64,000 nucleotides of DNA from Candidatus Woesearchaeota archaeon (GTDB lineage: Archaea > Nanobdellota > Nanobdellia > Woesearchaeales > SKIA01). Shown here piece after piece: positions 1 to 64,000 of the stretch. The notes below the pieces were generated by a model, which ran no database searches, was not told where the DNA came from, and worked only from the letters and a program-made list of their open reading frames with translations. The position numbers and the translations under genes were made by a program. Where the stretch lies: contig JBJKRI010000005.1 of the NCBI GenBank assembly GCA_046704725.1, positions 96,001-160,000 of the forward strand, read 5' to 3'. Numbering within the stretch: the stretch's first letter is position 1; the number at the start of each line of letters is the position of its first letter.

Positions 1-5
1 AAAAT

Positions 6-21
6 ACACTATATCTAGTGT
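6..21. promoter_or_regulatory. NrdR box (operator)
   Basis: ACACTATATCTAGTGT matches the imperfect palindromic NrdR-box consensus acaCwAtATaTwGtgt, directly upstream of nrdR-nrdJ. Confidence 0.75.
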
Positions 22-146
22 TTTTTGGGCCACAATTCTTTTCTACTACACTAGCATATATCTCCACGGACAACGATGCTTTTAATGCGTGCCCGGTAAA
101 GACCGCACCGGAAGCCGTGCGGGCTTTGCGCGCGGCAACGTACACC

Positions 147-596
147 ATGCGATGCACCCACTGCGACAACGAGGACACCAAGGTCATCGAGACCAGGGAG
201 GCGGGCGAGGACGTCCGCCGCCGCAGAGAGTGTCCGTCGTGCGGGGAGCGTTTCACGACCTACGAGCGCGTCGAGCGCCCGCAGCTGCGCGTCATAAAAA
301 AGGACGGCAGCCGGGAGTTGTTCGACCGCGAGAAGATGCTGCGCGGCATGCTGCTCTCGTGCGAGAAGCGGCCGGTCGCGACGGACAAGGTCGAGGAAGC
401 GGCACGCGTGGTGGAGGATCGTCTGCGCGGCCTCGGGGAGACCGAAGTGCAGACGAAGATGATCGGAGACCTCATCATGGAGCAACTACGGAAGCTCGAC
501 CACGTGGCGTATATCCGGTTCGCGAGCGTGTACAAGGACTTCCGCAGCGTCCGGAGCTTCGAGAAAGAGATCAAAGTACTGACAGGGGGAAAATAG
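147..596 (+). CDS. nrdR: Transcriptional repressor NrdR
   Basis: MRCTHC...RRRRECPSCGERFTTYER zinc ribbon, ATP-cone (VIKKDGSRELFDREK) and C-terminal DHVAYIRFASVY. Confidence 0.96.
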   Translation: MRCTHCDNEDTKVIETREAGEDVRRRRECPSCGERFTTYERVERPQLRVIKKDGSRELFDREKMLRGMLLSCEKRPVATDKVEEAARVVEDRLRGLGETEVQTKMIGDLIMEQLRKLDHVAYIRFASVYKDFRSVRSFEKEIKVLTGGK

Positions 597-598
597 CT

Positions 599-3130
599 AT
601 GCAGCAGAAGACAGTGAACATGGACATGCCGAAGATCACCGCGACTGAGAACCAGAGGAAAGTCATCAAGGACAAGTATCTGCGCGACGCTCCCAGCCTA
701 GAGGCCTGGTTGATGGGCGTCGCACACAACATCGCTCTCGCGGAGATCGTCCATTCGCTGCCCGAGGAGAAGGTCTTCAAGGACGTGTCCTATGAGAAGC
801 GCGCCTTCGACAACCGCGGACAGACGACGTACGAGTACTTCCTGCACGCCAAGGCCAAGGACATCGACGAGCAGAAAGAGAACTTCCGCCGCTTCATGCA
901 GAACCTCAACGAGCTCGCGGCGAACGACCCCCAAGCCAAGAAGATCGTCGAGAAGACGCAACGCGAGTTCTACGCGCTCATGTCCACCTGGAAGTTCCTG
1001 CCCAACAGCCCGACGCTCATGAACGCCGGCAGGGACCTGCAGCAACTGTCCGCATGCTACGTCCTGCCGGTCGAGGATTCCCTCGAGGGCATCTACGATA
1101 GCGTCAAGAGCATGGCGATCATCCACCAGAGCGGCGGCGGGACCGGATTCGACTTCAGCCACCTGCGGCCATCAGGGAGCAGGGTGCAGAGCACGCTCGG
1201 CGTGGCCTCCGGACCGCTCACCTTCATGCAATTGTTCGACAAGAGCACGGACGTGGTCAAGCAAGGAGGGACGCGTCGAGGCGCGAACATGGGTATCCTG
1301 CGCTACGACCACCCTGACATTGACAAGTTCATCGAGATGAAGAAGACGCCCGGCGTGATGGAGAACTTCAACGTGTCGGTCACCATCACCGAGGACTTCA
1401 TGGACAAGGTCGGCAAGGGAGAGGACTACGACCTCATCGACCCGCACACCAACAAGGTCGTCGGCACGCGGAACGCCAAGAAGATGTGGGACCGTCTCGT
1501 GCACGGCGCGTGGGAGACCGGCGACCCAGGCATCATCTTCATCGACCGCATCAACAACAGCAGGAGCAACCCGACGCCCGCGCAAGGCATGATCGAGAGC
1601 ACGAACCCGTGCGGCGAGCAGCCGTTGCTGCCTTTCGAGCCGTGCAACCTGGGAAGCATCAACCTCTCCAAGTTCGTCTCCGGAGACGACATGGACTGGA
1701 CCGCGCTCAAGCAGACCGTGCGGACGTGCGTGCACTTCTTGGACAACGTCGTGACTGTGAACAACTACCCGCTCTTCCAGATCGAGCGGATCGCCAAGTC
1801 GAACAGGCGCATCGGCCTGGGCGTCATGGGATGGGCGGAGACCCTCGTCAGGCTCGGTCTGCCCTACGGCGGCCCCGAATCCCTCGAGAAGGCAAAAGAG
1901 GTCATGCGCGTCATAAACGAAGAAGCCATGGCGGCTTCCGAAGCGTTGGCGAAGGAGCGCGGAGCGTTCGGGGGCTGGAAGGACAGCATCTTCGACAAGC
2001 AAGGAGACTACTATCGCGGCGAGGACCACACGCCGCGCAACAGCGCGCGCACCACCATCGCCCCGACGGGAACGATCGGCATCGCGGCTGGCCTGCAGGG
2101 AGCGGGCATCGAGCCGTTCTTCGCCATCGTCTACACGCGATACAACGCGAAAGCGCTGGACGCGCTCAAGAAGGGAGAGACCCCGAATCCGAACGACACC
2201 TTCTGGGAGGTCAATCCCTTGTTCGAGAAGATCGCCGCGGAGAACGATTACTTCGGCCTGGGCAAGGAGGAGTTGTGGAAGCGCATCGACGCCAACCACA
2301 AGAGCGTCACGGGCATGAAGGAGATTCCCGAGAAGGTGCAGGCACTGTTCAAGACGAGCCACGACCTGACGCCGCTCGACCATGTGCGCATGCAATGCGC
2401 CTTCCAGGAGTACACGGACAACGCCGTGTCAAAGACGGTGAACCTCAAGAACGAGGCCAAGCCAAAAGACATCGAGGAGGTCTACATGCTCGCCTTCAAG
2501 CTCGGCGCGAAGGGCGTGACCGTCTATCGCGACGGCTCGAAGAGCTTCCAGGTATTGAACCTCGGCGACAAGAAGGCCAAGGCCGAGAAGAAGCCCAAGA
2601 AGATCGACCGCGACACGCTCCAGGAGAAGAGCGATTACTACCAGATCGAGACCGGTTCGGGCACATTGCACATGCACATCAACTACGACGAGCTCGGGCC
2701 CAGACGCATCTTCGGCAACCTCTCGCCGTTGGGGACGGAGATCAGCGGACTGACCTCGGCGTTGTGCATCATGATCTCGAAGTACCTGGAGGCAGGCGGG
2801 GACCCCGTGCGCATCCTCAAACACCTCAACAGCATCAAGAGCGACCGGCCCTACGGCTTCGGAGCGAAGCGCGTGGACAGCGTGCCGCACGCCATCAGCA
2901 AGGCATTGCGGCAGAACCTCGTCAAGACGGGTTTCTTCGCCGACCAGAGCGGACAGACGTCCCTGACGGGAAAGAAGCTCGATGTCGGCGATACCGTCGA
3001 GGAGGTCGTGAAGGCCGAGAGCGTGTCGGACAGGCTGCACTGCAGCAAGTGCTTTTCCACGAACGTGCAGATGATGGCCGGCTGTTCGGAGCCGACGTGC
3101 TTCGACTGCGGCTACTCGAAGTGCAGCTGA
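599..3130 (+). CDS. nrdJ: Class II (adenosylcobalamin-dependent) ribonucleotide reductase with C-terminal TSCPD-like region and Zn ribbon
   Basis: FLPNSPTLMNAG, LSACYV, GGTRRGANM, TNPCGEQPL catalytic motif, TIAPTGT, C-terminal CSKC...CFDCGYSKCS; no nrdB nearby. Confidence 0.93.
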   Translation: MQQKTVNMDMPKITATENQRKVIKDKYLRDAPSLEAWLMGVAHNIALAEIVHSLPEEKVFKDVSYEKRAFDNRGQTTYEYFLHAKAKDIDEQKENFRRFMQNLNELAANDPQAKKIVEKTQREFYALMSTWKFLPNSPTLMNAGRDLQQLSACYVLPVEDSLEGIYDSVKSMAIIHQSGGGTGFDFSHLRPSGSRVQSTLGVASGPLTFMQLFDKSTDVVKQGGTRRGANMGILRYDHPDIDKFIEMKKTPGVMENFNVSVTITEDFMDKVGKGEDYDLIDPHTNKVVGTRNAKKMWDRLVHGAWETGDPGIIFIDRINNSRSNPTPAQGMIESTNPCGEQPLLPFEPCNLGSINLSKFVSGDDMDWTALKQTVRTCVHFLDNVVTVNNYPLFQIERIAKSNRRIGLGVMGWAETLVRLGLPYGGPESLEKAKEVMRVINEEAMAASEALAKERGAFGGWKDSIFDKQGDYYRGEDHTPRNSARTTIAPTGTIGIAAGLQGAGIEPFFAIVYTRYNAKALDALKKGETPNPNDTFWEVNPLFEKIAAENDYFGLGKEELWKRIDANHKSVTGMKEIPEKVQALFKTSHDLTPLDHVRMQCAFQEYTDNAVSKTVNLKNEAKPKDIEEVYMLAFKLGAKGVTVYRDGSKSFQVLNLGDKKAKAEKKPKKIDRDTLQEKSDYYQIETGSGTLHMHINYDELGPRRIFGNLSPLGTEISGLTSALCIMISKYLEAGGDPVRILKHLNSIKSDRPYGFGAKRVDSVPHAISKALRQNLVKTGFFADQSGQTSLTGKKLDVGDTVEEVVKAESVSDRLHCSKCFSTNVQMMAGCSEPTCFDCGYSKCS

Positions 3131-3140
3131 ACCTTCTTTT

Positions 3141-3680
3141 TCAGTCCTTCACTCCCTCGACACCCCAGCTCTTGTCGATGAGGCGCTTGATGGCGGCGTA
3201 GATTTCATCAGCGTTGCCGTCGGGAACAGCGATGAACTCGATCTTCTGACGGACGATGTCGGCCTTGTCGAAACTCCCGTTGATAACGATGTTGCCGTTC
3301 TTGTCCCTCTTCACACTGTCCATGTACTTGACGGGGCAGTACGTTCCCTCGTACGCGCGGCGACGCACGCTACCGAACGATTGGTCCATGTCAGAACCGA
3401 AGGAAACCTTGCTATCCTTCTTGAGGATGACGCGTGAGATGGCCTCGTCGGTGAGGGTGTAGCGGAAGCGGCGTTTCGGAAAATGCTGGAACAGCGTGAC
3501 CATCGCGACGATGAAGACCGCGAACAGGATGCCTGCGAAGAACTGGTTGCGGAACTCAGGATACAGGACGTAGACGACCACGTCCGCCGCCACGAGAACC
3601 AGTCCGAGCGCCCACGCGCCGTGACCGGTCAGGACGATGAGGGGGCGTGTGACTTCCCATTCGAGGAGGGTCTTGGCCAT
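3141..3680 (-). CDS. Hypothetical membrane protein (2 TM plus soluble domain)
   Basis: ORF with two hydrophobic helices filling the gap between nrdJ and cobA; ATG at 3680. Confidence 0.7.
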   Translation of the reverse strand: MAKTLLEWEVTRPLIVLTGHGAWALGLVLVAADVVVYVLYPEFRNQFFAGILFAVFIVAMVTLFQHFPKRRFRYTLTDEAISRVILKKDSKVSFGSDMDQSFGSVRRRAYEGTYCPVKYMDSVKRDKNGNIVINGSFDKADIVRQKIEFIAVPDGNADEIYAAIKRLIDKSWGVEGVKD

Positions 3681-3756
3681 GCAAGGGAACTCTGAAAGAC
3701 AGTACTTAAGCGCTCCTATCGTTATGCATATAACCGAGCGCCGGTTCCATATCCGT

Positions 3757-4260
3757 GTGATCCACATCTACACGGGGCAGAGCAAGGGGAAGACCACGGC
3801 CTCTGTGGGCCTTGCCGTGCGGGCCATGGGCGCGGGGATGAAAGTGCTTTTCGTCTCCTACTTCAAGCCGGACGGCTCGTCGGAGCACGGCGTGCTCGAG
3901 AAGCTCGGCGCCAAGGTCCTGCGCTTCACCTACCGCGGGAACTTCTTCAAGCGATACAACAAGGAGCAATTGACGGAGGCCAAGAAGGCGTTCGCCGGGT
4001 TCTTCGTGGACGTGGAGGCGGAGACGCCGGACTACGACCTCATCATCCACGACGAGGTGGTCTACGCGGTCCATATGGGCTTGACGACGGAGCAGAAGCT
4101 GCTGGACTACCTCGATCTGTACAAGGACAAGGAGATCGTGCTGACCGGACGTGATTTCCCCGAAAAGCTTATCCAGCGAGCGGATTACGTGACAGAGATG
4201 CAGAAGGTCAAGCACCCCTTCGACAAGGGCGCGCAACCACGCAAGGGGATCGAGCACTGA
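3757..4260 (+). CDS. cobA: Cob(I)alamin adenosyltransferase (CobA/BtuR/CobO family)
   Basis: IHIYTGQSKGKTTASVGLAVRA, LIIHDE, EIVLTGR, ADYVTEM..VKHPF..G..KGIE; start may be ATG 3724. Confidence 0.92.
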   Translation: MIHIYTGQSKGKTTASVGLAVRAMGAGMKVLFVSYFKPDGSSEHGVLEKLGAKVLRFTYRGNFFKRYNKEQLTEAKKAFAGFFVDVEAETPDYDLIIHDEVVYAVHMGLTTEQKLLDYLDLYKDKEIVLTGRDFPEKLIQRADYVTEMQKVKHPFDKGAQPRKGIEH

Positions 4261-4685
4261 TGGTAGACAGGTTCTTCGCAGCCACAAAAGCATTCATCGT
4301 CTCGGACGGGAAGGTGTTGATCCTGCGCGAGTCCGCCGACTACGACGACGGCACGAACGAGGGGCGCTACGATGTCCCGGGAGGGCGCGTGGAGCCTGGC
4401 CAGCGTTTCGACGAGAGCCTCCGCAGGGAGATCAGGGAGGAGACTGGACTCGAGATCGATATCGGCAGGCCGTTCCACATCGACGAATGGCGCCCGCACG
4501 TCCATGACGAGGACTGGCAGGTCGTTGGGACGTACATCCTGTGCGTCCCGCACAAGACGGAGGTCACGCTCGGCCCCGATCATGATGACTTCCAATGGAT
4601 ATCGCCCGCAGACCACAAGGAGTATCCCATGACGAGCGGATTGCGAAAAGGGTTCGAACAGTATCTCTTGCTGGAGGAGCGATGA
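4260..4685 (+). CDS. Nudix hydrolase (MutT-like)
   Basis: Nudix box PGGRVEPGQRFDESLRREIREETGL. Confidence 0.92.
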   Translation: MVDRFFAATKAFIVSDGKVLILRESADYDDGTNEGRYDVPGGRVEPGQRFDESLRREIREETGLEIDIGRPFHIDEWRPHVHDEDWQVVGTYILCVPHKTEVTLGPDHDDFQWISPADHKEYPMTSGLRKGFEQYLLLEER

Positions 4686-5113
4686 GGATACGCATACACA
4701 CCATCGGGGACACGCCATTGCCGGAGTACGAGACGGAAGGAGCGGTCGCCTTCGACCTGCGCGCTCGCGAGCGCACCGTCATCGAGCCGCGCTCCCTGGG
4801 ATTGGTACGTACAGGGCTTGTGATAGAGGTGCCGAAGGGATACACGATGCTGCTCGCCGCCCGCTCGTCTACGCCCAAGAAGAAGGGGCTGCTCATGCCG
4901 CATGGCATGGGCGTCATCGACCAGGACTACTGCGGACCGGACGACGAGAACCTCTTGCAGTACTACAACTTCACCGACGAGCCAGTCGTGATAGAGAAAG
5001 GCGAGCGCTGCGGACAAGCGTTCTTCGCGCGCATCGCCAAGGCCGAGTGGGAAATGGTCGAGACCATCAAGGATACCAGCCGCGGCGGCTTCGGCGGCAC
5101 GGGAAACGATTAG
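4682..5113 (+). CDS. dut: dUTP diphosphatase (trimeric dUTPase)
   Basis: AFDL, ARSS, GVIDQDYCG, ERCGQ and RGGFGGTG motifs. Confidence 0.93.
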   Translation: MRIRIHTIGDTPLPEYETEGAVAFDLRARERTVIEPRSLGLVRTGLVIEVPKGYTMLLAARSSTPKKKGLLMPHGMGVIDQDYCGPDDENLLQYYNFTDEPVVIEKGERCGQAFFARIAKAEWEMVETIKDTSRGGFGGTGND

Positions 5114-5391
5114 CGGTCGAGCACGGCGTACACAAGGTGTATCCAATGCGCTGTGCTATAATTGATCACGTGCGTCGCGTCCGAAGGCATGCGCTGGGAA
5201 GCGAAATCAGCTATCAATTCCCGGCGTACCCCATCGTTCGCCGGCATATCGGGGACGAAACGCGATGCATGGCCGATAATCCTGCCCGAGAAGAGGGTCC
5301 GCTGGCCTGGAGCGCGGAGGACACGCCTATTAAGTCCGATGTATGAAGGGACGAGCTCGCTTCTACCCATCGATTCGAGACTGCTATCCAT
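5110..5391 (-). CDS. Hypothetical protein
   Basis: 93-aa ORF filling the gap, AT-rich TATA-like sequence upstream; no motif. Confidence 0.4.
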   Translation of the reverse strand: MDSSLESMGRSELVPSYIGLNRRVLRAPGQRTLFSGRIIGHASRFVPDMPANDGVRRELIADFASQRMPSDATHVINYSTAHWIHLVYAVLDR

Positions 5392-5424
5392 GCAATCCTT
5401 GCGAAGCGCTCCTATATTATACTT

Positions 5425-6219
5425 TCAGTGCTGCGAGAAGTACTGCAGCACGTCCTCGGGCTTCTTGTTCTGGAAAAGGATGCCCGACAAGGCGCGCGCC
5501 AATGTCAAGGGACGCGGGTGCTGCCAGATGCTGCGGCCGTACGCCAAGCCCGTGGCGCCGGCGTGCACCACGTCATAGGCGTGCTTGATGATCTCTTCGT
5601 CAGAACCATACTCGTTGTCCGCAACAAGCACGCCCGCGCGTCCGGCGGCCTTGACCGCCCACTCGAAGCCGTGCAGGTCGTGATTGTACTTGAGCTTGAC
5701 GAAATCCGCCCCCAATTCGAGACCGACGCGGGCGGCGTAGGCGATGACGTCGGAATCGGCGTCCCTACCGACCACTCCGGGGCCGCGCGGATACATCCAC
5801 GCGATGACGGGGATGCCGTAATCGTGGGCCTCCTCGCAGATGCGGCCGAACTCAGCGAACATCTCCGGCTCGGCGGGACTGCCGTCGTAGATGGTGTAGC
5901 CCACCGCGTCCGCTCCGAGCTTGACCGCGCGCTCCACGCTGCAGATCTGCTTTGAGAACGGATTGAGCTCGGACAATTCCGTGCGGCCGTTGAGCTTGAT
6001 GACCAATGGAATGTCCGTGTATGCGCCGTGATAGTACTTCTCAGCGAGGCCCGCGTGCAGGACGACGCCTGTGAAACCGCCCTCGAGGGCGATGTTGAGG
6101 ACGTGCGTGGGATCGACGGTGTGCAGGTCGAAGAGCTTGGGACCGTGCTCGAGCCCCTGGTCGAAGGACAAGAGCAACGCGTGCTTGTCGCGCAGAATCC
6201 GATTCGCGTCAGCGACCAC
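5425..6219 (-). CDS. Class I (DhnA/archaeal-type) fructose-bisphosphate aldolase family protein
   Basis: DQGLEHGP, KLNG, LGADAVGYTIY, WMYPRG, ELGADFVK (Schiff-base Lys), GRSIWQ. Confidence 0.9.
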   Translation of the reverse strand: MVADANRILRDKHALLLSFDQGLEHGPKLFDLHTVDPTHVLNIALEGGFTGVVLHAGLAEKYYHGAYTDIPLVIKLNGRTELSELNPFSKQICSVERAVKLGADAVGYTIYDGSPAEPEMFAEFGRICEEAHDYGIPVIAWMYPRGPGVVGRDADSDVIAYAARVGLELGADFVKLKYNHDLHGFEWAVKAAGRAGVLVADNEYGSDEEIIKHAYDVVHAGATGLAYGRSIWQHPRPLTLARALSGILFQNKKPEDVLQYFSQH

Positions 6220-6257
6220 TCACCCTCACCTCACGTGCAGGGCGTGGAAAGCCGTAT

Positions 6258-7262
6258 TTAAATGTTCTGGAGGAGTGGCTTCGCCGGTATCTCCCGTTTA
6301 TCGGCGGAGAGGCGTTCGAGGGCCTTGTCACGGTCGAGCAGGCCGTTCTTGGCGCCGACCTCGCTGATGAGGCTCTCGGTGTTCACGCACGCGAGCCGCA
6401 ACGATTCCTGGGGATCCTTGCCGAGGATGAGCCCCGCGAGGAAAGAGGAAGCGAAGCAATCACCGGCTCCAGTCGTCTCCACGATACGCGCTTCGGGAGA
6501 CGGGGCGGCGAAATAGATCGTGTCCGCGTACAGCAAGGTGCTTCCCGCACGGCCGTTGGTGACCATGACGATCTCCGCTCCCTGCATCCGCAGGCGCACG
6601 CACAACTCCTCGGGAGAGCCCTTGCCAACGAGCATCTCGGCCTCCTCCTTGTTCATGATGAGCAATTGCGAGAGCGATATCGGCTCGCGCAACGCGGCCA
6701 ATCCCTGTTGGGTCTGGTAGCTCGACGGATTGAAGGCGACGGCGATGCCGCTCTGCCGGGCGTGGCGCATGAGCGCGAGCATGGTGCGGTAGCTCTCGCC
6801 CACGAGCGAGGAGAAGTAATACCATGTCGAGTGCATCTTGGAGAGGTCGAGGTCCTCCGCCCGCAACAGGGAAGAGGAACCCTTGTAGATGAGGATGGTC
6901 CGGTCGTGCAGGCGCTTGCTGTCGAGCACGAGCGACAGGTTGGTCTTGGCGTCCACGCGCGTGCCGAGGAAGTCCACGCCCGCGCCATCGCACCACGAGA
7001 CGACGGCGTCGCCGTTGCCGTCCTTTCCCACAGCACCGCCGTACGCCACGGGGATGCCGAGCTTGGAGAGGCACGCGGCGGTGTTCGTGCCGCCTCCGCC
7101 GATCTCCGTGTGCACGTCGCTGAGCAACACCTTCTCGCCCGAGGGATAGAAGACGACCTCCTCGCAGCTGTCGTCCGTGCAGATCTGCATGGTGCGTTCG
7201 CTCGCCGTCTCGGTGTGGATGTCGATCGTCCCGCTCCCGAAGGTGATGACCTCGTACTTCAT
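6258..7262 (-). CDS. PfkB-family carbohydrate kinase
   Basis: GGGGTNTA, G.VGKDGNG, FNPS, NKEEA, ETTGAGDCFAS. Confidence 0.92.
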   Translation of the reverse strand: MKYEVITFGSGTIDIHTETASERTMQICTDDSCEEVVFYPSGEKVLLSDVHTEIGGGGTNTAACLSKLGIPVAYGGAVGKDGNGDAVVSWCDGAGVDFLGTRVDAKTNLSLVLDSKRLHDRTILIYKGSSSLLRAEDLDLSKMHSTWYYFSSLVGESYRTMLALMRHARQSGIAVAFNPSSYQTQQGLAALREPISLSQLLIMNKEEAEMLVGKGSPEELCVRLRMQGAEIVMVTNGRAGSTLLYADTIYFAAPSPEARIVETTGAGDCFASSFLAGLILGKDPQESLRLACVNTESLISEVGAKNGLLDRDKALERLSADKREIPAKPLLQNI

Positions 7263-7858
7263 GGCAAGGCGTCCGGCGGATAGATGCTGGGAGGCTGCTC
7301 CTGCGTCTGGCTCAAGCGCAGGAACTCCTTGATGACATTCTGCATCTCGACGAGCTTCGCGATGAGCTCGTCCTCCGCCTTCTTGATGCGGGGCTTGTAT
7401 ATCCAGAGCCTCCATCGCTCCTGGATGGACTTGAGCAATCCTCCGGAGAAATCATCCTCCCAGTTGCGGATGAGGTGCGCCTCGAAGCGCATGATCGTGT
7501 TGGACTGGAACATCTTCCACTTCTTGCCCTTGTGCATGACCTCCTTCTTGCTGACGGCGATGGTCTGGAAGTTGAACTTGAGGAACCACGTGAACTCCTT
7601 CTGCTCGATGTGCTGGGAGCCGGGGTGCCTCCAGGCACGCCACCAGATGTGGTGCTCCGTCAGACCGCTGGGCAGGTCCCGCTGCCAATAGAGCGTCTCG
7701 TAGTTCTTGTCTCCGTTCGTGTCCTTGAAATCGTTGTCGTCGAGCCAGGTGTGCAGGCGCTTGTACAGCTCCTTGAGCTGGTGGACGTACTCGATCTCGA
7801 TCTCCGTCTTGAAGATGCGTTCGCCGTTCTTCGTCCAGTCGATGAGGTTGGAGGGCAC
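7259..7858 (-). CDS. Hypothetical protein
   Basis: 199-aa ORF with genome-typical codon usage, 4-nt overlap with pfkB, TATA-like TTTATATA upstream. Confidence 0.8.
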   Translation of the reverse strand: MPSNLIDWTKNGERIFKTEIEIEYVHQLKELYKRLHTWLDDNDFKDTNGDKNYETLYWQRDLPSGLTEHHIWWRAWRHPGSQHIEQKEFTWFLKFNFQTIAVSKKEVMHKGKKWKMFQSNTIMRFEAHLIRNWEDDFSGGLLKSIQERWRLWIYKPRIKKAEDELIAKLVEMQNVIKEFLRLSQTQEQPPSIYPPDALP

Positions 7859-7950
7859 ATGGCGAACCCGTCAGCGGCATATATAAACGTGCGGTTGTGA
7901 GCGAGGGGTGGGGACGAACGATTCATAAGGGAGCCGTCCGGGGTGGAAGC

Positions 7951-8730
7951 ATGCTCCGCACAGCGACCATTATCGTTTTGTCCCTGCTCTTGGTAGGGAC
8001 TGCATCGCTGGCGCTCACGGAGATCGCGTTCAGCAAGCTCTTGTACCCCGAGGCGTACGTCGGTCCGGTGATGCAGCTTGAGCAGCAGGTTGTGCCGCAG
8101 CACTTCCCCGTGCCCTTGCCGCAATCGCTCGTACGCAACGAGACCTCGCGACTGCTCGGCAACGCACTGGCGTACATCCGCGGCGACACCGCGACAGCGA
8201 ACCTGACTATTCCCGTCAGAGCGGACCTGACCCGAGCGCTCGATGCGCTCCCGCCCTGCCAGGGCGTCCCGCAGAACGGCACGCTCGACTGCCGGCCGCC
8301 GAACGCGACGATCATCCTCGCGCAGGTCCCACAGACCATGAACCTGAGCACGCCGAACCTCACGAGCTACCTGCAGCGCGGACGCCAGGCCGTGCAGACC
8401 GCCGAAGCCTCGCTGCAGATCGCGCTGATCCTGGCGCTGGTGTGTGTATTGCTCATCCTGTTCCTGACGCGCAAGTCCATCCGCTCGGGAGCGGAATGGA
8501 TAGAGAGCGATATGATCATCGTGGGCGGCTCGCTCGCGACGACGAGCATCGCCATCCGACCGCTCCTCGCGCGAGCGTTCCCGCCGGCGCTGTCATCGTT
8601 GCAAGGTTTTGTCACGACGGTGCTCGGGACGGTGCTCGCGGCCATGCTGACCTACGGATTGGTGGCGGGCATCGGCGGGGCGGCGCTCTTGCTGTTCACC
8701 CTGCTGTTCCCGAAACCAAAGAAGAAGTGA
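7951..8730 (+). CDS. Hypothetical membrane protein (N-terminal TM, extracellular domain, 3 TM)
   Basis: Hydrophobic segments, several N-x-S/T sequons, basic C-terminus. Confidence 0.8.
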   Translation: MLRTATIIVLSLLLVGTASLALTEIAFSKLLYPEAYVGPVMQLEQQVVPQHFPVPLPQSLVRNETSRLLGNALAYIRGDTATANLTIPVRADLTRALDALPPCQGVPQNGTLDCRPPNATIILAQVPQTMNLSTPNLTSYLQRGRQAVQTAEASLQIALILALVCVLLILFLTRKSIRSGAEWIESDMIIVGGSLATTSIAIRPLLARAFPPALSSLQGFVTTVLGTVLAAMLTYGLVAGIGGAALLLFTLLFPKPKKK

Positions 8731-8814
8731 TGTGGGTGGCAGGGTTCGAACCTGCGTAGGCGCTAAGCCACACGGCCCTGAACCGTGCCCGTTTGACCGC
8801 TCCGGCACACCCAC
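8731..8814 (-). tRNA. tRNA-Leu(CAG)
   Basis: Reverse complement GTGGGTGTGCCGGAGCGGTCAAACGGGCACGGTTCAGGGCCGTG...GGTTCGAACCCTGCCACCCACA; long variable arm, anticodon CAG. Confidence 0.95.
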
Positions 8815-8853
8815 GTGCTATCAGGGAGATTCCCCGTCCACTTATAAACGTTG

Positions 8854-9267
8854 TCAGAGGGTGAGCGTGACGAGGTTCGTATTGCCCAATCCGTGCTTCT
8901 CGATCACGCCGCGCTCGGAGAGGTGCTTGAGGACGCGCGAGACCTTCACCTTGCCAAGGCCTGTGAGCGCGACGAGCCGGTTCTGCTCGAGACGGTTGTT
9001 GTTGTCGAGCAAGGTCTTGACGACGAGGCGCTCCTCGCGCGGCAACACAGAGAGCACGCGCGAGAGCTGCGCGCGGTTGATGCGCCACTGGAACAAGAGC
9101 ACGAGCGACGCGCCGAGAAGGACGGAGAGAAAAGCGATGCCGTAGACGAGCAGCGGCAGTTGCGAGCCGCTCTGCTCGACGTACGCGCCGTTCACCAAGG
9201 CGAAAGCGATGCCGAGCAAGAAGACGAGGACGAGTCCGGCGATGAGCCGGCGCGGCTCAAGCTCCAT
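8854..9267 (-). CDS. Membrane-anchored winged-helix transcriptional regulator (2 TM plus HTH)
   Basis: Two TM helices then LPREERLVV...QNRLVALTGLGKVKVSRVLKHLSERGVIEK..GNTN. Confidence 0.85.
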   Translation of the reverse strand: MELEPRRLIAGLVLVFLLGIAFALVNGAYVEQSGSQLPLLVYGIAFLSVLLGASLVLLFQWRINRAQLSRVLSVLPREERLVVKTLLDNNNRLEQNRLVALTGLGKVKVSRVLKHLSERGVIEKHGLGNTNLVTLTL

Positions 9268-9481
9268 TCCCGCCCCCCAACTCCTTTCTCAGCCTGCGAT
9301 ATTCCCTGTCCGTGATCTCGCCGCGCGCGAGGCGCTTGTCGAGGATGTCCTTTGCGCTCTCCTTGCTGGTCCCACGGAGCAGCCACCAGACGATGAGGAG
9401 GAAGGCCGCGAGGATGAGCAGGGAGAACAGCCATCCGAGGCCCATGCCAGAGCCCATGCCGTACCCCATCATCCCCGCCAT
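9257..9481 (-). CDS. SHOCT-domain membrane protein with Met/Gly-rich N-terminus
   Basis: GMMGYGMG, one TM, SAKDILDKRLARGEITDREYRRLRKEL. Confidence 0.88.
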   Translation of the reverse strand: MAGMMGYGMGSGMGLGWLFSLLILAAFLLIVWWLLRGTSKESAKDILDKRLARGEITDREYRRLRKELGGGNGA

Positions 9482-9524
9482 GCCGTCCTCCAGGCGTCAG
9501 TCGCTCTTATGTCTTTTGGAGCCA

Positions 9525-9830
9525 TCAACTCATGGGACAGTCGTCGTGCATCTCCTGCCAGTCGGCGAAGGTCTCGTTGTCGGTCACCCAGTACGGGCCG
9601 ATGCGTCCATAGTCCTCGCGTGCCTGGACAAAGTCGGCGTAGGTCCCGTTCTCGACGATGTCCTGCATCACGTATAGCGGACCGTTCCGCGCGTACAGCA
9701 TGCCGTGACCCATCCCATAGCCCATGCCGTACTGGCTCTGCTCCTGCGCGCTCCAGCGCGGGCCGAATGCGACGGCGAGGCCGCCGACGACCACCAGCAT
9801 CGCGAGCGACGCGATCAATGTCTTGTTCAT
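9525..9830 (-). CDS. Small secreted Met/Gly/His-rich protein
   Basis: Signal peptide, YGMGYGMGHGM, C-terminal MHDDCPM; GGAGG upstream. Confidence 0.75.
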   Translation of the reverse strand: MNKTLIASLAMLVVVGGLAVAFGPRWSAQEQSQYGMGYGMGHGMLYARNGPLYVMQDIVENGTYADFVQAREDYGRIGPYWVTDNETFADWQEMHDDCPMS

Positions 9831-9868
9831 GGTTCTTCCTCCGGCCTTGCGGCCGAAGTATCAGAGGG

Positions 9869-9900
9869 TGAAACGAGACATACTCTTTGCTGAAACGAGA
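9869..9900. promoter_or_regulatory. Direct repeat TGAAACGAGA x2, 22-bp spacing (candidate operator)
   Basis: Exact 10-mers at 9869-9878 and 9891-9900 upstream of the 9830->8854 genes. Confidence 0.5.
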
Positions 9901-9971
9901 ATGTGAGGGGGAAGCAGGGCCAGAAACGGTGTGTTGGGGGTATGCTTTGGCCCTGCCCCACCCACTCTCCG

Positions 9972-10160
9972 CTAGGAGGGTGAGACGCCGAGATCCTTCG
10001 CTGCCTGGACGGTGCTCTCGGCGTCACGGATCTTGCGCAGGGCGTTACGCTCGAACGCGGAGTCAGCGGCCTGCGTGATGTGGAGGCGCTGCGCCACGAC
10101 TGTTTGCGTAAGCCCTTTCGCCCGGAGGCGGAGGACTTCCTGCTCGCGATCCGTTAACAC
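9972..10160 (-). CDS. Small Tfx/LuxR-like HTH DNA-binding protein
   Basis: LTDREQEVLRLRAKGLTQ..VAQRLHITQA..SAFERNALRKI. Confidence 0.8.
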   Translation of the reverse strand: MLTDREQEVLRLRAKGLTQTVVAQRLHITQAADSAFERNALRKIRDAESTVQAAKDLGVSPS

Positions 10161-10170
10161 ATTGAATCAC

Positions 10171-10187
10171 TTGTACAGACTGTACAA
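10171..10187. promoter_or_regulatory. Perfect palindrome TTGTACAG-A-CTGTACAA (candidate operator)
   Basis: 8-bp inverted repeat between the divergent HTH gene and the GTPase gene. Confidence 0.5.
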
Positions 10188-10252
10188 CTGATATAATTTA
10201 TATCCTTTTCCGTGGTCAAAACGCTTAACAACAGCCATGGAGTCCACCCGGC

Positions 10253-11446
10253 ATGAAGATCGGGCTCGTGGGAAAGCCGTCGGCAGGGAAATCCACCTTC
10301 TTCAAGGCGGCCACGCTCATGGACGTGGACATCGCGAACTATCCCTTCACCACTATAGCGCCGAACACCGGCTTCGCGCACGTGCGCATCGACTGCGTGG
10401 ACGAGGAGCTGGGGGTGCAGTGCAACCCCCGCACGGGCTACTGCATCGAGCACCAGCGGTTCGTGCCATTCGAGCTCATGGACGTGGCGGGCCTGGTGCC
10501 CGGAGCGCACGAAGGACGGGGACGCGGCCTGGCGTTTCTGTCCGACCTCAACGAGGCCGACGGGCTCATCCACGTCGTGGACTGCTCGGGAAGCGTGAAC
10601 GCCGACGGCGAGGACGTGGAGGCAGGCAGCTACGACCCAGCGAAAGACGTGCGCTTTCTCACCGACGAGCTCGACTACTGGTACCTGGGCATCATCACCA
10701 AGAACTGGGAGCGCTTCGCGCGGCGTGTCCAGCAAGAGAAACAGGACGCGATCAAGGCGTTGGCCGAGCAACTGTCAGGACTGCGCGTCACCGAGGACCA
10801 CCTGAAGAGCGCTTTTTCCACGCTCGGACTGCCGCAGAACGTGACGGAATGGAAGGAGGATGAACTGCACGCGCTCGCGCGCGACCTGCGGCAGAAGACG
10901 AAGCCCATGGTGATAGCGGCCAACAAGATCGACCGGCCATCGGCGAGGGCGCATTACGAAAAGTTGGTGGAGGAGTTCCCTGGATTGACGATCATCCCCT
11001 GCAGCGCGGAGGTCGAGCTGGCATTGCGCGAAGCGGGAAAGCACGGCCTGATAGACTACCTGCCCGGGGACCAGACGTTCACCCTGAAAGACGATGCATC
11101 ACTTTCTGACGCGCAGAAGAAGGGACTGAACTACATGGCCGCGTTCCTCAAGGAGAACGGCGGAACAGGCGTGCAGCGCGTGCTCAACAGCGCCGTGCTC
11201 GACCTGTTGGGATACATAGCGGTCTATCCCGGCGGGACAAAGAAGCTCGAGGACAGCGAAGGACGCGTCCTCCCGGACTGTTTCCTCATGGCGCCCGGCA
11301 CGACGCCATTGGACTTCGCCCGCTCCCTGCACACCGACTTCGCCAAACACTTCATCAAGGCGATCAACGTCAAGACCCGATTGCCCGTGGGGAAGGACCA
11401 GCCGTTGTCGCACCGCGACGTCATCGAGATCGTCAGCGCGAAATAG
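10253..11446 (+). CDS. ychF: Archaeal YchF/Obg-family translation-associated GTPase with TGS domain
   Basis: GKPSAGKST, NYPFTTI, DVAGLVPGAHEGRGRG, ANKID, C-terminal TGS (LPDCFL...HTDF). Confidence 0.93.
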   Translation: MKIGLVGKPSAGKSTFFKAATLMDVDIANYPFTTIAPNTGFAHVRIDCVDEELGVQCNPRTGYCIEHQRFVPFELMDVAGLVPGAHEGRGRGLAFLSDLNEADGLIHVVDCSGSVNADGEDVEAGSYDPAKDVRFLTDELDYWYLGIITKNWERFARRVQQEKQDAIKALAEQLSGLRVTEDHLKSAFSTLGLPQNVTEWKEDELHALARDLRQKTKPMVIAANKIDRPSARAHYEKLVEEFPGLTIIPCSAEVELALREAGKHGLIDYLPGDQTFTLKDDASLSDAQKKGLNYMAAFLKENGGTGVQRVLNSAVLDLLGYIAVYPGGTKKLEDSEGRVLPDCFLMAPGTTPLDFARSLHTDFAKHFIKAINVKTRLPVGKDQPLSHRDVIEIVSAK

Positions 11447-11448
11447 GT

Positions 11449-11916
11449 CTATTTCTTGATCAGGCCGTACTTGTCGAGGAGGCGCTTGAACTCGACGTAC
11501 TCGTCCGAGCGACGGATCTCCTGGATCTCTTCGGAAGGCAGGCGGTTCACCCACTGCACGCAGATGCGCAGCATCTCCTTCACGTCGCTATCGACGGAAG
11601 GCTTCTTATCAGAGAGGACGGACAGGTCGACGTCATCCTCGGCGACAGCCTCGCGCGGCCGACTACCGAACATGCGCTTCCACCAGCTCTTGTGTTCGGG
11701 CTCGGCGAGCTCGAAATCATCGTCCTCGTGGGGGACGCTCTCGCCGCGAAGGACCGCCTCGACGTGCTCCCTGGGCACTTCTTCGGGCTTGGGAGGCTGC
11801 TTGTCCTCGGAGACGATCTCCACCTTGGGCACGATGCGGCTGAAAAAGCTCTTCCCGCCGCTCTTGCGCTCGCGAAGGTAACTGCCCATGTCCCGGTTGA
11901 AGTCCCGCTGGTCCAT
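11449..11916 (-). CDS. Hypothetical protein
   Basis: 155-aa charged ORF with typical codon usage and TTTATA upstream. Confidence 0.8.
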   Translation of the reverse strand: MDQRDFNRDMGSYLRERKSGGKSFFSRIVPKVEIVSEDKQPPKPEEVPREHVEAVLRGESVPHEDDDFELAEPEHKSWWKRMFGSRPREAVAEDDVDLSVLSDKKPSVDSDVKEMLRICVQWVNRLPSEEIQEIRRSDEYVEFKRLLDKYGLIKK

Positions 11917-11962
11917 CCCAGGGAAAGCAGGAGCCGTGAATATAAAGATTACTGCTCAAGAA

Positions 11963-12077
11963 TGGGGATGGAGGGATTCGAACCCCCGTCGGCCGGTATC
12001 TTCAATGGTCATCGGCCTTGCGACCTCAACGCTCCACTACTGGAGCCGGCTGTTCTACCAGGTTATACTACATCCCC
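11963..12077 (-). tRNA. tRNA-Trp(CCA) with 42-nt intron at position 37/38 (intron 11998-12039)
   Basis: GGGGATG acceptor stem, GCCGG-CTCCAG/intron/A-CCGGC anticodon arm, GGTTCGAATCC T-loop; relaxed bulge-helix-bulge. Confidence 0.92.
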
Positions 12078-12116
12078 AACCCGTTAGGAGTGTACGGACG
12101 AAGTGGCGGGCGTCTT

Positions 12117-12791
12117 TTAAAGATATAGGCTGTTGCTCGTCCGTCGCAGCGCGGGCAGGTCCAGCAAGGAGAAACGCGCATCCGCGCGCAAGCGAGCCAA
12201 CACAGATGGCGAAGAAGGCGGATTGAGACGCCGGACCCAGTCCCGGAAATCCCCCGCCTCGAACGTCGCGTACCCGTTCCGATCAGCGAGGCCGAGCACG
12301 CGCTTGTCCCAGCCGTACTGCTGCTTCTCCGATCGGACATCCCACCACCGGCTCCGCCGCGGATCGGTGAGGACGCTGAACTGCATACCACCCTCAAAGG
12401 CCCAATCCTCGGCGTGATGCAGCAGCATGTCCGGCCAATCGCTCTCGCCGAGCACCTTGTAGAACTTCCGACCGATCGGAGCGCCCTTCACCTGGAGCAC
12501 GTACATCGCGTCGCCATCGAGCACGAACTCCAGACCGGCGAGGAACGCTCCGGGACGAGATCCCTCCTCGAGGAGCGTGAGGCCGAAGGAATGCCACTCC
12601 TCGTACCATGGGCAAGGCGCTCCCGGCCCGTGACGGCGCAATAGAAGCCTTCTCTCCGGGACGCGAACCCCGTACGCCTGCGCGACGCCCGAGAGATCGA
12701 AACAGTCCATCGAGAAGAAGGACCGGAAATCGAGACACGGATAGTTCTTCGCGACGTCGCGCGCAGCCTCCTTGAACGGATGGAAATACAT
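12117..12791 (-). CDS. Hypothetical protein
   Basis: 224-aa ORF beginning 5 nt after the upstream surface-protein gene. Confidence 0.6.
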   Translation of the reverse strand: MYFHPFKEAARDVAKNYPCLDFRSFFSMDCFDLSGVAQAYGVRVPERRLLLRRHGPGAPCPWYEEWHSFGLTLLEEGSRPGAFLAGLEFVLDGDAMYVLQVKGAPIGRKFYKVLGESDWPDMLLHHAEDWAFEGGMQFSVLTDPRRSRWWDVRSEKQQYGWDKRVLGLADRNGYATFEAGDFRDWVRRLNPPSSPSVLARLRADARFSLLDLPALRRTSNSLYL

Positions 12792-12795
12792 CGCT

Positions 12796-15396
12796 CTACT
12801 CGTCGAAGGGCCTGCACAAACGGCAGGGGGAGTACCCGCCCTTCAAGGCCTCTTCGCGGCTCTTGTAGACGACGCGCTTCTCCTTGGAGATGCGCTGGGC
12901 GATCGGGCACTCGGCGCGGTGGATGCGCTTGCCGCCCTCGGAGGTCACGAAGACCTCTTTCTTGGGCGCGGCCTGGTTGATCACCTTGTCGCCAGCGATG
13001 ACATCACCGTGGACGGTCGGGCCCTTCACCTGCTCGGGCGTCTGCTCGACGCGCACGACAGGGGCTTGCGAGCCAGCGACGAGCTCGCGGACGGGCTTGC
13101 CGTAGCGCTCCTCGAGCTTCTTGTGCGGCAGCATCACCGCATAGATTGCGCAGAGCACGAAGAGCAGCGCGAGCAGCGCGAAGAAGATAGGACCGCAGAA
13201 CAGCGAGACGTAGTCGCCGAAGGAGTGCGGCACCAATCGCAGGACGCGCACCGTCATGACCGGGCTGTCCGTCGAGGCGCCCTTATTGTCCGTCGCGGTG
13301 AACACCACATGCTCCTCGCCGAAGAAGCCGCTCTGTGGCTTGAGGTAGGCTGTGGTGTTCTCGATGCGCACGGCCATGTGCTGCGGCTGGGACGAGGTGA
13401 ACGTGAGATTGTCGAGGTCAGGGTCGTAGAAGTACTTGGCCAGGTTGATGGTCAGGACGTTGCCCTGCGGGACCTCGTAGTAGAGGGCGGACGCGTTCGT
13501 GCCGTGCGGCGTCTCGGCGAGCTGCTGGGGCACGGTGACCTGGCTCGCGAGTATCGCCGCGACGATCAACGACAATACCATGAGCGCGAGCAGCACGGTC
13601 ACGATGGCGGGCTTGCTCGCTTCCTTGAAGGATATCTTTGGGAGCACCCCCGTGTAGGTGAGCAGCAAGACGATGAGCGCGAGCACGACGAGGACCACAC
13701 CGATGGCGACCAGCAGCAAGCACCAGTCGAGGCTGCCGGCGGCGCCGAAGGCGATGCTCTCGTACGCGCTGGTCAGCCAGCTCTTCTGCGAGACCTGGAA
13801 GCTCATGTCGTAGCGGTACTGGGAGCGCGGCGAGGTCAGGACGAGCGAACCGACGGTCGTGCCCTGGTTCTGCGAGAGGTTCGTCGGAATGAGGTGGAGC
13901 ACGGCCTGCTCGCCCGGAGCGAGGAAGACGCTCGTCGTGTTCAGCCTGAACAGCGGGCTGTTCCACTGCACCGCGTAGGTCGCGGCATCGATGCCCGTGT
14001 TCGTGATGAGGATGGGGACGACCTTGGCGTCCGTGTAGACCTTGTACTTGGTGTTCTCGGGAGCGACCATGGTGCAGTCCGCGTTGCTCACGGCGTGCAC
14101 AGGGATGTGCGTGGTCGTGGAGATGCCAGAGGACTGCGTGGCCGTCGCGGTCACGTCATAGGTCTGCGTGCGATCAGGGATCACCATTTGGAGGGTGACG
14201 TCCTTATGCTCGCCCGGACGCAGCCAGAACCGGCTCTGCACCGGGTGCGAGTAGATGTCGCCGCTGCTGGTGACAGTGAAGTTCTGCGCGTACATGCCGC
14301 GGTTCTGCACCTGCACGGTCACGTTCGTGGGGCCGGCGCACGCGGTCTGCTGCGCGGGCAGGGACTGGACGACCTGTTCGTAGCAGTCCTGCACCTGCAG
14401 GGGAGCGTCGAGCGTGTGTGTGGTACCGCCGAGCAAGGCCTTGGCAGTGATGCGAAGGTCCTGCGTGCCGAGGTCCGACTTGTGCGGCCGGAGCGTGACG
14501 GGGATGTCCACGGACTGTCCGGGAGCGAGCGAGACGTTCGTGACGCCGAGCGTCGCCCAGTACGGACCGTCTACATTGAGCGTGTAGGTGTTCGCCGTCT
14601 GCGCGGTGTTCGCGAGGTGCACGGTCATGGGCGTCGTGACCTCGGCGCAGACCGCCTGCTGGTTCGTCGTGAGCGCGAACTCGTAGTCCCACTGGATGTG
14701 CACGTCAGAGACGTGCGACTGCGAGACGCCCGTCTTGTCGGCGTGCGCGACGAATACCACTTGCTTGTTCCCGTACTCGCTGCAGCTGAAGCGCGCGACG
14801 GCATCGACGGTCTCGTTCTCGCCCGGAGCGAGCGCGAAGGACCGCCGGCTGAAGAGGACCTGCGCGGACGTGTCGGCCGAGAGGTTGTAGGTCTCGGTGT
14901 ACGTCGCGGTGTTCTGCACGGTCACCTCGTAACGGATCGGGCGGCAGGGAAGGACGTTGTCGTCGAGCTGCTGCACGGAGAGCCCGATGGGCTGGCAGGC
15001 CTCGACGGTGATGTCCCTGTTCGCCGCTCGATAGCGGCCGAACTGGCTGGTCGCGTAGATATTGTAATGGCTGGTGCCTGTGGTGCCGCACGGCGGCTGG
15101 AGCGTAACGGCGACCTGGGTCGCCTCTCCGGGCTGGAGGTCCACATGATTGCGGCTCACCCAGATCCAGGGCTGGCTCGCGTCGAGCGAGACCTGGTAGG
15201 AGGCGGGGAAATCCCCGAGATTATTGATGGTGAAGTAGTCCGTCGTCTGCCCGCAGGCGCAGACCTTGGTCTGCTGCGGCGCGGCGTTGAACTGCGCCTC
15301 GTGGCTGTAGGTCGTGACGCTGATGGCAGCGCTCGCTATCGGCGCGAGCAGCGCGAGGGCGAGCACGAGACTAATAATGCGTGATGAGTTCTTCAT
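12796..15396 (-). CDS. Large cell-surface protein: signal peptide, tandem Ig-like (COG1470/NEW3-like) repeats, 3 TM, cadherin-like domain, C-terminal Ada-type metal-binding domain
   Basis: Repeated N.G....Y...L.PGE...V motifs; YFYDPDLDNLTF..ATDNKG; IHRAECP...ALKGGYSPCRLCRP. Confidence 0.85.
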   Translation of the reverse strand: MKNSSRIISLVLALALLAPIASAAISVTTYSHEAQFNAAPQQTKVCACGQTTDYFTINNLGDFPASYQVSLDASQPWIWVSRNHVDLQPGEATQVAVTLQPPCGTTGTSHYNIYATSQFGRYRAANRDITVEACQPIGLSVQQLDDNVLPCRPIRYEVTVQNTATYTETYNLSADTSAQVLFSRRSFALAPGENETVDAVARFSCSEYGNKQVVFVAHADKTGVSQSHVSDVHIQWDYEFALTTNQQAVCAEVTTPMTVHLANTAQTANTYTLNVDGPYWATLGVTNVSLAPGQSVDIPVTLRPHKSDLGTQDLRITAKALLGGTTHTLDAPLQVQDCYEQVVQSLPAQQTACAGPTNVTVQVQNRGMYAQNFTVTSSGDIYSHPVQSRFWLRPGEHKDVTLQMVIPDRTQTYDVTATATQSSGISTTTHIPVHAVSNADCTMVAPENTKYKVYTDAKVVPILITNTGIDAATYAVQWNSPLFRLNTTSVFLAPGEQAVLHLIPTNLSQNQGTTVGSLVLTSPRSQYRYDMSFQVSQKSWLTSAYESIAFGAAGSLDWCLLLVAIGVVLVVLALIVLLLTYTGVLPKISFKEASKPAIVTVLLALMVLSLIVAAILASQVTVPQQLAETPHGTNASALYYEVPQGNVLTINLAKYFYDPDLDNLTFTSSQPQHMAVRIENTTAYLKPQSGFFGEEHVVFTATDNKGASTDSPVMTVRVLRLVPHSFGDYVSLFCGPIFFALLALLFVLCAIYAVMLPHKKLEERYGKPVRELVAGSQAPVVRVEQTPEQVKGPTVHGDVIAGDKVINQAAPKKEVFVTSEGGKRIHRAECPIAQRISKEKRVVYKSREEALKGGYSPCRLCRPFDE

Positions 15397-16201
15397 CTTC
15401 TTTCTCCTTTCTCCGGTTCCAGGCAATCGCCAGGATGATGAGCGCGATGAGCACGACCACGATGATGACAGAGACCAGCCACTGCGAGAATCCCTTGGCG
15501 GGCTCCGCGCTGAGCACGGCGAAAGCGCTGTCCAACCGCTCGTGGGTGTTGTCGTAATCGACGGTGAAGGTGACCTGATGCATGCCGAGCGGCGCGTCCT
15601 TGTCGATGCTGACGGACAGGTATGCCGTCCGCTCGCTGTTCGCGGGGATCGTGAGGTATTGTGTGGGCTCGACGGCGAAGGTGCTCCACGTGCGGGCGCC
15701 CTGCATGCCGAGCAGCACCTGCTTGGGCGTGCTATAGGTGTTGGTGATGGTGACGGGGAAGTAGACCGTGCTGCCCTGCGGGATGTTCCGCAAGGGGTCG
15801 AAGGTCACGTGGATGGTGTCCGTGGAATAGTTCTGCTGCGGCAGCGTCGGGAGCGGAGTGACCTCGACGCGATAGGCCTGCTGGATGCCCGGACCGTACT
15901 CGGGAACGACGCGCAGCTCCATGCGCTGCGGGCCCGTGTAATCGGACGGGATGGGATACGTCTTGTCGAAGCGATAGACCAGGCCGGCCTGCGCGACCTG
16001 ATGGTCGTTGATCGCGCCGGGCAAGGTGATGTCCGTGGCCACCTGCCCGAGGGATGTGTCTCCCATGAGGGTGTACGCGACCTCGAGGTTCGATCCCGGA
16101 GCGACGGGCTGCGGCGTGACAGAAAGCTGGGTGATGCGCGGGACGGCCAGTACGCTCGAGGCGCACAGGACGAGCACCGCTATCAGCATCACGCTTCTCA
16201 T
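15371..16201 (-). CDS. Secreted Ig-like protein with C-terminal membrane anchor
   Basis: Signal peptide, two beta-sandwich-like domains, C-terminal TM plus RRKEKEDEELITHY tail. Confidence 0.85.
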   Translation of the reverse strand: MRSVMLIAVLVLCASSVLAVPRITQLSVTPQPVAPGSNLEVAYTLMGDTSLGQVATDITLPGAINDHQVAQAGLVYRFDKTYPIPSDYTGPQRMELRVVPEYGPGIQQAYRVEVTPLPTLPQQNYSTDTIHVTFDPLRNIPQGSTVYFPVTITNTYSTPKQVLLGMQGARTWSTFAVEPTQYLTIPANSERTAYLSVSIDKDAPLGMHQVTFTVDYDNTHERLDSAFAVLSAEPAKGFSQWLVSVIIVVVLIALIILAIAWNRRKEKEDEELITHY

Positions 16202-16254
16202 TGTCGCCGAGAACGTGATTTTCTATATAAACATTGGCCTTTCGTCCCCATCCA

Positions 16255-19200
16255 TTAGTGATGACGGCGAGGGCGTTTCTTATGGACGCGTGGCTGCTTG
16301 TGCACACGCAACGCGGCGACGATCGCGATCGCGACGATCAGGGCGACGAGCACGATCCACAACACATCCCACGCAGTGAAACCGCCCCTGCTGGTGTGCG
16401 GCACGTTCGAGAGGGGCACAACATGGGCGACGAGATAGACATCCTTCTGCGAACCGTCGGTGGTGAGGGTGACGCGGAACGGGTACTGTCCCTCGGGCGT
16501 CGCCTTGGGAGCGAAGACGCGCAGGTCGGTGTGCAAGGTCTGGCCCGCCGGGACCACGACGACGTTGCCCGACTCGAAGACGTAATCGCCCCACGGCAAT
16601 ATGCCGTCGGCCGCGAGCATGTAGGTGCGCGATGTGGAACCGTCATTGCTGATGGTGAGCGGGAACACGCCGCCCTGGGAACTGCCGGCGAGCACATCCT
16701 GCATCTGGTAGAACGAGGCGTTGGTGCCGCCCGCTCCGGGAGCGCACGTCTTCGACGGGTCGACACGCAGGTTGGTGCCCTTCTGGGACTGGACGCCGGC
16801 GCCCTGCACGCCGCACAAGACGAGGTACGTCCCCGGTTGGCTGCACACGGGCAGGCGCAGGTTCAACGTGCGCGAGGTCATCTGTCCGGGCTGGAGGCTG
16901 AGGATGGTGTGGCCTTGCTCGACGCCGAGGCTCGGGATCGCCGCTGAGAGGCGGGCGTTCTGCAAGGCGTGGTCGAGGTTGTTTGTGACGATGACATCGA
17001 CGGGAGCGTACAGGCCGCCCGACAAGCCCTGCGTCTGCTGGAGCTGGCACTGGACCATGACATCGCACGCGTCGCCGCGCCCGTCATGGTTGCTGTCGAT
17101 CTGGGAGGGGTTGTACGCCAACGGGCAGTTGTCCTTGGAGTCGATGACGCCGTCGCAATCCGTATCGTCCTGGAAGACGCCGTTCACCTTGATGGCGCAG
17201 GTCTTGGACGGCGGGATGCCCGGACCGAGGACGGGCGGTGGGTAGAAGCCGTTGTCGTTGGTCAGGTCATGGTTGACGACGGTGAAGGTCGCGCTGTCCG
17301 TCGCCTGGGTGCAGCCGCGCACGCCGAAGGTGATGGCTTCGGAGATCTGGCCGACCGGTGACGAGGACGAGAAGATGTTCTTGTCGAAGCCAACGTGCAC
17401 GGTCGAGTCGTTCGCGATGGTGACAGAGAGGAACTTGCTGCCCGTCGCGGTGTAGCGCAGGCCCGTCGTGTCCACGCCCTGCACGTAATCGCCGAGCTTG
17501 AAGTCGTCGAAGTGTTCGTCCGACTGGATGATCTGGTCGGGGATGCCCGCGATGATGGGCGCGACAGAACTCGTGGGCAATGTGTTGTAGGTGACCGTCT
17601 GCGTCGAGGTGCGTCCCTTGTCATCGGTGAGGGTGATGGTGAGCGTCTCGGTGAACGGACCGCTCTGGAGAGGGTCGGTCACGTTGAGGACGTGCGTGTT
17701 CGGGTCCAGGTGGACCTGCAGACGCTGGTTGCCTGAGACGGAGAGATGATAGTTGTTCTTGATGGCGTCATCCACGATGTAGTTGTCCAGGTCGATGCTC
17801 GGGAACGAGCTGCCGCAGGTGAGCACCTGGTTGGGGATGGGCAGGATGTAGGGCGCCTTGTCCACCGAGGGGACCGTCGTCTGTCCCGTGCCTGTGAGGA
17901 TGATGCGCGCGCTCGCCGTGCGCCCGTTGGCGAGGTGGGCGGTGTTCCATATCGTGGACTGCACGCCAGGGTCGAGGTCGCTGCTGCTCACCTTCGCTTG
18001 GTAGCTGATCGTGGCTGTGGACTGCGCGGGGATATTGTAGAGCGTGAGCCCGTTGCCGTCGGCGACGCTGCCCGATGTGGCGACGTAGAAGGTGCCGGAG
18101 GGGCCTGTTCCCGTCACGTACTGGTTGCCCAGGAAGGTGACCGAACCGCCGTTGGTGCCCTGGATGACGCCGCCGTCCTCGCCGAGGGTGTCCGTCACGG
18201 TAGTGTTGCCTGCGGAATCACCGTTGTTGCGCACGGTGATCGTGTAGCCGACGACATTGCCGTTCGATGGCTGGTTATTGGTGACGGCCTTGGTGACCGA
18301 GAAGTCGGGACCTTGCCCAGGACCGGGGATGACCTGCCCGCTGGGCGAGACGGTGAGGGTGGCCGACGAGCTCTTCGTCACGCCGTCGGCGACAGCGGTG
18401 GCCGTGTTCGTGATGGTGTCTTGCGTCGGTGCTGAGCTGACGTCCGCCTGGTAGGTGATGGTTGCCGTGCCGTTCAGGTTCGTGATATGCAGTCCGTTGC
18501 CGATGCTGCCATAGGCGTAACCGTCATGGGAGAAGACGACGGAGGTGCCGCCGTAGACATAGGTGGCGGTGGCGCCCGCGCTGCCCGTCAACGTCTTGGA
18601 TTGCGTGAAGCTGTCGGTGAGGTCCACGGTGGATGCTGTCCCCGAGACGGTGATGGTGTAGGTGACGCGACCGTCCTTGACCGTGGTCGGAGCGACGGTC
18701 TTGGAGATCGTGACGCCCGTAGAGGGGGTCGTGCCGCCTGTCGTGAGGTATACGCTCGCGCTCGCGGATTTCGTGGTGCCGTCGGCGAGCGTGGCCTTGG
18801 CGATGTTCGCGAGGTACTGCGCTGTGGATCCGGCGGTGGCGACCGCCGAATAGGTGATCGTGGCGGTGCCGTCGAGGTTGCTGAAGACATAGCCGCCGCC
18901 GGCCTGGCGATAGTAGCTGCCGGACGGGTCGTTCACGATCGGCGTTCCGGTCAGCGTGAGGGCGGCGCCGTTGGTCCCTGAGATGCCGCCACTGAGCAAG
19001 CCGTCGGCGAGCGTGACCGAGCTCTCCTGACCGCTGAGCGTGATGGTGTAGGTCGCGGACTGGCCATCTGTGAGCGTGCCGGTGCTCGCGGCCTTGCTGA
19101 TGGAGAATGTGGACGCGCTTGCCGCGCAGGCGGACGGGTCCTGGCTGGGGTTGAATGTGCAGGGGCAATTGTCGATGTTGTCGGGGACCTTGTCGCGGTC

Positions 19201-19422
19201 GCTATCGGCGAGATAGCAACTGAGCGTGCTGGAGCCCGGGCTCGATCCGCTCGGCGTGTAGCACGTCCCGTCCGTCGGGGTGCACGCCGGAGTGATGCCG
19301 GGGCACGCGATGGGTGTCTGCCCCGCGCAGGCGGTCCAAGCGTGGGCCGCGGTCGTGTGCACCAAGAAGAGTGCCACGACGATAGCGAGGACGAGAAGAA
19401 TGCGCGTTCCGGCCGCTCTCAT
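16255..19422 (-). CDS. Large surface protein/adhesin with thrombospondin type-3 Ca-binding repeats, DUF11-like and Ig-like domains, C-terminal TM
   Basis: [15 protein letters not shown] and [35 protein letters not shown]; three ISK...YTIT...ITY.A...N.A repeats; Thr/Gly-rich. Confidence 0.88.
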   Translation of the reverse strand: [1055 protein letters not shown]

Positions 19423-19449
19423 GGCTTTTCTCCCCTGAAAGGGCGTTTA

Positions 19450-21171
19450 TTAATGTTTGTGCCTGATCGGGATCTCGACGGTGATACCGGCGCGGAACTG
19501 CCTGTTCTGGCCGAGGGTGTGGAGCGCGGCGCCGCTGTAGGAGGGGATGTCCTGCTCGAACCTGTTCTGGACGAATTCCCCTGTGACGCCCACATTTACC
19601 GGTCCGAGCGTGCGCGTCAGGGATGCACGCGTGTCGAGCTCCTTGTATCGCATGTCTGCGTTCTCCGACTGCACGTCGGTGTATTGCGCGTCGGCGCCGA
19701 TCCGCCATTCATGGACGGGGATGCGCACGCCCATCGCGGTGCTTGAGCCCTTCATGTCCGTTCTGGAATAGTTATGGGGTGTCGTCCCGAGCTCGCGTCG
19801 GGCGAACTGCGACCAGTTGGTGACTCCCGACATCGCGTAGAATCGCCCCCCCGCGTTGTTGGACCACAAGAGCATGGGGCCGACGCCCACAGCATAGATC
19901 GATTGGTCCTCCCCGTTGGGGATCCTCGATGCGGTCCGCTGGCGCAGGAACAGACCATCGCCGCCGACGAGGAAACGGACGTTGCCCGCCCTGGCCACCG
20001 CGAGCCCCGCCACGCCGTGCGCGTCGTAGAGGTTATCCGCTGTTCCCTGGTTTCCGCTGCGTCGGTACAGGCCTTGTCCGTTAGCGAACAGCGGTCCCAC
20101 GTCCGCGTCGAGAGAGACGCCGGCACCCCATTCGGGGTCGTTGCCGACCGTCCTTGTGGGCTGCAATGAGCGATAATCGGTTGTCAGCGAGCTGTTGACG
20201 CCTCCGTAGCCGATCACACCCACATCGAGATGGACGGCAGAGGGTCCATGCGTCTTTTTGTGAGCGTGTCGTGGGGCTTCGTGCGCTTTCTGCTCGCGGG
20301 CTTTCTGTTGACCTTGCGTCTTGTGGTGCTCATGCGCTTGCGGCTGCTCGTGGGTCTTGCGCTCGTGTTGGGCCTTCTTGCGCTTTCGCGCTGGCTCGCC
20401 TCCGAGCGAGGCGATGGTTGGAGCGGTGATATCGACTTTCTCTTCGATATGCACGATGTACGGCGCCGGTCGCGGAACGCCCGGCTGCGGCTTTCCGGCT
20501 TGCGCCACGGCCTTCTTTTCTCCAGGGTGTTGCGCTTTCGCCAGATATTGCGTGACGATCCGTGGCGGATTCGCGTACTCGATCGCCGCGAATGCGGAGC
20601 TGCAGATGTCCCGCTTGGGCTGGCAATCGTCGGAGTCGTTCCACATGTAGGCCTTGAAGGTGCGGTTCTGGTTGTCGCCGAGCGCTTTGTTCGTGTGCAC
20701 GACCCATCCGTCCCGCTCCTTGCCGTCGACGACGACAGTGGTATCCTGCTGGACGATGTCCTTGTAGTCTGCCTTGAACCCGGGGACGAAGCGGATGTGG
20801 TCATCCTTCTTGCCGTGGACGAAGACGGTCGGCCGCGTCCCGTCGAGGACGACGAGCTGCGAGTCCTTCGCGACGGCGGCCTTGCCGAAGGTGTCCATGA
20901 TACGATTGCCGTCCGGCGTGGTCGCGAGGTGCTTCTGGTTCCAGGGGGATCCCTCGATGCTGAGATACCCGAGGACCTTGCCGTCCTGCATGACCAGCAT
21001 CGGGCTGGTCTTCGGATTGCTGTTATTGGGCTGGACGAGGGTGTAATTATCGAGCTCGGGCTGCTGTTGGGGCTTCTGGGCGTGTAGCGGAAGGGCTGTC
21101 GCGAGCATCGCTGCCCCGGCGAAGACGCCGAGACGCGCCGTCCGGGCCACGCGTTCCAGAAGACTGTCCAT
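19450..21171 (-). CDS. Secreted protein with Lys/His/Gln-rich linker and predicted C-terminal beta-barrel-like domain
   Basis: Signal peptide ending PLHA-Q; charged low-complexity linker; ~12 amphipathic strands in the last ~260 aa. Confidence 0.75.
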   Translation of the reverse strand: MDSLLERVARTARLGVFAGAAMLATALPLHAQKPQQQPELDNYTLVQPNNSNPKTSPMLVMQDGKVLGYLSIEGSPWNQKHLATTPDGNRIMDTFGKAAVAKDSQLVVLDGTRPTVFVHGKKDDHIRFVPGFKADYKDIVQQDTTVVVDGKERDGWVVHTNKALGDNQNRTFKAYMWNDSDDCQPKRDICSSAFAAIEYANPPRIVTQYLAKAQHPGEKKAVAQAGKPQPGVPRPAPYIVHIEEKVDITAPTIASLGGEPARKRKKAQHERKTHEQPQAHEHHKTQGQQKAREQKAHEAPRHAHKKTHGPSAVHLDVGVIGYGGVNSSLTTDYRSLQPTRTVGNDPEWGAGVSLDADVGPLFANGQGLYRRSGNQGTADNLYDAHGVAGLAVARAGNVRFLVGGDGLFLRQRTASRIPNGEDQSIYAVGVGPMLLWSNNAGGRFYAMSGVTNWSQFARRELGTTPHNYSRTDMKGSSTAMGVRIPVHEWRIGADAQYTDVQSENADMRYKELDTRASLTRTLGPVNVGVTGEFVQNRFEQDIPSYSGAALHTLGQNRQFRAGITVEIPIRHKH

Positions 21172-21282
21172 TGTCTCGGTGAACGCTGTCTTGGAATATA
21201 AATCTTACGTATTGTAACTACTAATAAGTTGTATCTTTATTCCCCAGAAACCTTATAAGCGCCCAGCCTGACCCCCAAGCGG

Positions 21283-24153
21283 ATGGCACGGGGGAAGCAC
21301 GAGAAGCACGCGCACAAGAAAGAAGCGCCAGAGTGGCAGCAGAAAGTCACGACGGTCGCCAAGAGCAAGTACGTGCTCATCGCCCTGCTGCTCGCCGTGA
21401 TGTTCTTCGCGGTCTACTTCCGCGCGTACCCGGCAAGCCTGCCCATCACCAAGACCTGGGCGCAAGGCACGCTGGAGAACCAGTACGTGCAGCAAGCGAC
21501 CACCCAGCTGCAGCAGCAATTCCCGCACCTGCCACCAGCGCAACTCCAGCAACGCGCGCAACAGCTCTACCAACAGCAAGTGGCACAGAATCCGCAACAG
21601 ATACAGCAACAGGTGGACACGCTCGCAGCGCAATTCAAGAGCAGGCTGCAGATGCCTGTGGTGACACCGTCAGGCAAGACGGTGCAACAGACCTACTTCC
21701 TCGCCATCGACCCGTACTACTGGCTGCGGCGCGTGCGCAACATCTACGCGCACGGCAACGTCTGCGACGCTACGATCAACGGGACATGCATGGACACGCA
21801 CATGCTCGCACCCAACGGCGTGCCCACGCAGAACGACTTCCACAGCTTCGTCGAAGCGGCCATCGGCAAGATCGGCTCGTTCTTCGGCTTCGCGCCCATC
21901 AGCGCGATGTTCTTCCTGCCGGCCATCTTCGCCGCGATAGCGGCGATACCGGCGTTCTTCATCATCGACAGGCGCTACGGCAGCTTCGCGGCCGCGGTCG
22001 GCGCATTGGTCATCGTCATCCATCCGGTCTTGTTAGGGAGAACCCCGGCCGGCTTCGTCGACACGGACATCTGGAACGCGCTATTCCCGCTCATGCTCGC
22101 ATGGCTGTTCCTCATCGGGCTCGACCGCAAGGACAAATGGGGATACGCCTACATGGCCGGAGCCGCAGTCTTCACCGGGCTCTACGCCAAGTTCTGGTCG
22201 GGCTGGTACTTCGCGTTCATCATCGTCTTGCTCACGCTCATCGGCTCGGCCGTCTACGCCGTGATACGCATGCTCATCGCGCAGAGGACCGAGCGCCTCT
22301 CGGCGGAGCACGCGAAAGCGGCGAAGGACTACGCGAAACGCAGCCTCATCCATCTCGGCGTGTTCATCGTGGTGACCGGCATCGTCGTGACGCTGCTCGC
22401 CGACTTCAAGACGTTCATCCAAGCGTTCTACGCACCGCTGCAGGCGTCCATAGGCATCCAGGCGCCCGTGAACCCAGACCTGTGGCCCAACGTATTGACG
22501 ACCGTCGCGGAGCTCAACACGGTGCCATTGGGGACCATCATCGGTGAGCTCGGCGGACGGCTCATCTTCATCCTCTCCGTGCTCGGGACGTTCACCTACG
22601 TGCTGCGCCTCAAGAGCCTCGGCTGGAAGCGCTGGGCCGCGGCGGTCGGCGTGATCGCGTACTACCTGCTGCTCACCACGACAACCGCGCTCAACATGAG
22701 CCTGTTCCTGTACTTCGTGCTCTTCATGCTCCCGCTCGTGCTCACCTACGCGTACAGCATCTTCAGCGAGGAGACCGTCACCATCCACTACGGGCTGCTC
22801 GTCATGGGTTGGTTCGCCGCGAGCATGTTCGCCACCACGCAAGGGACGCGTTTCCTGCTGCTCATCATCCCGTTCTTCGGCATCGCCATCGGCTTCGCCG
22901 TGGGCTGGCTGCTCAAGGTCCTGCCGCCCCTCGCGGAGAAGGAGATACAGATACCGCGCTTCTGGGGCGCGATCGTCACCATGGCGCTCGTGTTCGCCTT
23001 CATCTTCACGCCGGTGAGCGCGAACCTCATCGGCACGGCGCACAGCACCGGCATCAACGAGGTACCGAGCATGAACGACGCGTGGTGGACCGCCCTCAAG
23101 ACCATCGAGGCCGACTCGCAACCGAACGCCATAATCACGAGCTGGTGGGATTTCGGCCACTGGTTCAAGTACGTGGCGAACCGTTCGGTGACCTTCGACG
23201 GGGCGTCTCAGACAACGCACCAGGCACACTGGGTCGGTCTAATCCTGCAGACGAACAACGACACGAAAGCCGTGGGGATACTGCGCATGCTGGACTGCGG
23301 AGGCAACGACGCCTACGCGCGCGTGCTGGCGGTCGAGAAGGATCCGCTCAAGGCCTACAACGTGACTGACAGCCTCTTGGGGGTGAGCAAGCAGACCGCG
23401 GAGCAAAGACTGCTCGCGGACGGATTCACGCAGGCCCAGGCGCAAGGCGTGCTCGCCAAGACGCACTGCGACCCGCCCGAAGCATACCTCATCACCTCGT
23501 CGGACATGGTCGGCAAGGCAGCCGTGTGGGGCCACTTCGGTCTCTGGAACTTCGATAAGGCCTACGTCGCGAACGCCGCGGACAACGACAACCGTCAGAC
23601 GGCAATCGACAACATCTCGCACGAGCTCAACGTGAGCACAGCGGAAGCCACGCAGCTATACACGCAGGCCAAGACGCAGCCGACACGCGCGGCGCTCAAC
23701 GCCTGGGTATCGCCGTGGCCGTCGTTCGCCGGCGCCTCGACCTGCACGCCGCACAACGGCACGGAGAACTGCGGACTCGGACTGCAGGTCGGGACGCAAG
23801 CCGGGCAGAAGATCATCGCCAACCAGCTCATCGTCAATACCACGAGCCCGATGAACAGCAGTATCCTGCTCACCGCGAACGGGCAGTACGTCGGCGTGGT
23901 CAAGCCAGGTGTCTTGTACTACAACGGGACGCGGTACGACTTGGGTGGGCAATTGTCGCTCAGCGTGGACGTGGAGAACGATACAGTCATCATCGCGGAC
24001 GACTCGCTCGTGCACAGCATGTTCGCGCAGCTCTTCTACAGGCACGACAGCGGACCGTTCTTCCACGAAGTCACGACGCAGCGCCAGGTCACCGGAGGCT
24101 CCATCATCGTGTGGAAGGTCAACTGGGGCGCGTACATCAACGCGACCCGATAA
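21283..24153 (+). CDS. aglB: Oligosaccharyltransferase AglB (STT3)
   Basis: DPYYW, GFVDTD, TVAE, SWWDFGHW, DMVGK motif, multiple TM helices. Confidence 0.96.
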   Translation: MARGKHEKHAHKKEAPEWQQKVTTVAKSKYVLIALLLAVMFFAVYFRAYPASLPITKTWAQGTLENQYVQQATTQLQQQFPHLPPAQLQQRAQQLYQQQVAQNPQQIQQQVDTLAAQFKSRLQMPVVTPSGKTVQQTYFLAIDPYYWLRRVRNIYAHGNVCDATINGTCMDTHMLAPNGVPTQNDFHSFVEAAIGKIGSFFGFAPISAMFFLPAIFAAIAAIPAFFIIDRRYGSFAAAVGALVIVIHPVLLGRTPAGFVDTDIWNALFPLMLAWLFLIGLDRKDKWGYAYMAGAAVFTGLYAKFWSGWYFAFIIVLLTLIGSAVYAVIRMLIAQRTERLSAEHAKAAKDYAKRSLIHLGVFIVVTGIVVTLLADFKTFIQAFYAPLQASIGIQAPVNPDLWPNVLTTVAELNTVPLGTIIGELGGRLIFILSVLGTFTYVLRLKSLGWKRWAAAVGVIAYYLLLTTTTALNMSLFLYFVLFMLPLVLTYAYSIFSEETVTIHYGLLVMGWFAASMFATTQGTRFLLLIIPFFGIAIGFAVGWLLKVLPPLAEKEIQIPRFWGAIVTMALVFAFIFTPVSANLIGTAHSTGINEVPSMNDAWWTALKTIEADSQPNAIITSWWDFGHWFKYVANRSVTFDGASQTTHQAHWVGLILQTNNDTKAVGILRMLDCGGNDAYARVLAVEKDPLKAYNVTDSLLGVSKQTAEQRLLADGFTQAQAQGVLAKTHCDPPEAYLITSSDMVGKAAVWGHFGLWNFDKAYVANAADNDNRQTAIDNISHELNVSTAEATQLYTQAKTQPTRAALNAWVSPWPSFAGASTCTPHNGTENCGLGLQVGTQAGQKIIANQLIVNTTSPMNSSILLTANGQYVGVVKPGVLYYNGTRYDLGGQLSLSVDVENDTVIIADDSLVHSMFAQLFYRHDSGPFFHEVTTQRQVTGGSIIVWKVNWGAYINATR

Positions 24154-24183
24154 GCACTTAAGCGCGCATACCACGACAGACGC

Positions 24184-25290
24184 ATGCGACTATTGATATT
24201 CGCCGCGCACTTCCACCCGAAGATCGGTGGCGTGGAGAACTACGTGCTCGAACTCTCGAGACGGCTCGGAGGGATGGGCATTGATTGCATGATCGTCACC
24301 TTCAATACCATGGACGCTCCCGCGGAAGAACGCGTGGAGGGCGTGCGCGTCGTACGCTTGCCCTGCATATCCGTGCTCGGCGGCGAGCAGGCCATACCGC
24401 TGCCCGGCGCGTGGAAGGCCCTCCGGGCGTTGGGTCAGGAACGCTGGGACGCGGTGAACACGCACACACGGTTCTACCTCACGGCGTGGCTGGGAGCGCG
24501 CTTCGCGCAGAAGCACGGCCTGCCGCTCATCCACACGGAGCACGGGAACAGGCACGTCACGCACCCGAACCCCATCGTGACCGCATGCGCATGGCTCTAC
24601 GACATGACTCTCGGCCGCCTGCCGCTGCGGGCGGCGGACAAGGTGGTGTGCATCAGCAAGGCAGGCATACCGTTCGCCGAGCGTATGGGCGCCTCTAAGG
24701 AGGATATCGTCTACCTGCCGAACGCCATCGATATGAAGGCCGTCAAACGCACGGCATCATCCCTGCGTGCACGCTTGGGGATACCGAAGAAGCGGCGCAT
24801 CATCACGTACGTCGGACGGCTCATCCATGCGAAGGGGGTGCAGGACCTGTTCCAGGCCGTCGCTCCGCTGCGAGATATCGATGTGGTCATCGTCGGGGAC
24901 GGACCGTACCGCGCTGCGCTGGAGCGCTCTGCGCGCTCGTTCGGCGTGCGAGCGCACTTCCTCGGACAATTGCAGGTCAAGGGAGTATACTCGGCGCTTA
25001 GCGGGAGCGACCTGTTCGTCAATCCATCCTACTCCGAGGGACTGCCCACGAGCGTGCTCGAGGCGGCCGCGCTCGGCGTTCCCGCGATCGCCACGGACGT
25101 CGGGGGCACGCGCGAGATCCTGCCGGAGGACTGCCTGTTCGCGCCTCGGGATGTGGAGGCACTGCGTTCTCTCATCGGACGAGAGCCGGACGAGAAGCGG
25201 ACCGCGCAAGTGCAGAGACGCGTCCGCAGGACATTCGGCCTCGACACGGTCGCCCGGCGGTTCGCTGCACTGCTGAATACGCTGGTCTAG
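24184..25290 (+). CDS. Glycosyltransferase family 4
   Basis: P..GGVE, YVGRLIHAKG, EGLPTSVLEA. Confidence 0.93.
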   Translation: MRLLIFAAHFHPKIGGVENYVLELSRRLGGMGIDCMIVTFNTMDAPAEERVEGVRVVRLPCISVLGGEQAIPLPGAWKALRALGQERWDAVNTHTRFYLTAWLGARFAQKHGLPLIHTEHGNRHVTHPNPIVTACAWLYDMTLGRLPLRAADKVVCISKAGIPFAERMGASKEDIVYLPNAIDMKAVKRTASSLRARLGIPKKRRIITYVGRLIHAKGVQDLFQAVAPLRDIDVVIVGDGPYRAALERSARSFGVRAHFLGQLQVKGVYSALSGSDLFVNPSYSEGLPTSVLEAAALGVPAIATDVGGTREILPEDCLFAPRDVEALRSLIGREPDEKRTAQVQRRVRRTFGLDTVARRFAALLNTLV

Positions 25291-26153
25291 TCCTTTTCCG
25301 CTGCCAGGTCGATGACAGGATATAGACCGGTTCCCATGAGGATTCCGTACACGATCCTCCCGAGACCGACGGCCCGGAGCGCGCCAGCGACCCGCGAGAA
25401 GGCTGGGTGCGTCTTCGCCGCTTTCCCCGGACGTCCGGAGACGAGGAGGGAGCGGAGCGCCTCCGCGGAGAAGTCGCGCGTGATACGGAAGCCGTTGTCG
25501 GCGAGCAAGCGCCGGACCAGCCGCGGCGTGGTGTAGTTGATGCTGTCGATGAACGCGGGGTCGCGACCAGTGAGGCGGGCGATCACCTTGAACATCCAAC
25601 GTGGCATGTAGGGCAGCATGTACAGGTGATAATGCCCCTCATAGATCCAGAGGTAGTTCGGGCACATGAGGTAGAGCTTCCCCTTCTTGCGGAGCACGCG
25701 GGCGCTTTCCGCCATCGTCTTCTCGACATCCTGCACGTGCTCGAGGACCGTCTCGGAGGTGATGACATCCACTGATGCGTCATCCAGCGGAAGACGCTCT
25801 GCTCCGGCGAGGTAGAAACGGACGTTCTTCACACCGAAATACTCTTGCTTGAGCAAGCTCATCTCGTGTTCTTGCTTCTGGGGCTCCACGCCATGCACGA
25901 AGGAGGCGTGCTCGGCCATTGCCAAGGCCTTCTGCCCGGTGCCGCTGCCGAGGTCGAGCACGCGCTTGCCTTTCAGCCTGACCTTGCGCTCGATGGAACG
26001 GACGTGCGCGCGGCTCTCCTCGAGCTCCTGCTCGACGTTTATCGGTTCGCGGCCAGTGGACGCATAGCGGTCCTTGCGAAGTTTCGCCTGCAGCTCCTCG
26101 ATTCGTCGATCAACGCTCTTTCGTGACGAAGTCGACCGCGGCCGTGAACCCAT
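25287..26153 (-). CDS. Class I SAM-dependent methyltransferase
   Basis: VLDLGSGTG, AERLPLDDASVD, VLEHV, RVLRKKG; start uncertain (26153 or 26195). Confidence 0.88.
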   Translation of the reverse strand: MGSRPRSTSSRKSVDRRIEELQAKLRKDRYASTGREPINVEQELEESRAHVRSIERKVRLKGKRVLDLGSGTGQKALAMAEHASFVHGVEPQKQEHEMSLLKQEYFGVKNVRFYLAGAERLPLDDASVDVITSETVLEHVQDVEKTMAESARVLRKKGKLYLMCPNYLWIYEGHYHLYMLPYMPRWMFKVIARLTGRDPAFIDSINYTTPRLVRRLLADNGFRITRDFSAEALRSLLVSGRPGKAAKTHPAFSRVAGALRAVGLGRIVYGILMGTGLYPVIDLAAEKD

Positions 26154-27228
26154 TCGCCTGACGGAGGTATGAATGCTTCTTAAGGCTATGTTCACTTGTC
26201 ATTCGTACTATTTTTTTATCGAGTCCCAAGGCGTGCTTGATGGCTTCGGCCAAGGCTGTCGGGTCTTGTTGGGGGACCAGGAAACCGTTCTTGCCGTTGA
26301 CGATGAGGTCGAAGGCGGCGGCGACAGCGGTCGTGGAGACGACGGGGATGTGGCGCCCGAGCGCCTCGTTGATGGACAACCCCCACGCCTCGCTGCTCAC
26401 CACATCCTGCTTGCGGAAGACCGAGGGAAGCACATAGACGTCGCACGCGTCGTAATACGCACAGACGTTCTCGTGCGGGACCGCGCCGACCCACTCGACG
26501 TCCAGACCAAGCGTCTTGGCGAGCGCCTTGCACTCCTCCTCGAACGGTCCGGTGCCCGCGACGACGAGACGATACTTCTCTGGGTCGAGGTTCATCATCG
26601 CGTGGAGCAGCACGTCGAGCCCCTTGTAGCGCACGATGCGCGCGAGGTAGAGCACCATCCTTTTCCCCTTGGCCTTCTGGCGGATCGCCTGCATGTCTTT
26701 CCTCTCGGGGTCGGGCAAACGCTCGGCCGCGTTCGGCGCGATGAAGACCTTGTCAGGGGAGGCGCCCAGGGAGATGAAGAACTCGCGCGCCTTGGAGCCA
26801 GCGGCGATGCACGCGTCGCAGTTGCGCATGATGCGGCGCACATAGGGCAGGATGAATCGTGCCGCCCGCGTCTCGGGCCACTCCCAGTTCTCCCCCCACA
26901 CGATGAACGGGCGCTTGCGGATGCGCGTTGCCGCGTACAGGGCGTGCGTCGGGAACGAGCTCAGGTCGCTGGTGATGATGACGTCCGAGTCCCAGACCTT
27001 CCAGAGCACGCTCGGAGCGAGGTAGGAATAGCCGAGGTTTCGGATGGGCGTGAGGATCTCGTAGCGCCACTTCCTCGATTCCTCCTGCCACTCCTTGCGG
27101 AACTTCCCTGACTGCTTCTTGCCGACGTAGAAGAGGAAGCGGATGTCCAGCCTCTCGCTGAGGAGTGTGAACAGGCGGTTGCGGTACGCCCGCGGACCGC
27201 CATGCACGAACACGACGCGCGGCCTCAT
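26110..27228 (-). CDS. Glycosyltransferase family 4
   Basis: LYLARIVRYKG, EAWGLSINEA, NGFLV. Confidence 0.92.
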   Translation of the reverse strand: MRPRVVFVHGGPRAYRNRLFTLLSERLDIRFLFYVGKKQSGKFRKEWQEESRKWRYEILTPIRNLGYSYLAPSVLWKVWDSDVIITSDLSSFPTHALYAATRIRKRPFIVWGENWEWPETRAARFILPYVRRIMRNCDACIAAGSKAREFFISLGASPDKVFIAPNAAERLPDPERKDMQAIRQKAKGKRMVLYLARIVRYKGLDVLLHAMMNLDPEKYRLVVAGTGPFEEECKALAKTLGLDVEWVGAVPHENVCAYYDACDVYVLPSVFRKQDVVSSEAWGLSINEALGRHIPVVSTTAVAAAFDLIVNGKNGFLVPQQDPTALAEAIKHALGLDKKIVRMTSEHSLKKHSYLRQANGFTAAVDFVTKER

Positions 27229-28328
27229 CGACGCACCTTCTCGAACAAGGCGATGTACTGCTCCGCGATCGCGTCCCAATCGTAGTGCGCGACGGCGTGC
27301 TTTCGCATCGCTGCCCTCGCTTTCCTGGAAGATGTGCGCGTACACTTCTCGGCGATCGCTTGCGCGGTCTTCTCCGTGTCGGAGAAATCGAGCACCAATC
27401 CGGCAGGAGCCTCCTTCACCAGGTGGGAGAGGTTCGGGATGTCGTTGAGCACGCACGGGAGTCCCGCGCTCATCGCCTCGAGGATCGTGGTGGGTTGTCC
27501 CTCGTAGATGCTGCTCATGATATAGTAGTGCGCGGCCGCGTACAATCCCGGCAGCGTGTCGTGCGGGACCCTTCCGAGGAAGTGGATGAACGGAGCGCCT
27601 TTCGCGTCCTCCTTCGCCTGGGCGAGGAGGGAGCCATCGCCAGCGCACACGAGATGGATATCATCGCGCAGCTCGTGCGCGCGACGCACGACCTTGATGA
27701 GGGCGGGGATGTCTTTTTGGTATTCGAAGCGGCCGACGTAGAGCAGGACCGTGGTGTCCTTGGGCGTCGGCAGCGACGCGTGCTTGACGGTCGGCGAGAA
27801 CATCTTCGTGTCCACGCCGTTGGGGACGTAGAACGAACGGCGCTTGGGGATGCCCAGGCGCGTGAGCTCTTTTCGCACCTCCGGGCTGACCGTTGTGGAG
27901 AGGAAACGGTTCTTCCTGTAGCACTTGCGCTCGAGTAGGCGCATGAGCCAGTAGTACGCCTTGTGATACGCAGGGATTGGCGAATGCCTGTAGAGCGAGA
28001 AGTAGCGGTCGTAGGTGGTGTGCACGGTGGACACTGCGTTGGGGAGATCGATGCGTCGCAGGAACAACGGGTTGTGCAGCCAGACCGCATCGTACTCGGC
28101 CGCGTGCTCCTTGAGGTACGCTCTCACCGTCCCCCAGAAACGGAGCAGTCCGAGCCCCGCCCAGCGATTGATCGTCGCCTCGTCGCCGAGGCGGATGTCA
28201 GGCCCTGTGGGCGAGAGGACGACGCACTCCACGCCTTTCTTGCGCAACGCCTCCACGACGAAATGCGCGACCGTCGCGATGCCGGAGCCGTGCGGATAAT
28301 ACTCTTGTGCGCAGACGAGGACTCGCAT
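27225..28328 (-). CDS. Glycosyltransferase family 4
   Basis: PNGVD, YVGRFEYQKD, EGQPTTILEAMSAG. Confidence 0.93.
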   Translation of the reverse strand: MRVLVCAQEYYPHGSGIATVAHFVVEALRKKGVECVVLSPTGPDIRLGDEATINRWAGLGLLRFWGTVRAYLKEHAAEYDAVWLHNPLFLRRIDLPNAVSTVHTTYDRYFSLYRHSPIPAYHKAYYWLMRLLERKCYRKNRFLSTTVSPEVRKELTRLGIPKRRSFYVPNGVDTKMFSPTVKHASLPTPKDTTVLLYVGRFEYQKDIPALIKVVRRAHELRDDIHLVCAGDGSLLAQAKEDAKGAPFIHFLGRVPHDTLPGLYAAAHYYIMSSIYEGQPTTILEAMSAGLPCVLNDIPNLSHLVKEAPAGLVLDFSDTEKTAQAIAEKCTRTSSRKARAAMRKHAVAHYDWDAIAEQYIALFEKVRR

Positions 28329-28353
28329 GTGTCGGGCATGCGCGAAGCGCTTT

Positions 28354-29832
28354 TTATCTATTCTGGTTCAGGAGCGCCTCGCGGAGCAAGCGCAGTTCCG
28401 GCCGACCGACGATACGGGCGTACCAGAGATACGCGACGTAGAGGATGCCCGCGATGACGACGCTGACTGCAGCGGCCCACAGGGCGCTCGGCAACACGTC
28501 CTTGAGGATGGCGACCGCGCCCACGAAGACGACGATGCCTCCCAAGGACTTGAGGACGTCCTTGCGCGAGAAGACCGCTCCCCCGATGACGTACCGGCAC
28601 CAGGCCCAGATGACGATGAAGGCGGCGAGCGCTGCGATCGCGGCCCCGGCGATGCCGAGCGTCGGGATGAGGATGAGGTCGAGCACGAGATTGATGCCGA
28701 TGCCAACGAGCATGATGTAGGTGCGTTGGCGCGGCTTCCCCAGGCCGGCGATGATGGAGAAATAGACCTCTCCGAGGGCGCGGAAGAAGAAGGCGGCCGC
28801 GAGGACGCGCAACGCGAGCGCGGCGCCGAGATAAGCGTTGCCGAAGAACAATACGAGGAGGCTCTGGGGGTAGAGCGCGAGGATGAGCGCCGCCGGAAGC
28901 AGGAGGAGCATGGAGAACTTGCCGAGCAATCCCATGCTCTGGCGCACGAAGCTGTCGTCCTTCTGGTGCGTGAAGTGCGCGGTCATGGGCATCATCACGA
29001 GCTTGAGGGGCGTGGTGAAGAACAGCAGGAGGCTGGCGAGGGGGATGGCAGCGTTATAGAGCCCGCTGTCGGTCGCTCCGCGCAACGCGTTGACGAGCAG
29101 CACGTCGAGGCTCGCGATGGTCGCGAGGCCGAGCGTGCTCAAGAGGATCTCTCTCGCGTACTTTCCGAGCTGCTTGTTCGCGGCAGGATCCCATCTCCAG
29201 GATCCCTGCAGGACTGCGCGGTGCGAGCGCAGGAAGAACGCCCAGTACGCGAGGTCGGCGATAGGGGAGAGCGCCCAGGCCAAGCCGATGCCCAGGACGC
29301 CCCAATGGAACGCGTACAAGAAGACGGCGGAGAGCACGAGGATGGTGCCCGTACGGACGGTGTCCGAGCTGCCGTAGGCGAGCGTCTCCTGATAGCCCTG
29401 GAACAGGGTGGTCATGACCTCGCGGAAACTGCTCCCGAGGAAGTAGAACGCGATGAGGATGACAAGATCCGCCGCGAGCGTGCTATGGAATATGACTGAC
29501 GCGAGCGTGCCGCGCAGGATGACCGCGAGCGCGGCGATGACGAGCGACGTGCAGAACACGACGGCCGACACGAGCAAGAGGATGCTGCGCACCTTCTTGG
29601 GGTGCTTCTCCACATATCCCGGCAAGAAGAACACTGCAGCGTTGGTGACGCCGAAGTTCTTGAACGGCATGATGATCGTGAACAATGCGATGACCGCGTA
29701 GAGGACGCCGTACTCCGCGACAGGGATGGTGTGCGTGTAGAGCACGCGCGTGAGGAAAGCGATGAGGACCCCGAGCAGCGAGAAGCCGAAGACGAAGAGG
29801 GTCTCGCGCAAGAATCGGCGTTTCACGTCCAT
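28354..29832 (-). CDS. Oligosaccharide flippase (Wzx/MOP family)
   Basis: ~14 TM segments; EYG, GLYNAA, LIPTLGIAGAAIA. Confidence 0.9.
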   Translation of the reverse strand: MDVKRRFLRETLFVFGFSLLGVLIAFLTRVLYTHTIPVAEYGVLYAVIALFTIIMPFKNFGVTNAAVFFLPGYVEKHPKKVRSILLLVSAVVFCTSLVIAALAVILRGTLASVIFHSTLAADLVILIAFYFLGSSFREVMTTLFQGYQETLAYGSSDTVRTGTILVLSAVFLYAFHWGVLGIGLAWALSPIADLAYWAFFLRSHRAVLQGSWRWDPAANKQLGKYAREILLSTLGLATIASLDVLLVNALRGATDSGLYNAAIPLASLLLFFTTPLKLVMMPMTAHFTHQKDDSFVRQSMGLLGKFSMLLLLPAALILALYPQSLLVLFFGNAYLGAALALRVLAAAFFFRALGEVYFSIIAGLGKPRQRTYIMLVGIGINLVLDLILIPTLGIAGAAIAALAAFIVIWAWCRYVIGGAVFSRKDVLKSLGGIVVFVGAVAILKDVLPSALWAAAVSVVIAGILYVAYLWYARIVGRPELRLLREALLNQNR

Positions 29833-29884
29833 GGAACGCCTGAGGGCGTGATACCTTTAAATACGCTTCCTGCCGCCCCCGCCC

Positions 29885-31642
29885 ATGCGCATCCTCGGAC
29901 TCATCATCGGCCACGACGGCAGCGCCGCCCTCATCAAGGACGGGAAGGTCGTCGCCGCGATGCACGAGGAACGGCTCAGCCGCATCAAGAAGGACATCAG
30001 CTTCCCGCGGGAAGCCATCAAGGAATGCCTACGCATCGGCAAGCTCAAGCCCGAGGACATCGACGCGGTGGCGGTCGCGGGAGCGCGCGACACCGCGTCC
30101 CGTGCACAGCTCGAATTCATCTACCACCGCAAGCGGATAGGAAAGGTGCGCGGGGTGGCGAGCAGGACCGCGCTCAAGCTCGGCGCGCCGTCGGCGGCGG
30201 ACCAGTACCTGCGCGCAGCGCTCTCCGAGCTCGGCATCGACGCGCCCATCAGACGATACAACCATCACCGCTGCCACGCGGCCTCCGGCTACTACACCGC
30301 CGGCCTCAAGGACCCGCTCGTCATCACGCTCGACGGGGCGGGGGACACGTACGCGGGAACAGTGAGCATCATCAACAACGGGAAGCTCAGCCAGCTCCAC
30401 ACCGTGGCCATCACGGACAGCCCGGGCATGTTCTACTCGGGAGTCACCAAGCACCTCGGTCTTCGGCCGCTGCGCCACGAGGGGAAGGTCACCGGGCTCG
30501 CCGCGTACGGGAACCCCGACACCTACCACGAAGCGCTCAAACGCATCCTCTGGTACGAGCACGGCGGGAGGGACCTCGTCTCGAAGGAGTTCCGGGAGAT
30601 CGAGCGCCGCATCCCCAAAGCCGTGATGGACTTCGCGTTCGACCTCGCCCGCGGACAGGACACGCAGCTCTCCTACCGCGCGAACGCCATGCGGAGGGTC
30701 TTCGAACGCATCCTGCCGGAAGTGCGCTCCGTGAAACAGGACCGGAAGATAGCCGAGGACATCGCGGCCGCAGCGCAGCGCATCCTCGAGCAAGCGGTCG
30801 TGGCCTTCGCAGAGTACTGGCTCAAGGAGACCGGAAAACGCGAGATCATCCTCGCCGGAGGCATCTTCGGCAACGTCAAGCTCAACCAGCGCATCCACGA
30901 ACTGCCGCAGGTCGACCATATCGTCGTGCACCCAGCGATGGGCGACGAGGGGCTCGGCGTGGGAGCCGCGCTGCTCGACCACGCGCTCCAGACGGGGTCG
31001 AAGCCCTACCGCATCAACGACGTCTACTTCGGGCCGTCATACACGGACGAGGAGATGCTCGCGGCCGCCAAGCGCCACGGCGTGAAGCTCACGCGCATGA
31101 GAAGCCCTGCCAAGGAGATCGCGTCGCTGCTCGCCGACGGGAAGGTCATCGGGCACTTCAACGGACGCATGGAGTACGGACCGCGCGCCCTGGGCAACCG
31201 CACGATCCTCGCATTGCCGACTGACGCGTCCATCAACGACTGGCTCAACAAGCGCCTGCGCCGCACCGAATACATGCCCTTCGCGCCGATCATCCTCGAG
31301 GACGCCCTGCCCAAGTGCTACGCGGGAACGCCGGGAGCGAAGTTCACGGCGCAGTTCATGACCATCACCTTCGACGTCAAGCCGCCATGGCCAAAGAAAG
31401 CGCCCGCGGTATCGCACATCGACAACACCGCGCGCCCGCAGGCCGTCACCAAGAAGACGAACGCCCGGGCGCACGCCATCCTCACCGAGCTCAAGAAGAA
31501 GACCGGACTGCCGCTGTGCATCAACACGAGCTTCAACATGCACGAGGAGCCCATCGTGTGCAGCCCGGACGACGCGCTGCGCGCCTTCAAGGCGGGGAGC
31601 GTGGACGTGCTCGTCCTCGGGTCCTACCGCACGCAAACATAG
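29885..31642 (+). CDS. Carbamoyltransferase (NodU/CmcH family)
   Basis: GHDGSAAL, EERLSRIK, HHRCHAAS, TLDGAGD, EGKVTGLAAYG, EYGPRALGNR, PFAP, NTSFNMHEEPIV. Confidence 0.95.
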   Translation: MRILGLIIGHDGSAALIKDGKVVAAMHEERLSRIKKDISFPREAIKECLRIGKLKPEDIDAVAVAGARDTASRAQLEFIYHRKRIGKVRGVASRTALKLGAPSAADQYLRAALSELGIDAPIRRYNHHRCHAASGYYTAGLKDPLVITLDGAGDTYAGTVSIINNGKLSQLHTVAITDSPGMFYSGVTKHLGLRPLRHEGKVTGLAAYGNPDTYHEALKRILWYEHGGRDLVSKEFREIERRIPKAVMDFAFDLARGQDTQLSYRANAMRRVFERILPEVRSVKQDRKIAEDIAAAAQRILEQAVVAFAEYWLKETGKREIILAGGIFGNVKLNQRIHELPQVDHIVVHPAMGDEGLGVGAALLDHALQTGSKPYRINDVYFGPSYTDEEMLAAAKRHGVKLTRMRSPAKEIASLLADGKVIGHFNGRMEYGPRALGNRTILALPTDASINDWLNKRLRRTEYMPFAPIILEDALPKCYAGTPGAKFTAQFMTITFDVKPPWPKKAPAVSHIDNTARPQAVTKKTNARAHAILTELKKKTGLPLCINTSFNMHEEPIVCSPDDALRAFKAGSVDVLVLGSYRTQT

Positions 31643-31669
31643 ATAAACAGCGCCCGGATGAAGCGGTAG

Positions 31670-32815
31670 ATGCGCGTGCTCTACACGGGACGGAACCTGC
31701 GCCTGCGACGGCGCGAGATGATCGCGCACCCGCCGCCAGGCGTGGAGTACGTGACCGAATACCCCTTGTCGTCGCAGCCCCCCGAGCACAAGCTCAGCAA
31801 CCCGAAGCGCACGCTGTCGTACCGGCTGCAACGGTTCGCGCTGCACCTGATATGGATGTTGCGGCTGCCGAACGTGCGCAACGTCGACATCCCGGAAGGG
31901 GTCGACGTCATCCACACGCCCGGACAGCTCCTGCGGACGACCACGCCATACGTGGTGGAGGTGGACAATCCGACCTGCCTGTCGTTCTACAACAGCGCCC
32001 TTGTCACCTCGCGGCTGGCGCGCTGGCTCGTGCGCCGCCACCTCCGGAGAGAGGCTTTCCGCGGCTTCGTCTGCATGTCCGAAGCGAGCAGGCACGCGTT
32101 GTCGCAACTATTCCCCGAATACGCCAAGCGCATGCACGTCGCCTACCCATACGTCGCCGATCCGCATGGAAAGCCACGGAAGCCGCGCGCGCCGCGATTC
32201 CTGTTCAGCAGCACGCAGTTCTCCTACAAGGGCGGGCGGCAACTGCTCGAGGCGTTCGGAGCGCTCAACGGCGAAGCGACGCTCACCCTCCTCACCAAGC
32301 GGAGCAGCCTCGACGAGCAGACGCTCGAGCGCATCGAGAAGGACGAACGCATCACCCTCATCGAAGCGAAGCTCAGCAAGGAGGAGGTCTGGAGACTGTT
32401 CGCGAGGCACGACGTATTCGTCGTGCCGACCCTCATGGACAGCTTCGGCATGGTCTTCCTCGAGGCCATCGCGAGCGGGCTCGCGGTCATCGCGACAGAC
32501 CTGTACGCGCTCCCCGAGATGGTATCCACGGACAATGGCTTTCTCGTCGAGCCGCCCATACGCTACTTCGACAAGAAGGACCTGCCCAACCCGCGCTGGT
32601 GGTCGGCGGCGCGCATCACCCGGTACGCGGACACGCACGCGCTGCCTGAATACACCGCCGAGATCAAGAACGCGATGCAGCATTATGTGGACGACCGCAA
32701 GCTCGTCGAAAAGCACTCGCGCGCGAGCCTCAAGCGCTACAAGGAGCGCTTCTCGGAGAAGCGACGGCAAGAGGCGCTGCTCGAAGCCTATACGAGCGCC
32801 CGGAGGAAGCCCTGA
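31670..32815 (+). CDS. Glycosyltransferase family 4
   Basis: KGG, DSFGMVFLEAIASG, NGFLV. Confidence 0.9.
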   Translation: MRVLYTGRNLRLRRREMIAHPPPGVEYVTEYPLSSQPPEHKLSNPKRTLSYRLQRFALHLIWMLRLPNVRNVDIPEGVDVIHTPGQLLRTTTPYVVEVDNPTCLSFYNSALVTSRLARWLVRRHLRREAFRGFVCMSEASRHALSQLFPEYAKRMHVAYPYVADPHGKPRKPRAPRFLFSSTQFSYKGGRQLLEAFGALNGEATLTLLTKRSSLDEQTLERIEKDERITLIEAKLSKEEVWRLFARHDVFVVPTLMDSFGMVFLEAIASGLAVIATDLYALPEMVSTDNGFLVEPPIRYFDKKDLPNPRWWSAARITRYADTHALPEYTAEIKNAMQHYVDDRKLVEKHSRASLKRYKERFSEKRRQEALLEAYTSARRKP

Positions 32816-34569
32816 TGTGCGGCATCCTCGGCGTGCTCGACTGGAACGGGAAGCTCCCGCCGCGCAAGGAGTTCGCCGCCCGCGTCAGGGAACTGCAGGA
32901 CCGGGGACCCGACGGCCAGGGCGTGGAGCAGGGCGCGTGGTACCTGCTCGGCCATGCGCGCTTGTCCATCATCGACCTGTCGGTGCGGGCGGACCAGCCC
33001 ATGCGTCGCGGCGACCGCACCATCGTGTTCAACGGGGAGATCTACAACTACGCTGAACTGCGCGACGAGCTCAAGGAGAACGGGCATCAGTTCACCACGA
33101 CATCGGACACCGAGGTCGTGCTCGCCGCCTACGCTGAATGGGGGGATCGCTGCGTCGACCGGTTCGAGGGGATGTGGGCGCTGTGCATCATCGACCACCG
33201 CACGCGCGAGGCGTTCCTCGCGCGCGACCCGACCGGGCAGAAGCCATTGTTCTATCATTCCGGCAAGGGACGGCTCGTCTTCGGCTCGCGTCTCTCCACA
33301 GTAGGCGGGATGTGCGGGGCGAACAAGCTCGACCGGGAAGCGTTGGTGGCGTACCTCGCGGAGAGCTTCCGGCACGCGCCATGGGACCTCACGTTCCGCG
33401 CGGGAGTCAAGCAACTGCCGCCGGGACACGTGATGCACTGCAAGAAAGGACGGTGCCGCATCGCCGAACGGTTCTCGCCGGACTTCACCGTGCGGCCCGG
33501 AGCCGAGAAAGATTATCCCGCGATGATCGACAGGATGGTGCGCGCGACGACGGTCAGCGACGCCCCTGTCGGCGTGCTCTTGTCGGGAGGCGTGGACTCC
33601 GCGACGGTGTGCGCGCACCTGCCCAAGGATATCACCGCGTTCACCATCGCGTTCTCGGAGAAGGACACGGAACTGCTGCACGCGCGGAAGATCGCGAAAG
33701 CGCTCGGCATCCGTCACGAGACGATCCTGCTGGACAAGAAGCGCGTGGAGCACGAGCTCCTCGACCAGCTCGAAGAGCTCACGGAGAGCACGGGAGAACC
33801 GGTGGCATTGCTGCAGATGGCGTACACGCAGATCATCGCCGAGCGCGTCAGGAAGAAAGGCATCAAGGTGTTGTTGTCGGGGAACGGCGGGGATGAGCTC
33901 TTCTACGGCTACAACACCGCGCACTGGCTGCGCCTCGCCGATACCGTGGTCCCCGGACCGCTGGGAAAACGCATCAAGCCGTGGATGTACCGCAAGCGCT
34001 TCGACGATGCCAAGGCGTTGCTCGCCGACGACGCGCCGACACCGTCGTTCCCGGAACGGTTCCCCGTCCCCGACGGGGTGGCGCGCTCGTTCTATTGGTA
34101 CGGACTGCGCGTGGAGAACGAGCACAGCGTGACCGTCGTCGCCGACCGCGGCGGTATGAGCCGCGGCGTGGAGATTCGCTCGCCGTTCCTCACGCAGGGG
34201 ATGGTGCGCTATAGCCTGCAAGTGCCGACGCGCGCGAAGATCGGCAGCCTGTGGAACGACGCGGACAACAAGCACCTCATGCGCGAACACCTGCGTACAG
34301 TGCTTCCCGCTTCGCTCGCGGACGCCCCGAAGAAGGGATTCGGCTGGGATCTGCGCGTGCCGGAGCTCATCCGGACGGCCTGGAAAGAACGCTTCCAGAC
34401 GAAGCTGGAATTCCTGGAGAAGAGCGGGCTGTTCAAGGAAGGGGTGCTGCGCGCTCTGCTCGATGCGCATCTCGCGGGTGACGACCATAATGCGCTCCTC
34501 GTAAAGTGCTACACCCTTGCGTGCTGGCTGAAAAGCGATAGTCATTTAAGTATTGGCGTGGGGCGCTAG
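32815..34569 (+). CDS. asnB: AsnB-family glutamine amidotransferase (likely glycan amidation)
   Basis: MCGI, RGPD, HARLSIID, FNGEIYN, LLSGGVDS, SGNGGDELF, EIRSPFL, KKGF. Confidence 0.92.
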   Translation: MCGILGVLDWNGKLPPRKEFAARVRELQDRGPDGQGVEQGAWYLLGHARLSIIDLSVRADQPMRRGDRTIVFNGEIYNYAELRDELKENGHQFTTTSDTEVVLAAYAEWGDRCVDRFEGMWALCIIDHRTREAFLARDPTGQKPLFYHSGKGRLVFGSRLSTVGGMCGANKLDREALVAYLAESFRHAPWDLTFRAGVKQLPPGHVMHCKKGRCRIAERFSPDFTVRPGAEKDYPAMIDRMVRATTVSDAPVGVLLSGGVDSATVCAHLPKDITAFTIAFSEKDTELLHARKIAKALGIRHETILLDKKRVEHELLDQLEELTESTGEPVALLQMAYTQIIAERVRKKGIKVLLSGNGGDELFYGYNTAHWLRLADTVVPGPLGKRIKPWMYRKRFDDAKALLADDAPTPSFPERFPVPDGVARSFYWYGLRVENEHSVTVVADRGGMSRGVEIRSPFLTQGMVRYSLQVPTRAKIGSLWNDADNKHLMREHLRTVLPASLADAPKKGFGWDLRVPELIRTAWKERFQTKLEFLEKSGLFKEGVLRALLDAHLAGDDHNALLVKCYTLACWLKSDSHLSIGVGR

Positions 34570-34572
34570 ACC

Positions 34573-35175
34573 GTGGAAAGCGCAACCGATAGCGAGACCG
34601 GAAGGACGCGATGGCGATACGTCCCCCCGCGGGGCGTCCGACGGTTCTTCAACAAGGAGCAACGCGTGCTCGATGTTGGCGCGGCGAACGTCGGTCTTGC
34701 TGAATGGGGAAAGCAGACCTTCGGCGGATTCAAGTCGTACACCATGATGGACATCTCGAAGCCCGCGATCGAGCAAGCGAAGAAGAGCGGGTACCAGGGA
34801 GTCCTGGGTGACTGCACGAAGGACTGGCCGCTCCCTGACAACTCGTTCGACGTCGTGCTCGCATCGCACATCATCGAGCACCTCCAATACCAGGAGGCCG
34901 CGCACTTCCTCAAGGAAGCGCGACGCGTCCTCGCTCCAGGAGGGCGCATCATCGTCGTGACGCCGTCCACCGCGGCGTGGTTCTTCTGGTCCGAGTGGAC
35001 GCACGTGCGTCCGCACAACCACGTGAGCCTGCACAACATGCTGCGGGACAACGGATACAAGGATGTGGTCTGGGACTATCCGCGCTCCGTGCTCCCGCTC
35101 TTCGTGAAACGATATCTCTCGAAACTTCCGGTACATTTTTCTCTGCGTGAGGTCTCCGCGACCGGTACGAGATGA
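34573..35175 (+). CDS. Class I SAM-dependent methyltransferase
   Basis: VLDVGAA, PLPDNSFDVV, HIIEHL, RVLAPGG. Confidence 0.88.
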   Translation: MESATDSETGRTRWRYVPPRGVRRFFNKEQRVLDVGAANVGLAEWGKQTFGGFKSYTMMDISKPAIEQAKKSGYQGVLGDCTKDWPLPDNSFDVVLASHIIEHLQYQEAAHFLKEARRVLAPGGRIIVVTPSTAAWFFWSEWTHVRPHNHVSLHNMLRDNGYKDVVWDYPRSVLPLFVKRYLSKLPVHFSLREVSATGTR

Positions 35176-36098
35176 GCTTGCCAACCTTCTTCATCGTCGG
35201 CGCGCAGAAGAGCGGCACGACTACGCTGTACAGCCACCTTAGCGGGGTCGAAGGCGTGTACATGAGCCCCATCAAGGAGCCGAACCACTTCTGCACCGAC
35301 CTGAACGAGCACCTCGCGGAGAAGTTCAACAAGGGCATGCTCTTCGACCGCAAGAAGTACTTCTCCACCCAACCGCTCAAGCAGTTCCACATGGCGTACA
35401 TCACCGACTGGAAGGACTACCAGAAGCTGTTCTTTGCAGGGAAGGACGCGAGGGTGCGCGGAGAGGCGAGCACCAACTACCTGTACTCGACGGTCGCCGC
35501 GAAGAACATCAAGAAGCGCGTCCCCGACGCGAAGATCGTCATCATCGTGCGCGACCCGGTCAAGCGCGCCTTCAGCCACTACCTCATGGATCTCGGCGAC
35601 GGCGATAAGCTCCCGCCGTTCGACGAGGCGATTCATCTCGAGAACAACTGGCTGCGCGACGACCATCACCATAAGAACCGCTTCGTGGACTTCGGCATGT
35701 ACTACGAGCAGGTCAAGCGATACACGGACGCGTTCGGCAAGGAGAACGTGCTCGTGCTGCTCCTCGACGACCTCAAGGACGAGCCGGACAAGACGATGCG
35801 GCGCCTGCTCTCGTTCATCGGATTGCCGAAAGCGAGATTCTCCCTGGACACGGAACGCACCAACATCCGGGCCGTGCCGAAGAGCGGCCTCACGCAGTTC
35901 CTCATGCGGCAGAAACGTTTGCGGGCGTTCCTCGTGGGGCTCATGCCGCGGCGGTTCAAGAGATGGCTCATCGGCATCCTGTTCAGCGCCAAGCCGAAGC
36001 AAGGCATGAGCGACGCCGCACGGGAGGAACTGCGGGAACTGTTCGCGCCCGACGTGAAGAAGCTCGAGCGCCTCATCGGCCGGAAGACCGGCTGGTGA
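35172..36098 (+). CDS. Sulfotransferase
   Basis: GAQKSGTT (5'-PSB), KEP..F, GEAS..Y, RDPVKRAFSHY (3'-PB). Confidence 0.93.
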   Translation: MSLPTFFIVGAQKSGTTTLYSHLSGVEGVYMSPIKEPNHFCTDLNEHLAEKFNKGMLFDRKKYFSTQPLKQFHMAYITDWKDYQKLFFAGKDARVRGEASTNYLYSTVAAKNIKKRVPDAKIVIIVRDPVKRAFSHYLMDLGDGDKLPPFDEAIHLENNWLRDDHHHKNRFVDFGMYYEQVKRYTDAFGKENVLVLLLDDLKDEPDKTMRRLLSFIGLPKARFSLDTERTNIRAVPKSGLTQFLMRQKRLRAFLVGLMPRRFKRWLIGILFSAKPKQGMSDAAREELRELFAPDVKKLERLIGRKTGW

Positions 36099-36110
36099 GC
36101 GCCCCTGACG

Positions 36111-36338
36111 TCACTTCCTCTCGTCGGCATGGACAACGCCCCAGGAAACGGCTCCCCAAACACGCTCGTGCACGTAATAGATGATGAACTTGAGCACGAT
36201 CTCTATCGCTCCTAATCCGAGAGCGAGACCGATCTCGCCGGTGAATATCCACACGAGGCTTACGGTGGTGAGGGTCGCGAGGATACGAAACGTCACGCTC
36301 TTGAACACGCTTCTCGCACGAGTCTCCGTTATCTTCAT
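36111..36338 (-). CDS. DUF2061-like small membrane protein
   Basis: ETRARSVFKSVTFR...YYVHERVW..VSWG. Confidence 0.85.
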   Translation of the reverse strand: MKITETRARSVFKSVTFRILATLTTVSLVWIFTGEIGLALGLGAIEIVLKFIIYYVHERVWGAVSWGVVHADERK

Positions 36339-36398
36339 CGCATGCGCTCTTCCTGCACGGCAGCACGCCGCACACGACGCGAGCCGGCCGATACGTAT

Positions 36399-37358
36399 TT
36401 ATGCCTTGTGCACGCGCGCCATCGTCTCGACGATGGTGGGAAGGTCGCTGTGCGTGGGAGTCCAGCCCAAGACCGTTCTTGCGCGCGTCGCGTCGGCGTA
36501 GACGACGGCGGGATCGCCCCGCCGCCGCGGACCGACCGTGACGGGGAAATCGTGGATCCTCTGCACCGCGTCAACGCACTCACGCACGGAAAGCGCCTTT
36601 CCAGTGCCGAGATTGAGGATGAGTCCCTTATCGCCGAGATGCTGCAATGCCTTGACGTGCGCGTCGGCGAGGTCGGTGACGTGGATGTAGTCGCGCAGGC
36701 ACGTCCCGTCGGGCGTGTCATAATCATCGCCGAAGATCGTGACGCCGTCACGCTGGCCGTCCGCCGCTTCGAAGAGGATGGGCAGCAGGTTCTGCGGGTC
36801 CTTCTCGGGCGTCGTCAGCCTGCCGTCGGGGTCGAAGCCCACGGCGTTGAAGTAGCGCAGGGCGGCGTAGCGGACGTGCTTGAGACGCCCGTGCCAGTCC
36901 AAGAGCTCCTCCACGGTTTTCTTGGTGTAGCCGTACACGCTCTCCGGCCTGAGCGGGTGCTCCTCCGTGATGGGAAGCTGCTGCGGCTCGCCGTAGACGG
37001 CCGCGCTGCTCGAGAACACGATGTCCCGTACGCCGTGGCGGTGCATGGCAGCCAATACTTGGATGCTCCCGCCGATGTTGTGCTCGGCGTACAGCTCGGG
37101 CCGCTCCATGCTCTCGCCGACCGCTTTCTTCGCGGCGAGGTGGATGACCGCATCAATGTCATGAGAATTGAACAAGCGATCGAGGTCGGTGGCGCTGCGC
37201 ACGTCACCCTTGACAAAAGGCGCTCCGGTCGCGTCCACGTTGGATTGCTGTCCGGTGGACAAGTCGTCGAAGACGACCGTTTCGTGACCGGCGTCCCGCA
37301 GGGCGAGCACGACGTGGCTGCCGATATAGCCGGCCCCTCCGAGCACTGCGACGCGCAT
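36399..37358 (-). CDS. galE: UDP-glucose 4-epimerase
   Basis: GGAGYIGSH, FSSSAAVYG, YGYTK, LRYFN, DGTCLRDYIHV. Confidence 0.95.
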   Translation of the reverse strand: MRVAVLGGAGYIGSHVVLALRDAGHETVVFDDLSTGQQSNVDATGAPFVKGDVRSATDLDRLFNSHDIDAVIHLAAKKAVGESMERPELYAEHNIGGSIQVLAAMHRHGVRDIVFSSSAAVYGEPQQLPITEEHPLRPESVYGYTKKTVEELLDWHGRLKHVRYAALRYFNAVGFDPDGRLTTPEKDPQNLLPILFEAADGQRDGVTIFGDDYDTPDGTCLRDYIHVTDLADAHVKALQHLGDKGLILNLGTGKALSVRECVDAVQRIHDFPVTVGPRRRGDPAVVYADATRARTVLGWTPTHSDLPTIVETMARVHKA

Positions 37359-37419
37359 GCGTTCTCCGTGCTCCCGCCGTTCTTAAGTCTTCGGTATTGG
37401 ATTATGGAGGAGGGGAGGC

Positions 37420-37602
37420 TTACGCCTCCACCAATTCCTCTTCCACCTGTCCTTCCAGGACCTTCTCCATGTAGGCCACGGGCTTTATCTCCGTGATCGT
37501 GGTCTGGAAGACGATGTGCTGGCCGCTCTTCGAGCGCCACATGCGTGTCTTGATGATCGGCTGATCGCGCAGCTGATCCTCTTTCTTGTTGGTCAAACCC
37601 AT
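37420..37602 (-). CDS. Small hypothetical protein
   Basis: 60-aa ORF with GGTGAT Shine-Dalgarno upstream and typical codon usage. Confidence 0.75.
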   Translation of the reverse strand: MGLTNKKEDQLRDQPIIKTRMWRSKSGQHIVFQTTITEIKPVAYMEKVLEGQVEEELVEA

Positions 37603-37698
37603 ATGTATCACCGCTCCTTGCTCCGCTGATGGCGTTCAAAGGGCTATCGCGCGATGAACGGCAAAAGGGAGCGTCCTTATCGGCTCGATGTCGCTTTC

Positions 37699-38610
37699 TC
37701 AGGAAGCTTTCCGGACGGCCACCAGGAAGAAGCCCTGGGTTCCGTGGCGATGGGGCCACAGGCGCCGCGCCTTGGCCATATCCGTGCGGAAGGATTTTCC
37801 GGCGAACGACGTGAGGGCGGGGTCGCCGATACGCAGTCCCGTGTCGACGAGGGACTCGTCGGTAAGGGTGCTCGTCAATAGCTGCTCGTCCTCCTCGGGC
37901 TCCAAAGAGCACGTGCTGTAGACGAGGATGCCGCCGGGCTTGAGCACGGCGAGCGCTGCGCGGAGCAAGCGCTGCTGGAGGCGGGCGCGTCCCTGCGGGT
38001 CGTGGGGCTGGCGTTTTTTCAACCATCCTTTCTCGACGGCGAAGTTGCCGCTGCACGGCGCGTCGAGCAGGACTGCGTCGAAAGTCATACCTAGGTCCTG
38101 CACGTGACGGCCGTCCTTGAGGTATGCGTGCACATTCTCGGTGCCGCAGCGCTCGAGATTGCTGGTGAGGGCTTGTGCGCGCCGCCGGTCGGCGTCGGTC
38201 GCGACGAGCGTTCCTGTGTTCCGCATCAACGCGGACAGCTGCGTGGTCTTGCTGCCCGGGGCGGCGGTCATGTCGAGGACGGTGGATGTTGTGATATCCT
38301 TTCCCGCTCTCTTCAAGGCGTGTGCGAGAGCGAGCGCCGGCAATTGGGAGGCGGCCTCCTGCAGGTAGTACAATCCGAGCAGGTATTCCTCGGTGGCTCC
38401 CAACGAGAATGGCGCCTCGTACCAGAAGGCGTCCGGCAAGAAGGGCACGGGCACGAGCTTCACGCCGCGCTTTTCCAGGCGCTGCTTGAGCTTCTTGGAC
38501 GTGGTCTTGAGCGTGTTGACGCGCAGGCACGGCCTGATCGTGAAGTCGAGGATGCGCTCGGGGCTGTCGCCGGTCATCTCCGCGTAGCGGTTGATGAAAT
38601 AGTCCGCCAT
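37699..38610 (-). CDS. RsmB/NOP2-family RNA m5C methyltransferase
   Basis: RVNTLK, YLQEAAS, LDMTAAPGSKT, LLDAPCSG, VYSTCS. Confidence 0.93.
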   Translation of the reverse strand: MADYFINRYAEMTGDSPERILDFTIRPCLRVNTLKTTSKKLKQRLEKRGVKLVPVPFLPDAFWYEAPFSLGATEEYLLGLYYLQEAASQLPALALAHALKRAGKDITTSTVLDMTAAPGSKTTQLSALMRNTGTLVATDADRRRAQALTSNLERCGTENVHAYLKDGRHVQDLGMTFDAVLLDAPCSGNFAVEKGWLKKRQPHDPQGRARLQQRLLRAALAVLKPGGILVYSTCSLEPEEDEQLLTSTLTDESLVDTGLRIGDPALTSFAGKSFRTDMAKARRLWPHRHGTQGFFLVAVRKAS

Positions 38611-38660
38611 GCGCGGGAAAGCACCGCAGAGCTTATAAATGGATGCGCGTTCGCCCAGAA

Positions 38661-38771
38661 TGGACGGTCACAGTGCCGTGGTTCACCCGGTCCCATTTCG
38701 AACCCGGAAGTTAAGCACGGCGACGTTCCGCGTGGTACTGCCATCCGGCGGGAAGCGCGGTTCGCTGTCCA
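38661..38771 (+). rRNA. rrf: 5S ribosomal RNA (stand-alone)
   Basis: Helix I TGGACGG/CTGTCCA; CACCCGGTCCCATTTCGAACCCGGAAGTTAAGC; loop E GTACTG...GGGAA; TTATAAA promoter upstream. Confidence 0.92.
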
Positions 38772-38824
38772 CCTCTTCTCCACTCTTGCGTAAATGCTAA
38801 ATACGATGGGCCGTGCGCGCATGG

Positions 38825-39310
38825 ATGGCGACCATATTCTCCAAAGAGACGAACACTGTCCAAACTCACTTCGTCAGATTCGTCCACGATTTCTTCGTGA
38901 TTCCACATTACTTGCATGACGAAGATAGAACGGTCATACAAGCGATGCCAAATCTCGTGCATCGACCGTTTCCGAAACGAGGGCTCTTCCGAAGGGCCCA
39001 TGGCTTCGACCATGCCCTCTACCTCCCATCACAGAACCTCCGCTCACTGGGCATCGGTAGTCGCCGTTTCGAATTCGGGCCTCGTACGCACTACTTGCCT
39101 CTCGCACGGTTCGCGGGTCTCCCAGGATTCATGCGGGACCATCCCTGGGCCTCGTATGAAGGAGACACTTTTCCCACGGACCGGCTCCACCTCGAGGTCG
39201 ACGCGCGGGCTCCCGAAGCAGTGAAGGTCGCCGTCCATAGCTTTGCGAGAGCGTATCAAAACCGATTCGGCGGGCCATTCCTCCTAGAGGAAATGGATCT
39301 CTCGCGCTAG
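38825..39310 (+). CDS. Hypothetical protein
   Basis: ~160-aa ORF with atypical codon usage, convergent with the NFACT gene. Confidence 0.55.
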   Translation: MATIFSKETNTVQTHFVRFVHDFFVIPHYLHDEDRTVIQAMPNLVHRPFPKRGLFRRAHGFDHALYLPSQNLRSLGIGSRRFEFGPRTHYLPLARFAGLPGFMRDHPWASYEGDTFPTDRLHLEVDARAPEAVKVAVHSFARAYQNRFGGPFLLEEMDLSR

Positions 39311-40359
39311 ATCTCCAGCGTGAAATCCTCGGTATCGGCCTTCGCCACGAGGGGGTGCGCGGACCACTTCTTCTCGAAATCTTCTTTAGAGAGTGACTTG
39401 CGGTCCTTCGCCGCTTCCTTGAGAATGGAATCCACCTCTTGGTAGCGCTCGTACAGCAATTCACCCTTGCGCTGGTTCTCCTCGGCCGCCTTGAGGAAAC
39501 CAGCGGCCTGCTTCTCCTGCGAGGCGAGGATACGCGCGACCTTGTCCTTTCGCTGCGTGCGCGCGGCCACACGCTCCGTCTTCTGCGCAGACTCGCGCAG
39601 GCCGTCGCGGATGGCAGCGATCGCCTCGCTGAACGTCTCCGTCTTGGCGGCACCGTCAACGACTTGCACTGGGTAGGCGCTGTCAGCGGTGTGCTCTGGA
39701 GCGCTCTCTGTAAAGAGTCGCTGCACCTCCGGGAAGAGCTTGGACGCATCCGCATCTGTCGACTGGTCGTCGATGCCAGCGCGCTTGCAGACGAGCTGGG
39801 CGTACTCGCCGCCGAGACCGATATCGCTCGCCAGAGCGATGACGACGGGCTTTCCCGTCACTATCTTGGCGAAACTTTCCTCGCTCATGGTACGGATGTC
39901 GGGCTGCGGGGCCGGCGGAGCATAGACCTGCCCGCCACGGATGGCGCGGTCGGCGAAGGTCACGTACTCGCGAGCGCTGATGACCTTGTCGTTCTCGTCG
40001 CACACGACGATATTGCCCTTGCCGAAGAGCTCGAAATAGACGTGATATATCTGTTCTTTCTCGATGTCCAGACGGAGGATGCGGTCCATGCCGAGCTGCG
40101 TGATGCCGCGGATGATGCCTTTCTGCAGTCGCTTGCGCAAGAACATGGAGAATCCTTTCGGAGGAGAGAACGCGGGCTTGCTCGTCGTGAGGTACGCGAC
40201 GGACGGCACGTCGACAACGAGGTTCACGCGCTTTTTCGCGTAGACGCTCAAGAGCACGTACTTGTCGTCGGCGTAGACCTTGTCGATACGCCCTCCCACG
40301 AGCGTCTGGAACTCGCGCACGAGATGCGCGTACTCCACGCTCGAAGCCTGGTCCTTCAT
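39307..40359 (-). CDS. NFACT/Rqc2 (RqcH-like) protein, N-terminal part only
   Basis: GRIDKVY, FSMFLRKRL, Q.GMDRIL, ELFGKGNIVV, Y.PP, GLGGEYA, coiled coil. Confidence 0.88.
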   Translation of the reverse strand: MKDQASSVEYAHLVREFQTLVGGRIDKVYADDKYVLLSVYAKKRVNLVVDVPSVAYLTTSKPAFSPPKGFSMFLRKRLQKGIIRGITQLGMDRILRLDIEKEQIYHVYFELFGKGNIVVCDENDKVISAREYVTFADRAIRGGQVYAPPAPQPDIRTMSEESFAKIVTGKPVVIALASDIGLGGEYAQLVCKRAGIDDQSTDADASKLFPEVQRLFTESAPEHTADSAYPVQVVDGAAKTETFSEAIAAIRDGLRESAQKTERVAARTQRKDKVARILASQEKQAAGFLKAAEENQRKGELLYERYQEVDSILKEAAKDRKSLSKEDFEKKWSAHPLVAKADTEDFTLEI

Positions 40360-40444
40360 GGACGAGGAGAGCGCGTCCGCCTATATATAGTCGTGGGCGC
40401 GCATGAAACAACAGGTTTTTATCCTCCCACCGGAAAGAGGCGGT

Positions 40445-40762
40445 ATGGCCAATCAGGACGCGAAAACATACGCGCTCATCGGCGCGCTCCTGCCGATCAT
40501 CGGATTCATCATCATCTCGCTCGCCAAGAAAGGCGGGAAGTACGCGATGTACTACGGGAAGCACGGACTTGCCCTCGGGATCGTGTGGATCGTCGTCATC
40601 GTTGTGGGATCGATACTCGCGATCATCCCGTTCGTCGGCGCTATCATCTACTACGCGCTGCAGGTCATCATGCTTATCCTCTGGATACTAGGCATCGTGA
40701 ACAGCCAGAGCGGAAAACAGAAGGGCGTGCTGGTCATCGAGGAGATCGCCAAGCAGTTCTAG
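40445..40762 (+). CDS. DUF4870-like small membrane protein
   Basis: Three TM; YAMYYGKHGL..IPFVG..LWILGIVNS.SG. Confidence 0.85.
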   Translation: MANQDAKTYALIGALLPIIGFIIISLAKKGGKYAMYYGKHGLALGIVWIVVIVVGSILAIIPFVGAIIYYALQVIMLILWILGIVNSQSGKQKGVLVIEEIAKQF

Positions 40763-41199
40763 GGCTGCTCGCTCGTCCAGACGACCTCGGGGTCGTGGCC
40801 GAACTCCGTGGCCTCGACGTGGCAGACGTCGAAGATCTCGCAGTCGAGGTTCTCGCGGACCTTCTGCGCGTCATAGCCGCGTTCCTCCAAGCGTTTCTTC
40901 AGCTCGGGCAATGAGCACTTGGTCACGATCACGCGCTCGGCGTGCTCGGGCGGCAAGTAGTGGGCGAGATGCCCCTCGAGGATGAAGTCCGGGTCGTGAT
41001 GGATGAGCTCGTCGAGTATCTTGCCGAGCTCCACGACGTCGATGAGGAAGCAGTTGCGCTTGTCGTCCCACTCCGTGTCCAGGCCGCGCTCCTTGAGCAG
41101 TTCGGTGATATTGATGACGGGCAGGTCGAGCTCTTGTCCGAGCTTCTTGGCGTACGTGCTCTTGCCGGTGCCCGGAGTCCCCGTGATGACGATTGCCAT
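40759..41199 (-). CDS. Archaeal adenylate kinase (AK6/Fap7 family)
   Basis: ITGTPGTGKST, LEGHLAH, RLEERGY..KVRENLDCE. Confidence 0.92.
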   Translation of the reverse strand: MAIVITGTPGTGKSTYAKKLGQELDLPVINITELLKERGLDTEWDDKRNCFLIDVVELGKILDELIHHDPDFILEGHLAHYLPPEHAERVIVTKCSLPELKKRLEERGYDAQKVRENLDCEIFDVCHVEATEFGHDPEVVWTSEQP

Positions 41200-41333
41200 G
41201 CAGGGCGGAGCGAAGCGCCCTTTAAGAGTTCTGCGACGTGGGCTGATAGAACTGAAATCTCTCTGAAAATGGTTTGTACGCTCGTTTTTCCATGCACAAA
41301 TCATAAATAAGGCAGAAACGAAGATACTCCACA

Positions 41334-41885
41334 ATGAGACAAATCCTGATTGACGCCATGAAACTGGGCATCGGCACGTTGGACCTCACGCACGAGCAGG
41401 TCGAGAAGTTCGTCGCGAAGGTCGAGAAGAAGTACGGCAAGGAGATCAAAGACAGCAGGAAGATGGTGGACGACCTGTTCGCGCAAGCGGAGAAGAACCA
41501 ATCCAAGGTCCATCGCAAGATCCAGAAAGAGGTCAAGGACGCGATGCGAAAGCAGAAGCTCGTGAAAGAAGAAGACCTCAAGGCGTTCCAGAAACAGGCC
41601 AAGGCACTGGCCAAGACCTCGCTCCACATGGCCAAGACCGCAAGCGGCGCGATCGCCGACGAAGTCTCCAAGCGCGTCGCCGAAAAGAAGCGGACGACGC
41701 GGCGCAAGAGCGCGAAGCGCGCGACCCGTAAGCGCGCCGCGAAGAAGAGCACTCGCAAGCGAACGGCCAAGAAGACTGCTCGCCGCACGGCGAAGAAATC
41801 AACTCGCAAGCGTCCCGCACGGAAATCGACGCGGAGACGTCCTGCGAAGCGCGCTTCGCGAAGGCGTAACGGACGCAGGAGATAG
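41334..41885 (+). CDS. Phasin-like (COG3937) N-terminal domain plus histone-H1-like Lys/Arg/Ala/Thr tail
   Basis: LGIGTLDLTHEQVEKFV...MVDDL...EEDL; repeats RKSAKRATRKRAAKKSTRKRTAKK. Confidence 0.75.
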   Translation: MRQILIDAMKLGIGTLDLTHEQVEKFVAKVEKKYGKEIKDSRKMVDDLFAQAEKNQSKVHRKIQKEVKDAMRKQKLVKEEDLKAFQKQAKALAKTSLHMAKTASGAIADEVSKRVAEKKRTTRRKSAKRATRKRAAKKSTRKRTAKKTARRTAKKSTRKRPARKSTRRRPAKRASRRRNGRRR

Positions 41886-41887
41886 GA

Positions 41888-43798
41888 TCAGCGCAATTCC
41901 TTCTCGAGGACGGCGATAGCGCCCTTGCGGCTGGTGTTCCTGAGCTTGCTGGCGAGCTTCTCGTCCTTGTACACGTCGAGCACCCAGTCTGCGATATCGT
42001 TGCGCGCGTGCGTGACATGCTTCTCGTAGTCGGCGTCAGGAAGCTCTTTCAATCCGTTGACCAGCTCGCGCAGGCTGCGGATGTGCAGGTCGCTGAGCAC
42101 CAATGCACGCTCCTCGGCTATCTGTTGATTGCCCAGGAAAGCGCTGATACGCGTCCCCGCGCCGGAGAGCTCGAAGTACCTGACACGCGCCAGTCGCTGG
42201 ACGATCATGATGAGCGCGAACAGGGCGACGCAATACAGCAACAGCACGACAAGATACGACCCGACCGCACCCAGACCGAACGAGAACACGAGAGCTCCCT
42301 TGAGCAGTTCAGAGGAGAGCACGAAGGGATTCGCCTTGATGATGAACTGCACGGCGGACGGCAGCGTGCTCACAGGGAGCACCAATCCGCTCACGAACAG
42401 CAGCACGGAAGACACCGCGATAGCGGCGAGCATGACGCCCTCCTGGTTGCGGAAGATATAGCCGAGCAGCATGCCCAAGAGCGAGAAGAAGGTCACTGCC
42501 AACAACAACGCGAGAATCGTCGTCCCGATGGCGGCGGGGAACGCGATGGAGAACAGTGTCGCGGCGAGGAAGATGATGAAGAGCTGCAACGCGAGGACGA
42601 TGAGAGTGGTCACATAGGTCGCGACGACGAAGAGCCATGGCGGCGTGGGTGTGGTGAAATTCCTGAAGTACGCGCTCGATCGGCGCTCACGCACGATGAC
42701 CGTGCTCGCGAGCAATACGGCGGTGAACATGATGATGAGGGCGAGGAAGGATGGGAACGCGAAGGCGAAGCGGCTCTGCTGAGAGACGACCGGCTCGAGG
42801 ACAGGAACGATGGGATGCGTGATGTCCTGCTGGGTCACGCCGAGCGACGAGAGCCTCTGGTGGGTCGCGTCCACGCTCGACAGCACCGCATCTACGGTGT
42901 CGCTGGCGGAAGAGACGCCGTTGCCGACCTGCTCGGCCTGCAGGGACAATGCCTGTGCGCGCTTCTGCGACTGCTGGACCTGTGTCTGCAACGAGTCGAG
43001 GCCGGACAGCAACGTGGAGAACGTGGTGTCGGCGGAGGTCGTGGAACGGTTCTCGATGGTGGATAACTGGGTCTCGTAGGCATTCACGTTCGATTGCATC
43101 GATGAGCTGTTGTCACTGGTGGCTGCGGCGCTGTAGTCAGCGAGCACCTGGGTGGCGAGCGCCTTGTAGTCGTCGCGGGCCTTCTGCGTCTGGTCGATAG
43201 CGTCAGAGACCTGTGCGCGGCTCACCAGCTGTACACTCAGCTGCAATCCCATGAGGTCATGCGAGAGCGAGGACGCTTGGGTCGCCTGGTTCTGCAGCAC
43301 GACAGATGCGCTCTGCAGGTTGTCGGAATCCGTCTTGAGCGACCCGCTCGCATTGGCCACCGCTCCGAGCAATTGCCCTGTCAGGCTTTCGCGCACCGTT
43401 GACGAACGGTTCTCCAATTGTCCGGTCACGCGGTCGATGACAGAATACACGACATTGACGTCCGACGGGTCCACGTAGATGCGGGCCTGCGGAGGCGTTC
43501 CCGGCGAGAACGCGACGCAAGACACGATCATCCCTTGACGGACGGCGTCCGCGCAGGTCTTTGCATCGGTGAAGGACGTGACGGTGAAGGCGTCCTTGAG
43601 GGACTGCACGTAGCCGTCGACGCTCGCGTTGCCGCTCACGACACCGACCGTCAGCTGCGTGCCACCACCATGGCTGAAGACGAGCCCGACGAGCAGGACG
43701 ACGAGCAGCGGGCCCAGGACGACGGCGAGCGTGCTCGAACGGCTGCGCAGCAAGAGCTTGATGTCCTTTCCGATCATCATAAGAAGTTCGCGGATCAT
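41888..43798 (-). CDS. ABC-2 transporter permease with large extracellular coiled-coil and C-terminal DUF5752-like domain
   Basis: KDIKLLLRS..GPL, ER.S.AYFRNF.TP, multiple TM, SLREL...HV...NDIADWV. Confidence 0.85.
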   Translation of the reverse strand: MIRELLMMIGKDIKLLLRSRSSTLAVVLGPLLVVLLVGLVFSHGGGTQLTVGVVSGNASVDGYVQSLKDAFTVTSFTDAKTCADAVRQGMIVSCVAFSPGTPPQARIYVDPSDVNVVYSVIDRVTGQLENRSSTVRESLTGQLLGAVANASGSLKTDSDNLQSASVVLQNQATQASSLSHDLMGLQLSVQLVSRAQVSDAIDQTQKARDDYKALATQVLADYSAAATSDNSSSMQSNVNAYETQLSTIENRSTTSADTTFSTLLSGLDSLQTQVQQSQKRAQALSLQAEQVGNGVSSASDTVDAVLSSVDATHQRLSSLGVTQQDITHPIVPVLEPVVSQQSRFAFAFPSFLALIIMFTAVLLASTVIVRERRSSAYFRNFTTPTPPWLFVVATYVTTLIVLALQLFIIFLAATLFSIAFPAAIGTTILALLLAVTFFSLLGMLLGYIFRNQEGVMLAAIAVSSVLLFVSGLVLPVSTLPSAVQFIIKANPFVLSSELLKGALVFSFGLGAVGSYLVVLLLYCVALFALIMIVQRLARVRYFELSGAGTRISAFLGNQQIAEERALVLSDLHIRSLRELVNGLKELPDADYEKHVTHARNDIADWVLDVYKDEKLASKLRNTSRKGAIAVLEKELR

Positions 43799-44769
43799 CG
43801 CGAATCCTCCTCGCCCAAGCGGAGGAACACTTCGTCGAGCGACGCCCCCGCGACGCGCAGGTCGGTCACGGATTCCTTGGCGGAGCGCGCCGAGGACAGG
43901 ATATGCCCCAATGCTTTCTCGACATCCTTGGCGGTGACGATGAGCGATTGCCCGTCCTGCGTCACCTCGGTGATGCTGTTGTGCGTGAGCTTGGGGATGA
44001 GCTTGTCGTACTTGCCGGGATAGGTCTGCAAGAAGATCGTCTCGGTCTTGATGTATTGCTTCTTGATGTTGTCGGGAGTGTCCACCCCCAGGAGCTTGCC
44101 GTGATGGACGATCGCGACGCGGTCGCACAACGTCTCCACGTCTGCGAGTAGGTGGCTCGAGACGATAACCGTTGTACCCTGCTTGTTGATCTTACGGATG
44201 ATGTCCCAGATGTGCTTGCGCAAGAACGGGTCGAGGTCCGCTGTCGGCTCGTCGAGAATGAGGACCCGCGGACGATGCACCATGGCGCACGCCAGGTCGA
44301 GCCGGCGCTGCATACCGCCGGAGAGGTTCTCGCCTAAGGTGTTGCGCGCCTCGGTCAGGTCCATGAGCTGCAGCAGGATATCGGCTGTCCGCTCAGCCGC
44401 CGCCTTCGGGATGCCTTGCAGGGCGGCGAAGTACTCGAGGTTCTCTTGCGCGGTGAGGTTCATGTAGATGCTCGGGTGCTGGCTGGCGAAGCCGAAGATG
44501 CGCTTGACCGCGTCGGTGTGGCGCGAGACGCTCGTGTACAGCTCGTGCTGGTGCCCCTTGATGTATCGCGAGCGAATGAGGATGTCACCCTTCTCGGGCT
44601 TGAAGAAACCGATGAGCAATCGCAGCAACGTGGTCTTGCCGCTTCCGGATGGACCGATGACGCCGAATATCTCGCCTTCCCTGACGTCGAGATTGACATC
44701 GTAGAGGATGACCCTGTCGCCGAGGATCTTCACGACGGATTGCGCGCGTATCAGGTCCTTATCGGCCAC
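43795..44769 (-). CDS. ABC transporter ATP-binding protein
   Basis: GPSGSGKTT, LSGGMQRR, LILDEPT, SSH. Confidence 0.95.
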   Translation of the reverse strand: MADKDLIRAQSVVKILGDRVILYDVNLDVREGEIFGVIGPSGSGKTTLLRLLIGFFKPEKGDILIRSRYIKGHQHELYTSVSRHTDAVKRIFGFASQHPSIYMNLTAQENLEYFAALQGIPKAAAERTADILLQLMDLTEARNTLGENLSGGMQRRLDLACAMVHRPRVLILDEPTADLDPFLRKHIWDIIRKINKQGTTVIVSSHLLADVETLCDRVAIVHHGKLLGVDTPDNIKKQYIKTETIFLQTYPGKYDKLIPKLTHNSITEVTQDGQSLIVTAKDVEKALGHILSSARSAKESVTDLRVAGASLDEVFLRLGEEDSR

Positions 44770-44826
44770 TGTTCCCCCCTCCGGAATGGACGGCGAGGGG
44801 CACCTTTTAATGGTTTCTGTCTGTGG

Positions 44827-45348
44827 TCAGGCGCGGTAGCGCTGCAGGAACGAGACGATGAGGATGCCGACGAGCATGGCTCCGGCGCCGAGGAGGACCC
44901 ACGGCCAGACGGGAGTCGACGCGGCGGGGGCCGCTACAGGCGCCATGGTTATCTGCGCCTCCATGGGCTGCACAGTCGGCGGGCGGAGGGCGAAGTAGGT
45001 TATCGCCGCGGCAGCGACGGTGAGGACGAGGCCGCCGAGGATGGTGGGTGGTTCCGCGAGACGGCGCGTGCTGATGACGACGTGCTCGGACGCCAATTTG
45101 TAGTGGCGCACCTCCTTTCCCTTCTCGGAGTACGTGTACTCGTCGGAGCGCACGAGACCGGCCTCCTGCAGTCTTTGCACGTTGTAATGGACGGTCGAGA
45201 GCGGCAATCCTAATTCTTTTCCCAGAGCGGTCTCGGACTTGCTCTTGTCCGACACGGCGTCCATGATGCGTCGTGCGGTGTCGTTGCCAAGAAGCTGCGC
45301 GACCTTCTTCGCGCGGTCGGCGGACAGTTCGAGATGCAGGATGCTCAT
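44827..45348 (-). CDS. ArsR-family HTH regulator with two C-terminal TM helices
   Basis: LGNDTARRIM...SETALGKELGLPLSTVHYNVQRLQEAGLV...YSEKGKEVRHY. Confidence 0.88.
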   Translation of the reverse strand: MSILHLELSADRAKKVAQLLGNDTARRIMDAVSDKSKSETALGKELGLPLSTVHYNVQRLQEAGLVRSDEYTYSEKGKEVRHYKLASEHVVISTRRLAEPPTILGGLVLTVAAAAITYFALRPPTVQPMEAQITMAPVAAPAASTPVWPWVLLGAGAMLVGILIVSFLQRYRA

Positions 45349-45371
45349 CTGTCCGGCGAGAGATGCGCGGC

Positions 45372-46463
45372 TTAAGAAGCTTTTGCAAGCCCGTCGGTCA
45401 CGCGTTCGGAGAAGGCCTTCCGGAATTCTTCCCAACTCTTCTCCGGGATGAACGCGCCCGCGGCGGGTGCGTGGCCGCCTCCGGTGCCGCCGAAACGCGG
45501 CGTGAGCTCACGCAGGATGTTCCCGAGATGGACTGTCGCGTGCTGGAAACGCGTGTTGACGGAGTAGCCGTCGACCTGCTCGCGATAGCCCGCGAAGACC
45601 CGGTCCGGATATTTCACGGAGATGAGCGTGGTGACCCATCCATTGATGGAGTACTTGCTCTCGATGGGCAGCCAGTGCACCGCTCCCATCTTCTCGGCGA
45701 GCCCGAGCCCGCGACGGACGTAGTCGTTCACCTCGTCGATGACCTGGCTGCAGGGGTTGCCGAGTTCCAGCGCGTTCACGAATGATTCCTGCTCTTTCAG
45801 AGATTCGACGTAGGACAAGAGCTCTTGTTCGCCCGCGGCGCTGCAGCACTCGATGGCTTCAGCGATCTTGCCGAAGTCTGAGGTGTAGGGGTCCTCTGGG
45901 AGTGTGATGTCGTTGCGCTCGGCCTCCTCCTCGAGGAAGGATCTGAAGCGCACCGAGGCGTTGTCGCCGAGGATTCCGAGGCATGCGAGCCAGCCCAGGT
46001 CCGCTGCTTCCTCCACGGACTGGCACAGGTCGTAGATGAGCTTGGCGCTCGGTATCTTCGAGCCGTCGACGCCGTACACCACTTTCGGATGGACGAAGAC
46101 CGCGTCGTCGTACTCCTGCACGAAATGATGGTCGATGATGATGAGCGGCACATCGGGGAAGACCTCGCGGAGCCTCTCGTAATGGCCGTAGCTCTTGGGG
46201 TCCTGGTCGGTGATGCACAGGACCTCCGGGTCGAACCGCTCTTTGATGCGCACGAGCTCCTCATGCGCCATGCCCATGCCTCTGCCCACGCGCGTGGAGG
46301 CCGTGGCTTTCGCGCCCAAGCGCTCCAGGGTGTGCCGCAGCAGCAGCCCGCCGCTGATGCCGTCCACGTCGTAATCGTGGATGACATGGGTGCGCTTTCC
46401 TTTCGTGTTGCGCAGGAAGTCCTGCGCTTCTCTCCAGCGCTTCTTATCGATGATGATGTCCAT
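45372..46463 (-). CDS. DHH-family phosphoesterase (RecJ-like)
   Basis: HDYDVDG, IIDHH, GILGD, GGGHAPAAG. Confidence 0.92.
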   Translation of the reverse strand: MDIIIDKKRWREAQDFLRNTKGKRTHVIHDYDVDGISGGLLLRHTLERLGAKATASTRVGRGMGMAHEELVRIKERFDPEVLCITDQDPKSYGHYERLREVFPDVPLIIIDHHFVQEYDDAVFVHPKVVYGVDGSKIPSAKLIYDLCQSVEEAADLGWLACLGILGDNASVRFRSFLEEEAERNDITLPEDPYTSDFGKIAEAIECCSAAGEQELLSYVESLKEQESFVNALELGNPCSQVIDEVNDYVRRGLGLAEKMGAVHWLPIESKYSINGWVTTLISVKYPDRVFAGYREQVDGYSVNTRFQHATVHLGNILRELTPRFGGTGGGHAPAAGAFIPEKSWEEFRKAFSERVTDGLAKAS

Positions 46464-46503
46464 TCCGGTGCGCCGGGAGCGTGGCTTAAAGCGTTTGCGG
46501 TGC

Positions 46504-46869
46504 TCAGGCCGCGCGGCGAGCGATGTACCTGTCGAGTTCCGGCACCCCTTCCAGCCAGCGGTTCACATTGTGCTGCGGCTCCTCGCGGAGCTCTTCAGCC
46601 ATTCGCCGGAGCGCGAGATCCATCGCGATGCGCTGAAGGGGGTTCGCCTTGTTGCCGGCGAGGTTCTGCCAGACGTGCGGGAGGTGCTCCTGATAGAGGC
46701 GATCCACCATCCCCGTCTCGTCGAACTGGGTGACTGCAGCGCTGAGGAACTGGTATTCATTGTGGACGACGTTCTCGAACTGCGTCCGCATGTATCGTGC
46801 ATTATGCGTCGTCACACGCGGGAGCAGGCCGTTCGCGCTCGGCCGGTGTAAATGACGGTTGGATGTCAT
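46504..46869 (-). CDS. Hypothetical protein
   Basis: ~120-aa helical ORF with TTTATA upstream. Confidence 0.55.
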   Translation of the reverse strand: MTSNRHLHRPSANGLLPRVTTHNARYMRTQFENVVHNEYQFLSAAVTQFDETGMVDRLYQEHLPHVWQNLAGNKANPLQRIAMDLALRRMAEELREEPQHNVNRWLEGVPELDRYIARRAA

Positions 46870-46979
46870 TCCCGTCGTAGTAAGGCGCTCGGATATAAAC
46901 GTTAGCATCTTTTACGTCCTTTACAGTGGTGATACGCCTATTTCGTCGTATTTAAAAAGAGTCGGTGGTTTCTCCGCTG

Positions 46980-47344
46980 TGCGTAGGGCGTCACGCGGCA
47001 ATCGGAGACGCGCAGTCCTGGAGAAGCGTTCCAAGGTTTCATCCGGGTTCAAGGCGCGCCGCTGAGGAACGTCCGCCCACCGAGTACAAGGAACCCGAAA
47101 GGGAGGGGGAAACCCCCTGGCAAACCGCACAAGAGACGATACCGTGCGCGAGGAGGATGATGGGCTGTGCCTGCCGGCGACGGCGGGAGGAGGCCCTGAC
47201 GCTCTCGCGCGAGAGGCTGAGACGGCGAGTCCCTTCCTGGTGCAACCGCTTCGAGCGGGCACAGGAGAATGCCGCAGGCCGGATCGGCGGGTATGTAGCC
47301 CCGCTTCGCCGGCCACAGAAGGCGGCGTACGGCGCCCTACGCAT
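46980..47344 (+). ncRNA. rnpB: RNase P RNA (archaeal)
   Basis: P1 TGCGTAGGGCG/CGCCCTACGCA; CR-I GAGGAACGTCCGCC pairs with CR-V ACAGAAGGCGGCGTAC; GNRA hairpins; GATGA/CTGA K-turn; TTTAAAAA promoter upstream. Confidence 0.9.
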
Positions 47345-47390
47345 TTCTTCTCACCGAAAACCGTATAAGCTCCTCTCTGCGAGAGCGGGT

Positions 47391-47756
47391 ATGGACGTGT
47401 GGGGCAGGGTACGAAAGACGGTCTTCGGGCCCCCTACTACAGACTGGTATGTGGAGCTGTCTGAGACGCGCGCTCGGCTCTACAAGGTGCGAGGCGGTGA
47501 GATTCTCCAGCAATTCACCCGGAGCCAGCATCCGGAAGCTCCCGCAGGGGACCACTCCCGATGGTATATCCCGCTGAGTATCGAGACACTGACCGATGGC
47601 ACGCGGGTGGAGCGTGATATGGATGCTCCGCTCATCGTTGCTGAGCCGGTTCCGGGAGATCCGAAGGGCCTCGCAGAGATTCGAATCCTCTATCCTGGCG
47701 GCGCTGTCCAGAAAGGACTGCTCGTGCGTCTTGGCCCGAACGGCCAACACCATTAA
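47391..47756 (+). CDS. Hypothetical protein
   Basis: 121-aa ORF with TATAA ~25 nt upstream. Confidence 0.55.
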   Translation: MDVWGRVRKTVFGPPTTDWYVELSETRARLYKVRGGEILQQFTRSQHPEAPAGDHSRWYIPLSIETLTDGTRVERDMDAPLIVAEPVPGDPKGLAEIRILYPGGAVQKGLLVRLGPNGQHH

Positions 47757-47780
47757 AAACCCCGACGCGTTCACACGCAT

Positions 47781-47942
47781 ATGGCGAAAGACGACAAGAT
47801 CCGCATGCCCAGCTCGATGGCGGGCATCACGCAGTATTTCGACGAGGCGACCAGCAATGTCGTCGTCACGCCAAAACAGGTCATCATCCTGATCGTGGCC
47901 GTCGTGCTCTTCGTGATCGCGCTGCACGTGCTCGTGCACTAA
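47781..47942 (+). CDS. secG: Preprotein translocase subunit Sec61beta (not in ORF track)
   Basis: MAKDDKIRMPSSMAGITQYFDEATSNVVVTPKQVIILIVAVVLFVIALH, read by hand. Confidence 0.9.
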   Translation: MAKDDKIRMPSSMAGITQYFDEATSNVVVTPKQVIILIVAVVLFVIALHVLVH

Positions 47943-47974
47943 ACATTCTTAAAGCGCCGCGCCGTTCTCCGAAC

Positions 47975-48316
47975 ATGCTCCCCGGAATGAATCCCAAGCA
48001 GGCCGCGAAGATGATGAAGCAGATGGGCATCAAGCAAGAGCCCGTCCCCGCCGTGCGCGTCGAGGTCGTCATGGCCGACGGCTCGCGCCTCGTCTTCGAG
48101 GAACCGGAGCTCCTCAAGGTGGACATGATGGGACAGGAGATGTACCAATTAACCGGCGTGCCGCACGAGGAATCCGCCGATCCGACGCCGGAGATCTCCG
48201 ACGAGGACGTCAAGACGGTCATGGACCAGACCGGAGCGACGGAGGAAGAGGCCCGCAGCGCAATCGAGGACGCGGGCGGGGATCTCGCCGACGCCATCAT
48301 GCAACTCAGTGAGTAG
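47975..48316 (+). CDS. nac: Nascent polypeptide-associated complex (archaeal NAC)
   Basis: MNPKQAAKMMKQMGI...MMGQEMYQLTG; UBA EDVKTVMDQTG...GDLADAIM. Confidence 0.95.
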   Translation: MLPGMNPKQAAKMMKQMGIKQEPVPAVRVEVVMADGSRLVFEEPELLKVDMMGQEMYQLTGVPHEESADPTPEISDEDVKTVMDQTGATEEEARSAIEDAGGDLADAIMQLSE

Positions 48317-48347
48317 CTTTTTATCCTTCGGCCGTCTAGGAGGGGGA

Positions 48348-48764
48348 ATGGATCGCGTCGTCATCGCCGAGCACCTGCTCAACAACAGCTATCCGGCGCT
48401 CAAGGACCCCAAGATATTGCTGTCGGTCGTGCAGAACCTGCTCGACGCCATCGAGGAGCGCGTCACCGCAAGCCTCGAGGAAGCACGCAAGAACCATGAG
48501 ATACCGCCCTACAGCGACACGCTCAACGGCAAGCTCACCGCCTACAGGATGCACCTGGCGAAGAAGAAAGGCGTGCATCCCGTGGACTTCATGCTCGTTT
48601 CGGAACTCCAGGAGCTGTTGACGCAGCACGACAGCGCACCGGTCGAGTTCCGGCGAAAGGACGCCCTGGTCATCGCGGACGCGGACTACAGGCTCTCCAC
48701 ATTGACCAAAGAGAAGACAAAGACATATATAGAACGCACAAAATCGCTGCTGACGCGCGCATGA
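48348..48764 (+). CDS. Hypothetical helical protein
   Basis: AEHLL..SYP..KDPKILL...PVEFRRK; GGAGG upstream. Confidence 0.8.
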   Translation: MDRVVIAEHLLNNSYPALKDPKILLSVVQNLLDAIEERVTASLEEARKNHEIPPYSDTLNGKLTAYRMHLAKKKGVHPVDFMLVSELQELLTQHDSAPVEFRRKDALVIADADYRLSTLTKEKTKTYIERTKSLLTRA

Positions 48765-49252
48765 CCGAAGAATCCGAATTTCTCGAGGAGGCCGTCGAAG
48801 AGCTCAAGCGCGTGGACCACCTGGTCTACGTCTCGCTCAAGTACACTCGAACAGTCGATGTGCTGCTCAACATCATCAACCGCATGATCGACGGCTACGA
48901 GGAGATGTGGAACGCATTGCTGGCGCGGCTGCACAACGAGAAGAAGATAGAGGAGGTGCCGACAGCCCCCATCGTGAAAGCGAACGTCATCCTCGACAAC
49001 TACGAGCAGCAGGAGATACAGGACAACGTCCAATTGTACCTGCTCTTGCGCAAGCTGCACCGCTCGAATCCTGAACGGGAACAGGAGTACCGGCGCCACG
49101 TCACGATGCGCACGATCATCGACGGGCGCGAGGAGATCGTGAACATCGACATCATCACCCAATACTACCACATGCAGAAATCCTTTCTCATGTGGCTGTA
49201 CCAGTTCTTCAAGCCGCCCGAAGAGCCCGCGAAGAAGAAAAAGAAGAAGTAG
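48761..49252 (+). CDS. Hypothetical helical protein (distant paralog of the upstream gene)
   Basis: VDHLVYVSLKYTRTVDV...EYRRHVTM; ATGA overlap. Confidence 0.85.
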   Translation: MTEESEFLEEAVEELKRVDHLVYVSLKYTRTVDVLLNIINRMIDGYEEMWNALLARLHNEKKIEEVPTAPIVKANVILDNYEQQEIQDNVQLYLLLRKLHRSNPEREQEYRRHVTMRTIIDGREEIVNIDIITQYYHMQKSFLMWLYQFFKPPEEPAKKKKKK

Positions 49253-49277
49253 TGCAGCACGATCATTGGATTCCACG

Positions 49278-49726
49278 ATGAAGGACATCTACCTCACCTC
49301 AACGCTCAAGCACGAATGGAACAGGGATTTCAACCCCTTGCTGTGCCAAGAGCTTGAGAAACGCGGCTTTTCATGCCATCTCCCCAGCGGGACACCGATC
49401 AGGACGGCACTTCGGAAGATAAGTACGTCCAGAACATCGCGGCCATGGACGATGCTCGTCTTGTCATCGCCGTGGGCGAGCATGAGAGTGTGAACTGGGG
49501 ATTAGAGGTCGGCTACGCTTTCGGGAAAGGGCAGCCTGTGGTGCTTCTCACGCAGTCTGAGCACTTCATCCCTGTCATGTCACTCGGCATGTATGCCGAA
49601 ATCGTCCGTGCAGACGATCTGGACCGTATCGAGGCGTATATCGAAACGTTGGAGCGGGCCTGTCGACGTTCAATCGCCGCGCTGGAGGACGCTCCTGTAC
49701 CTGCGGCGACTCGAGAAGGCGTGTAG
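49278..49726 (+). pseudogene. Nucleoside 2-deoxyribosyltransferase-family gene interrupted by a 1-nt frameshift at ~49385
   Basis: Frame A MKDIYL...GFSCHLP continues as PQRD...EVGYAFGKGQPVV in frame B; the C4 run needs a fifth C. Confidence 0.8.
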
Positions 49727-50082
49727 CGTCATACTTCTTCACACGTTTACCGGAATCTCTATTTAAACACAGCCAAATCTTTAAATACGATTCCGCCATC
49801 CCGCTCATTGCGCACGGCATAGGTCCTTCCACAAGCGAGGCGTGACGCCTAGCGATGAATGCGGAGCCACAACCGCGCGCATCAGCCCTCAACGAGAGTA
49901 CCCGTACGAGCTCACGGTGACACCACCAACGCTATGAAGGCGGGAGTTAGTTGCGAGGGCATCACCATCACCCGACATCACCGCATCACCACTCACAATC
50001 ACGACGCGCCGGCACGGGAGCACCTGCCGGCAAGACGCAAGTGATTTCTTGAGGGCAGACGGTGGTGGGAGGACCACCACAA

Positions 50083-51324
50083 ATGGCCAAAATCAGCCAA
50101 GCATCGGCAAAATACATCATCCACGCGAAAATCGACATAGACGGCGTCGTCGACCGCCCCGACGTGGTCGGCGCCATCTTCGGGCAGATCGAGGGGCTCC
50201 TCGGAGCGGACCTCGAACTGCGCGAGCTCCAACGCAGCGGCCGCATCGGCCGCATCGAGGTCAACGTCGACTCCAAGGGCGGCAAGACGAGCGGGACCAT
50301 CATGATCCCCAGCTCCTTGGACAAGGCGGAGACAGCGATCGTCGGCGGCGCGCTCGAGATCATCGAGCGCATCGGCCCGTGCAGCGCGAAGATCAACGTC
50401 ACGCGCATCGAGGACGAACGCATCGCCAAGCGACAGCAAGTCATCAACCGCGCCAAGCAACTGCTCAAGACACTGACGGACACGGAGCTTCCCGACAGCC
50501 AAGAACTCAGCACGGAAGTCAGCGACTCGGTCAAGATGAGCGACATCAAGGCGTACGGCAAGGACAAGCTCGCCTGCGGCCCGGACATCGCCACCAGCGA
50601 AGAGATCATCTTCGTGGAAGGGCGCGCCGACGTCGTGAACCTGCTCCGTCATGGCTTCAAGAACGCGATCGCCGTGAACGGCACGAGCGCTCCCGAGACC
50701 GCGCGAAAGCTCAGCAAGGAGAAGACCGTTACATTGTTCACCGACGGGGACCGAGGAGGAGACCTCATCATCAAGGAACTCATGTCCGTGTGCAAGCTCG
50801 ACTACATTACCAAGGCCCCCGACGGAAAAGAGGTCGAGGAGCTGCAGAAAAAAGAGATCCACCAGGCGCTGCGCAGCCGCGTGCCCTCAAAGGACTGGGG
50901 CAAGCGCGGACGCGCCAAGACGAGCCGGCGCGAATCGAAGACGAGCACGCGCAAGGACAGCCGCTCGCGCTCGAGCCGCTCAAGGAATGACTCGCGCGAC
51001 TCTCGCGGACGCTCCCCGAAGAAGAGCTCCCCGACACTGACCGCGGACGACAAGAAGCGCTTCTCCAAGCTCCAGAAAGAGCTCGAAGGCAGCAAGGACG
51101 CCTACGTGCTCGACAAGAAAGGAGAAGTCCTCGGAAAGGTTCCCGTCAAGGAACTGCCGGGGATACTGCCTAACCTCGACAACGTCAGCGCGGTCATCTG
51201 CGACGGCGAGGTCGACAAGGACGCTGCCGCCGCCATAGACAAGGCGCGCGTGAAGTGCGTCGTGGTCAACGAGGAGGCGCCCAAGATGCGCGTCGCCACC
51301 GTGACCGCAGAGGAACTCCAGTAG
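50083..51324 (+). CDS. dnaG: Archaeal DnaG (bacterial-type primase homolog / exosome-associated)
   Basis: GVVDRPDVVGAIFGQIEGLLG..L.LRELQRSGRIGRI, TOPRIM VEGRADV, DGDRGG, GKEVEEL. Confidence 0.96.
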   Translation: MAKISQASAKYIIHAKIDIDGVVDRPDVVGAIFGQIEGLLGADLELRELQRSGRIGRIEVNVDSKGGKTSGTIMIPSSLDKAETAIVGGALEIIERIGPCSAKINVTRIEDERIAKRQQVINRAKQLLKTLTDTELPDSQELSTEVSDSVKMSDIKAYGKDKLACGPDIATSEEIIFVEGRADVVNLLRHGFKNAIAVNGTSAPETARKLSKEKTVTLFTDGDRGGDLIIKELMSVCKLDYITKAPDGKEVEELQKKEIHQALRSRVPSKDWGKRGRAKTSRRESKTSTRKDSRSRSSRSRNDSRDSRGRSPKKSSPTLTADDKKRFSKLQKELEGSKDAYVLDKKGEVLGKVPVKELPGILPNLDNVSAVICDGEVDKDAAAAIDKARVKCVVVNEEAPKMRVATVTAEELQ

Positions 51325-51332
51325 GAATCCCC

Positions 51333-51809
51333 ATGGCAGTCGCGGTCGCAGATATCCGTGAACGCTTGGACGCACTGCACCGGAAACCAGGAATAGACAT
51401 CGCTGAAGAGGCGAAATTCGCGGATCGGCGAATCGAAAATGCGACGTGGGCTCCCCCGCTCACCTCGTGCTTCACGTATGCGCTGCGCCAAGAAAGACAG
51501 ATTAATCCAAGACACGCACTTGCGCTCATGCGAATCGCGCAATGGACGGACACGCCGCGGCCGAGCGATCTCGCCTGGTATGTGCGGGGCGGCGAACCGA
51601 AGCACCTCGGCGTCTATGTCGGCGAAGAGATGGTTCGATCAAAGTGGGGAGAAGGGCCTGCCCTGCGCCATCCACCGCTGTCGGTTCCCTCGCGTTACGG
51701 CGAGCTTCGTTACTCGCGCCCGTTGAAACAAGAGGATGTGGATGCGGTGATCGCTGCGTTCGACGCACAAGACCTGCGCGCATGCATGGGGGGCGCTTTT
51801 GGCAATTAA
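51333..51809 (+). CDS. Hypothetical protein, possible papain-like Cys-His fold
   Basis: SCFTYAL...HLGVY...RSKWG...H....VPSRYG. Confidence 0.6.
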   Translation: MAVAVADIRERLDALHRKPGIDIAEEAKFADRRIENATWAPPLTSCFTYALRQERQINPRHALALMRIAQWTDTPRPSDLAWYVRGGEPKHLGVYVGEEMVRSKWGEGPALRHPPLSVPSRYGELRYSRPLKQEDVDAVIAAFDAQDLRACMGGAFGN

Positions 51810-52476
51810 CCCGTCGCGGGAGGAGTGGAAGATCCGGAAAGGAGTCTTCGACGCCTTCACGCTGCGGGTGCTGGAAAAACTGCGCGGACAAGGGCACTTC
51901 GAGGATATCAAGAGCCCGGTCGCTCTGGGAAAAGAGGCGAACGTCTTCACCGCCGTCGCTGAAGAGCCGACCATCATCAAGATCTACCGCTTGGAGAACC
52001 GCGATTTCACGCGTATGCTCGAGTACCTGCGCGCGGACCCGCGATACATGCACGTGAAGCGGAGAAAGCGCGACATCGTCTTCGCCTGGACGCAACGGGA
52101 GTACCGCAACCTCTTGCTGGCGAGAGAAGCCATACCCGTGCCCAAACCCATCGCTTTTTCCAAGAACGTGCTGCTCATGTCGCAGGTCGGCAAGATTCCA
52201 GCGCCCAAGCTCAAGGACGCGAAGCTCGACGACCCCGACGCGTTCTTCTCATTGGTCGTGGAGCGCATGCACGCCTTGAAGAGGCGCGGATTGGTGCACG
52301 GCGACCTATCGGACTTCAATATCCTCGTGGACGACCAGCAGCCGATATTCATCGACTTCTCGCAAGCGAGCCCTGTGAGCTCGCCGCACGCGCAAGAGAT
52401 GTGGGAGCGCGACGTCAAGAACATCACGACCGCAGCCAATCGCTTCGGCGTGACGCTCGAACTCGGCCCCTTCTGA
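51799..52476 (+). CDS. rio1: RIO1-family serine kinase
   Basis: GKEANVF, IKIYR, W..REYRNL, LVHGDLSDFNIL, IDFSQA, RDVKN. Confidence 0.93.
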   Translation: MAINPSREEWKIRKGVFDAFTLRVLEKLRGQGHFEDIKSPVALGKEANVFTAVAEEPTIIKIYRLENRDFTRMLEYLRADPRYMHVKRRKRDIVFAWTQREYRNLLLAREAIPVPKPIAFSKNVLLMSQVGKIPAPKLKDAKLDDPDAFFSLVVERMHALKRRGLVHGDLSDFNILVDDQQPIFIDFSQASPVSSPHAQEMWERDVKNITTAANRFGVTLELGPF

Positions 52477-52518
52477 ACCCCGCCCAAGCTTTATAAGGCG
52501 CAGGCTATTCGCCAAGCC

Positions 52519-53073
52519 ATGTTCTCCTACGAGGTCAGGGTCCCCAAAGAGCGCGTCGCGGTCGTCATCGGCCATAACGGCGAGTCCAAGCGCGCCTTGG
52601 AGGAAGCGACGAAGACGCGTATCGAGGTGGACAGCCAGGAAGGCCTGGTCACGGTGTCGGGAGAAGAAGCGGTCTTGCTATACACCGCGCAGCAGGTCAT
52701 CAAGGCCATAGGCCGCGGATTCAATCCTGACGTGGCGATGCGATTGCTCAAGCAGGACTGGGCCTTCGAGCTCATCGACCTGTCCGACTACAGCACGCAC
52801 AAGAACCATCAGCTGCGCATGAAAGGACGCGTCATCGGACAAGGAGGGAAAGCGCGGCGCATCATCGAGGACCTGGCAGAGGCGAGCGTCTCGGTCTACG
52901 GCAAGACAATAGCGATCATCGCGCCCATCGAGACGATGGGCATGGCCAAGAACGCCGTCGAATCATTGCTCGAAGGAGCCAAGCACAGCACAGTGTACAA
53001 GGCATTGGAGCGGAAGCGCAGGGAACTGCGATTCGCACGCGCGACGGGAACGAATCCCGAGCGAAGCGGGTAA
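52519..53073 (+). CDS. KH-domain rRNA-processing protein (Dim2/Pno1)
   Basis: RVAVVIG..G, AIGRGFNP, KGRVIG..GKAR..IE, G.KHSTVY. Confidence 0.92.
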   Translation: MFSYEVRVPKERVAVVIGHNGESKRALEEATKTRIEVDSQEGLVTVSGEEAVLLYTAQQVIKAIGRGFNPDVAMRLLKQDWAFELIDLSDYSTHKNHQLRMKGRVIGQGGKARRIIEDLAEASVSVYGKTIAIIAPIETMGMAKNAVESLLEGAKHSTVYKALERKRRELRFARATGTNPERSG

Positions 53074-53105
53074 ACGCTTTTTAAGGACCGGTCCTTGCGC
53101 AACAC

Positions 53106-53960
53106 GTGGCGCAGATACAGGTCTTCTACATCATCGGCGTGGGGGTCGCGACGATCGTCCTCGCGCAGCTCGCGAACTGGCTCATGAAGCGCAGCTTCAA
53201 GCGCATCGACAAGGAAGCGAAGAAATTGTCCATGCTCAAGCTCGAGCCGTACGCGGAGCGCGCGACGCGTTTCGCAGTGGTGCGAAGACTGATCGTGGCC
53301 GCCATCGGTGTGGTCGGCCTCGGATTCATCGTGCTCTCGCTGCCGGGAGCGCAGAACATCGCCTACAGCCTCTTGGCAGGGGCGGGCGTGGCAGCGATCA
53401 TCGTGGGCCTTGCCGTCCAGAAGAGCTTCGCGAACGTGTTCGCCGGAGTGATGATCGCGTTCTCGCAACCGTTCCGGATCGGCGACAACGTGAACTTCCG
53501 CGGGGATTTCTGCACCGTCGAGGATATCGGACTGGCCTACACGACGATGCGTATCTGGACGAACGAACGAATCGTCATACCGAACAGCGTGCTCTCCGAA
53601 GAGGTCATCCACAACTACTCGTTGCACGATACAAAAATGTTCGGGGTGCTCTACATGAACGTCGCGTACGACACCAACCTCAAGAAAGCGCGCGAGATAC
53701 TGCTCGAAGAGGTGCGAAAGCACCCGAACTTCCTCGACGCGCGAACCAGCAAAGAGAAGGGCGCTGGCGCGCCGGACGCGGAGGTGCTCATGACCGACCT
53801 CAAAGATTCATCAGTGGAACTGCGCGCGCAGTTCTGGGCGGCGAACCAAGGGAATCTCTGGCGCATGCAACAGGACGTGCGAGAAGCGGTCTTCGAGCGG
53901 TTCAAGAAAGCAGGGATCACCGTGCCGTACCCGCAACGCGACGTACACGTCAAGCGTTAG
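53106..53960 (+). CDS. mscS: Small-conductance mechanosensitive channel
   Basis: GAGVAAIIVGLAVQ..AN..AG, QPFRIGD, IPNS, VAYDTN, GITVPYPQ. Confidence 0.92.
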   Translation: MAQIQVFYIIGVGVATIVLAQLANWLMKRSFKRIDKEAKKLSMLKLEPYAERATRFAVVRRLIVAAIGVVGLGFIVLSLPGAQNIAYSLLAGAGVAAIIVGLAVQKSFANVFAGVMIAFSQPFRIGDNVNFRGDFCTVEDIGLAYTTMRIWTNERIVIPNSVLSEEVIHNYSLHDTKMFGVLYMNVAYDTNLKKAREILLEEVRKHPNFLDARTSKEKGAGAPDAEVLMTDLKDSSVELRAQFWAANQGNLWRMQQDVREAVFERFKKAGITVPYPQRDVHVKR

Positions 53961-54652
53961 AACCGATTGCTGTCGATAGTCTCTCCCTGCTCCCAGTGCA
54001 TCTGGTGCAAGAAACCGTCCTTCGCTTGTCCGAGCGCGTAGTCCAGCGCCTGCACCATCTTTTTCGTGAACGGAGCGAGCACGTACGCCTTGGCCAGGCG
54101 GGTGACCGGGAAGCGCGGGGCGCTCACAGGAGCCTCTTCTTGCTGTATGCGGACCGCCCATTGCCCCGCGACGTGGAAGTCGGACGCGGAGGGAAGCGTG
54201 CCGAGCGTGTACAGCAAGTCGATGAGGCTCTTGTTCCCTCGTACGAGCGGCTCGGTCTTCTCTTTGGAGGGAAAGCCCATCGCCTCCTGGATGCCCTGGT
54301 GCATGTAGACGTCTTGCTGATCGCTGCCGCGTAGGCGTCGCTTGAACCAAGGATGCGGTGACCGCACCACTCTCACCTCAGACAGTCCGGAACCGAGGTC
54401 GTAGGACGACTCCACCGAACTCACCGGCCAGGTGCTCTGGATGACTGCCGCAGCGAAGGCCTGCGCGCTCTCTTGGAGAGACTCCATTCCTATTGCGATG
54501 GTGTGCGGCTCTTCGTTGAGGCGGAACCACATGCCATACCTGCTCGGATAGTCTGTCGCCGTGAAATGCGCGTATTCGGGCCCGGAGTGCCTCCATAACT
54601 CCCGCATAAGCGCTGGAAGGTTCGGTGGCGTTGTCCTCAATTCGACGTGCAT
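53957..54652 (-). CDS. Hypothetical protein
   Basis: 231-aa ORF, convergent 4-nt overlap with mscS. Confidence 0.6.
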   Translation of the reverse strand: MHVELRTTPPNLPALMRELWRHSGPEYAHFTATDYPSRYGMWFRLNEEPHTIAIGMESLQESAQAFAAAVIQSTWPVSSVESSYDLGSGLSEVRVVRSPHPWFKRRLRGSDQQDVYMHQGIQEAMGFPSKEKTEPLVRGNKSLIDLLYTLGTLPSASDFHVAGQWAVRIQQEEAPVSAPRFPVTRLAKAYVLAPFTKKMVQALDYALGQAKDGFLHQMHWEQGETIDSNRF

Positions 54653-54678
54653 GGCCCTGGCACGACTAAGCCATATTT

Positions 54679-55092
54679 CTACCTTGCGGGACCAAGGTGG
54701 AACGCCCGCTCCCCACCGAACTGTCTCAGCCGCAACGTCGAGTACTCACTTCCGATTTCGGGGGGCTGATAGGCGCCCATCCCCTGCACGATAAGCGCGT
54801 GCGGATTGTCCGATCGGAGATATTCTGCAACGTCAACGAACACTCCGGGCGACGATGGGGTCCAATCCCGACCGGCGAATCCGTGATACACATCGATGCG
54901 CAGGAGCTTTCCGCCCATCGGAAGCCGCACAGAAACTCTGAAGGACAGTGGCTCGGTAAAGCCCGCCTGGACGCGCGCCATCGCGCCGATGTTCGTGCCT
55001 CGACCACCGGGGAGACCCAGTCCGTTCCCGCGCGGGACGACGAGGACCTTATTCTCCTGGATGATGCATGCTAGCGACTCGTCGGCTTCCAT
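54679..55092 (-). CDS. Hypothetical protein, degenerate Nudix-like N-terminus
   Basis: ACII.ENKVLVV...LGLPGG but no REUXEE motif. Confidence 0.45.
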
Positions 55093-55169
55093 ACGGACGG
55101 AAGCTTCGGTCCGTTCAAGAAGCTGCCGGTCGCGATACCCTTAAAAAACCCGGTTTTCCCTCAGTCGGT

Positions 55170-56819
55170 GTGGCGACAGCGGAGGAACTGGCGAAGAAGC
55201 AACGCGAGATCAGCATCGCGGAGTTCTTCGAGAAGAACCGCCACTTATTGGGTTTCGATAACAAGCGGAAAGCGTTGCTGACCACGGTCAAGGAGGCCGT
55301 GGACAACGCCCTGGACGCGTGCGAGGAGGCGGGCATCCTGCCCGACCTCGAGGTCGAGCTCATCGACATGGGAAGCGACCGCTACCGCATCATCGTCGAG
55401 GACAACGGACCGGGCATCGTGCGCGCCCAGATACCCAAGATCTTCGCCAAGCTCTTGTACGGCAGCAAGTTTCACAAGCTCGCGCAGAGCCGTGGACAGC
55501 AGGGCATCGGCATATCGGCCTCGGTCATGTACGGGCAGCTCACGACGGGACGCGCGGCCAAGATCACGAGCAAGACAGAGAAAGAGAAACCGGCGCACTA
55601 CTTCGAGCTGCGCATCGACACGAGAAAGAACGAAGCGGAGATCGTGGCCGACGACATCAAGGAGTGGAGCAAGGAGCACGGAACGCGCATCGAGATAGAC
55701 CTGGAAGGACAGTACGCGAAGGGCGGGCAGAGCGTGGACGAGTACCTCAAGCAGACCGCGATCGTGAACCCCCACCTGCAATTGGTGTACGTGAACGCGC
55801 GCGGAGAGCAATACCTGTTCCCGCGAGCAACGAAGCAATTGCCCGAGGAGCCCGCCGAGATTCAGCCGCACCCCTACGGCATCGAGCTGGGCATGCTCTT
55901 GAAGATGCTGCAGCAGACCAAGCAACGCACGGTATTGGCGTTCCTGCGCGGGGAGTTCAGCAGGGTCTCGAACAGCGTGGCCAACGAGATCCTCGAGAAA
56001 GCCAAGATACCTCCCAAGACCAAGCCCGGCGCGCTGAGCAGGCAGCAGGGCGAGGACGTCATGAAGGCTATCCGGGACACGAAGATCATGGCCCCACCAA
56101 CGGACTGTATCAGCCCCATCGGGGAGGAACTATTGCTGAAAGGCCTCAAGAAGGAGATCAATGCCGAGTTCTACACGAGCGTCACGCGAAAGCCGGCGGT
56201 GTACCGCGGCAACCCGTTCGTCATCGAATGCGGCATCGCGTACGGCGGCAACCTCAAGGCGGACGGGAGCATCGACCTGCTGCGCTTCGCGAACAAAGTG
56301 CCCTTGCTCTACCAGCAAGGGGCATGCGCGGTCACAAAAGCCGTGTCCGAGACGAACTGGAAATCCTACGGCCTCGAGCAGAGCGGCAACAACCTGCCGC
56401 GCGGGCCCGCGGTGATCCTCGTGCACATGGCATCCGTGTGGGTGCCGTTCACTTCCGAAGCGAAAGAGGCTATCGCTCACTACGACGACATCATCAAGGA
56501 GATCAAGCTCGCCGTGCAAGAAGCGGGCAGGAAGCTGCAGGCCTACACCAAGAAGAAGCACCGCGTGCACCAGGAGCTCAAGAAGCGCTCGTACATCGAG
56601 AAATACATCCCGCACCTCGCACAAGGCGTGACCGACATCCTTGGACTCGATGTGGCGGACGAGGAGGCGCTCGAGCAAGAGCTCGTCGCATTGCTGGAGA
56701 AGCACCGCGGAAAGCTCGCCGACGTCGAGTTCGACGCGGGAAAGAACACGGAGTACGACGAGAGCTTCGCCAAGATCGGCAAGGAAGAGCCCGTGGAGGT
56801 GACCGATGGCGAAGAGTGA
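55170..56819 (+). CDS. top6B: DNA topoisomerase VI subunit B
   Basis: [53 protein letters not shown]. Confidence 0.97.
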
Positions 56820-57906
56820 GGCTGCGAAGGACGTGGTCAAGAAGATACAGGCCGTCGCGCTCAACATCAAGCAGCAGGCCGAGAAGAAAAAAGCGCCGGT
56901 CATGCGCACGCCCGTGCGATCGCTCTCCAACGTCAACTACGATACCAAGGCGGGCTATTTCATGCTCGGGAAGAACGTGAAGGAACGGCGCCTCAACGCG
57001 AACAGCGTCAAGACCTTCGCGCAGACCATGCTGTTGCTCAACGAGGCCAAGAAGGTCGTCGAGACAGATGACATCATGACGAAAAGGGAGGCCTACTACG
57101 TCTCGAAGAACTGGGGAGACGCCAAGTTCAACGAGCAGCCCGAATCCGACACCGTCATGGACGACATCGAGGCCATGCTGCGCGTGCAGCGCGAGCAGCT
57201 CGGTTTCGTGCCGGAGGAGGACGGCGGGGCGTGCGCGGGAAAGCTCGTCATCATCGACCACGACCCGGACACGGGAGAGGAGATCCGCGTGGACTGCAGC
57301 AAGATGGGTTCGGGAGCGTACAACATCCCGTCCGACGTCGAGCAATTGACATTCGAGACGAAGGCCAAGTTCATCCTCGCCATCGAGACGGCGGGCATGT
57401 TCCAGCGATTGGTCAAGCACAAGTATTACGACAAGGCGAGCTGCATACTCGTGAGCATGAAAGGCGTTCCTTCACGCGCGACACGGCGCTTCATCCGGCG
57501 GTTGTCGGACGCGTACAAGCTGCCCGTCTACGTCTTCACGGACGGCGACCCGTACGGGCACATGAACATCTACCGCACGCTGAAAGTCGGCTCCGGGAAC
57601 GCGGCGCACATCAACGAGTTCTTCTGCGTGCCCAACGCGCACTATCTCGGGGTCACGCCGCAGGACATCGAGGACTACGACCTGCCCACGCACAAACTGA
57701 CGGACACGGACGTGAAGCGCGCCAAGGACGCGCTCAAGAACGACCCATTCGTCAAGCAGCACAAGGAGTGGGAGAACGCCATCAAGCAACAGATCAAACT
57801 GGGCGTGCGTGCGGAACAGCAAGCATTGGCCAAGCATGGATTGAACTACGTGATGGAGAAGTACTTGCCGGACAAGATCGCCCATCCCGAGAAGTTCCTG
57901 CCCTGA
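56806..57906 (+). CDS. top6A: DNA topoisomerase VI subunit A
   Basis: TKREAYY (catalytic Tyr), [26 protein letters not shown]. Confidence 0.96.
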
Positions 57907-57922
57907 AGAGGCCGGCTCGCAG

Positions 57923-59086
57923 CTATTGCTCCTGCATCCAGGGAATCATCTGGGGCAGATCGCCGATTCGCCGGGGGAGATGATCGATGAGGTTGTACGG
58001 GTTATTGTCTTCGCTCGAGAGCGCCTGCTGCCGCACCGCTTTGATGATCTCCCGTTTCCGCCTGACGTTGGGGAAGCTGTGCGAGAGTGTATGCAGCAGC
58101 CGACCGAAGTCGTCATCGAGGGTCTTCGGATTGTCGGTCCAGAAATAGAAGTCAGGATCGATGTCCACCATAGTGGCGGTGTCGCTCTTCCTCGTCTTCT
58201 GCCAACAATAGTGCGCTACTTGCCGGTCGTAGGCTCCGAACAGCCCCACAGAGTGGAGCTGCCCCGCATATCCCCCGATCACTTCCGGTTTCAACGGTCT
58301 GTCCTTCGCGCTGTCCAGGAACGCTCGGAGGAAGTAGATATCGCCATTCTCCGTATCAGCCTCGATTCCGAGCATTCGTGGTGTGATGCGTTCGAGCTGG
58401 TCGTCCTTGTACAGCTGTTCGAGCGCCCCGTGCAAATACGGCTCTGGGATGATGAGCGCGCCCGTGTGCGGCTGACCGAGGATGAGATTCCGCAAATCGT
58501 GACCTGCGCCTCTGTCGAAAGTGTTCAGCCACCTGTAGTTCGCGGCTGAGTTGAACTGCTTTCTTGCGGCTTCTTTCCGCGTGGGATTGCCCCATGTTCG
58601 TGCGGCCCGCATGATGACCACCGGGCCGGATTGGTCTTCGAGATAGAGGATGTTCGGCAGACGGAAACGCGGCTGCTGCATCCGCGGATTCGGATGATTC
58701 CGGTATTCAAGGTCGTTACGCGGCGTGACTGTGAGCTCGCGCGGTCCGCTGTGCGTCTCCAGCACTGCAGTGATCACGGGGAGAGTATCATGCCAAATGC
58801 CTAGCAGCTCCTCTTCCTTGTCGTCTCGTGGCGCGAGCCATTCCCTATTCGCGCGGTCGCCTCCGCGCCTCTTGATTTCCACCGTGGCCTGATTGTGCTT
58901 GATGACCTCTTCAAGGCCTTTGTACACTGTCTTGAATGCTTCTTTGGCAGAGATCTGCACCGCTCCGGTATACTCGGTCCTTCCGTGCGATGTGCGACGT
59001 GTCGCTTGGCCTTCGAAGAACCGGATATCTACAACATCGTGCATGAGTTGCTCAGAAGTGAGGATTCCGTTCGGGCATTCACTCAT
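57923..59086 (-). CDS. Hypothetical protein with possible degenerate kinase-like C-terminal half
   Basis: ~387-aa ORF; LH..G...DRQVAHY and MVDIDPDF; TTTATATA upstream. Confidence 0.65.
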   Translation of the reverse strand: MSECPNGILTSEQLMHDVVDIRFFEGQATRRTSHGRTEYTGAVQISAKEAFKTVYKGLEEVIKHNQATVEIKRRGGDRANREWLAPRDDKEEELLGIWHDTLPVITAVLETHSGPRELTVTPRNDLEYRNHPNPRMQQPRFRLPNILYLEDQSGPVVIMRAARTWGNPTRKEAARKQFNSAANYRWLNTFDRGAGHDLRNLILGQPHTGALIIPEPYLHGALEQLYKDDQLERITPRMLGIEADTENGDIYFLRAFLDSAKDRPLKPEVIGGYAGQLHSVGLFGAYDRQVAHYCWQKTRKSDTATMVDIDPDFYFWTDNPKTLDDDFGRLLHTLSHSFPNVRRKREIIKAVRQQALSSEDNNPYNLIDHLPRRIGDLPQMIPWMQEQ

Positions 59087-59162
59087 GGTGCTTTGAAGGC
59101 GAGATTGGTATATAAACCTTTCCGATTTAATCACTTTATAGTGGTACAGTAATTCAATGGCC

Positions 59163-59627
59163 TCACGCCCGGACGTCCACGATTTCGGCCGATTCGCGGT
59201 ATTGTGTAATCGCCTCTGGAGCGTACTCCAGCCCGTACTGGAGGTCTCCGGAACCCGTGTTGATTTTCTGAAGCTCCATCACGCTCGGGTCCACGAAAAG
59301 GGGCCCGGGGACCGTGAGCGGGCAGCATTCGCCGGGCTCCCAGCCCAATCCCCGCATCTCGTCGGGATGCAGGGGGGAGACGGCGGAATCAACAAGGGCG
59401 CGGACCTTCTTGTAGCTCACGCGGTCCTTTCCGCGCACGGCGACAGCGAAAGGGGTGCCATCCGATTTGCGCTTGAACAATATGGTCTTGACTATCCCTT
59501 CAGGGTCGACATCTACCTTGTCGAGCACGTCGCGGGTGCGGACAGCGGGCCCGCCGAGGTCGATGACGCGATAGGCGATGCCCAGGGCTTCCAGGCGCTC
59601 CACAGTGGCCTTCAGACGCTCGTTCAT
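59163..59627 (-). CDS. YbaK/ProX-family aminoacyl-tRNA editing protein
   Basis: IVKTILFK, GWEPGECCPL, VDPSV, GSG. Confidence 0.88.
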   Translation of the reverse strand: MNERLKATVERLEALGIAYRVIDLGGPAVRTRDVLDKVDVDPEGIVKTILFKRKSDGTPFAVAVRGKDRVSYKKVRALVDSAVSPLHPDEMRGLGWEPGECCPLTVPGPLFVDPSVMELQKINTGSGDLQYGLEYAPEAITQYRESAEIVDVRA

Positions 59628-59682
59628 GGTGTTTCCCGAGCGCAAAGATATTTAAAAACCACGGCGTCCTCCCCATCAATAA

Positions 59683-59755
59683 GTCCCCGTAGCTTAGCGG
59701 CTATAGCGGCCGGCTGTTAACCGGCAGGTCCCCAGTTCGAATCTGGGCGGGGACG
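59683..59755 (+). tRNA. tRNA-Asn(GTT)
   Basis: GTCCCCGTAGCTTAG...GCCGGCTGTTAACCGGC...CCCAGTTCGAATCTGGGCGGGGACG. Confidence 0.96.
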
Positions 59756-59775
59756 TTCTTCATCCCTCGCGAGAG

Positions 59776-61062
59776 CTAGGGCGTATAGCGCAAAGGCGTC
59801 CGTGGGAAGGGGATCGCGTCCTTGATGGTGTCAAGGCCGCACACCCAGGCGATGACGCGCTCCATGCCCAGGCCGAAACCGCCGTGCGGCACGCTGCCGT
59901 ACTTTCGGGTATCCAGGTAGTAGCCGTAGTCCTTGGGGTCCTCGCCTTCTTCCTTGAGACGCTCGACGATGAGCTCGATATCCTCCTCGCGCTGGGAGCC
60001 GCCGATGACCTCACCGTAGCCCTCGGGGGCGATGAAGTCCACGCCGAGCACGACATCCGGATTGTCGGGGGCTTTTTTCATGTAGAAAGCCTTGACCTTG
60101 GTGGGATAGCGCGTCACGATGACGGGCGTGTCGTAGTGCGCGGACAGCTTGTCCTCCTCGACGGTGCGCAGGTCCTTGCCCCATTCCACTTTGAGACCGT
60201 CCTTGTCCTTGAGGAGCTTGAGGACGTCGTCGTAGGTCATGCGCGGGAACTTCTTGTCGACGGTCGGCCGCAGCTTCTCGGGATCGCGTTCCAGGACCGC
60301 GAGATCGTGCAGGTTGTCTTGCAGCACGCGCTCGACCATGCGCTTGAGCACGCCCTCGCCGTGGGCGATGACGGTGTCGAAATCCACCCAGGCCATCTCC
60401 ATCTCGGCCATCCAGAACTCGGTGAGGTGGCGCGAGGTCTTGGATTTCTCCGCCCGGAAGGTCGGCGCTATGGTATAGATGTTCTCGACCGAGAAGATGC
60501 CCGCCTCGGCGTAGAGCTGCCAGGTCTGCGACAAGAAGACCTCGTGCTCGAAGTACTTGACCGCGAACAACTCGGAGCCGCCCTCGGACTGCGTGGCCTG
60601 GAAGATCGGGCTGTGATACTCGTAGAAGCCTTTCTTGTCGAAGTACTCCCGAAACGCCGAGAAGCACGTGTGCCGGATCTTCAATATAGCGTTCATCTTG
60701 CGGCTGCGAAGCCACAAGTGCCTATTGTTGGCGAGATGCTCCGCGCTGAAGTCCTTGGTGATGGGGAAATCCACGGACGGACCGACAACGGTCAGCTCAG
60801 AGACGACGAGCTCGACGCCCGTCGGCGCGCGCTTCTCCTCGTGGAGCGTGCCGGTGACGGTGACCGCCGCCTCGACCTTGAGCTCTTGCGCATTGTCCCA
60901 GACCTGCTCTGGCACGTCGTCTTTCTTGATGACGCACTGCAGCACGTCATCGGTGTCACGGAGGACCAGGAAGCGCAGCTGATTCGAGCCCCGCTCCCGG
61001 TACACCCACCCCGAGACGGTGATCTCTCCTGTCTGTTGTTCAAGCGCTTTCCTGATGTGCAT
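59776..61062 (-). CDS. asnS: Asparagine--tRNA ligase
   Basis: GWV.R.R, RHLWLRS, FRAEKSKTSRHLTEFWMAE, KAFYM, GYGEVIGGSQRE, YGSVPHGGFGLG.ER. Confidence 0.93.
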   Translation of the reverse strand: MHIRKALEQQTGEITVSGWVYRERGSNQLRFLVLRDTDDVLQCVIKKDDVPEQVWDNAQELKVEAAVTVTGTLHEEKRAPTGVELVVSELTVVGPSVDFPITKDFSAEHLANNRHLWLRSRKMNAILKIRHTCFSAFREYFDKKGFYEYHSPIFQATQSEGGSELFAVKYFEHEVFLSQTWQLYAEAGIFSVENIYTIAPTFRAEKSKTSRHLTEFWMAEMEMAWVDFDTVIAHGEGVLKRMVERVLQDNLHDLAVLERDPEKLRPTVDKKFPRMTYDDVLKLLKDKDGLKVEWGKDLRTVEEDKLSAHYDTPVIVTRYPTKVKAFYMKKAPDNPDVVLGVDFIAPEGYGEVIGGSQREEDIELIVERLKEEGEDPKDYGYYLDTRKYGSVPHGGFGLGMERVIAWVCGLDTIKDAIPFPRTPLRYTP

Positions 61063-61294
61063 GGTCCTTGTATCCCTCCTTGTTCTTTTATTCCTTTGCG
61101 CCGTCGCACCGCTATAATTGCATATGTGGGGGCGGCGACGCCCTACTGATTATTGCGGCCGCTGCGAGAAGGTCCGTGTGCAGTGGCCGGTGTCATAACC
61201 TCCCTGAAAGAGCGTTCCTATAAAAACCTCTCGGCTGTTGCAGCGGTGGACACGCGCGCGGCATCTTTATTAATCGTGGAGGCCTCCATCAGCC

Positions 61295-61447
61295 ATGCCC
61301 TCGAAGATGGTCAGGATTCCCCGAGACGAGTACCGCGCGCTCCTCGAAGAAGTGGGCATCCTGCGCAATGAAGAAATGATGCGCGCCATCACGGAGAGCG
61401 AGGAAGCGAAGAAGCGCGGTCAAGAGCCTCACGAGCTTCACCTGTAA
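61295..61447 (+). CDS. Putative antitoxin (RelB/YefM C-terminal-like, 50 aa; not in ORF track)
   Basis: MPSKMVRIPRDEYRALLEEVGILRNEEMMRAITESEEAKKRG, resembling the EYE.L.ET.EIL.N..L...I.ES......G pattern. Confidence 0.7.
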   Translation: MPSKMVRIPRDEYRALLEEVGILRNEEMMRAITESEEAKKRGQEPHELHL

Positions 61448-61698
61448 GCCGTATTGTGCGATCCCGCGGCGACGACAATGATGCGCTGGTTCTCATCGTC
61501 GATCTCATAGACGAGACGGAGGCCCGGGCCCAGCACGCAACTCCACTTGCCCTGGAGCTTCCCCCGCAACGGATGCGCGCCCGAATTGGTCCGTGGATCC
61601 TTGCTGAGCGATGAGAGACGCTTCCGGACGCCTGGACGGTCAAGAACGGCGTAGAACTGCTTTTCAGCCCGTCGGCTCCTCGTCCAGAACGAATACAT
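61438..61698 (-). CDS. RelE/ParE-superfamily toxin
   Basis: RAEKQF...L..L.KDP....HPLRGKLQGKWS....LRLVYEID.....V...GSH...Y. Confidence 0.85.
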   Translation of the reverse strand: MYSFWTRSRRAEKQFYAVLDRPGVRKRLSSLSKDPRTNSGAHPLRGKLQGKWSCVLGPGLRLVYEIDDENQRIIVVAAGSHNTAYR

Positions 61699-61794
61699 GG
61701 AGCACGCATATCGGATGCGCTATCAACGCTTGCTCTTGTCCGTGTCCAGTGATCCTGCCGCACGCTTTATATGCACCGCCGTATCTCTGCGGGC

Positions 61795-63186
61795 ATGCTC
61801 AGGACGCACACCTGCGGGGAACTCCGCAAAAACGACGCCGGCAAGACCGTGACCCTGGCCGGCTGGGTCGAGACGTTGCGCATCAGCGGGAAGATCGGTT
61901 TTCTGCTCCTGCGCGATCGCTACGGCATCACCCAGTGCTTCTTGAACGCCACGCTGGCGGAGCAGCTCAAGGATGTCAGGAGAGAATCCGTCGTGCAGGT
62001 GACGGGCGAGGTCAAGGAGCGTCCGGACAAGCAGAAGAAGCCAGAGATGGCGACCGGCGACATCGAGCTGTCCGTGAAAGAAGCGAACGTGCTGAGTGCG
62101 GCAGACCCGCTCCCCCTGGAGCTCGATGAGAGCGTGGAGACCAGCGAGGACACGAGGCTCAAGTATCGCTACCTCGACCTGCGACGGCCGCCCATGCAAG
62201 ACATGATCGCGAAACGGGACGCGTTCATCCACGCGATACGAGAGCATCTGCACCAGCAGGGATTCCTCGAGGTATCGACGCCAGTATTGACGAAGAGCAC
62301 GCCAGAAGGCGCGAGGGACTTCCTCGTGCCGAGCAGGCTGCACCGAGGCAAGTTCTACGCGCTGCCGCAGAGCCCGCAGCAGTACAAGCAATTGCTCATG
62401 GTCGCCGGCGCGGACAAGTACTTCCAAATCGCGCCATGCTTCCGCGACGAGGACGCGCGGGCCGACAGGAGCCCCGGAGAGTTCTACCAGCTCGACCTGG
62501 AGATGAGCTTCCCCGAGCAAGAGGACGTCCTGCGATTGACAGAAGAATTGTTCACGAAGGTGGTGACGGAGGTCTTCCCCGACAAGCGACTCACGACGCC
62601 CTTCCCGCGGCTCACCTACAAACAGGCTATGGAGAAGTACGGTACGGACAAGCCGGACCTGCGAAAGGACAAGAATGACCCTGATGAAATGGCGTTCTGC
62701 TGGGTCGTGGACTTCCCCCTCTTCGAGCCCGAGCTCGAGGACGGACACTACGCGCCCATGCATCATATGTTTACCATGCCCCACGAGGACGACCTGCCAC
62801 TGCTGAAGAGCGACCCCGGGAAGGCGCGGAGCTACCAGCACGACCTCGTCCTCAACGGCTTCGAGGTCGGCGGGGGCAGCATCCGTATCCACGACGCGAA
62901 GATCCAGGAGAAGATCTTCGAGCTCATCGGTTTCTCCAAGGAACAGGAAGAGTATTTCGCGCACATGCTCGAGGCCTTCCGCTACGGCGTGCCACCGCAC
63001 GGCGGCATCGCGCCGGGCATCGACCGCATGCTCATGGTACTGATGGGCAAGAAGAGCATCCGCGAGGTCATCGCTTTCCCCAAGAACAAGGACGCGCGCG
63101 ACGTGATGATGGACGCTCCCTCGACGGTGGACAAGGGCCAGCTCGACGATCTGGGCATCGCGCTCAAGGACACGCATCACTCATGA
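61795..63186 (+). CDS. aspS: Aspartate--tRNA ligase, bacterial type, lacking the GAD insertion domain
   Basis: RTHTCGEL, RLKYRYLDLR, TPEGARDFLVPSR, YALPQSPQ.YKQLLM, CFRDED.RADR, HHMFT.P, PPHGGIAPG; only 463 aa. Confidence 0.95.
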   Translation: MLRTHTCGELRKNDAGKTVTLAGWVETLRISGKIGFLLLRDRYGITQCFLNATLAEQLKDVRRESVVQVTGEVKERPDKQKKPEMATGDIELSVKEANVLSAADPLPLELDESVETSEDTRLKYRYLDLRRPPMQDMIAKRDAFIHAIREHLHQQGFLEVSTPVLTKSTPEGARDFLVPSRLHRGKFYALPQSPQQYKQLLMVAGADKYFQIAPCFRDEDARADRSPGEFYQLDLEMSFPEQEDVLRLTEELFTKVVTEVFPDKRLTTPFPRLTYKQAMEKYGTDKPDLRKDKNDPDEMAFCWVVDFPLFEPELEDGHYAPMHHMFTMPHEDDLPLLKSDPGKARSYQHDLVLNGFEVGGGSIRIHDAKIQEKIFELIGFSKEQEEYFAHMLEAFRYGVPPHGGIAPGIDRMLMVLMGKKSIREVIAFPKNKDARDVMMDAPSTVDKGQLDDLGIALKDTHHS

Positions 63187-63902
63187 GGGACACGCACGAC
63201 TACAACGCCGACGTCTACGACGTGGCGTACGCACCCTACTTCCCGCCGGAGAAGACAGCCGCGGAGCTCGAACGCATGCGCTCCCTTCTCCCCGAGCATG
63301 GGCGCGTGCTCGACCTTGGCTGCGGCACGGGACGCCATCTTGTCCCGCTCGCAAAAGAAGGCTATCGCGTGACGGGTGTGGACTCCTCCGAGGGCATGCT
63401 CAAAGCGTGCAAGAGAAAGCTCGCCGAAGCAGGAGCGAAGGCAAGGCTCATCCATGGCGATGCCACCACGGCGGAGCTCGGGGGGCACTATGGCCTTGCT
63501 GTCATCATGTGGAACGCCTTTTGCGAACTCGCTCCCGATGAAGGGGCGGCGGTCGCTTTCCTGAGGCGCATCAATGATTCCCTCGCAGAGGACGGGATGT
63601 TGCTCATCCAGCAGCATGACCCTGATGTGTTCAGCGAGGGACAGGAATCGCACTATGACGTCGTGGACGGCGATACCCGGTACACCGTTTCCTGGTATGT
63701 CCGGGAAAAGCATGATAAGACGACAGTCTCTGAAGAACAGCTCACTATCCGCTCGCCCGACAGAGAAGAGAAGCGCGTCTCAGAATTGCGGCAGCGCTGG
63801 TACTCGCGAACGGAATACGCCGCGCTCTTATTGCAGGCAGGATTTCTGGACGTGCGTTTCGAGGGCGAAGACGAGTTTCTTATCATAGCGAAGGGGGCAT
63901 AG
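63183..63902 (+). CDS. Class I SAM-dependent methyltransferase
   Basis: VLDLGCGTGRH, VTGVDSSEGML, GDA. Confidence 0.9.
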   Translation: MRDTHDYNADVYDVAYAPYFPPEKTAAELERMRSLLPEHGRVLDLGCGTGRHLVPLAKEGYRVTGVDSSEGMLKACKRKLAEAGAKARLIHGDATTAELGGHYGLAVIMWNAFCELAPDEGAAVAFLRRINDSLAEDGMLLIQQHDPDVFSEGQESHYDVVDGDTRYTVSWYVREKHDKTTVSEEQLTIRSPDREEKRVSELRQRWYSRTEYAALLLQAGFLDVRFEGEDEFLIIAKGA

Positions 63903-63932
63903 CTTCTTAATCAGACGGCATACCCTCTCCCC

Positions 63933-64000
63933 ATGAGAACTATCGCGGCTGGAGCGCTCCTCGCGCTCGCTCTGGGATGCTCGTCCCCGAAAGTACCGGT
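63933..64000 (+). CDS. Start of a putative lipoprotein (truncated by window end)
   Basis: MRTIAAGALLALALGCSSP with lipobox-like ALGC. Confidence 0.5.
   Translation, partial: MRTIAAGALLALALGCSSPKVP

Follow-up and report, generated by a model that had tools for sequence, protein, structure and literature searches.

Organisation of the locus

The window analysed here, which is a stretch of 64,000 nucleotides from the genome of a Candidatus Woesearchaeota archaeon, harbors a gene for a 573-aa protein (P0001) followed by three surface-protein genes and divergent from an oligosaccharyltransferase gene, as listed in Table 1. The translation of positions 19450-21171 on the plus strand is riddled with stops. 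The preliminary description of this DNA had given the residues, the segments and the C-terminus (…IRHKH) of the protein, all of which are found in the translation, and had placed it upstream of three surface-protein genes on the same strand, all three of which are indeed annotated as surface proteins. It had missed that the strand is the minus strand, that the gene stands at the head of a conserved surface-protein/AglB cluster, and that P0001 is one divergent example of a phenomenon found throughout the class.

Table 1. Features of the P0001 locus, in positions of the window.
Feature	Position	Strand	Basis
P0001 gene, 573 aa, first gene of the surface operon	19450..21171	minus	ATG-to-stop ORF
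Sec-type signal peptide, residues 1-31, ending …ALPLHA before QK	21079..21171	minus	read from translation
N-terminal domain, residues 32-225	20497..21078	minus	composition; AF2 pLDDT about 30
Basic low-complexity linker, residues 226-312	20236..20496	minus	composition
C-terminal OMP-like beta domain, residues 313-573	19453..20235	minus	composition, strand pattern, ESM features
1055-aa surface protein (DUF11, TSP_3, Ig-like); signal peptide, C-terminal TM helix and basic tail	16255..19422	minus	
276-aa surface protein, Ig-like (NPCBM_assoc/FixG_C); signal peptide, C-terminal TM anchor	15371..16201	minus	
876-aa multi-Ig-like surface protein; several TM helices, Zn-ribbon-like C-terminal end	12796..15426	minus	
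AglB/STT3 oligosaccharyltransferase, divergent from P0001	21283..24153	plus	
AT-rich divergent intergenic region, common to P0001 and AglB	21172..21282		

The signal peptide of P0001 contains neither a lipobox cysteine nor a twin-arginine motif, and the hydrophobic N-terminus is the sole hydrophobic segment of the protein, in keeping with the signal peptide proposed at the outset. The N-terminal domain exhibits two cysteine residues (183 and 190) and four N-X-S/T sequons, and matched no Pfam family at E ≤ 10. The linker consists of K 13, A 13, P 11, H 11, Q 9 and E 9%, with 17 K+R, 10 H and 9 D+E among its 87 residues, which agrees with the Pro/Lys/His/Gln-rich linker first described, and it is not predicted to be helical in the AF2 model of P0001, at low confidence. 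The C-terminal domain (C-domain) is rich in glycine (13%) and aromatic residues and is devoid of cysteine. The Kyte-Doolittle maximum (1.4, at residue 11) falls within the signal segment, the only hydrophobic 19-mer of P0001, and the protein therefore has no helical anchor, as had been proposed; it is the only product of the operon in which such an anchor is missing.

P0001 is the first gene of a conserved operon, the downstream genes of which have orthologs with 29–41% identity in relatives. The gene of the 1055-aa protein starts 27 nt past the P0001 stop, with a GGGGAG motif ahead of its start, and its product has orthologs in G001, G006 and G002 with identities of 41, 36 and 34%, respectively; no match to it was found in the fragmented genomes G003 and G004, and G005 gave domain-level matches only. 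The 276-aa and 876-aa proteins have orthologs in G001 with identities of 29 and 38%, respectively. A metagenome scan with the 1055-aa protein was swamped by its thrombospondin-type-3 motif, and a single one of the 80 loci kept (L025) spanned the protein, without upstream DNA. AglB is the first gene of a glycosylation island that spans about 16 kb, and the divergent arrangement of a P0001-type gene and AglB was also observed in G001, G002, G006 and G358. The region between the two genes contains TTTATATT at 21195-21202 (minus strand), 24 nt ahead of the P0001 ATG, which is a putative TATA-like box by the archaeal consensus and spacing. A scan for promoters and terminators was uninformative, with no sigma-70-like sites and five terminator-like ones where 4.6 were expected.

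Native origin and positional counterparts of the first gene

The P0001 gene is real and native to the archaeal (Woesearchaeota) genome, and not contamination. Its contig comprises 273,578 bases, the genome has a completeness of 99.69% and a contamination of 0.6%, and the genes on either side are archaeal (AglB, YGR210 GTPase, an intron-bearing tRNA, Topo VI, RIO1, a Dim2-type KH protein and NFACT), in accordance with the organism having been described as an archaeon. Of 330 reference ORFs, 97.6% lie further from the mean codon usage of the genome than P0001, which has a GC3 of 0.80, and the records of the relatives are titled Candidatus Woesearchaeota. OMP-like genes are unexpected in archaea, and one of the matches described below may come from a stray bacterial contig: the 195-aa protein of G098 lies next to DUF885 on a contig of 4.9 kb. 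However, the length and archaeal gene content of the P0001 contig, the typical codon usage, an equivalent gene position in the operon of three relatives and beyond, and one counterpart sitting within a closed 774-kb genome leave a practically negligible probability for bacterial contamination, which the preliminary description had seen as a possible refutation, and likewise for a chimeric contig or a non-coding shadow ORF. Moreover, Omp85 (PF01103) was detected in none of the 401 genomes of the order, while seven diderm controls match, which argues against diderm contamination of the bins. PF01103 and PF07244 (POTRA) were likewise not found in the genome of P0001 itself, so that the BamA/TamA search suggested in the preliminary description came back empty both there and across the order.

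The search for archaeal homologs, also suggested there, yielded only P0001 itself in the genomes of 41 relatives, and the same was observed for phmmer against 1.84 billion representatives and for 8000 scored candidates among proteins of near length. The scan of genome contigs gave no homolog, and no paralog was found in its own genome, where the next best match had E = 0.1. The C-domain matched no Pfam-A family at E ≤ 10 by hmmscan, and the whole protein none at E ≤ 0.01; NCBIfam returned nothing relevant for 14 family members including P0001, and no PDB sequence matched the P0001 C-domain or P0004, its counterpart in the same genus, at E ≤ 10. BLASTP of P0001 against the positional counterparts gave E values of 0.4–0.6 only, and all-against-all BLASTP and phmmer among the first-gene members gave nothing significant. 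A home-made HMM of ten out-of-family C-domains placed P0001 at E = 140, and hhalign of profiles A3 and A4 gave probabilities below 1% against P0001 and negative results against P0004 and against each other, while a MAFFT alignment of four C-domains showed 11–25% identity, a level that is not meaningful. P0004 retrieved only itself from a large protein database and nothing from 151 genomes of the order, which is uninformative because none of these was known to match; profile A2 retrieved its own genus and one marginal match over 401 genomes, and itself and one protein from the large database. Homology of the first gene is detectable within one genus only, and as P0001 is linked by sequence neither to barrel families nor to its counterparts, the position could hold an unrelated replacement gene.

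The first gene of the envelope operon was defined as a gene on the same strand as, and before, a giant Ig-like/PKD/DUF11 protein, encoding a signal peptide, no TM segment and a C-terminal beta domain of ~250 aa, and P0001 falls within this definition for Woesearchaeal operons. In all three relatives with usable loci (G001, G002 and G006), the gene ahead of the surface proteins shares the architecture of P0001, which includes a signal peptide, a variable N-domain, a charged linker at the equivalent place and a Gly-rich beta domain of ~250-270 aa, with no TM helix. P0004, which ends in …GAGVRFSF, shows a weak match to PF13505 OMP_b-brl (E 0.002, 18.8 bits; 26 bits in six-frame translation), in both cases below the curated cut-off of 28.7 bits, and P0001 has no match to this model at E ≤ 10. 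PF13505 matches were observed in 11 of 401 Woesearchaeales genomes, two of them above cut-off, and in 20 of 401 genomes of the phylum, six of them above cut-off, and three of the 14 controls match, all of them diderm bacteria. Five archaeal proteins score at least 28.7 bits, and the Nanoarchaeia range above the cut-off is 28.8–38.2 bits. The matches lie mostly at the operon position equivalent to that of P0001: six of ten loci of the order with wide flanks have a giant PKD/Big_9/He_PIG protein directly downstream on the same strand, and at a seventh locus the match is the first gene of an Ig-like cluster that diverges from AglB. The flanks of the order loci are archaeal (TFIIB, exosome, NOG1, PTH2), and the first-gene arrangement is also present in sister orders (G545 and G436).

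Strand pattern and structural likeness of the C-domain

The C-domain of P0001 can be divided into about 12 amphipathic segments, joined by long and short connections in turn, and the tight turns and long loops noticed at the outset are borne out by connection lengths of 25, 2, 10, 5, 15, 5, 25, 2, 11, 2 and 23 residues between the 12 proposed strands. The apolar face of these strands has a mean Kyte-Doolittle value of 1.85 and 4.4% charged residues, and the polar face is 27% charged. An automatic count found 10 amphipathic beta-segments against 4.6 ± 1.9 in shuffles, and at least 10 occurred in 12 of 2000 shuffles. This count does not stand out within the genome, where it ranks about 62nd among the 602 ORFs of 200 aa or more, since the Ig-like surface proteins score equally high, and alternating polarity is also shown by soluble beta-sandwiches. 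The last strand carries a polar-x-G-x-x-Hy-x-Hy motif, the underlying consensus of which has a low information content, followed by a basic tail of six residues, and basic tails after the last strand are also seen in several relatives. The terminal aromatic residue of the beta-signal of BAM-dependent OMPs is missing from P0001, as the preliminary description had recognised from its …IRHKH end, and a C-terminal Phe is present in P0004 and in the G216, G358, G012, G468 and G593 proteins.

The structure prediction envisaged for P0001 did not provide a fold, as AF2 on the single sequence returned an unusable model with a mean pLDDT of 32.2. For the counterpart from the closed 774-kb genome (G031), aligned with four relatives, AF2 produced a meander of long strands, with 10-11 antiparallel strands of 12-21 residues and pLDDT 65-88 over about residues 145-325, in a model with an overall mean pLDDT of 51 and its last ~80 residues unresolved. 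By VIA-align, 46 chains matched this model with Z of at least 8, including CymA (13.9), VhGalP (13.5), EspP and COG4313 (12.9), NanC (12.8), and Tsx and FapF (12.5); outer-membrane (OM) barrels make up 49 of the 50 best rows listed, and no soluble fold is found among the best 41. The superpositions on 12-14-strand porins (Z 12.4-13.9) cover 158-225 residues at 3.5-5.1 Å with 7-11% identity. Similarly, the Foldseek matches listed are all OM barrels, with low TM-scores (0.2-0.47) and one match at E ≤ 0.001. The ESM neighbours of the P0001 C-domain at 0.95, a value that shuffled proteins attain about 1 in 100 times, are DUF3943-named clusters, CymA, OmpG, Tsx, Phage_OMP and DUF6850, and those of the whole protein (0.92) are bacterial OM barrels; all named neighbours are OM barrels, with no Ig-like or sandwich families among them, and CymA, Tsx and OmpG turned up again when the G031 model was compared with known structures. 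P0001 has an ESM recognition value of 2241, below the 2300 that is reached by 91% of known families.

Part of these data would also suit a soluble or lattice-forming beta-rich C-domain (sandwich, jelly-roll or beta-helix) within an S-layer, for which the OMP-likeness would be compositional only, arising from glycine, aromatics and alternating polarity. Such a domain would accord with the lack of a sequence match of P0001 to any OMP family, with a density of amphipathic segments equal to that of Ig-like proteins in the same genome, with the below-par ESM recognition and the barren AF2 run, and with neighbours that are all Ig-like surface proteins; moreover, no pathway for beta-barrel insertion is known in archaea. 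On the other hand, the strict alternation of long and short connections, the strand face with only 4% charge, the named ESM neighbours, the OMP_b-brl matches of same-position counterparts, and the superposition of the G031 counterpart with its 12-21-residue strands on 12-14-strand porins at Z 12-14 make a soluble domain unlikely.

The preliminary description had called P0001 autotransporter-like, and its order of domains (signal peptide, N-domain, linker and a C-terminal beta domain of ~260 aa) does fit a genuine type Va autotransporter of bacterial origin, in which the N-domain would be the passenger displayed by a 12-strand translocator of the EspP/NalP type; in structure, the G031 counterpart also matches the barrels of EspP, NalP, BrkA, AIDA-I and Hbp. 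Membership of P0001 in this family is not supported, with no PF03797 match and no Pfam match of any kind at E ≤ 10. The autotransporter barrels are some among many equal matches of a relative, scoring no better than KdgM/NanC, Tsx, CymA and OmpG, and the ESM neighbours of P0001 are of the porin type. The N-domain is small (~190 aa) with no recognisable beta-helix, the linker is a long (~87-residue) basic stretch of low complexity, which would not suit a short pore-filling helix, the codon usage is native, and without Omp85 in any of the 401 genomes there is no BamA or TamA. The likeness to type Va autotransporters is thus one of layout only, and an autotransporter of this kind is very improbable.

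Among bacterial proteins, the monomeric 12-14-strand porins KdgM/NanC, Tsx, OmpG and CymA resemble the G031 counterpart and P0001 in domain size, but they lack an N-terminal domain and linker and are inserted by BAM into a lipopolysaccharide outer membrane. No sequence similarity to them is detectable, and their substrate specificity is not transferable. The bacterial OmpA/OmpX/opacity-kind barrels of PF13505 are resembled by the operon-position relatives and by stand-alone proteins of sister orders, which match the model and share the signal peptide, an alternating pattern rich in glycine and aromatics, and in the last strand the G at -6 and hydrophobics at -3 and -1. They differ in that the archaea encoding them have no Omp85 and many members carry an N-terminal domain, a linker and a basic tail, and the unmatched P0001 domain, with ~260 aa and about 12 segments, is longer than the 175-position model. 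An OMP-type barrel fold is well supported for the first-gene family. For P0001 itself (C-domain residues 313-573) the barrel fold is supported only indirectly, because no usable model of P0001 was obtained (pLDDT 32) and no profile connects it with its relatives; its C-domain is OMP-like by all the indirect measures available, which are its neighbours in the language model, the pattern of strands and loops, and the relatives at its operon position that match OMP_b-brl or fold as an OM-type barrel.

Possible membrane setting and significance of the proposed barrel

Beyond the fold of the P0001 C-domain, we infer its membrane embedding, the choice of membrane and the coupling to the neighbouring proteins. 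The explanation we favour, with a probability somewhat above even, is that the fast-evolving first gene of the operon encodes an exported, BAM-independent barrel of the OMP type, which sits in an outer lipid layer and is tied to the surface proteins. P0001 would thus be specific to its lineage and evolve very fast, at the head of a Woesearchaeal cell-envelope operon that is itself conserved. After export by Sec, its ~260-aa C-domain would form a transmembrane beta-barrel of about 12 strands without BAM. This barrel would span a lipid layer beyond the cytoplasmic membrane, with both termini and the short turns facing one way and the long loops, which bear the sequons N326, N452 and N467, facing the other. 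The N-domain and linker may remain on the side of insertion and couple the barrel to the helix-anchored, presumably co-transcribed and N-glycosylated Ig-like proteins, and the barrel would therefore be the foot by which a surface complex stands in the lipid, and may also be its channel. The preferred site would be a layer of the archaeon's own that resembles an outer membrane, with the membrane of a host cell nearly as likely.

The same fold could be directed at a host instead, inserting into the host membrane spontaneously or through the BAM of a Gram-negative host and serving as an anchor and a leak or feeding pore, with the N-domain and linker lying between the cells and bound to surface proteins of the symbiont. 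OMPs added from outside in vitro insert with their termini on the side of addition. The genome is small (1.18 Mb) and of DPANN type and has no BAM of its own, and some members retain the terminal-Phe beta-signal that bacterial BAM could read. P0001 is extremely divergent even within the genus, beside neighbours that are 29-41% identical, and this fits an interface under diversifying selection. However, the constant first-gene position in the main surface-protein/AglB cluster across orders looks like a housekeeping part of the envelope rather than an accessory effector, and a basic tail after the last strand, as in P0001 and several relatives, is expected to impair recognition by BAM. A host-directed barrel is rated as rather improbable.

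The reasoning behind the favoured barrel in an outer lipid layer follows that for the bacterial tether-porins (OmpM/SlpA and OmpA), with the autotransporters offering a likeness in domain order. In SlpA and OmpM, one abundant protein ties the outer layer to the layer underneath and serves as a channel. The pore protein of Ignicoccus hospitalis (Ihomp1/Imp1227), reportedly the subject of a 2007 study by Burghardt, is not known to be a barrel of the OMP type, in contrast to what is proposed for P0001. The layout of Deinococcus SlpA and Negativicutes OmpM, with an N-terminal binding domain, an extended or coiled stalk and a C-terminal barrel, is similar to that of P0001, whereas the P0001 barrel would be much smaller (about 12 strands against 16-30), and neither an SLH domain nor peptidoglycan is present. 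SlpA is reported as an OM tether-porin of a deep-branching diderm bacterium (PMC9388160). A second membrane is reported for some archaea, DPANN included, such as Ignicoccus, ARMAN and Altiarchaeum (PMC8871954), and a 'distal relative' of the PopA porin-like family is mentioned for Altiarchaeales (PMC12228718). No published outer membrane or OMP-like barrel was found for Woesearchaeota in a search of the openly accessible literature. No second OMP-like gene surfaced in the P0001 genome by paralog search, PF13505 or amphipathicity, and the crude amphipathicity screen of this genome (G000) returned only a shadow ORF and housekeeping proteins.

Transmembrane beta-barrels are generally regarded as characteristic of the outer membrane of bacteria and of the organellar membranes derived from it, and an Omp85 protein is believed to be required to assemble them. 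A conserved archaeal barrel family without Omp85 would raise the questions of unaided insertion and of possible diderm DPANN archaea, and further that of how genome-reduced episymbionts attach to their hosts and draw metabolites from them. P0001 provides a concrete candidate in this respect, with one domain of ~260 aa in one operon, and indicates that gene position can trace a family that has diverged past all profile methods. Our wider proposal, tentative and a little short of an even chance, is that the Nanoarchaeia (Woesearchaeales and sister DPANN orders) own a BAM-independent family of OMP-type barrels encoded by the first gene of their main surface-glycoprotein operon. If true, Archaea would gain their first beta-barrel membrane proteins, and these would represent either the means by which an unrecognised outer lipid layer is tethered by a barrel-linker-domain protein, or a self-inserting anchor in the host membrane that doubles as a feeding pore.

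Gene, native origin and surface operon of P0001

Translation of the minus strand yielded P0001 as a single ATG-to-TAA frame of 573 residues holding all the sequence quoted in the preliminary description, and the plus strand of 19450-21171 has many stops. A TATA-like TTTATATT box, judged by the archaeal promoter consensus, lies 24 nt 5' of the ATG, inside an AT-rich 111-bp spacer shared with the divergent AglB, and the downstream gene starts 27 nt past the P0001 stop, preceded by GGGGAG. The signal peptide reported earlier is present and is the sole hydrophobic 19-mer (maximum 1.4, residue 11; Kyte-Doolittle scan); there is no second one, in line with the earlier view that a helical anchor is lacking.

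The gene is archaeal and native to its genome, as opposed to contamination. The genome (1,183,702 bases, 8 contigs, 99.69% complete, 0.6% contaminated) carries it on a contig of 273,578 bases, of which the window is C5:96001-160000, and the window also encodes AglB/STT3, a YGR210-type GTPase, a 115-nt tRNA with a presumed intron, 5S rRNA, Topo VI A and B, RIO1, a Dim2-type KH protein, NFACT and a DnaG-type Toprim protein; the P0001 gene has a GC3 of 0.80 and a codon usage nearer the genome mean than 97.6% of 330 reference ORFs. An artefact is accordingly extremely improbable.

Three relatives (G001, G002 and G006) belong to the same family, with AglB just 37-41% identical, and show the same order of AglB, a divergent ORF (642, 473 or 625 aa) and a very large ORF. 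By sequence, the genes downstream of P0001 have true orthologs in the relatives: these match the 1055-aa protein (1084, 1763 and 396+ aa; 41, 36 and 34% identity), the 276-aa protein (302 aa; 29%) and the 876-aa protein (489+ aa; 38%). A signal peptide, a C-terminal TM helix and a basic tail are features of both the 1055- and the 276-aa protein. The 876-aa protein spans the membrane several times and may connect the surface complex with the cytoplasm. Each of the four first-gene proteins has a signal peptide, followed by an N-domain that varies between them, a linker of charged or coiled type and a beta domain (~250-270 aa, rich in Gly); none has a TM helix. In P0002, the G001 protein, the signal peptide follows a probably mis-called 5' extension; the signal-like segment appears only after ~70 residues, behind a Met inside the frame, and translation probably begins further downstream than called, which would give ~570 aa, near the length of P0001.

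Judging by the gene content of the island beside AglB, the surface proteins may carry an N-glycan with carbamoyl and/or sulfate groups. The genome also carries two giant ORFs; DPANN genomes typically encode surface proteins of such giant size.

Features of P0001, the window and related loci (window positions unless a contig or locus is named)
Feature	Location	Strand	Description
P0001 gene	21171→19450	-	first gene of the surface-protein operon
P0001 signal peptide	N-terminus		Sec-type, …ALPLHA|QK (translation, hydrophobicity scan)
P0001 N-domain	residues 32-225		mixed composition, two Cys
P0001 linker	residues 226-312		low-complexity: K 13, A 13, P 11, H 11, Q 9, E 9%
P0001 C-domain	residues 313-573		Gly-rich (13%), no Cys
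876-aa protein	12796-15426	-	Ig-like ectodomains, several TM helices; Cys-rich C-terminal end weakly resembling Ada Zn-binding domain (E 0.0076)
Glycosylation island (~16 kb)	21283-37358		after AglB: GT4/GT1 glycosyltransferases, two methyltransferases, Polysacc_synt flippase, carbamoyltransferase, asparagine-synthase-type amidotransferase, sulfotransferase, NAD epimerase
tRNA, 115 nt	11963-12077	-	presumably intron-bearing; Rfam yes, ARAGORN no
tRNA-Leu(CAG)	8731-8814	-	ARAGORN yes, Rfam gathering-threshold list no
Adjoining class-II (D/K/N type) aminoacyl-tRNA synthetase paralogs	59776-61062; 61771-63186	-; +	
tRNA-Asn	59683-59755		beside the synthetase pair
YbaK-type tRNA-editing domain protein	59163-59645		beside the synthetase pair
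Giant ORF, own 1.18-Mb genome (G000)	C8:15596-36532	+	~6,980 aa
Giant ORF, own genome (G000)	C6:76732-96327	-	~6,530 aa
P0002 gene (G001)	L006:11424-13352	+	642 aa as called
Tandem-module protein (G374:C9)	L122:7607-9892	+	761 aa; two ~240-aa OMP_b-brl-like modules, each behind a charged linker
AglB of G358	L118:9962-13135	+	C-terminal FKBP-type peptidyl-prolyl isomerase domain, residues 949-1053

Sequence isolation and strand pattern

P0001 retrieved nothing but itself from 5.8 billion clusters in a word-indexed search (near lengths), from 1.84 billion representatives in an exhaustive phmmer run, from 41 related genomes (four from the same genus) and from a species-genome scan, and its own genome holds no paralog. 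No match was obtained in NCBIfam or PDB sequences, nor in Pfam, even for the C-domain alone at E<=10; the autotransporter-like label of the preliminary description was not borne out, and although autotransporters share the domain order of P0001, a true autotransporter is very unlikely. Against its positional counterparts BLASTP gave only E 0.4-0.6, not alignable, and forced alignment of the four C-domains gave 11-25% identity; a home-made HMM (E=140) and hhalign with two alignment profiles (A3 and A4; probabilities <1%) linked P0001 to no other member. P0004, the same-genus counterpart, ends in …GAGVRFSF and matches Pfam OMP_b-brl below threshold (E 0.002, 18.8 bits, residues 368-472). Since no profile bridges them, we infer the homology of P0001 to OMP_b-brl-positive proteins from gene position and architecture; non-orthologous replacement at the first-gene position is a possible alternative.

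One face of the 12 proposed strands of the C-domain is apolar, with a mean Kyte-Doolittle value of 1.85 and 4.4% charged residues, and the other is polar (27% charged); the strand connections (25, 2, 10, 5, 15, 5, 25, 2, 11, 2 and 23 residues) strictly alternate long and short, as previously described, and 3/3 sequons fall in long connections. Automatic counting detected 10 amphipathic beta-segments versus 4.6 ± 1.9 in shuffles (at least 10 in 12/2000), ranking only about 62 of 602 ORFs in the genome because Ig-like surface proteins alternate equally. The pattern is therefore real, yet not diagnostic by itself for a membrane barrel. Taken as a whole, the earlier observation is confirmed and its interpretation partly supported. 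A soluble lattice domain is a less likely alternative for P0001 itself.

Predicted barrel folds and OMP_b-brl matches in the lineage

The single-sequence AF2 model of P0001 was unusable (mean pLDDT 32.2), and the only fold-level evidence on P0001 itself is the language-model feature search, in which the C-domain and whole-protein runs count as one source. Residues 305-573 scored 0.95 at best, with a below-par recognition value of 2241 and shuffled sequences attaining 0.95 about once in 100, and the named neighbours were DUF3943-labelled Bacteroidota clusters, CymA, DUF6850, Phage_OMP, OmpG and Tsx; the whole protein reached 0.92 (Phage_OMP, OmpG, CymA and a TonB-receptor-barrel cluster). The counterpart in G031 (407 aa; closed 774-kb genome), with relatives within its own genus only, is followed by a gene for a 1408-aa PKD protein. 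Its AF2 model from a 5-row alignment (mean pLDDT 51.4; 65-88 across about residues 145-325; last ~80 residues unresolved) displays 10-11 antiparallel strands in succession, each 12-21 residues long, with short turns between them. In a VIA-align comparison with 48,161 chains, Z was 13.9 for CymA, 13.5 for a KdgM-family porin, 12.9 for EspP and a COG4313 channel, 12.8 for NanC, 12.5 for Tsx and FapF, and 12.4 for KdgM and NalP; 46 chains had Z of at least 8, outer-membrane barrels made up 49/50 among the matches listed, and KdgM aligned over 158/171 residues at 3.5 Å. All listed Foldseek matches were likewise outer-membrane barrels, weakly (best E 8.8e-4, TM 0.2-0.47). CymA, OmpG and Tsx are common to the P0001 neighbours and these independent structural matches.

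Six-frame searches with PF13505 (OMP_b-brl, cut-off 28.7 bits) matched 11/401 Woesearchaeales genomes (2 over cut-off) and 20/401 phylum-wide genomes of high quality (6 over cut-off); of the 14 controls, just the E. coli, Caulobacter and Bacteroides genomes matched. Most matched ORFs carry a signal peptide, and many have classic OMP ends (…GIDYKF, …VIKFDF, …GLKYEF, …GFRFSF, …VGCKF), others showing, like P0001, a basic or polar tail beyond the last strand. With wide flanks, a giant PKD/Big_9/He_PIG/CARDB protein lies directly downstream on the same strand in 6/10 loci of the order; a seventh, in G358, heads an Ig-like cluster divergent from AglB and glycosyltransferases exactly as in the window. 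The flanks are archaeal (TFIIB, Rrp41/42, NOG1, ZPR1, PTH2, diphthamide synthase, SRP54). The other three are off-pattern: no giant neighbour occurs in G374, G196 lacks context that can be annotated, and the 4.9-kb contig with the G098 locus may be of bacterial origin. Protein scans of sister orders gave five proteins at 28.8-38.2 bits, one of them flanked by SRP54 and a RIO/Bud32-type kinase and two others followed, here too, by Big_9/He_PIG proteins. Two separate observations concern these loci: the modules of the 761-aa G374 protein score identically (25.5 bits each; whole protein 37.4), pointing to a very recent duplication within the gene or, alternatively, to an error of assembly, and the isomerase fusion of G358 AglB is unusual for an oligosaccharyltransferase.

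A candidate outer-layer barrel

We lean slightly towards P0001 as a Sec-exported OMP-type barrel in an outer lipid layer, coupled to Ig-like glycoproteins. After Sec export, the C-domain would sit, as a barrel with some 12 strands, in a lipid layer beyond the cytoplasmic membrane, with termini and short turns on the insertion side and long, possibly N-glycosylated loops opposite; the N-domain and basic linker would join it to the presumably co-transcribed, helix-anchored Ig-like glycoproteins, the same logic as in bacterial tether-porins (OmpA, OmpM/SlpA). The preferred membrane is the cell's own outer layer, because the gene constantly heads a housekeeping envelope cluster across orders; some DPANN are reported as diderm (PMC8871954). 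Insertion into a host membrane, unlikely overall but nearly as likely as the own layer, is favoured by the extreme divergence of P0001, a symbiont-type genome and the missing BAM: neither Omp85 nor POTRA was found in the window's own genome, and Omp85 occurred in 0/401 Woesearchaeales genomes versus all seven diderm controls. No report of OMP-like barrels in Woesearchaeota was found in the literature searched, the nearest published item being a distal PopA relative suggested in Altiarchaeales in a single sentence of PMC12228718. The OMP barrel is already known; what would be new is its archaeal, BAM-less, surface-operon setting.
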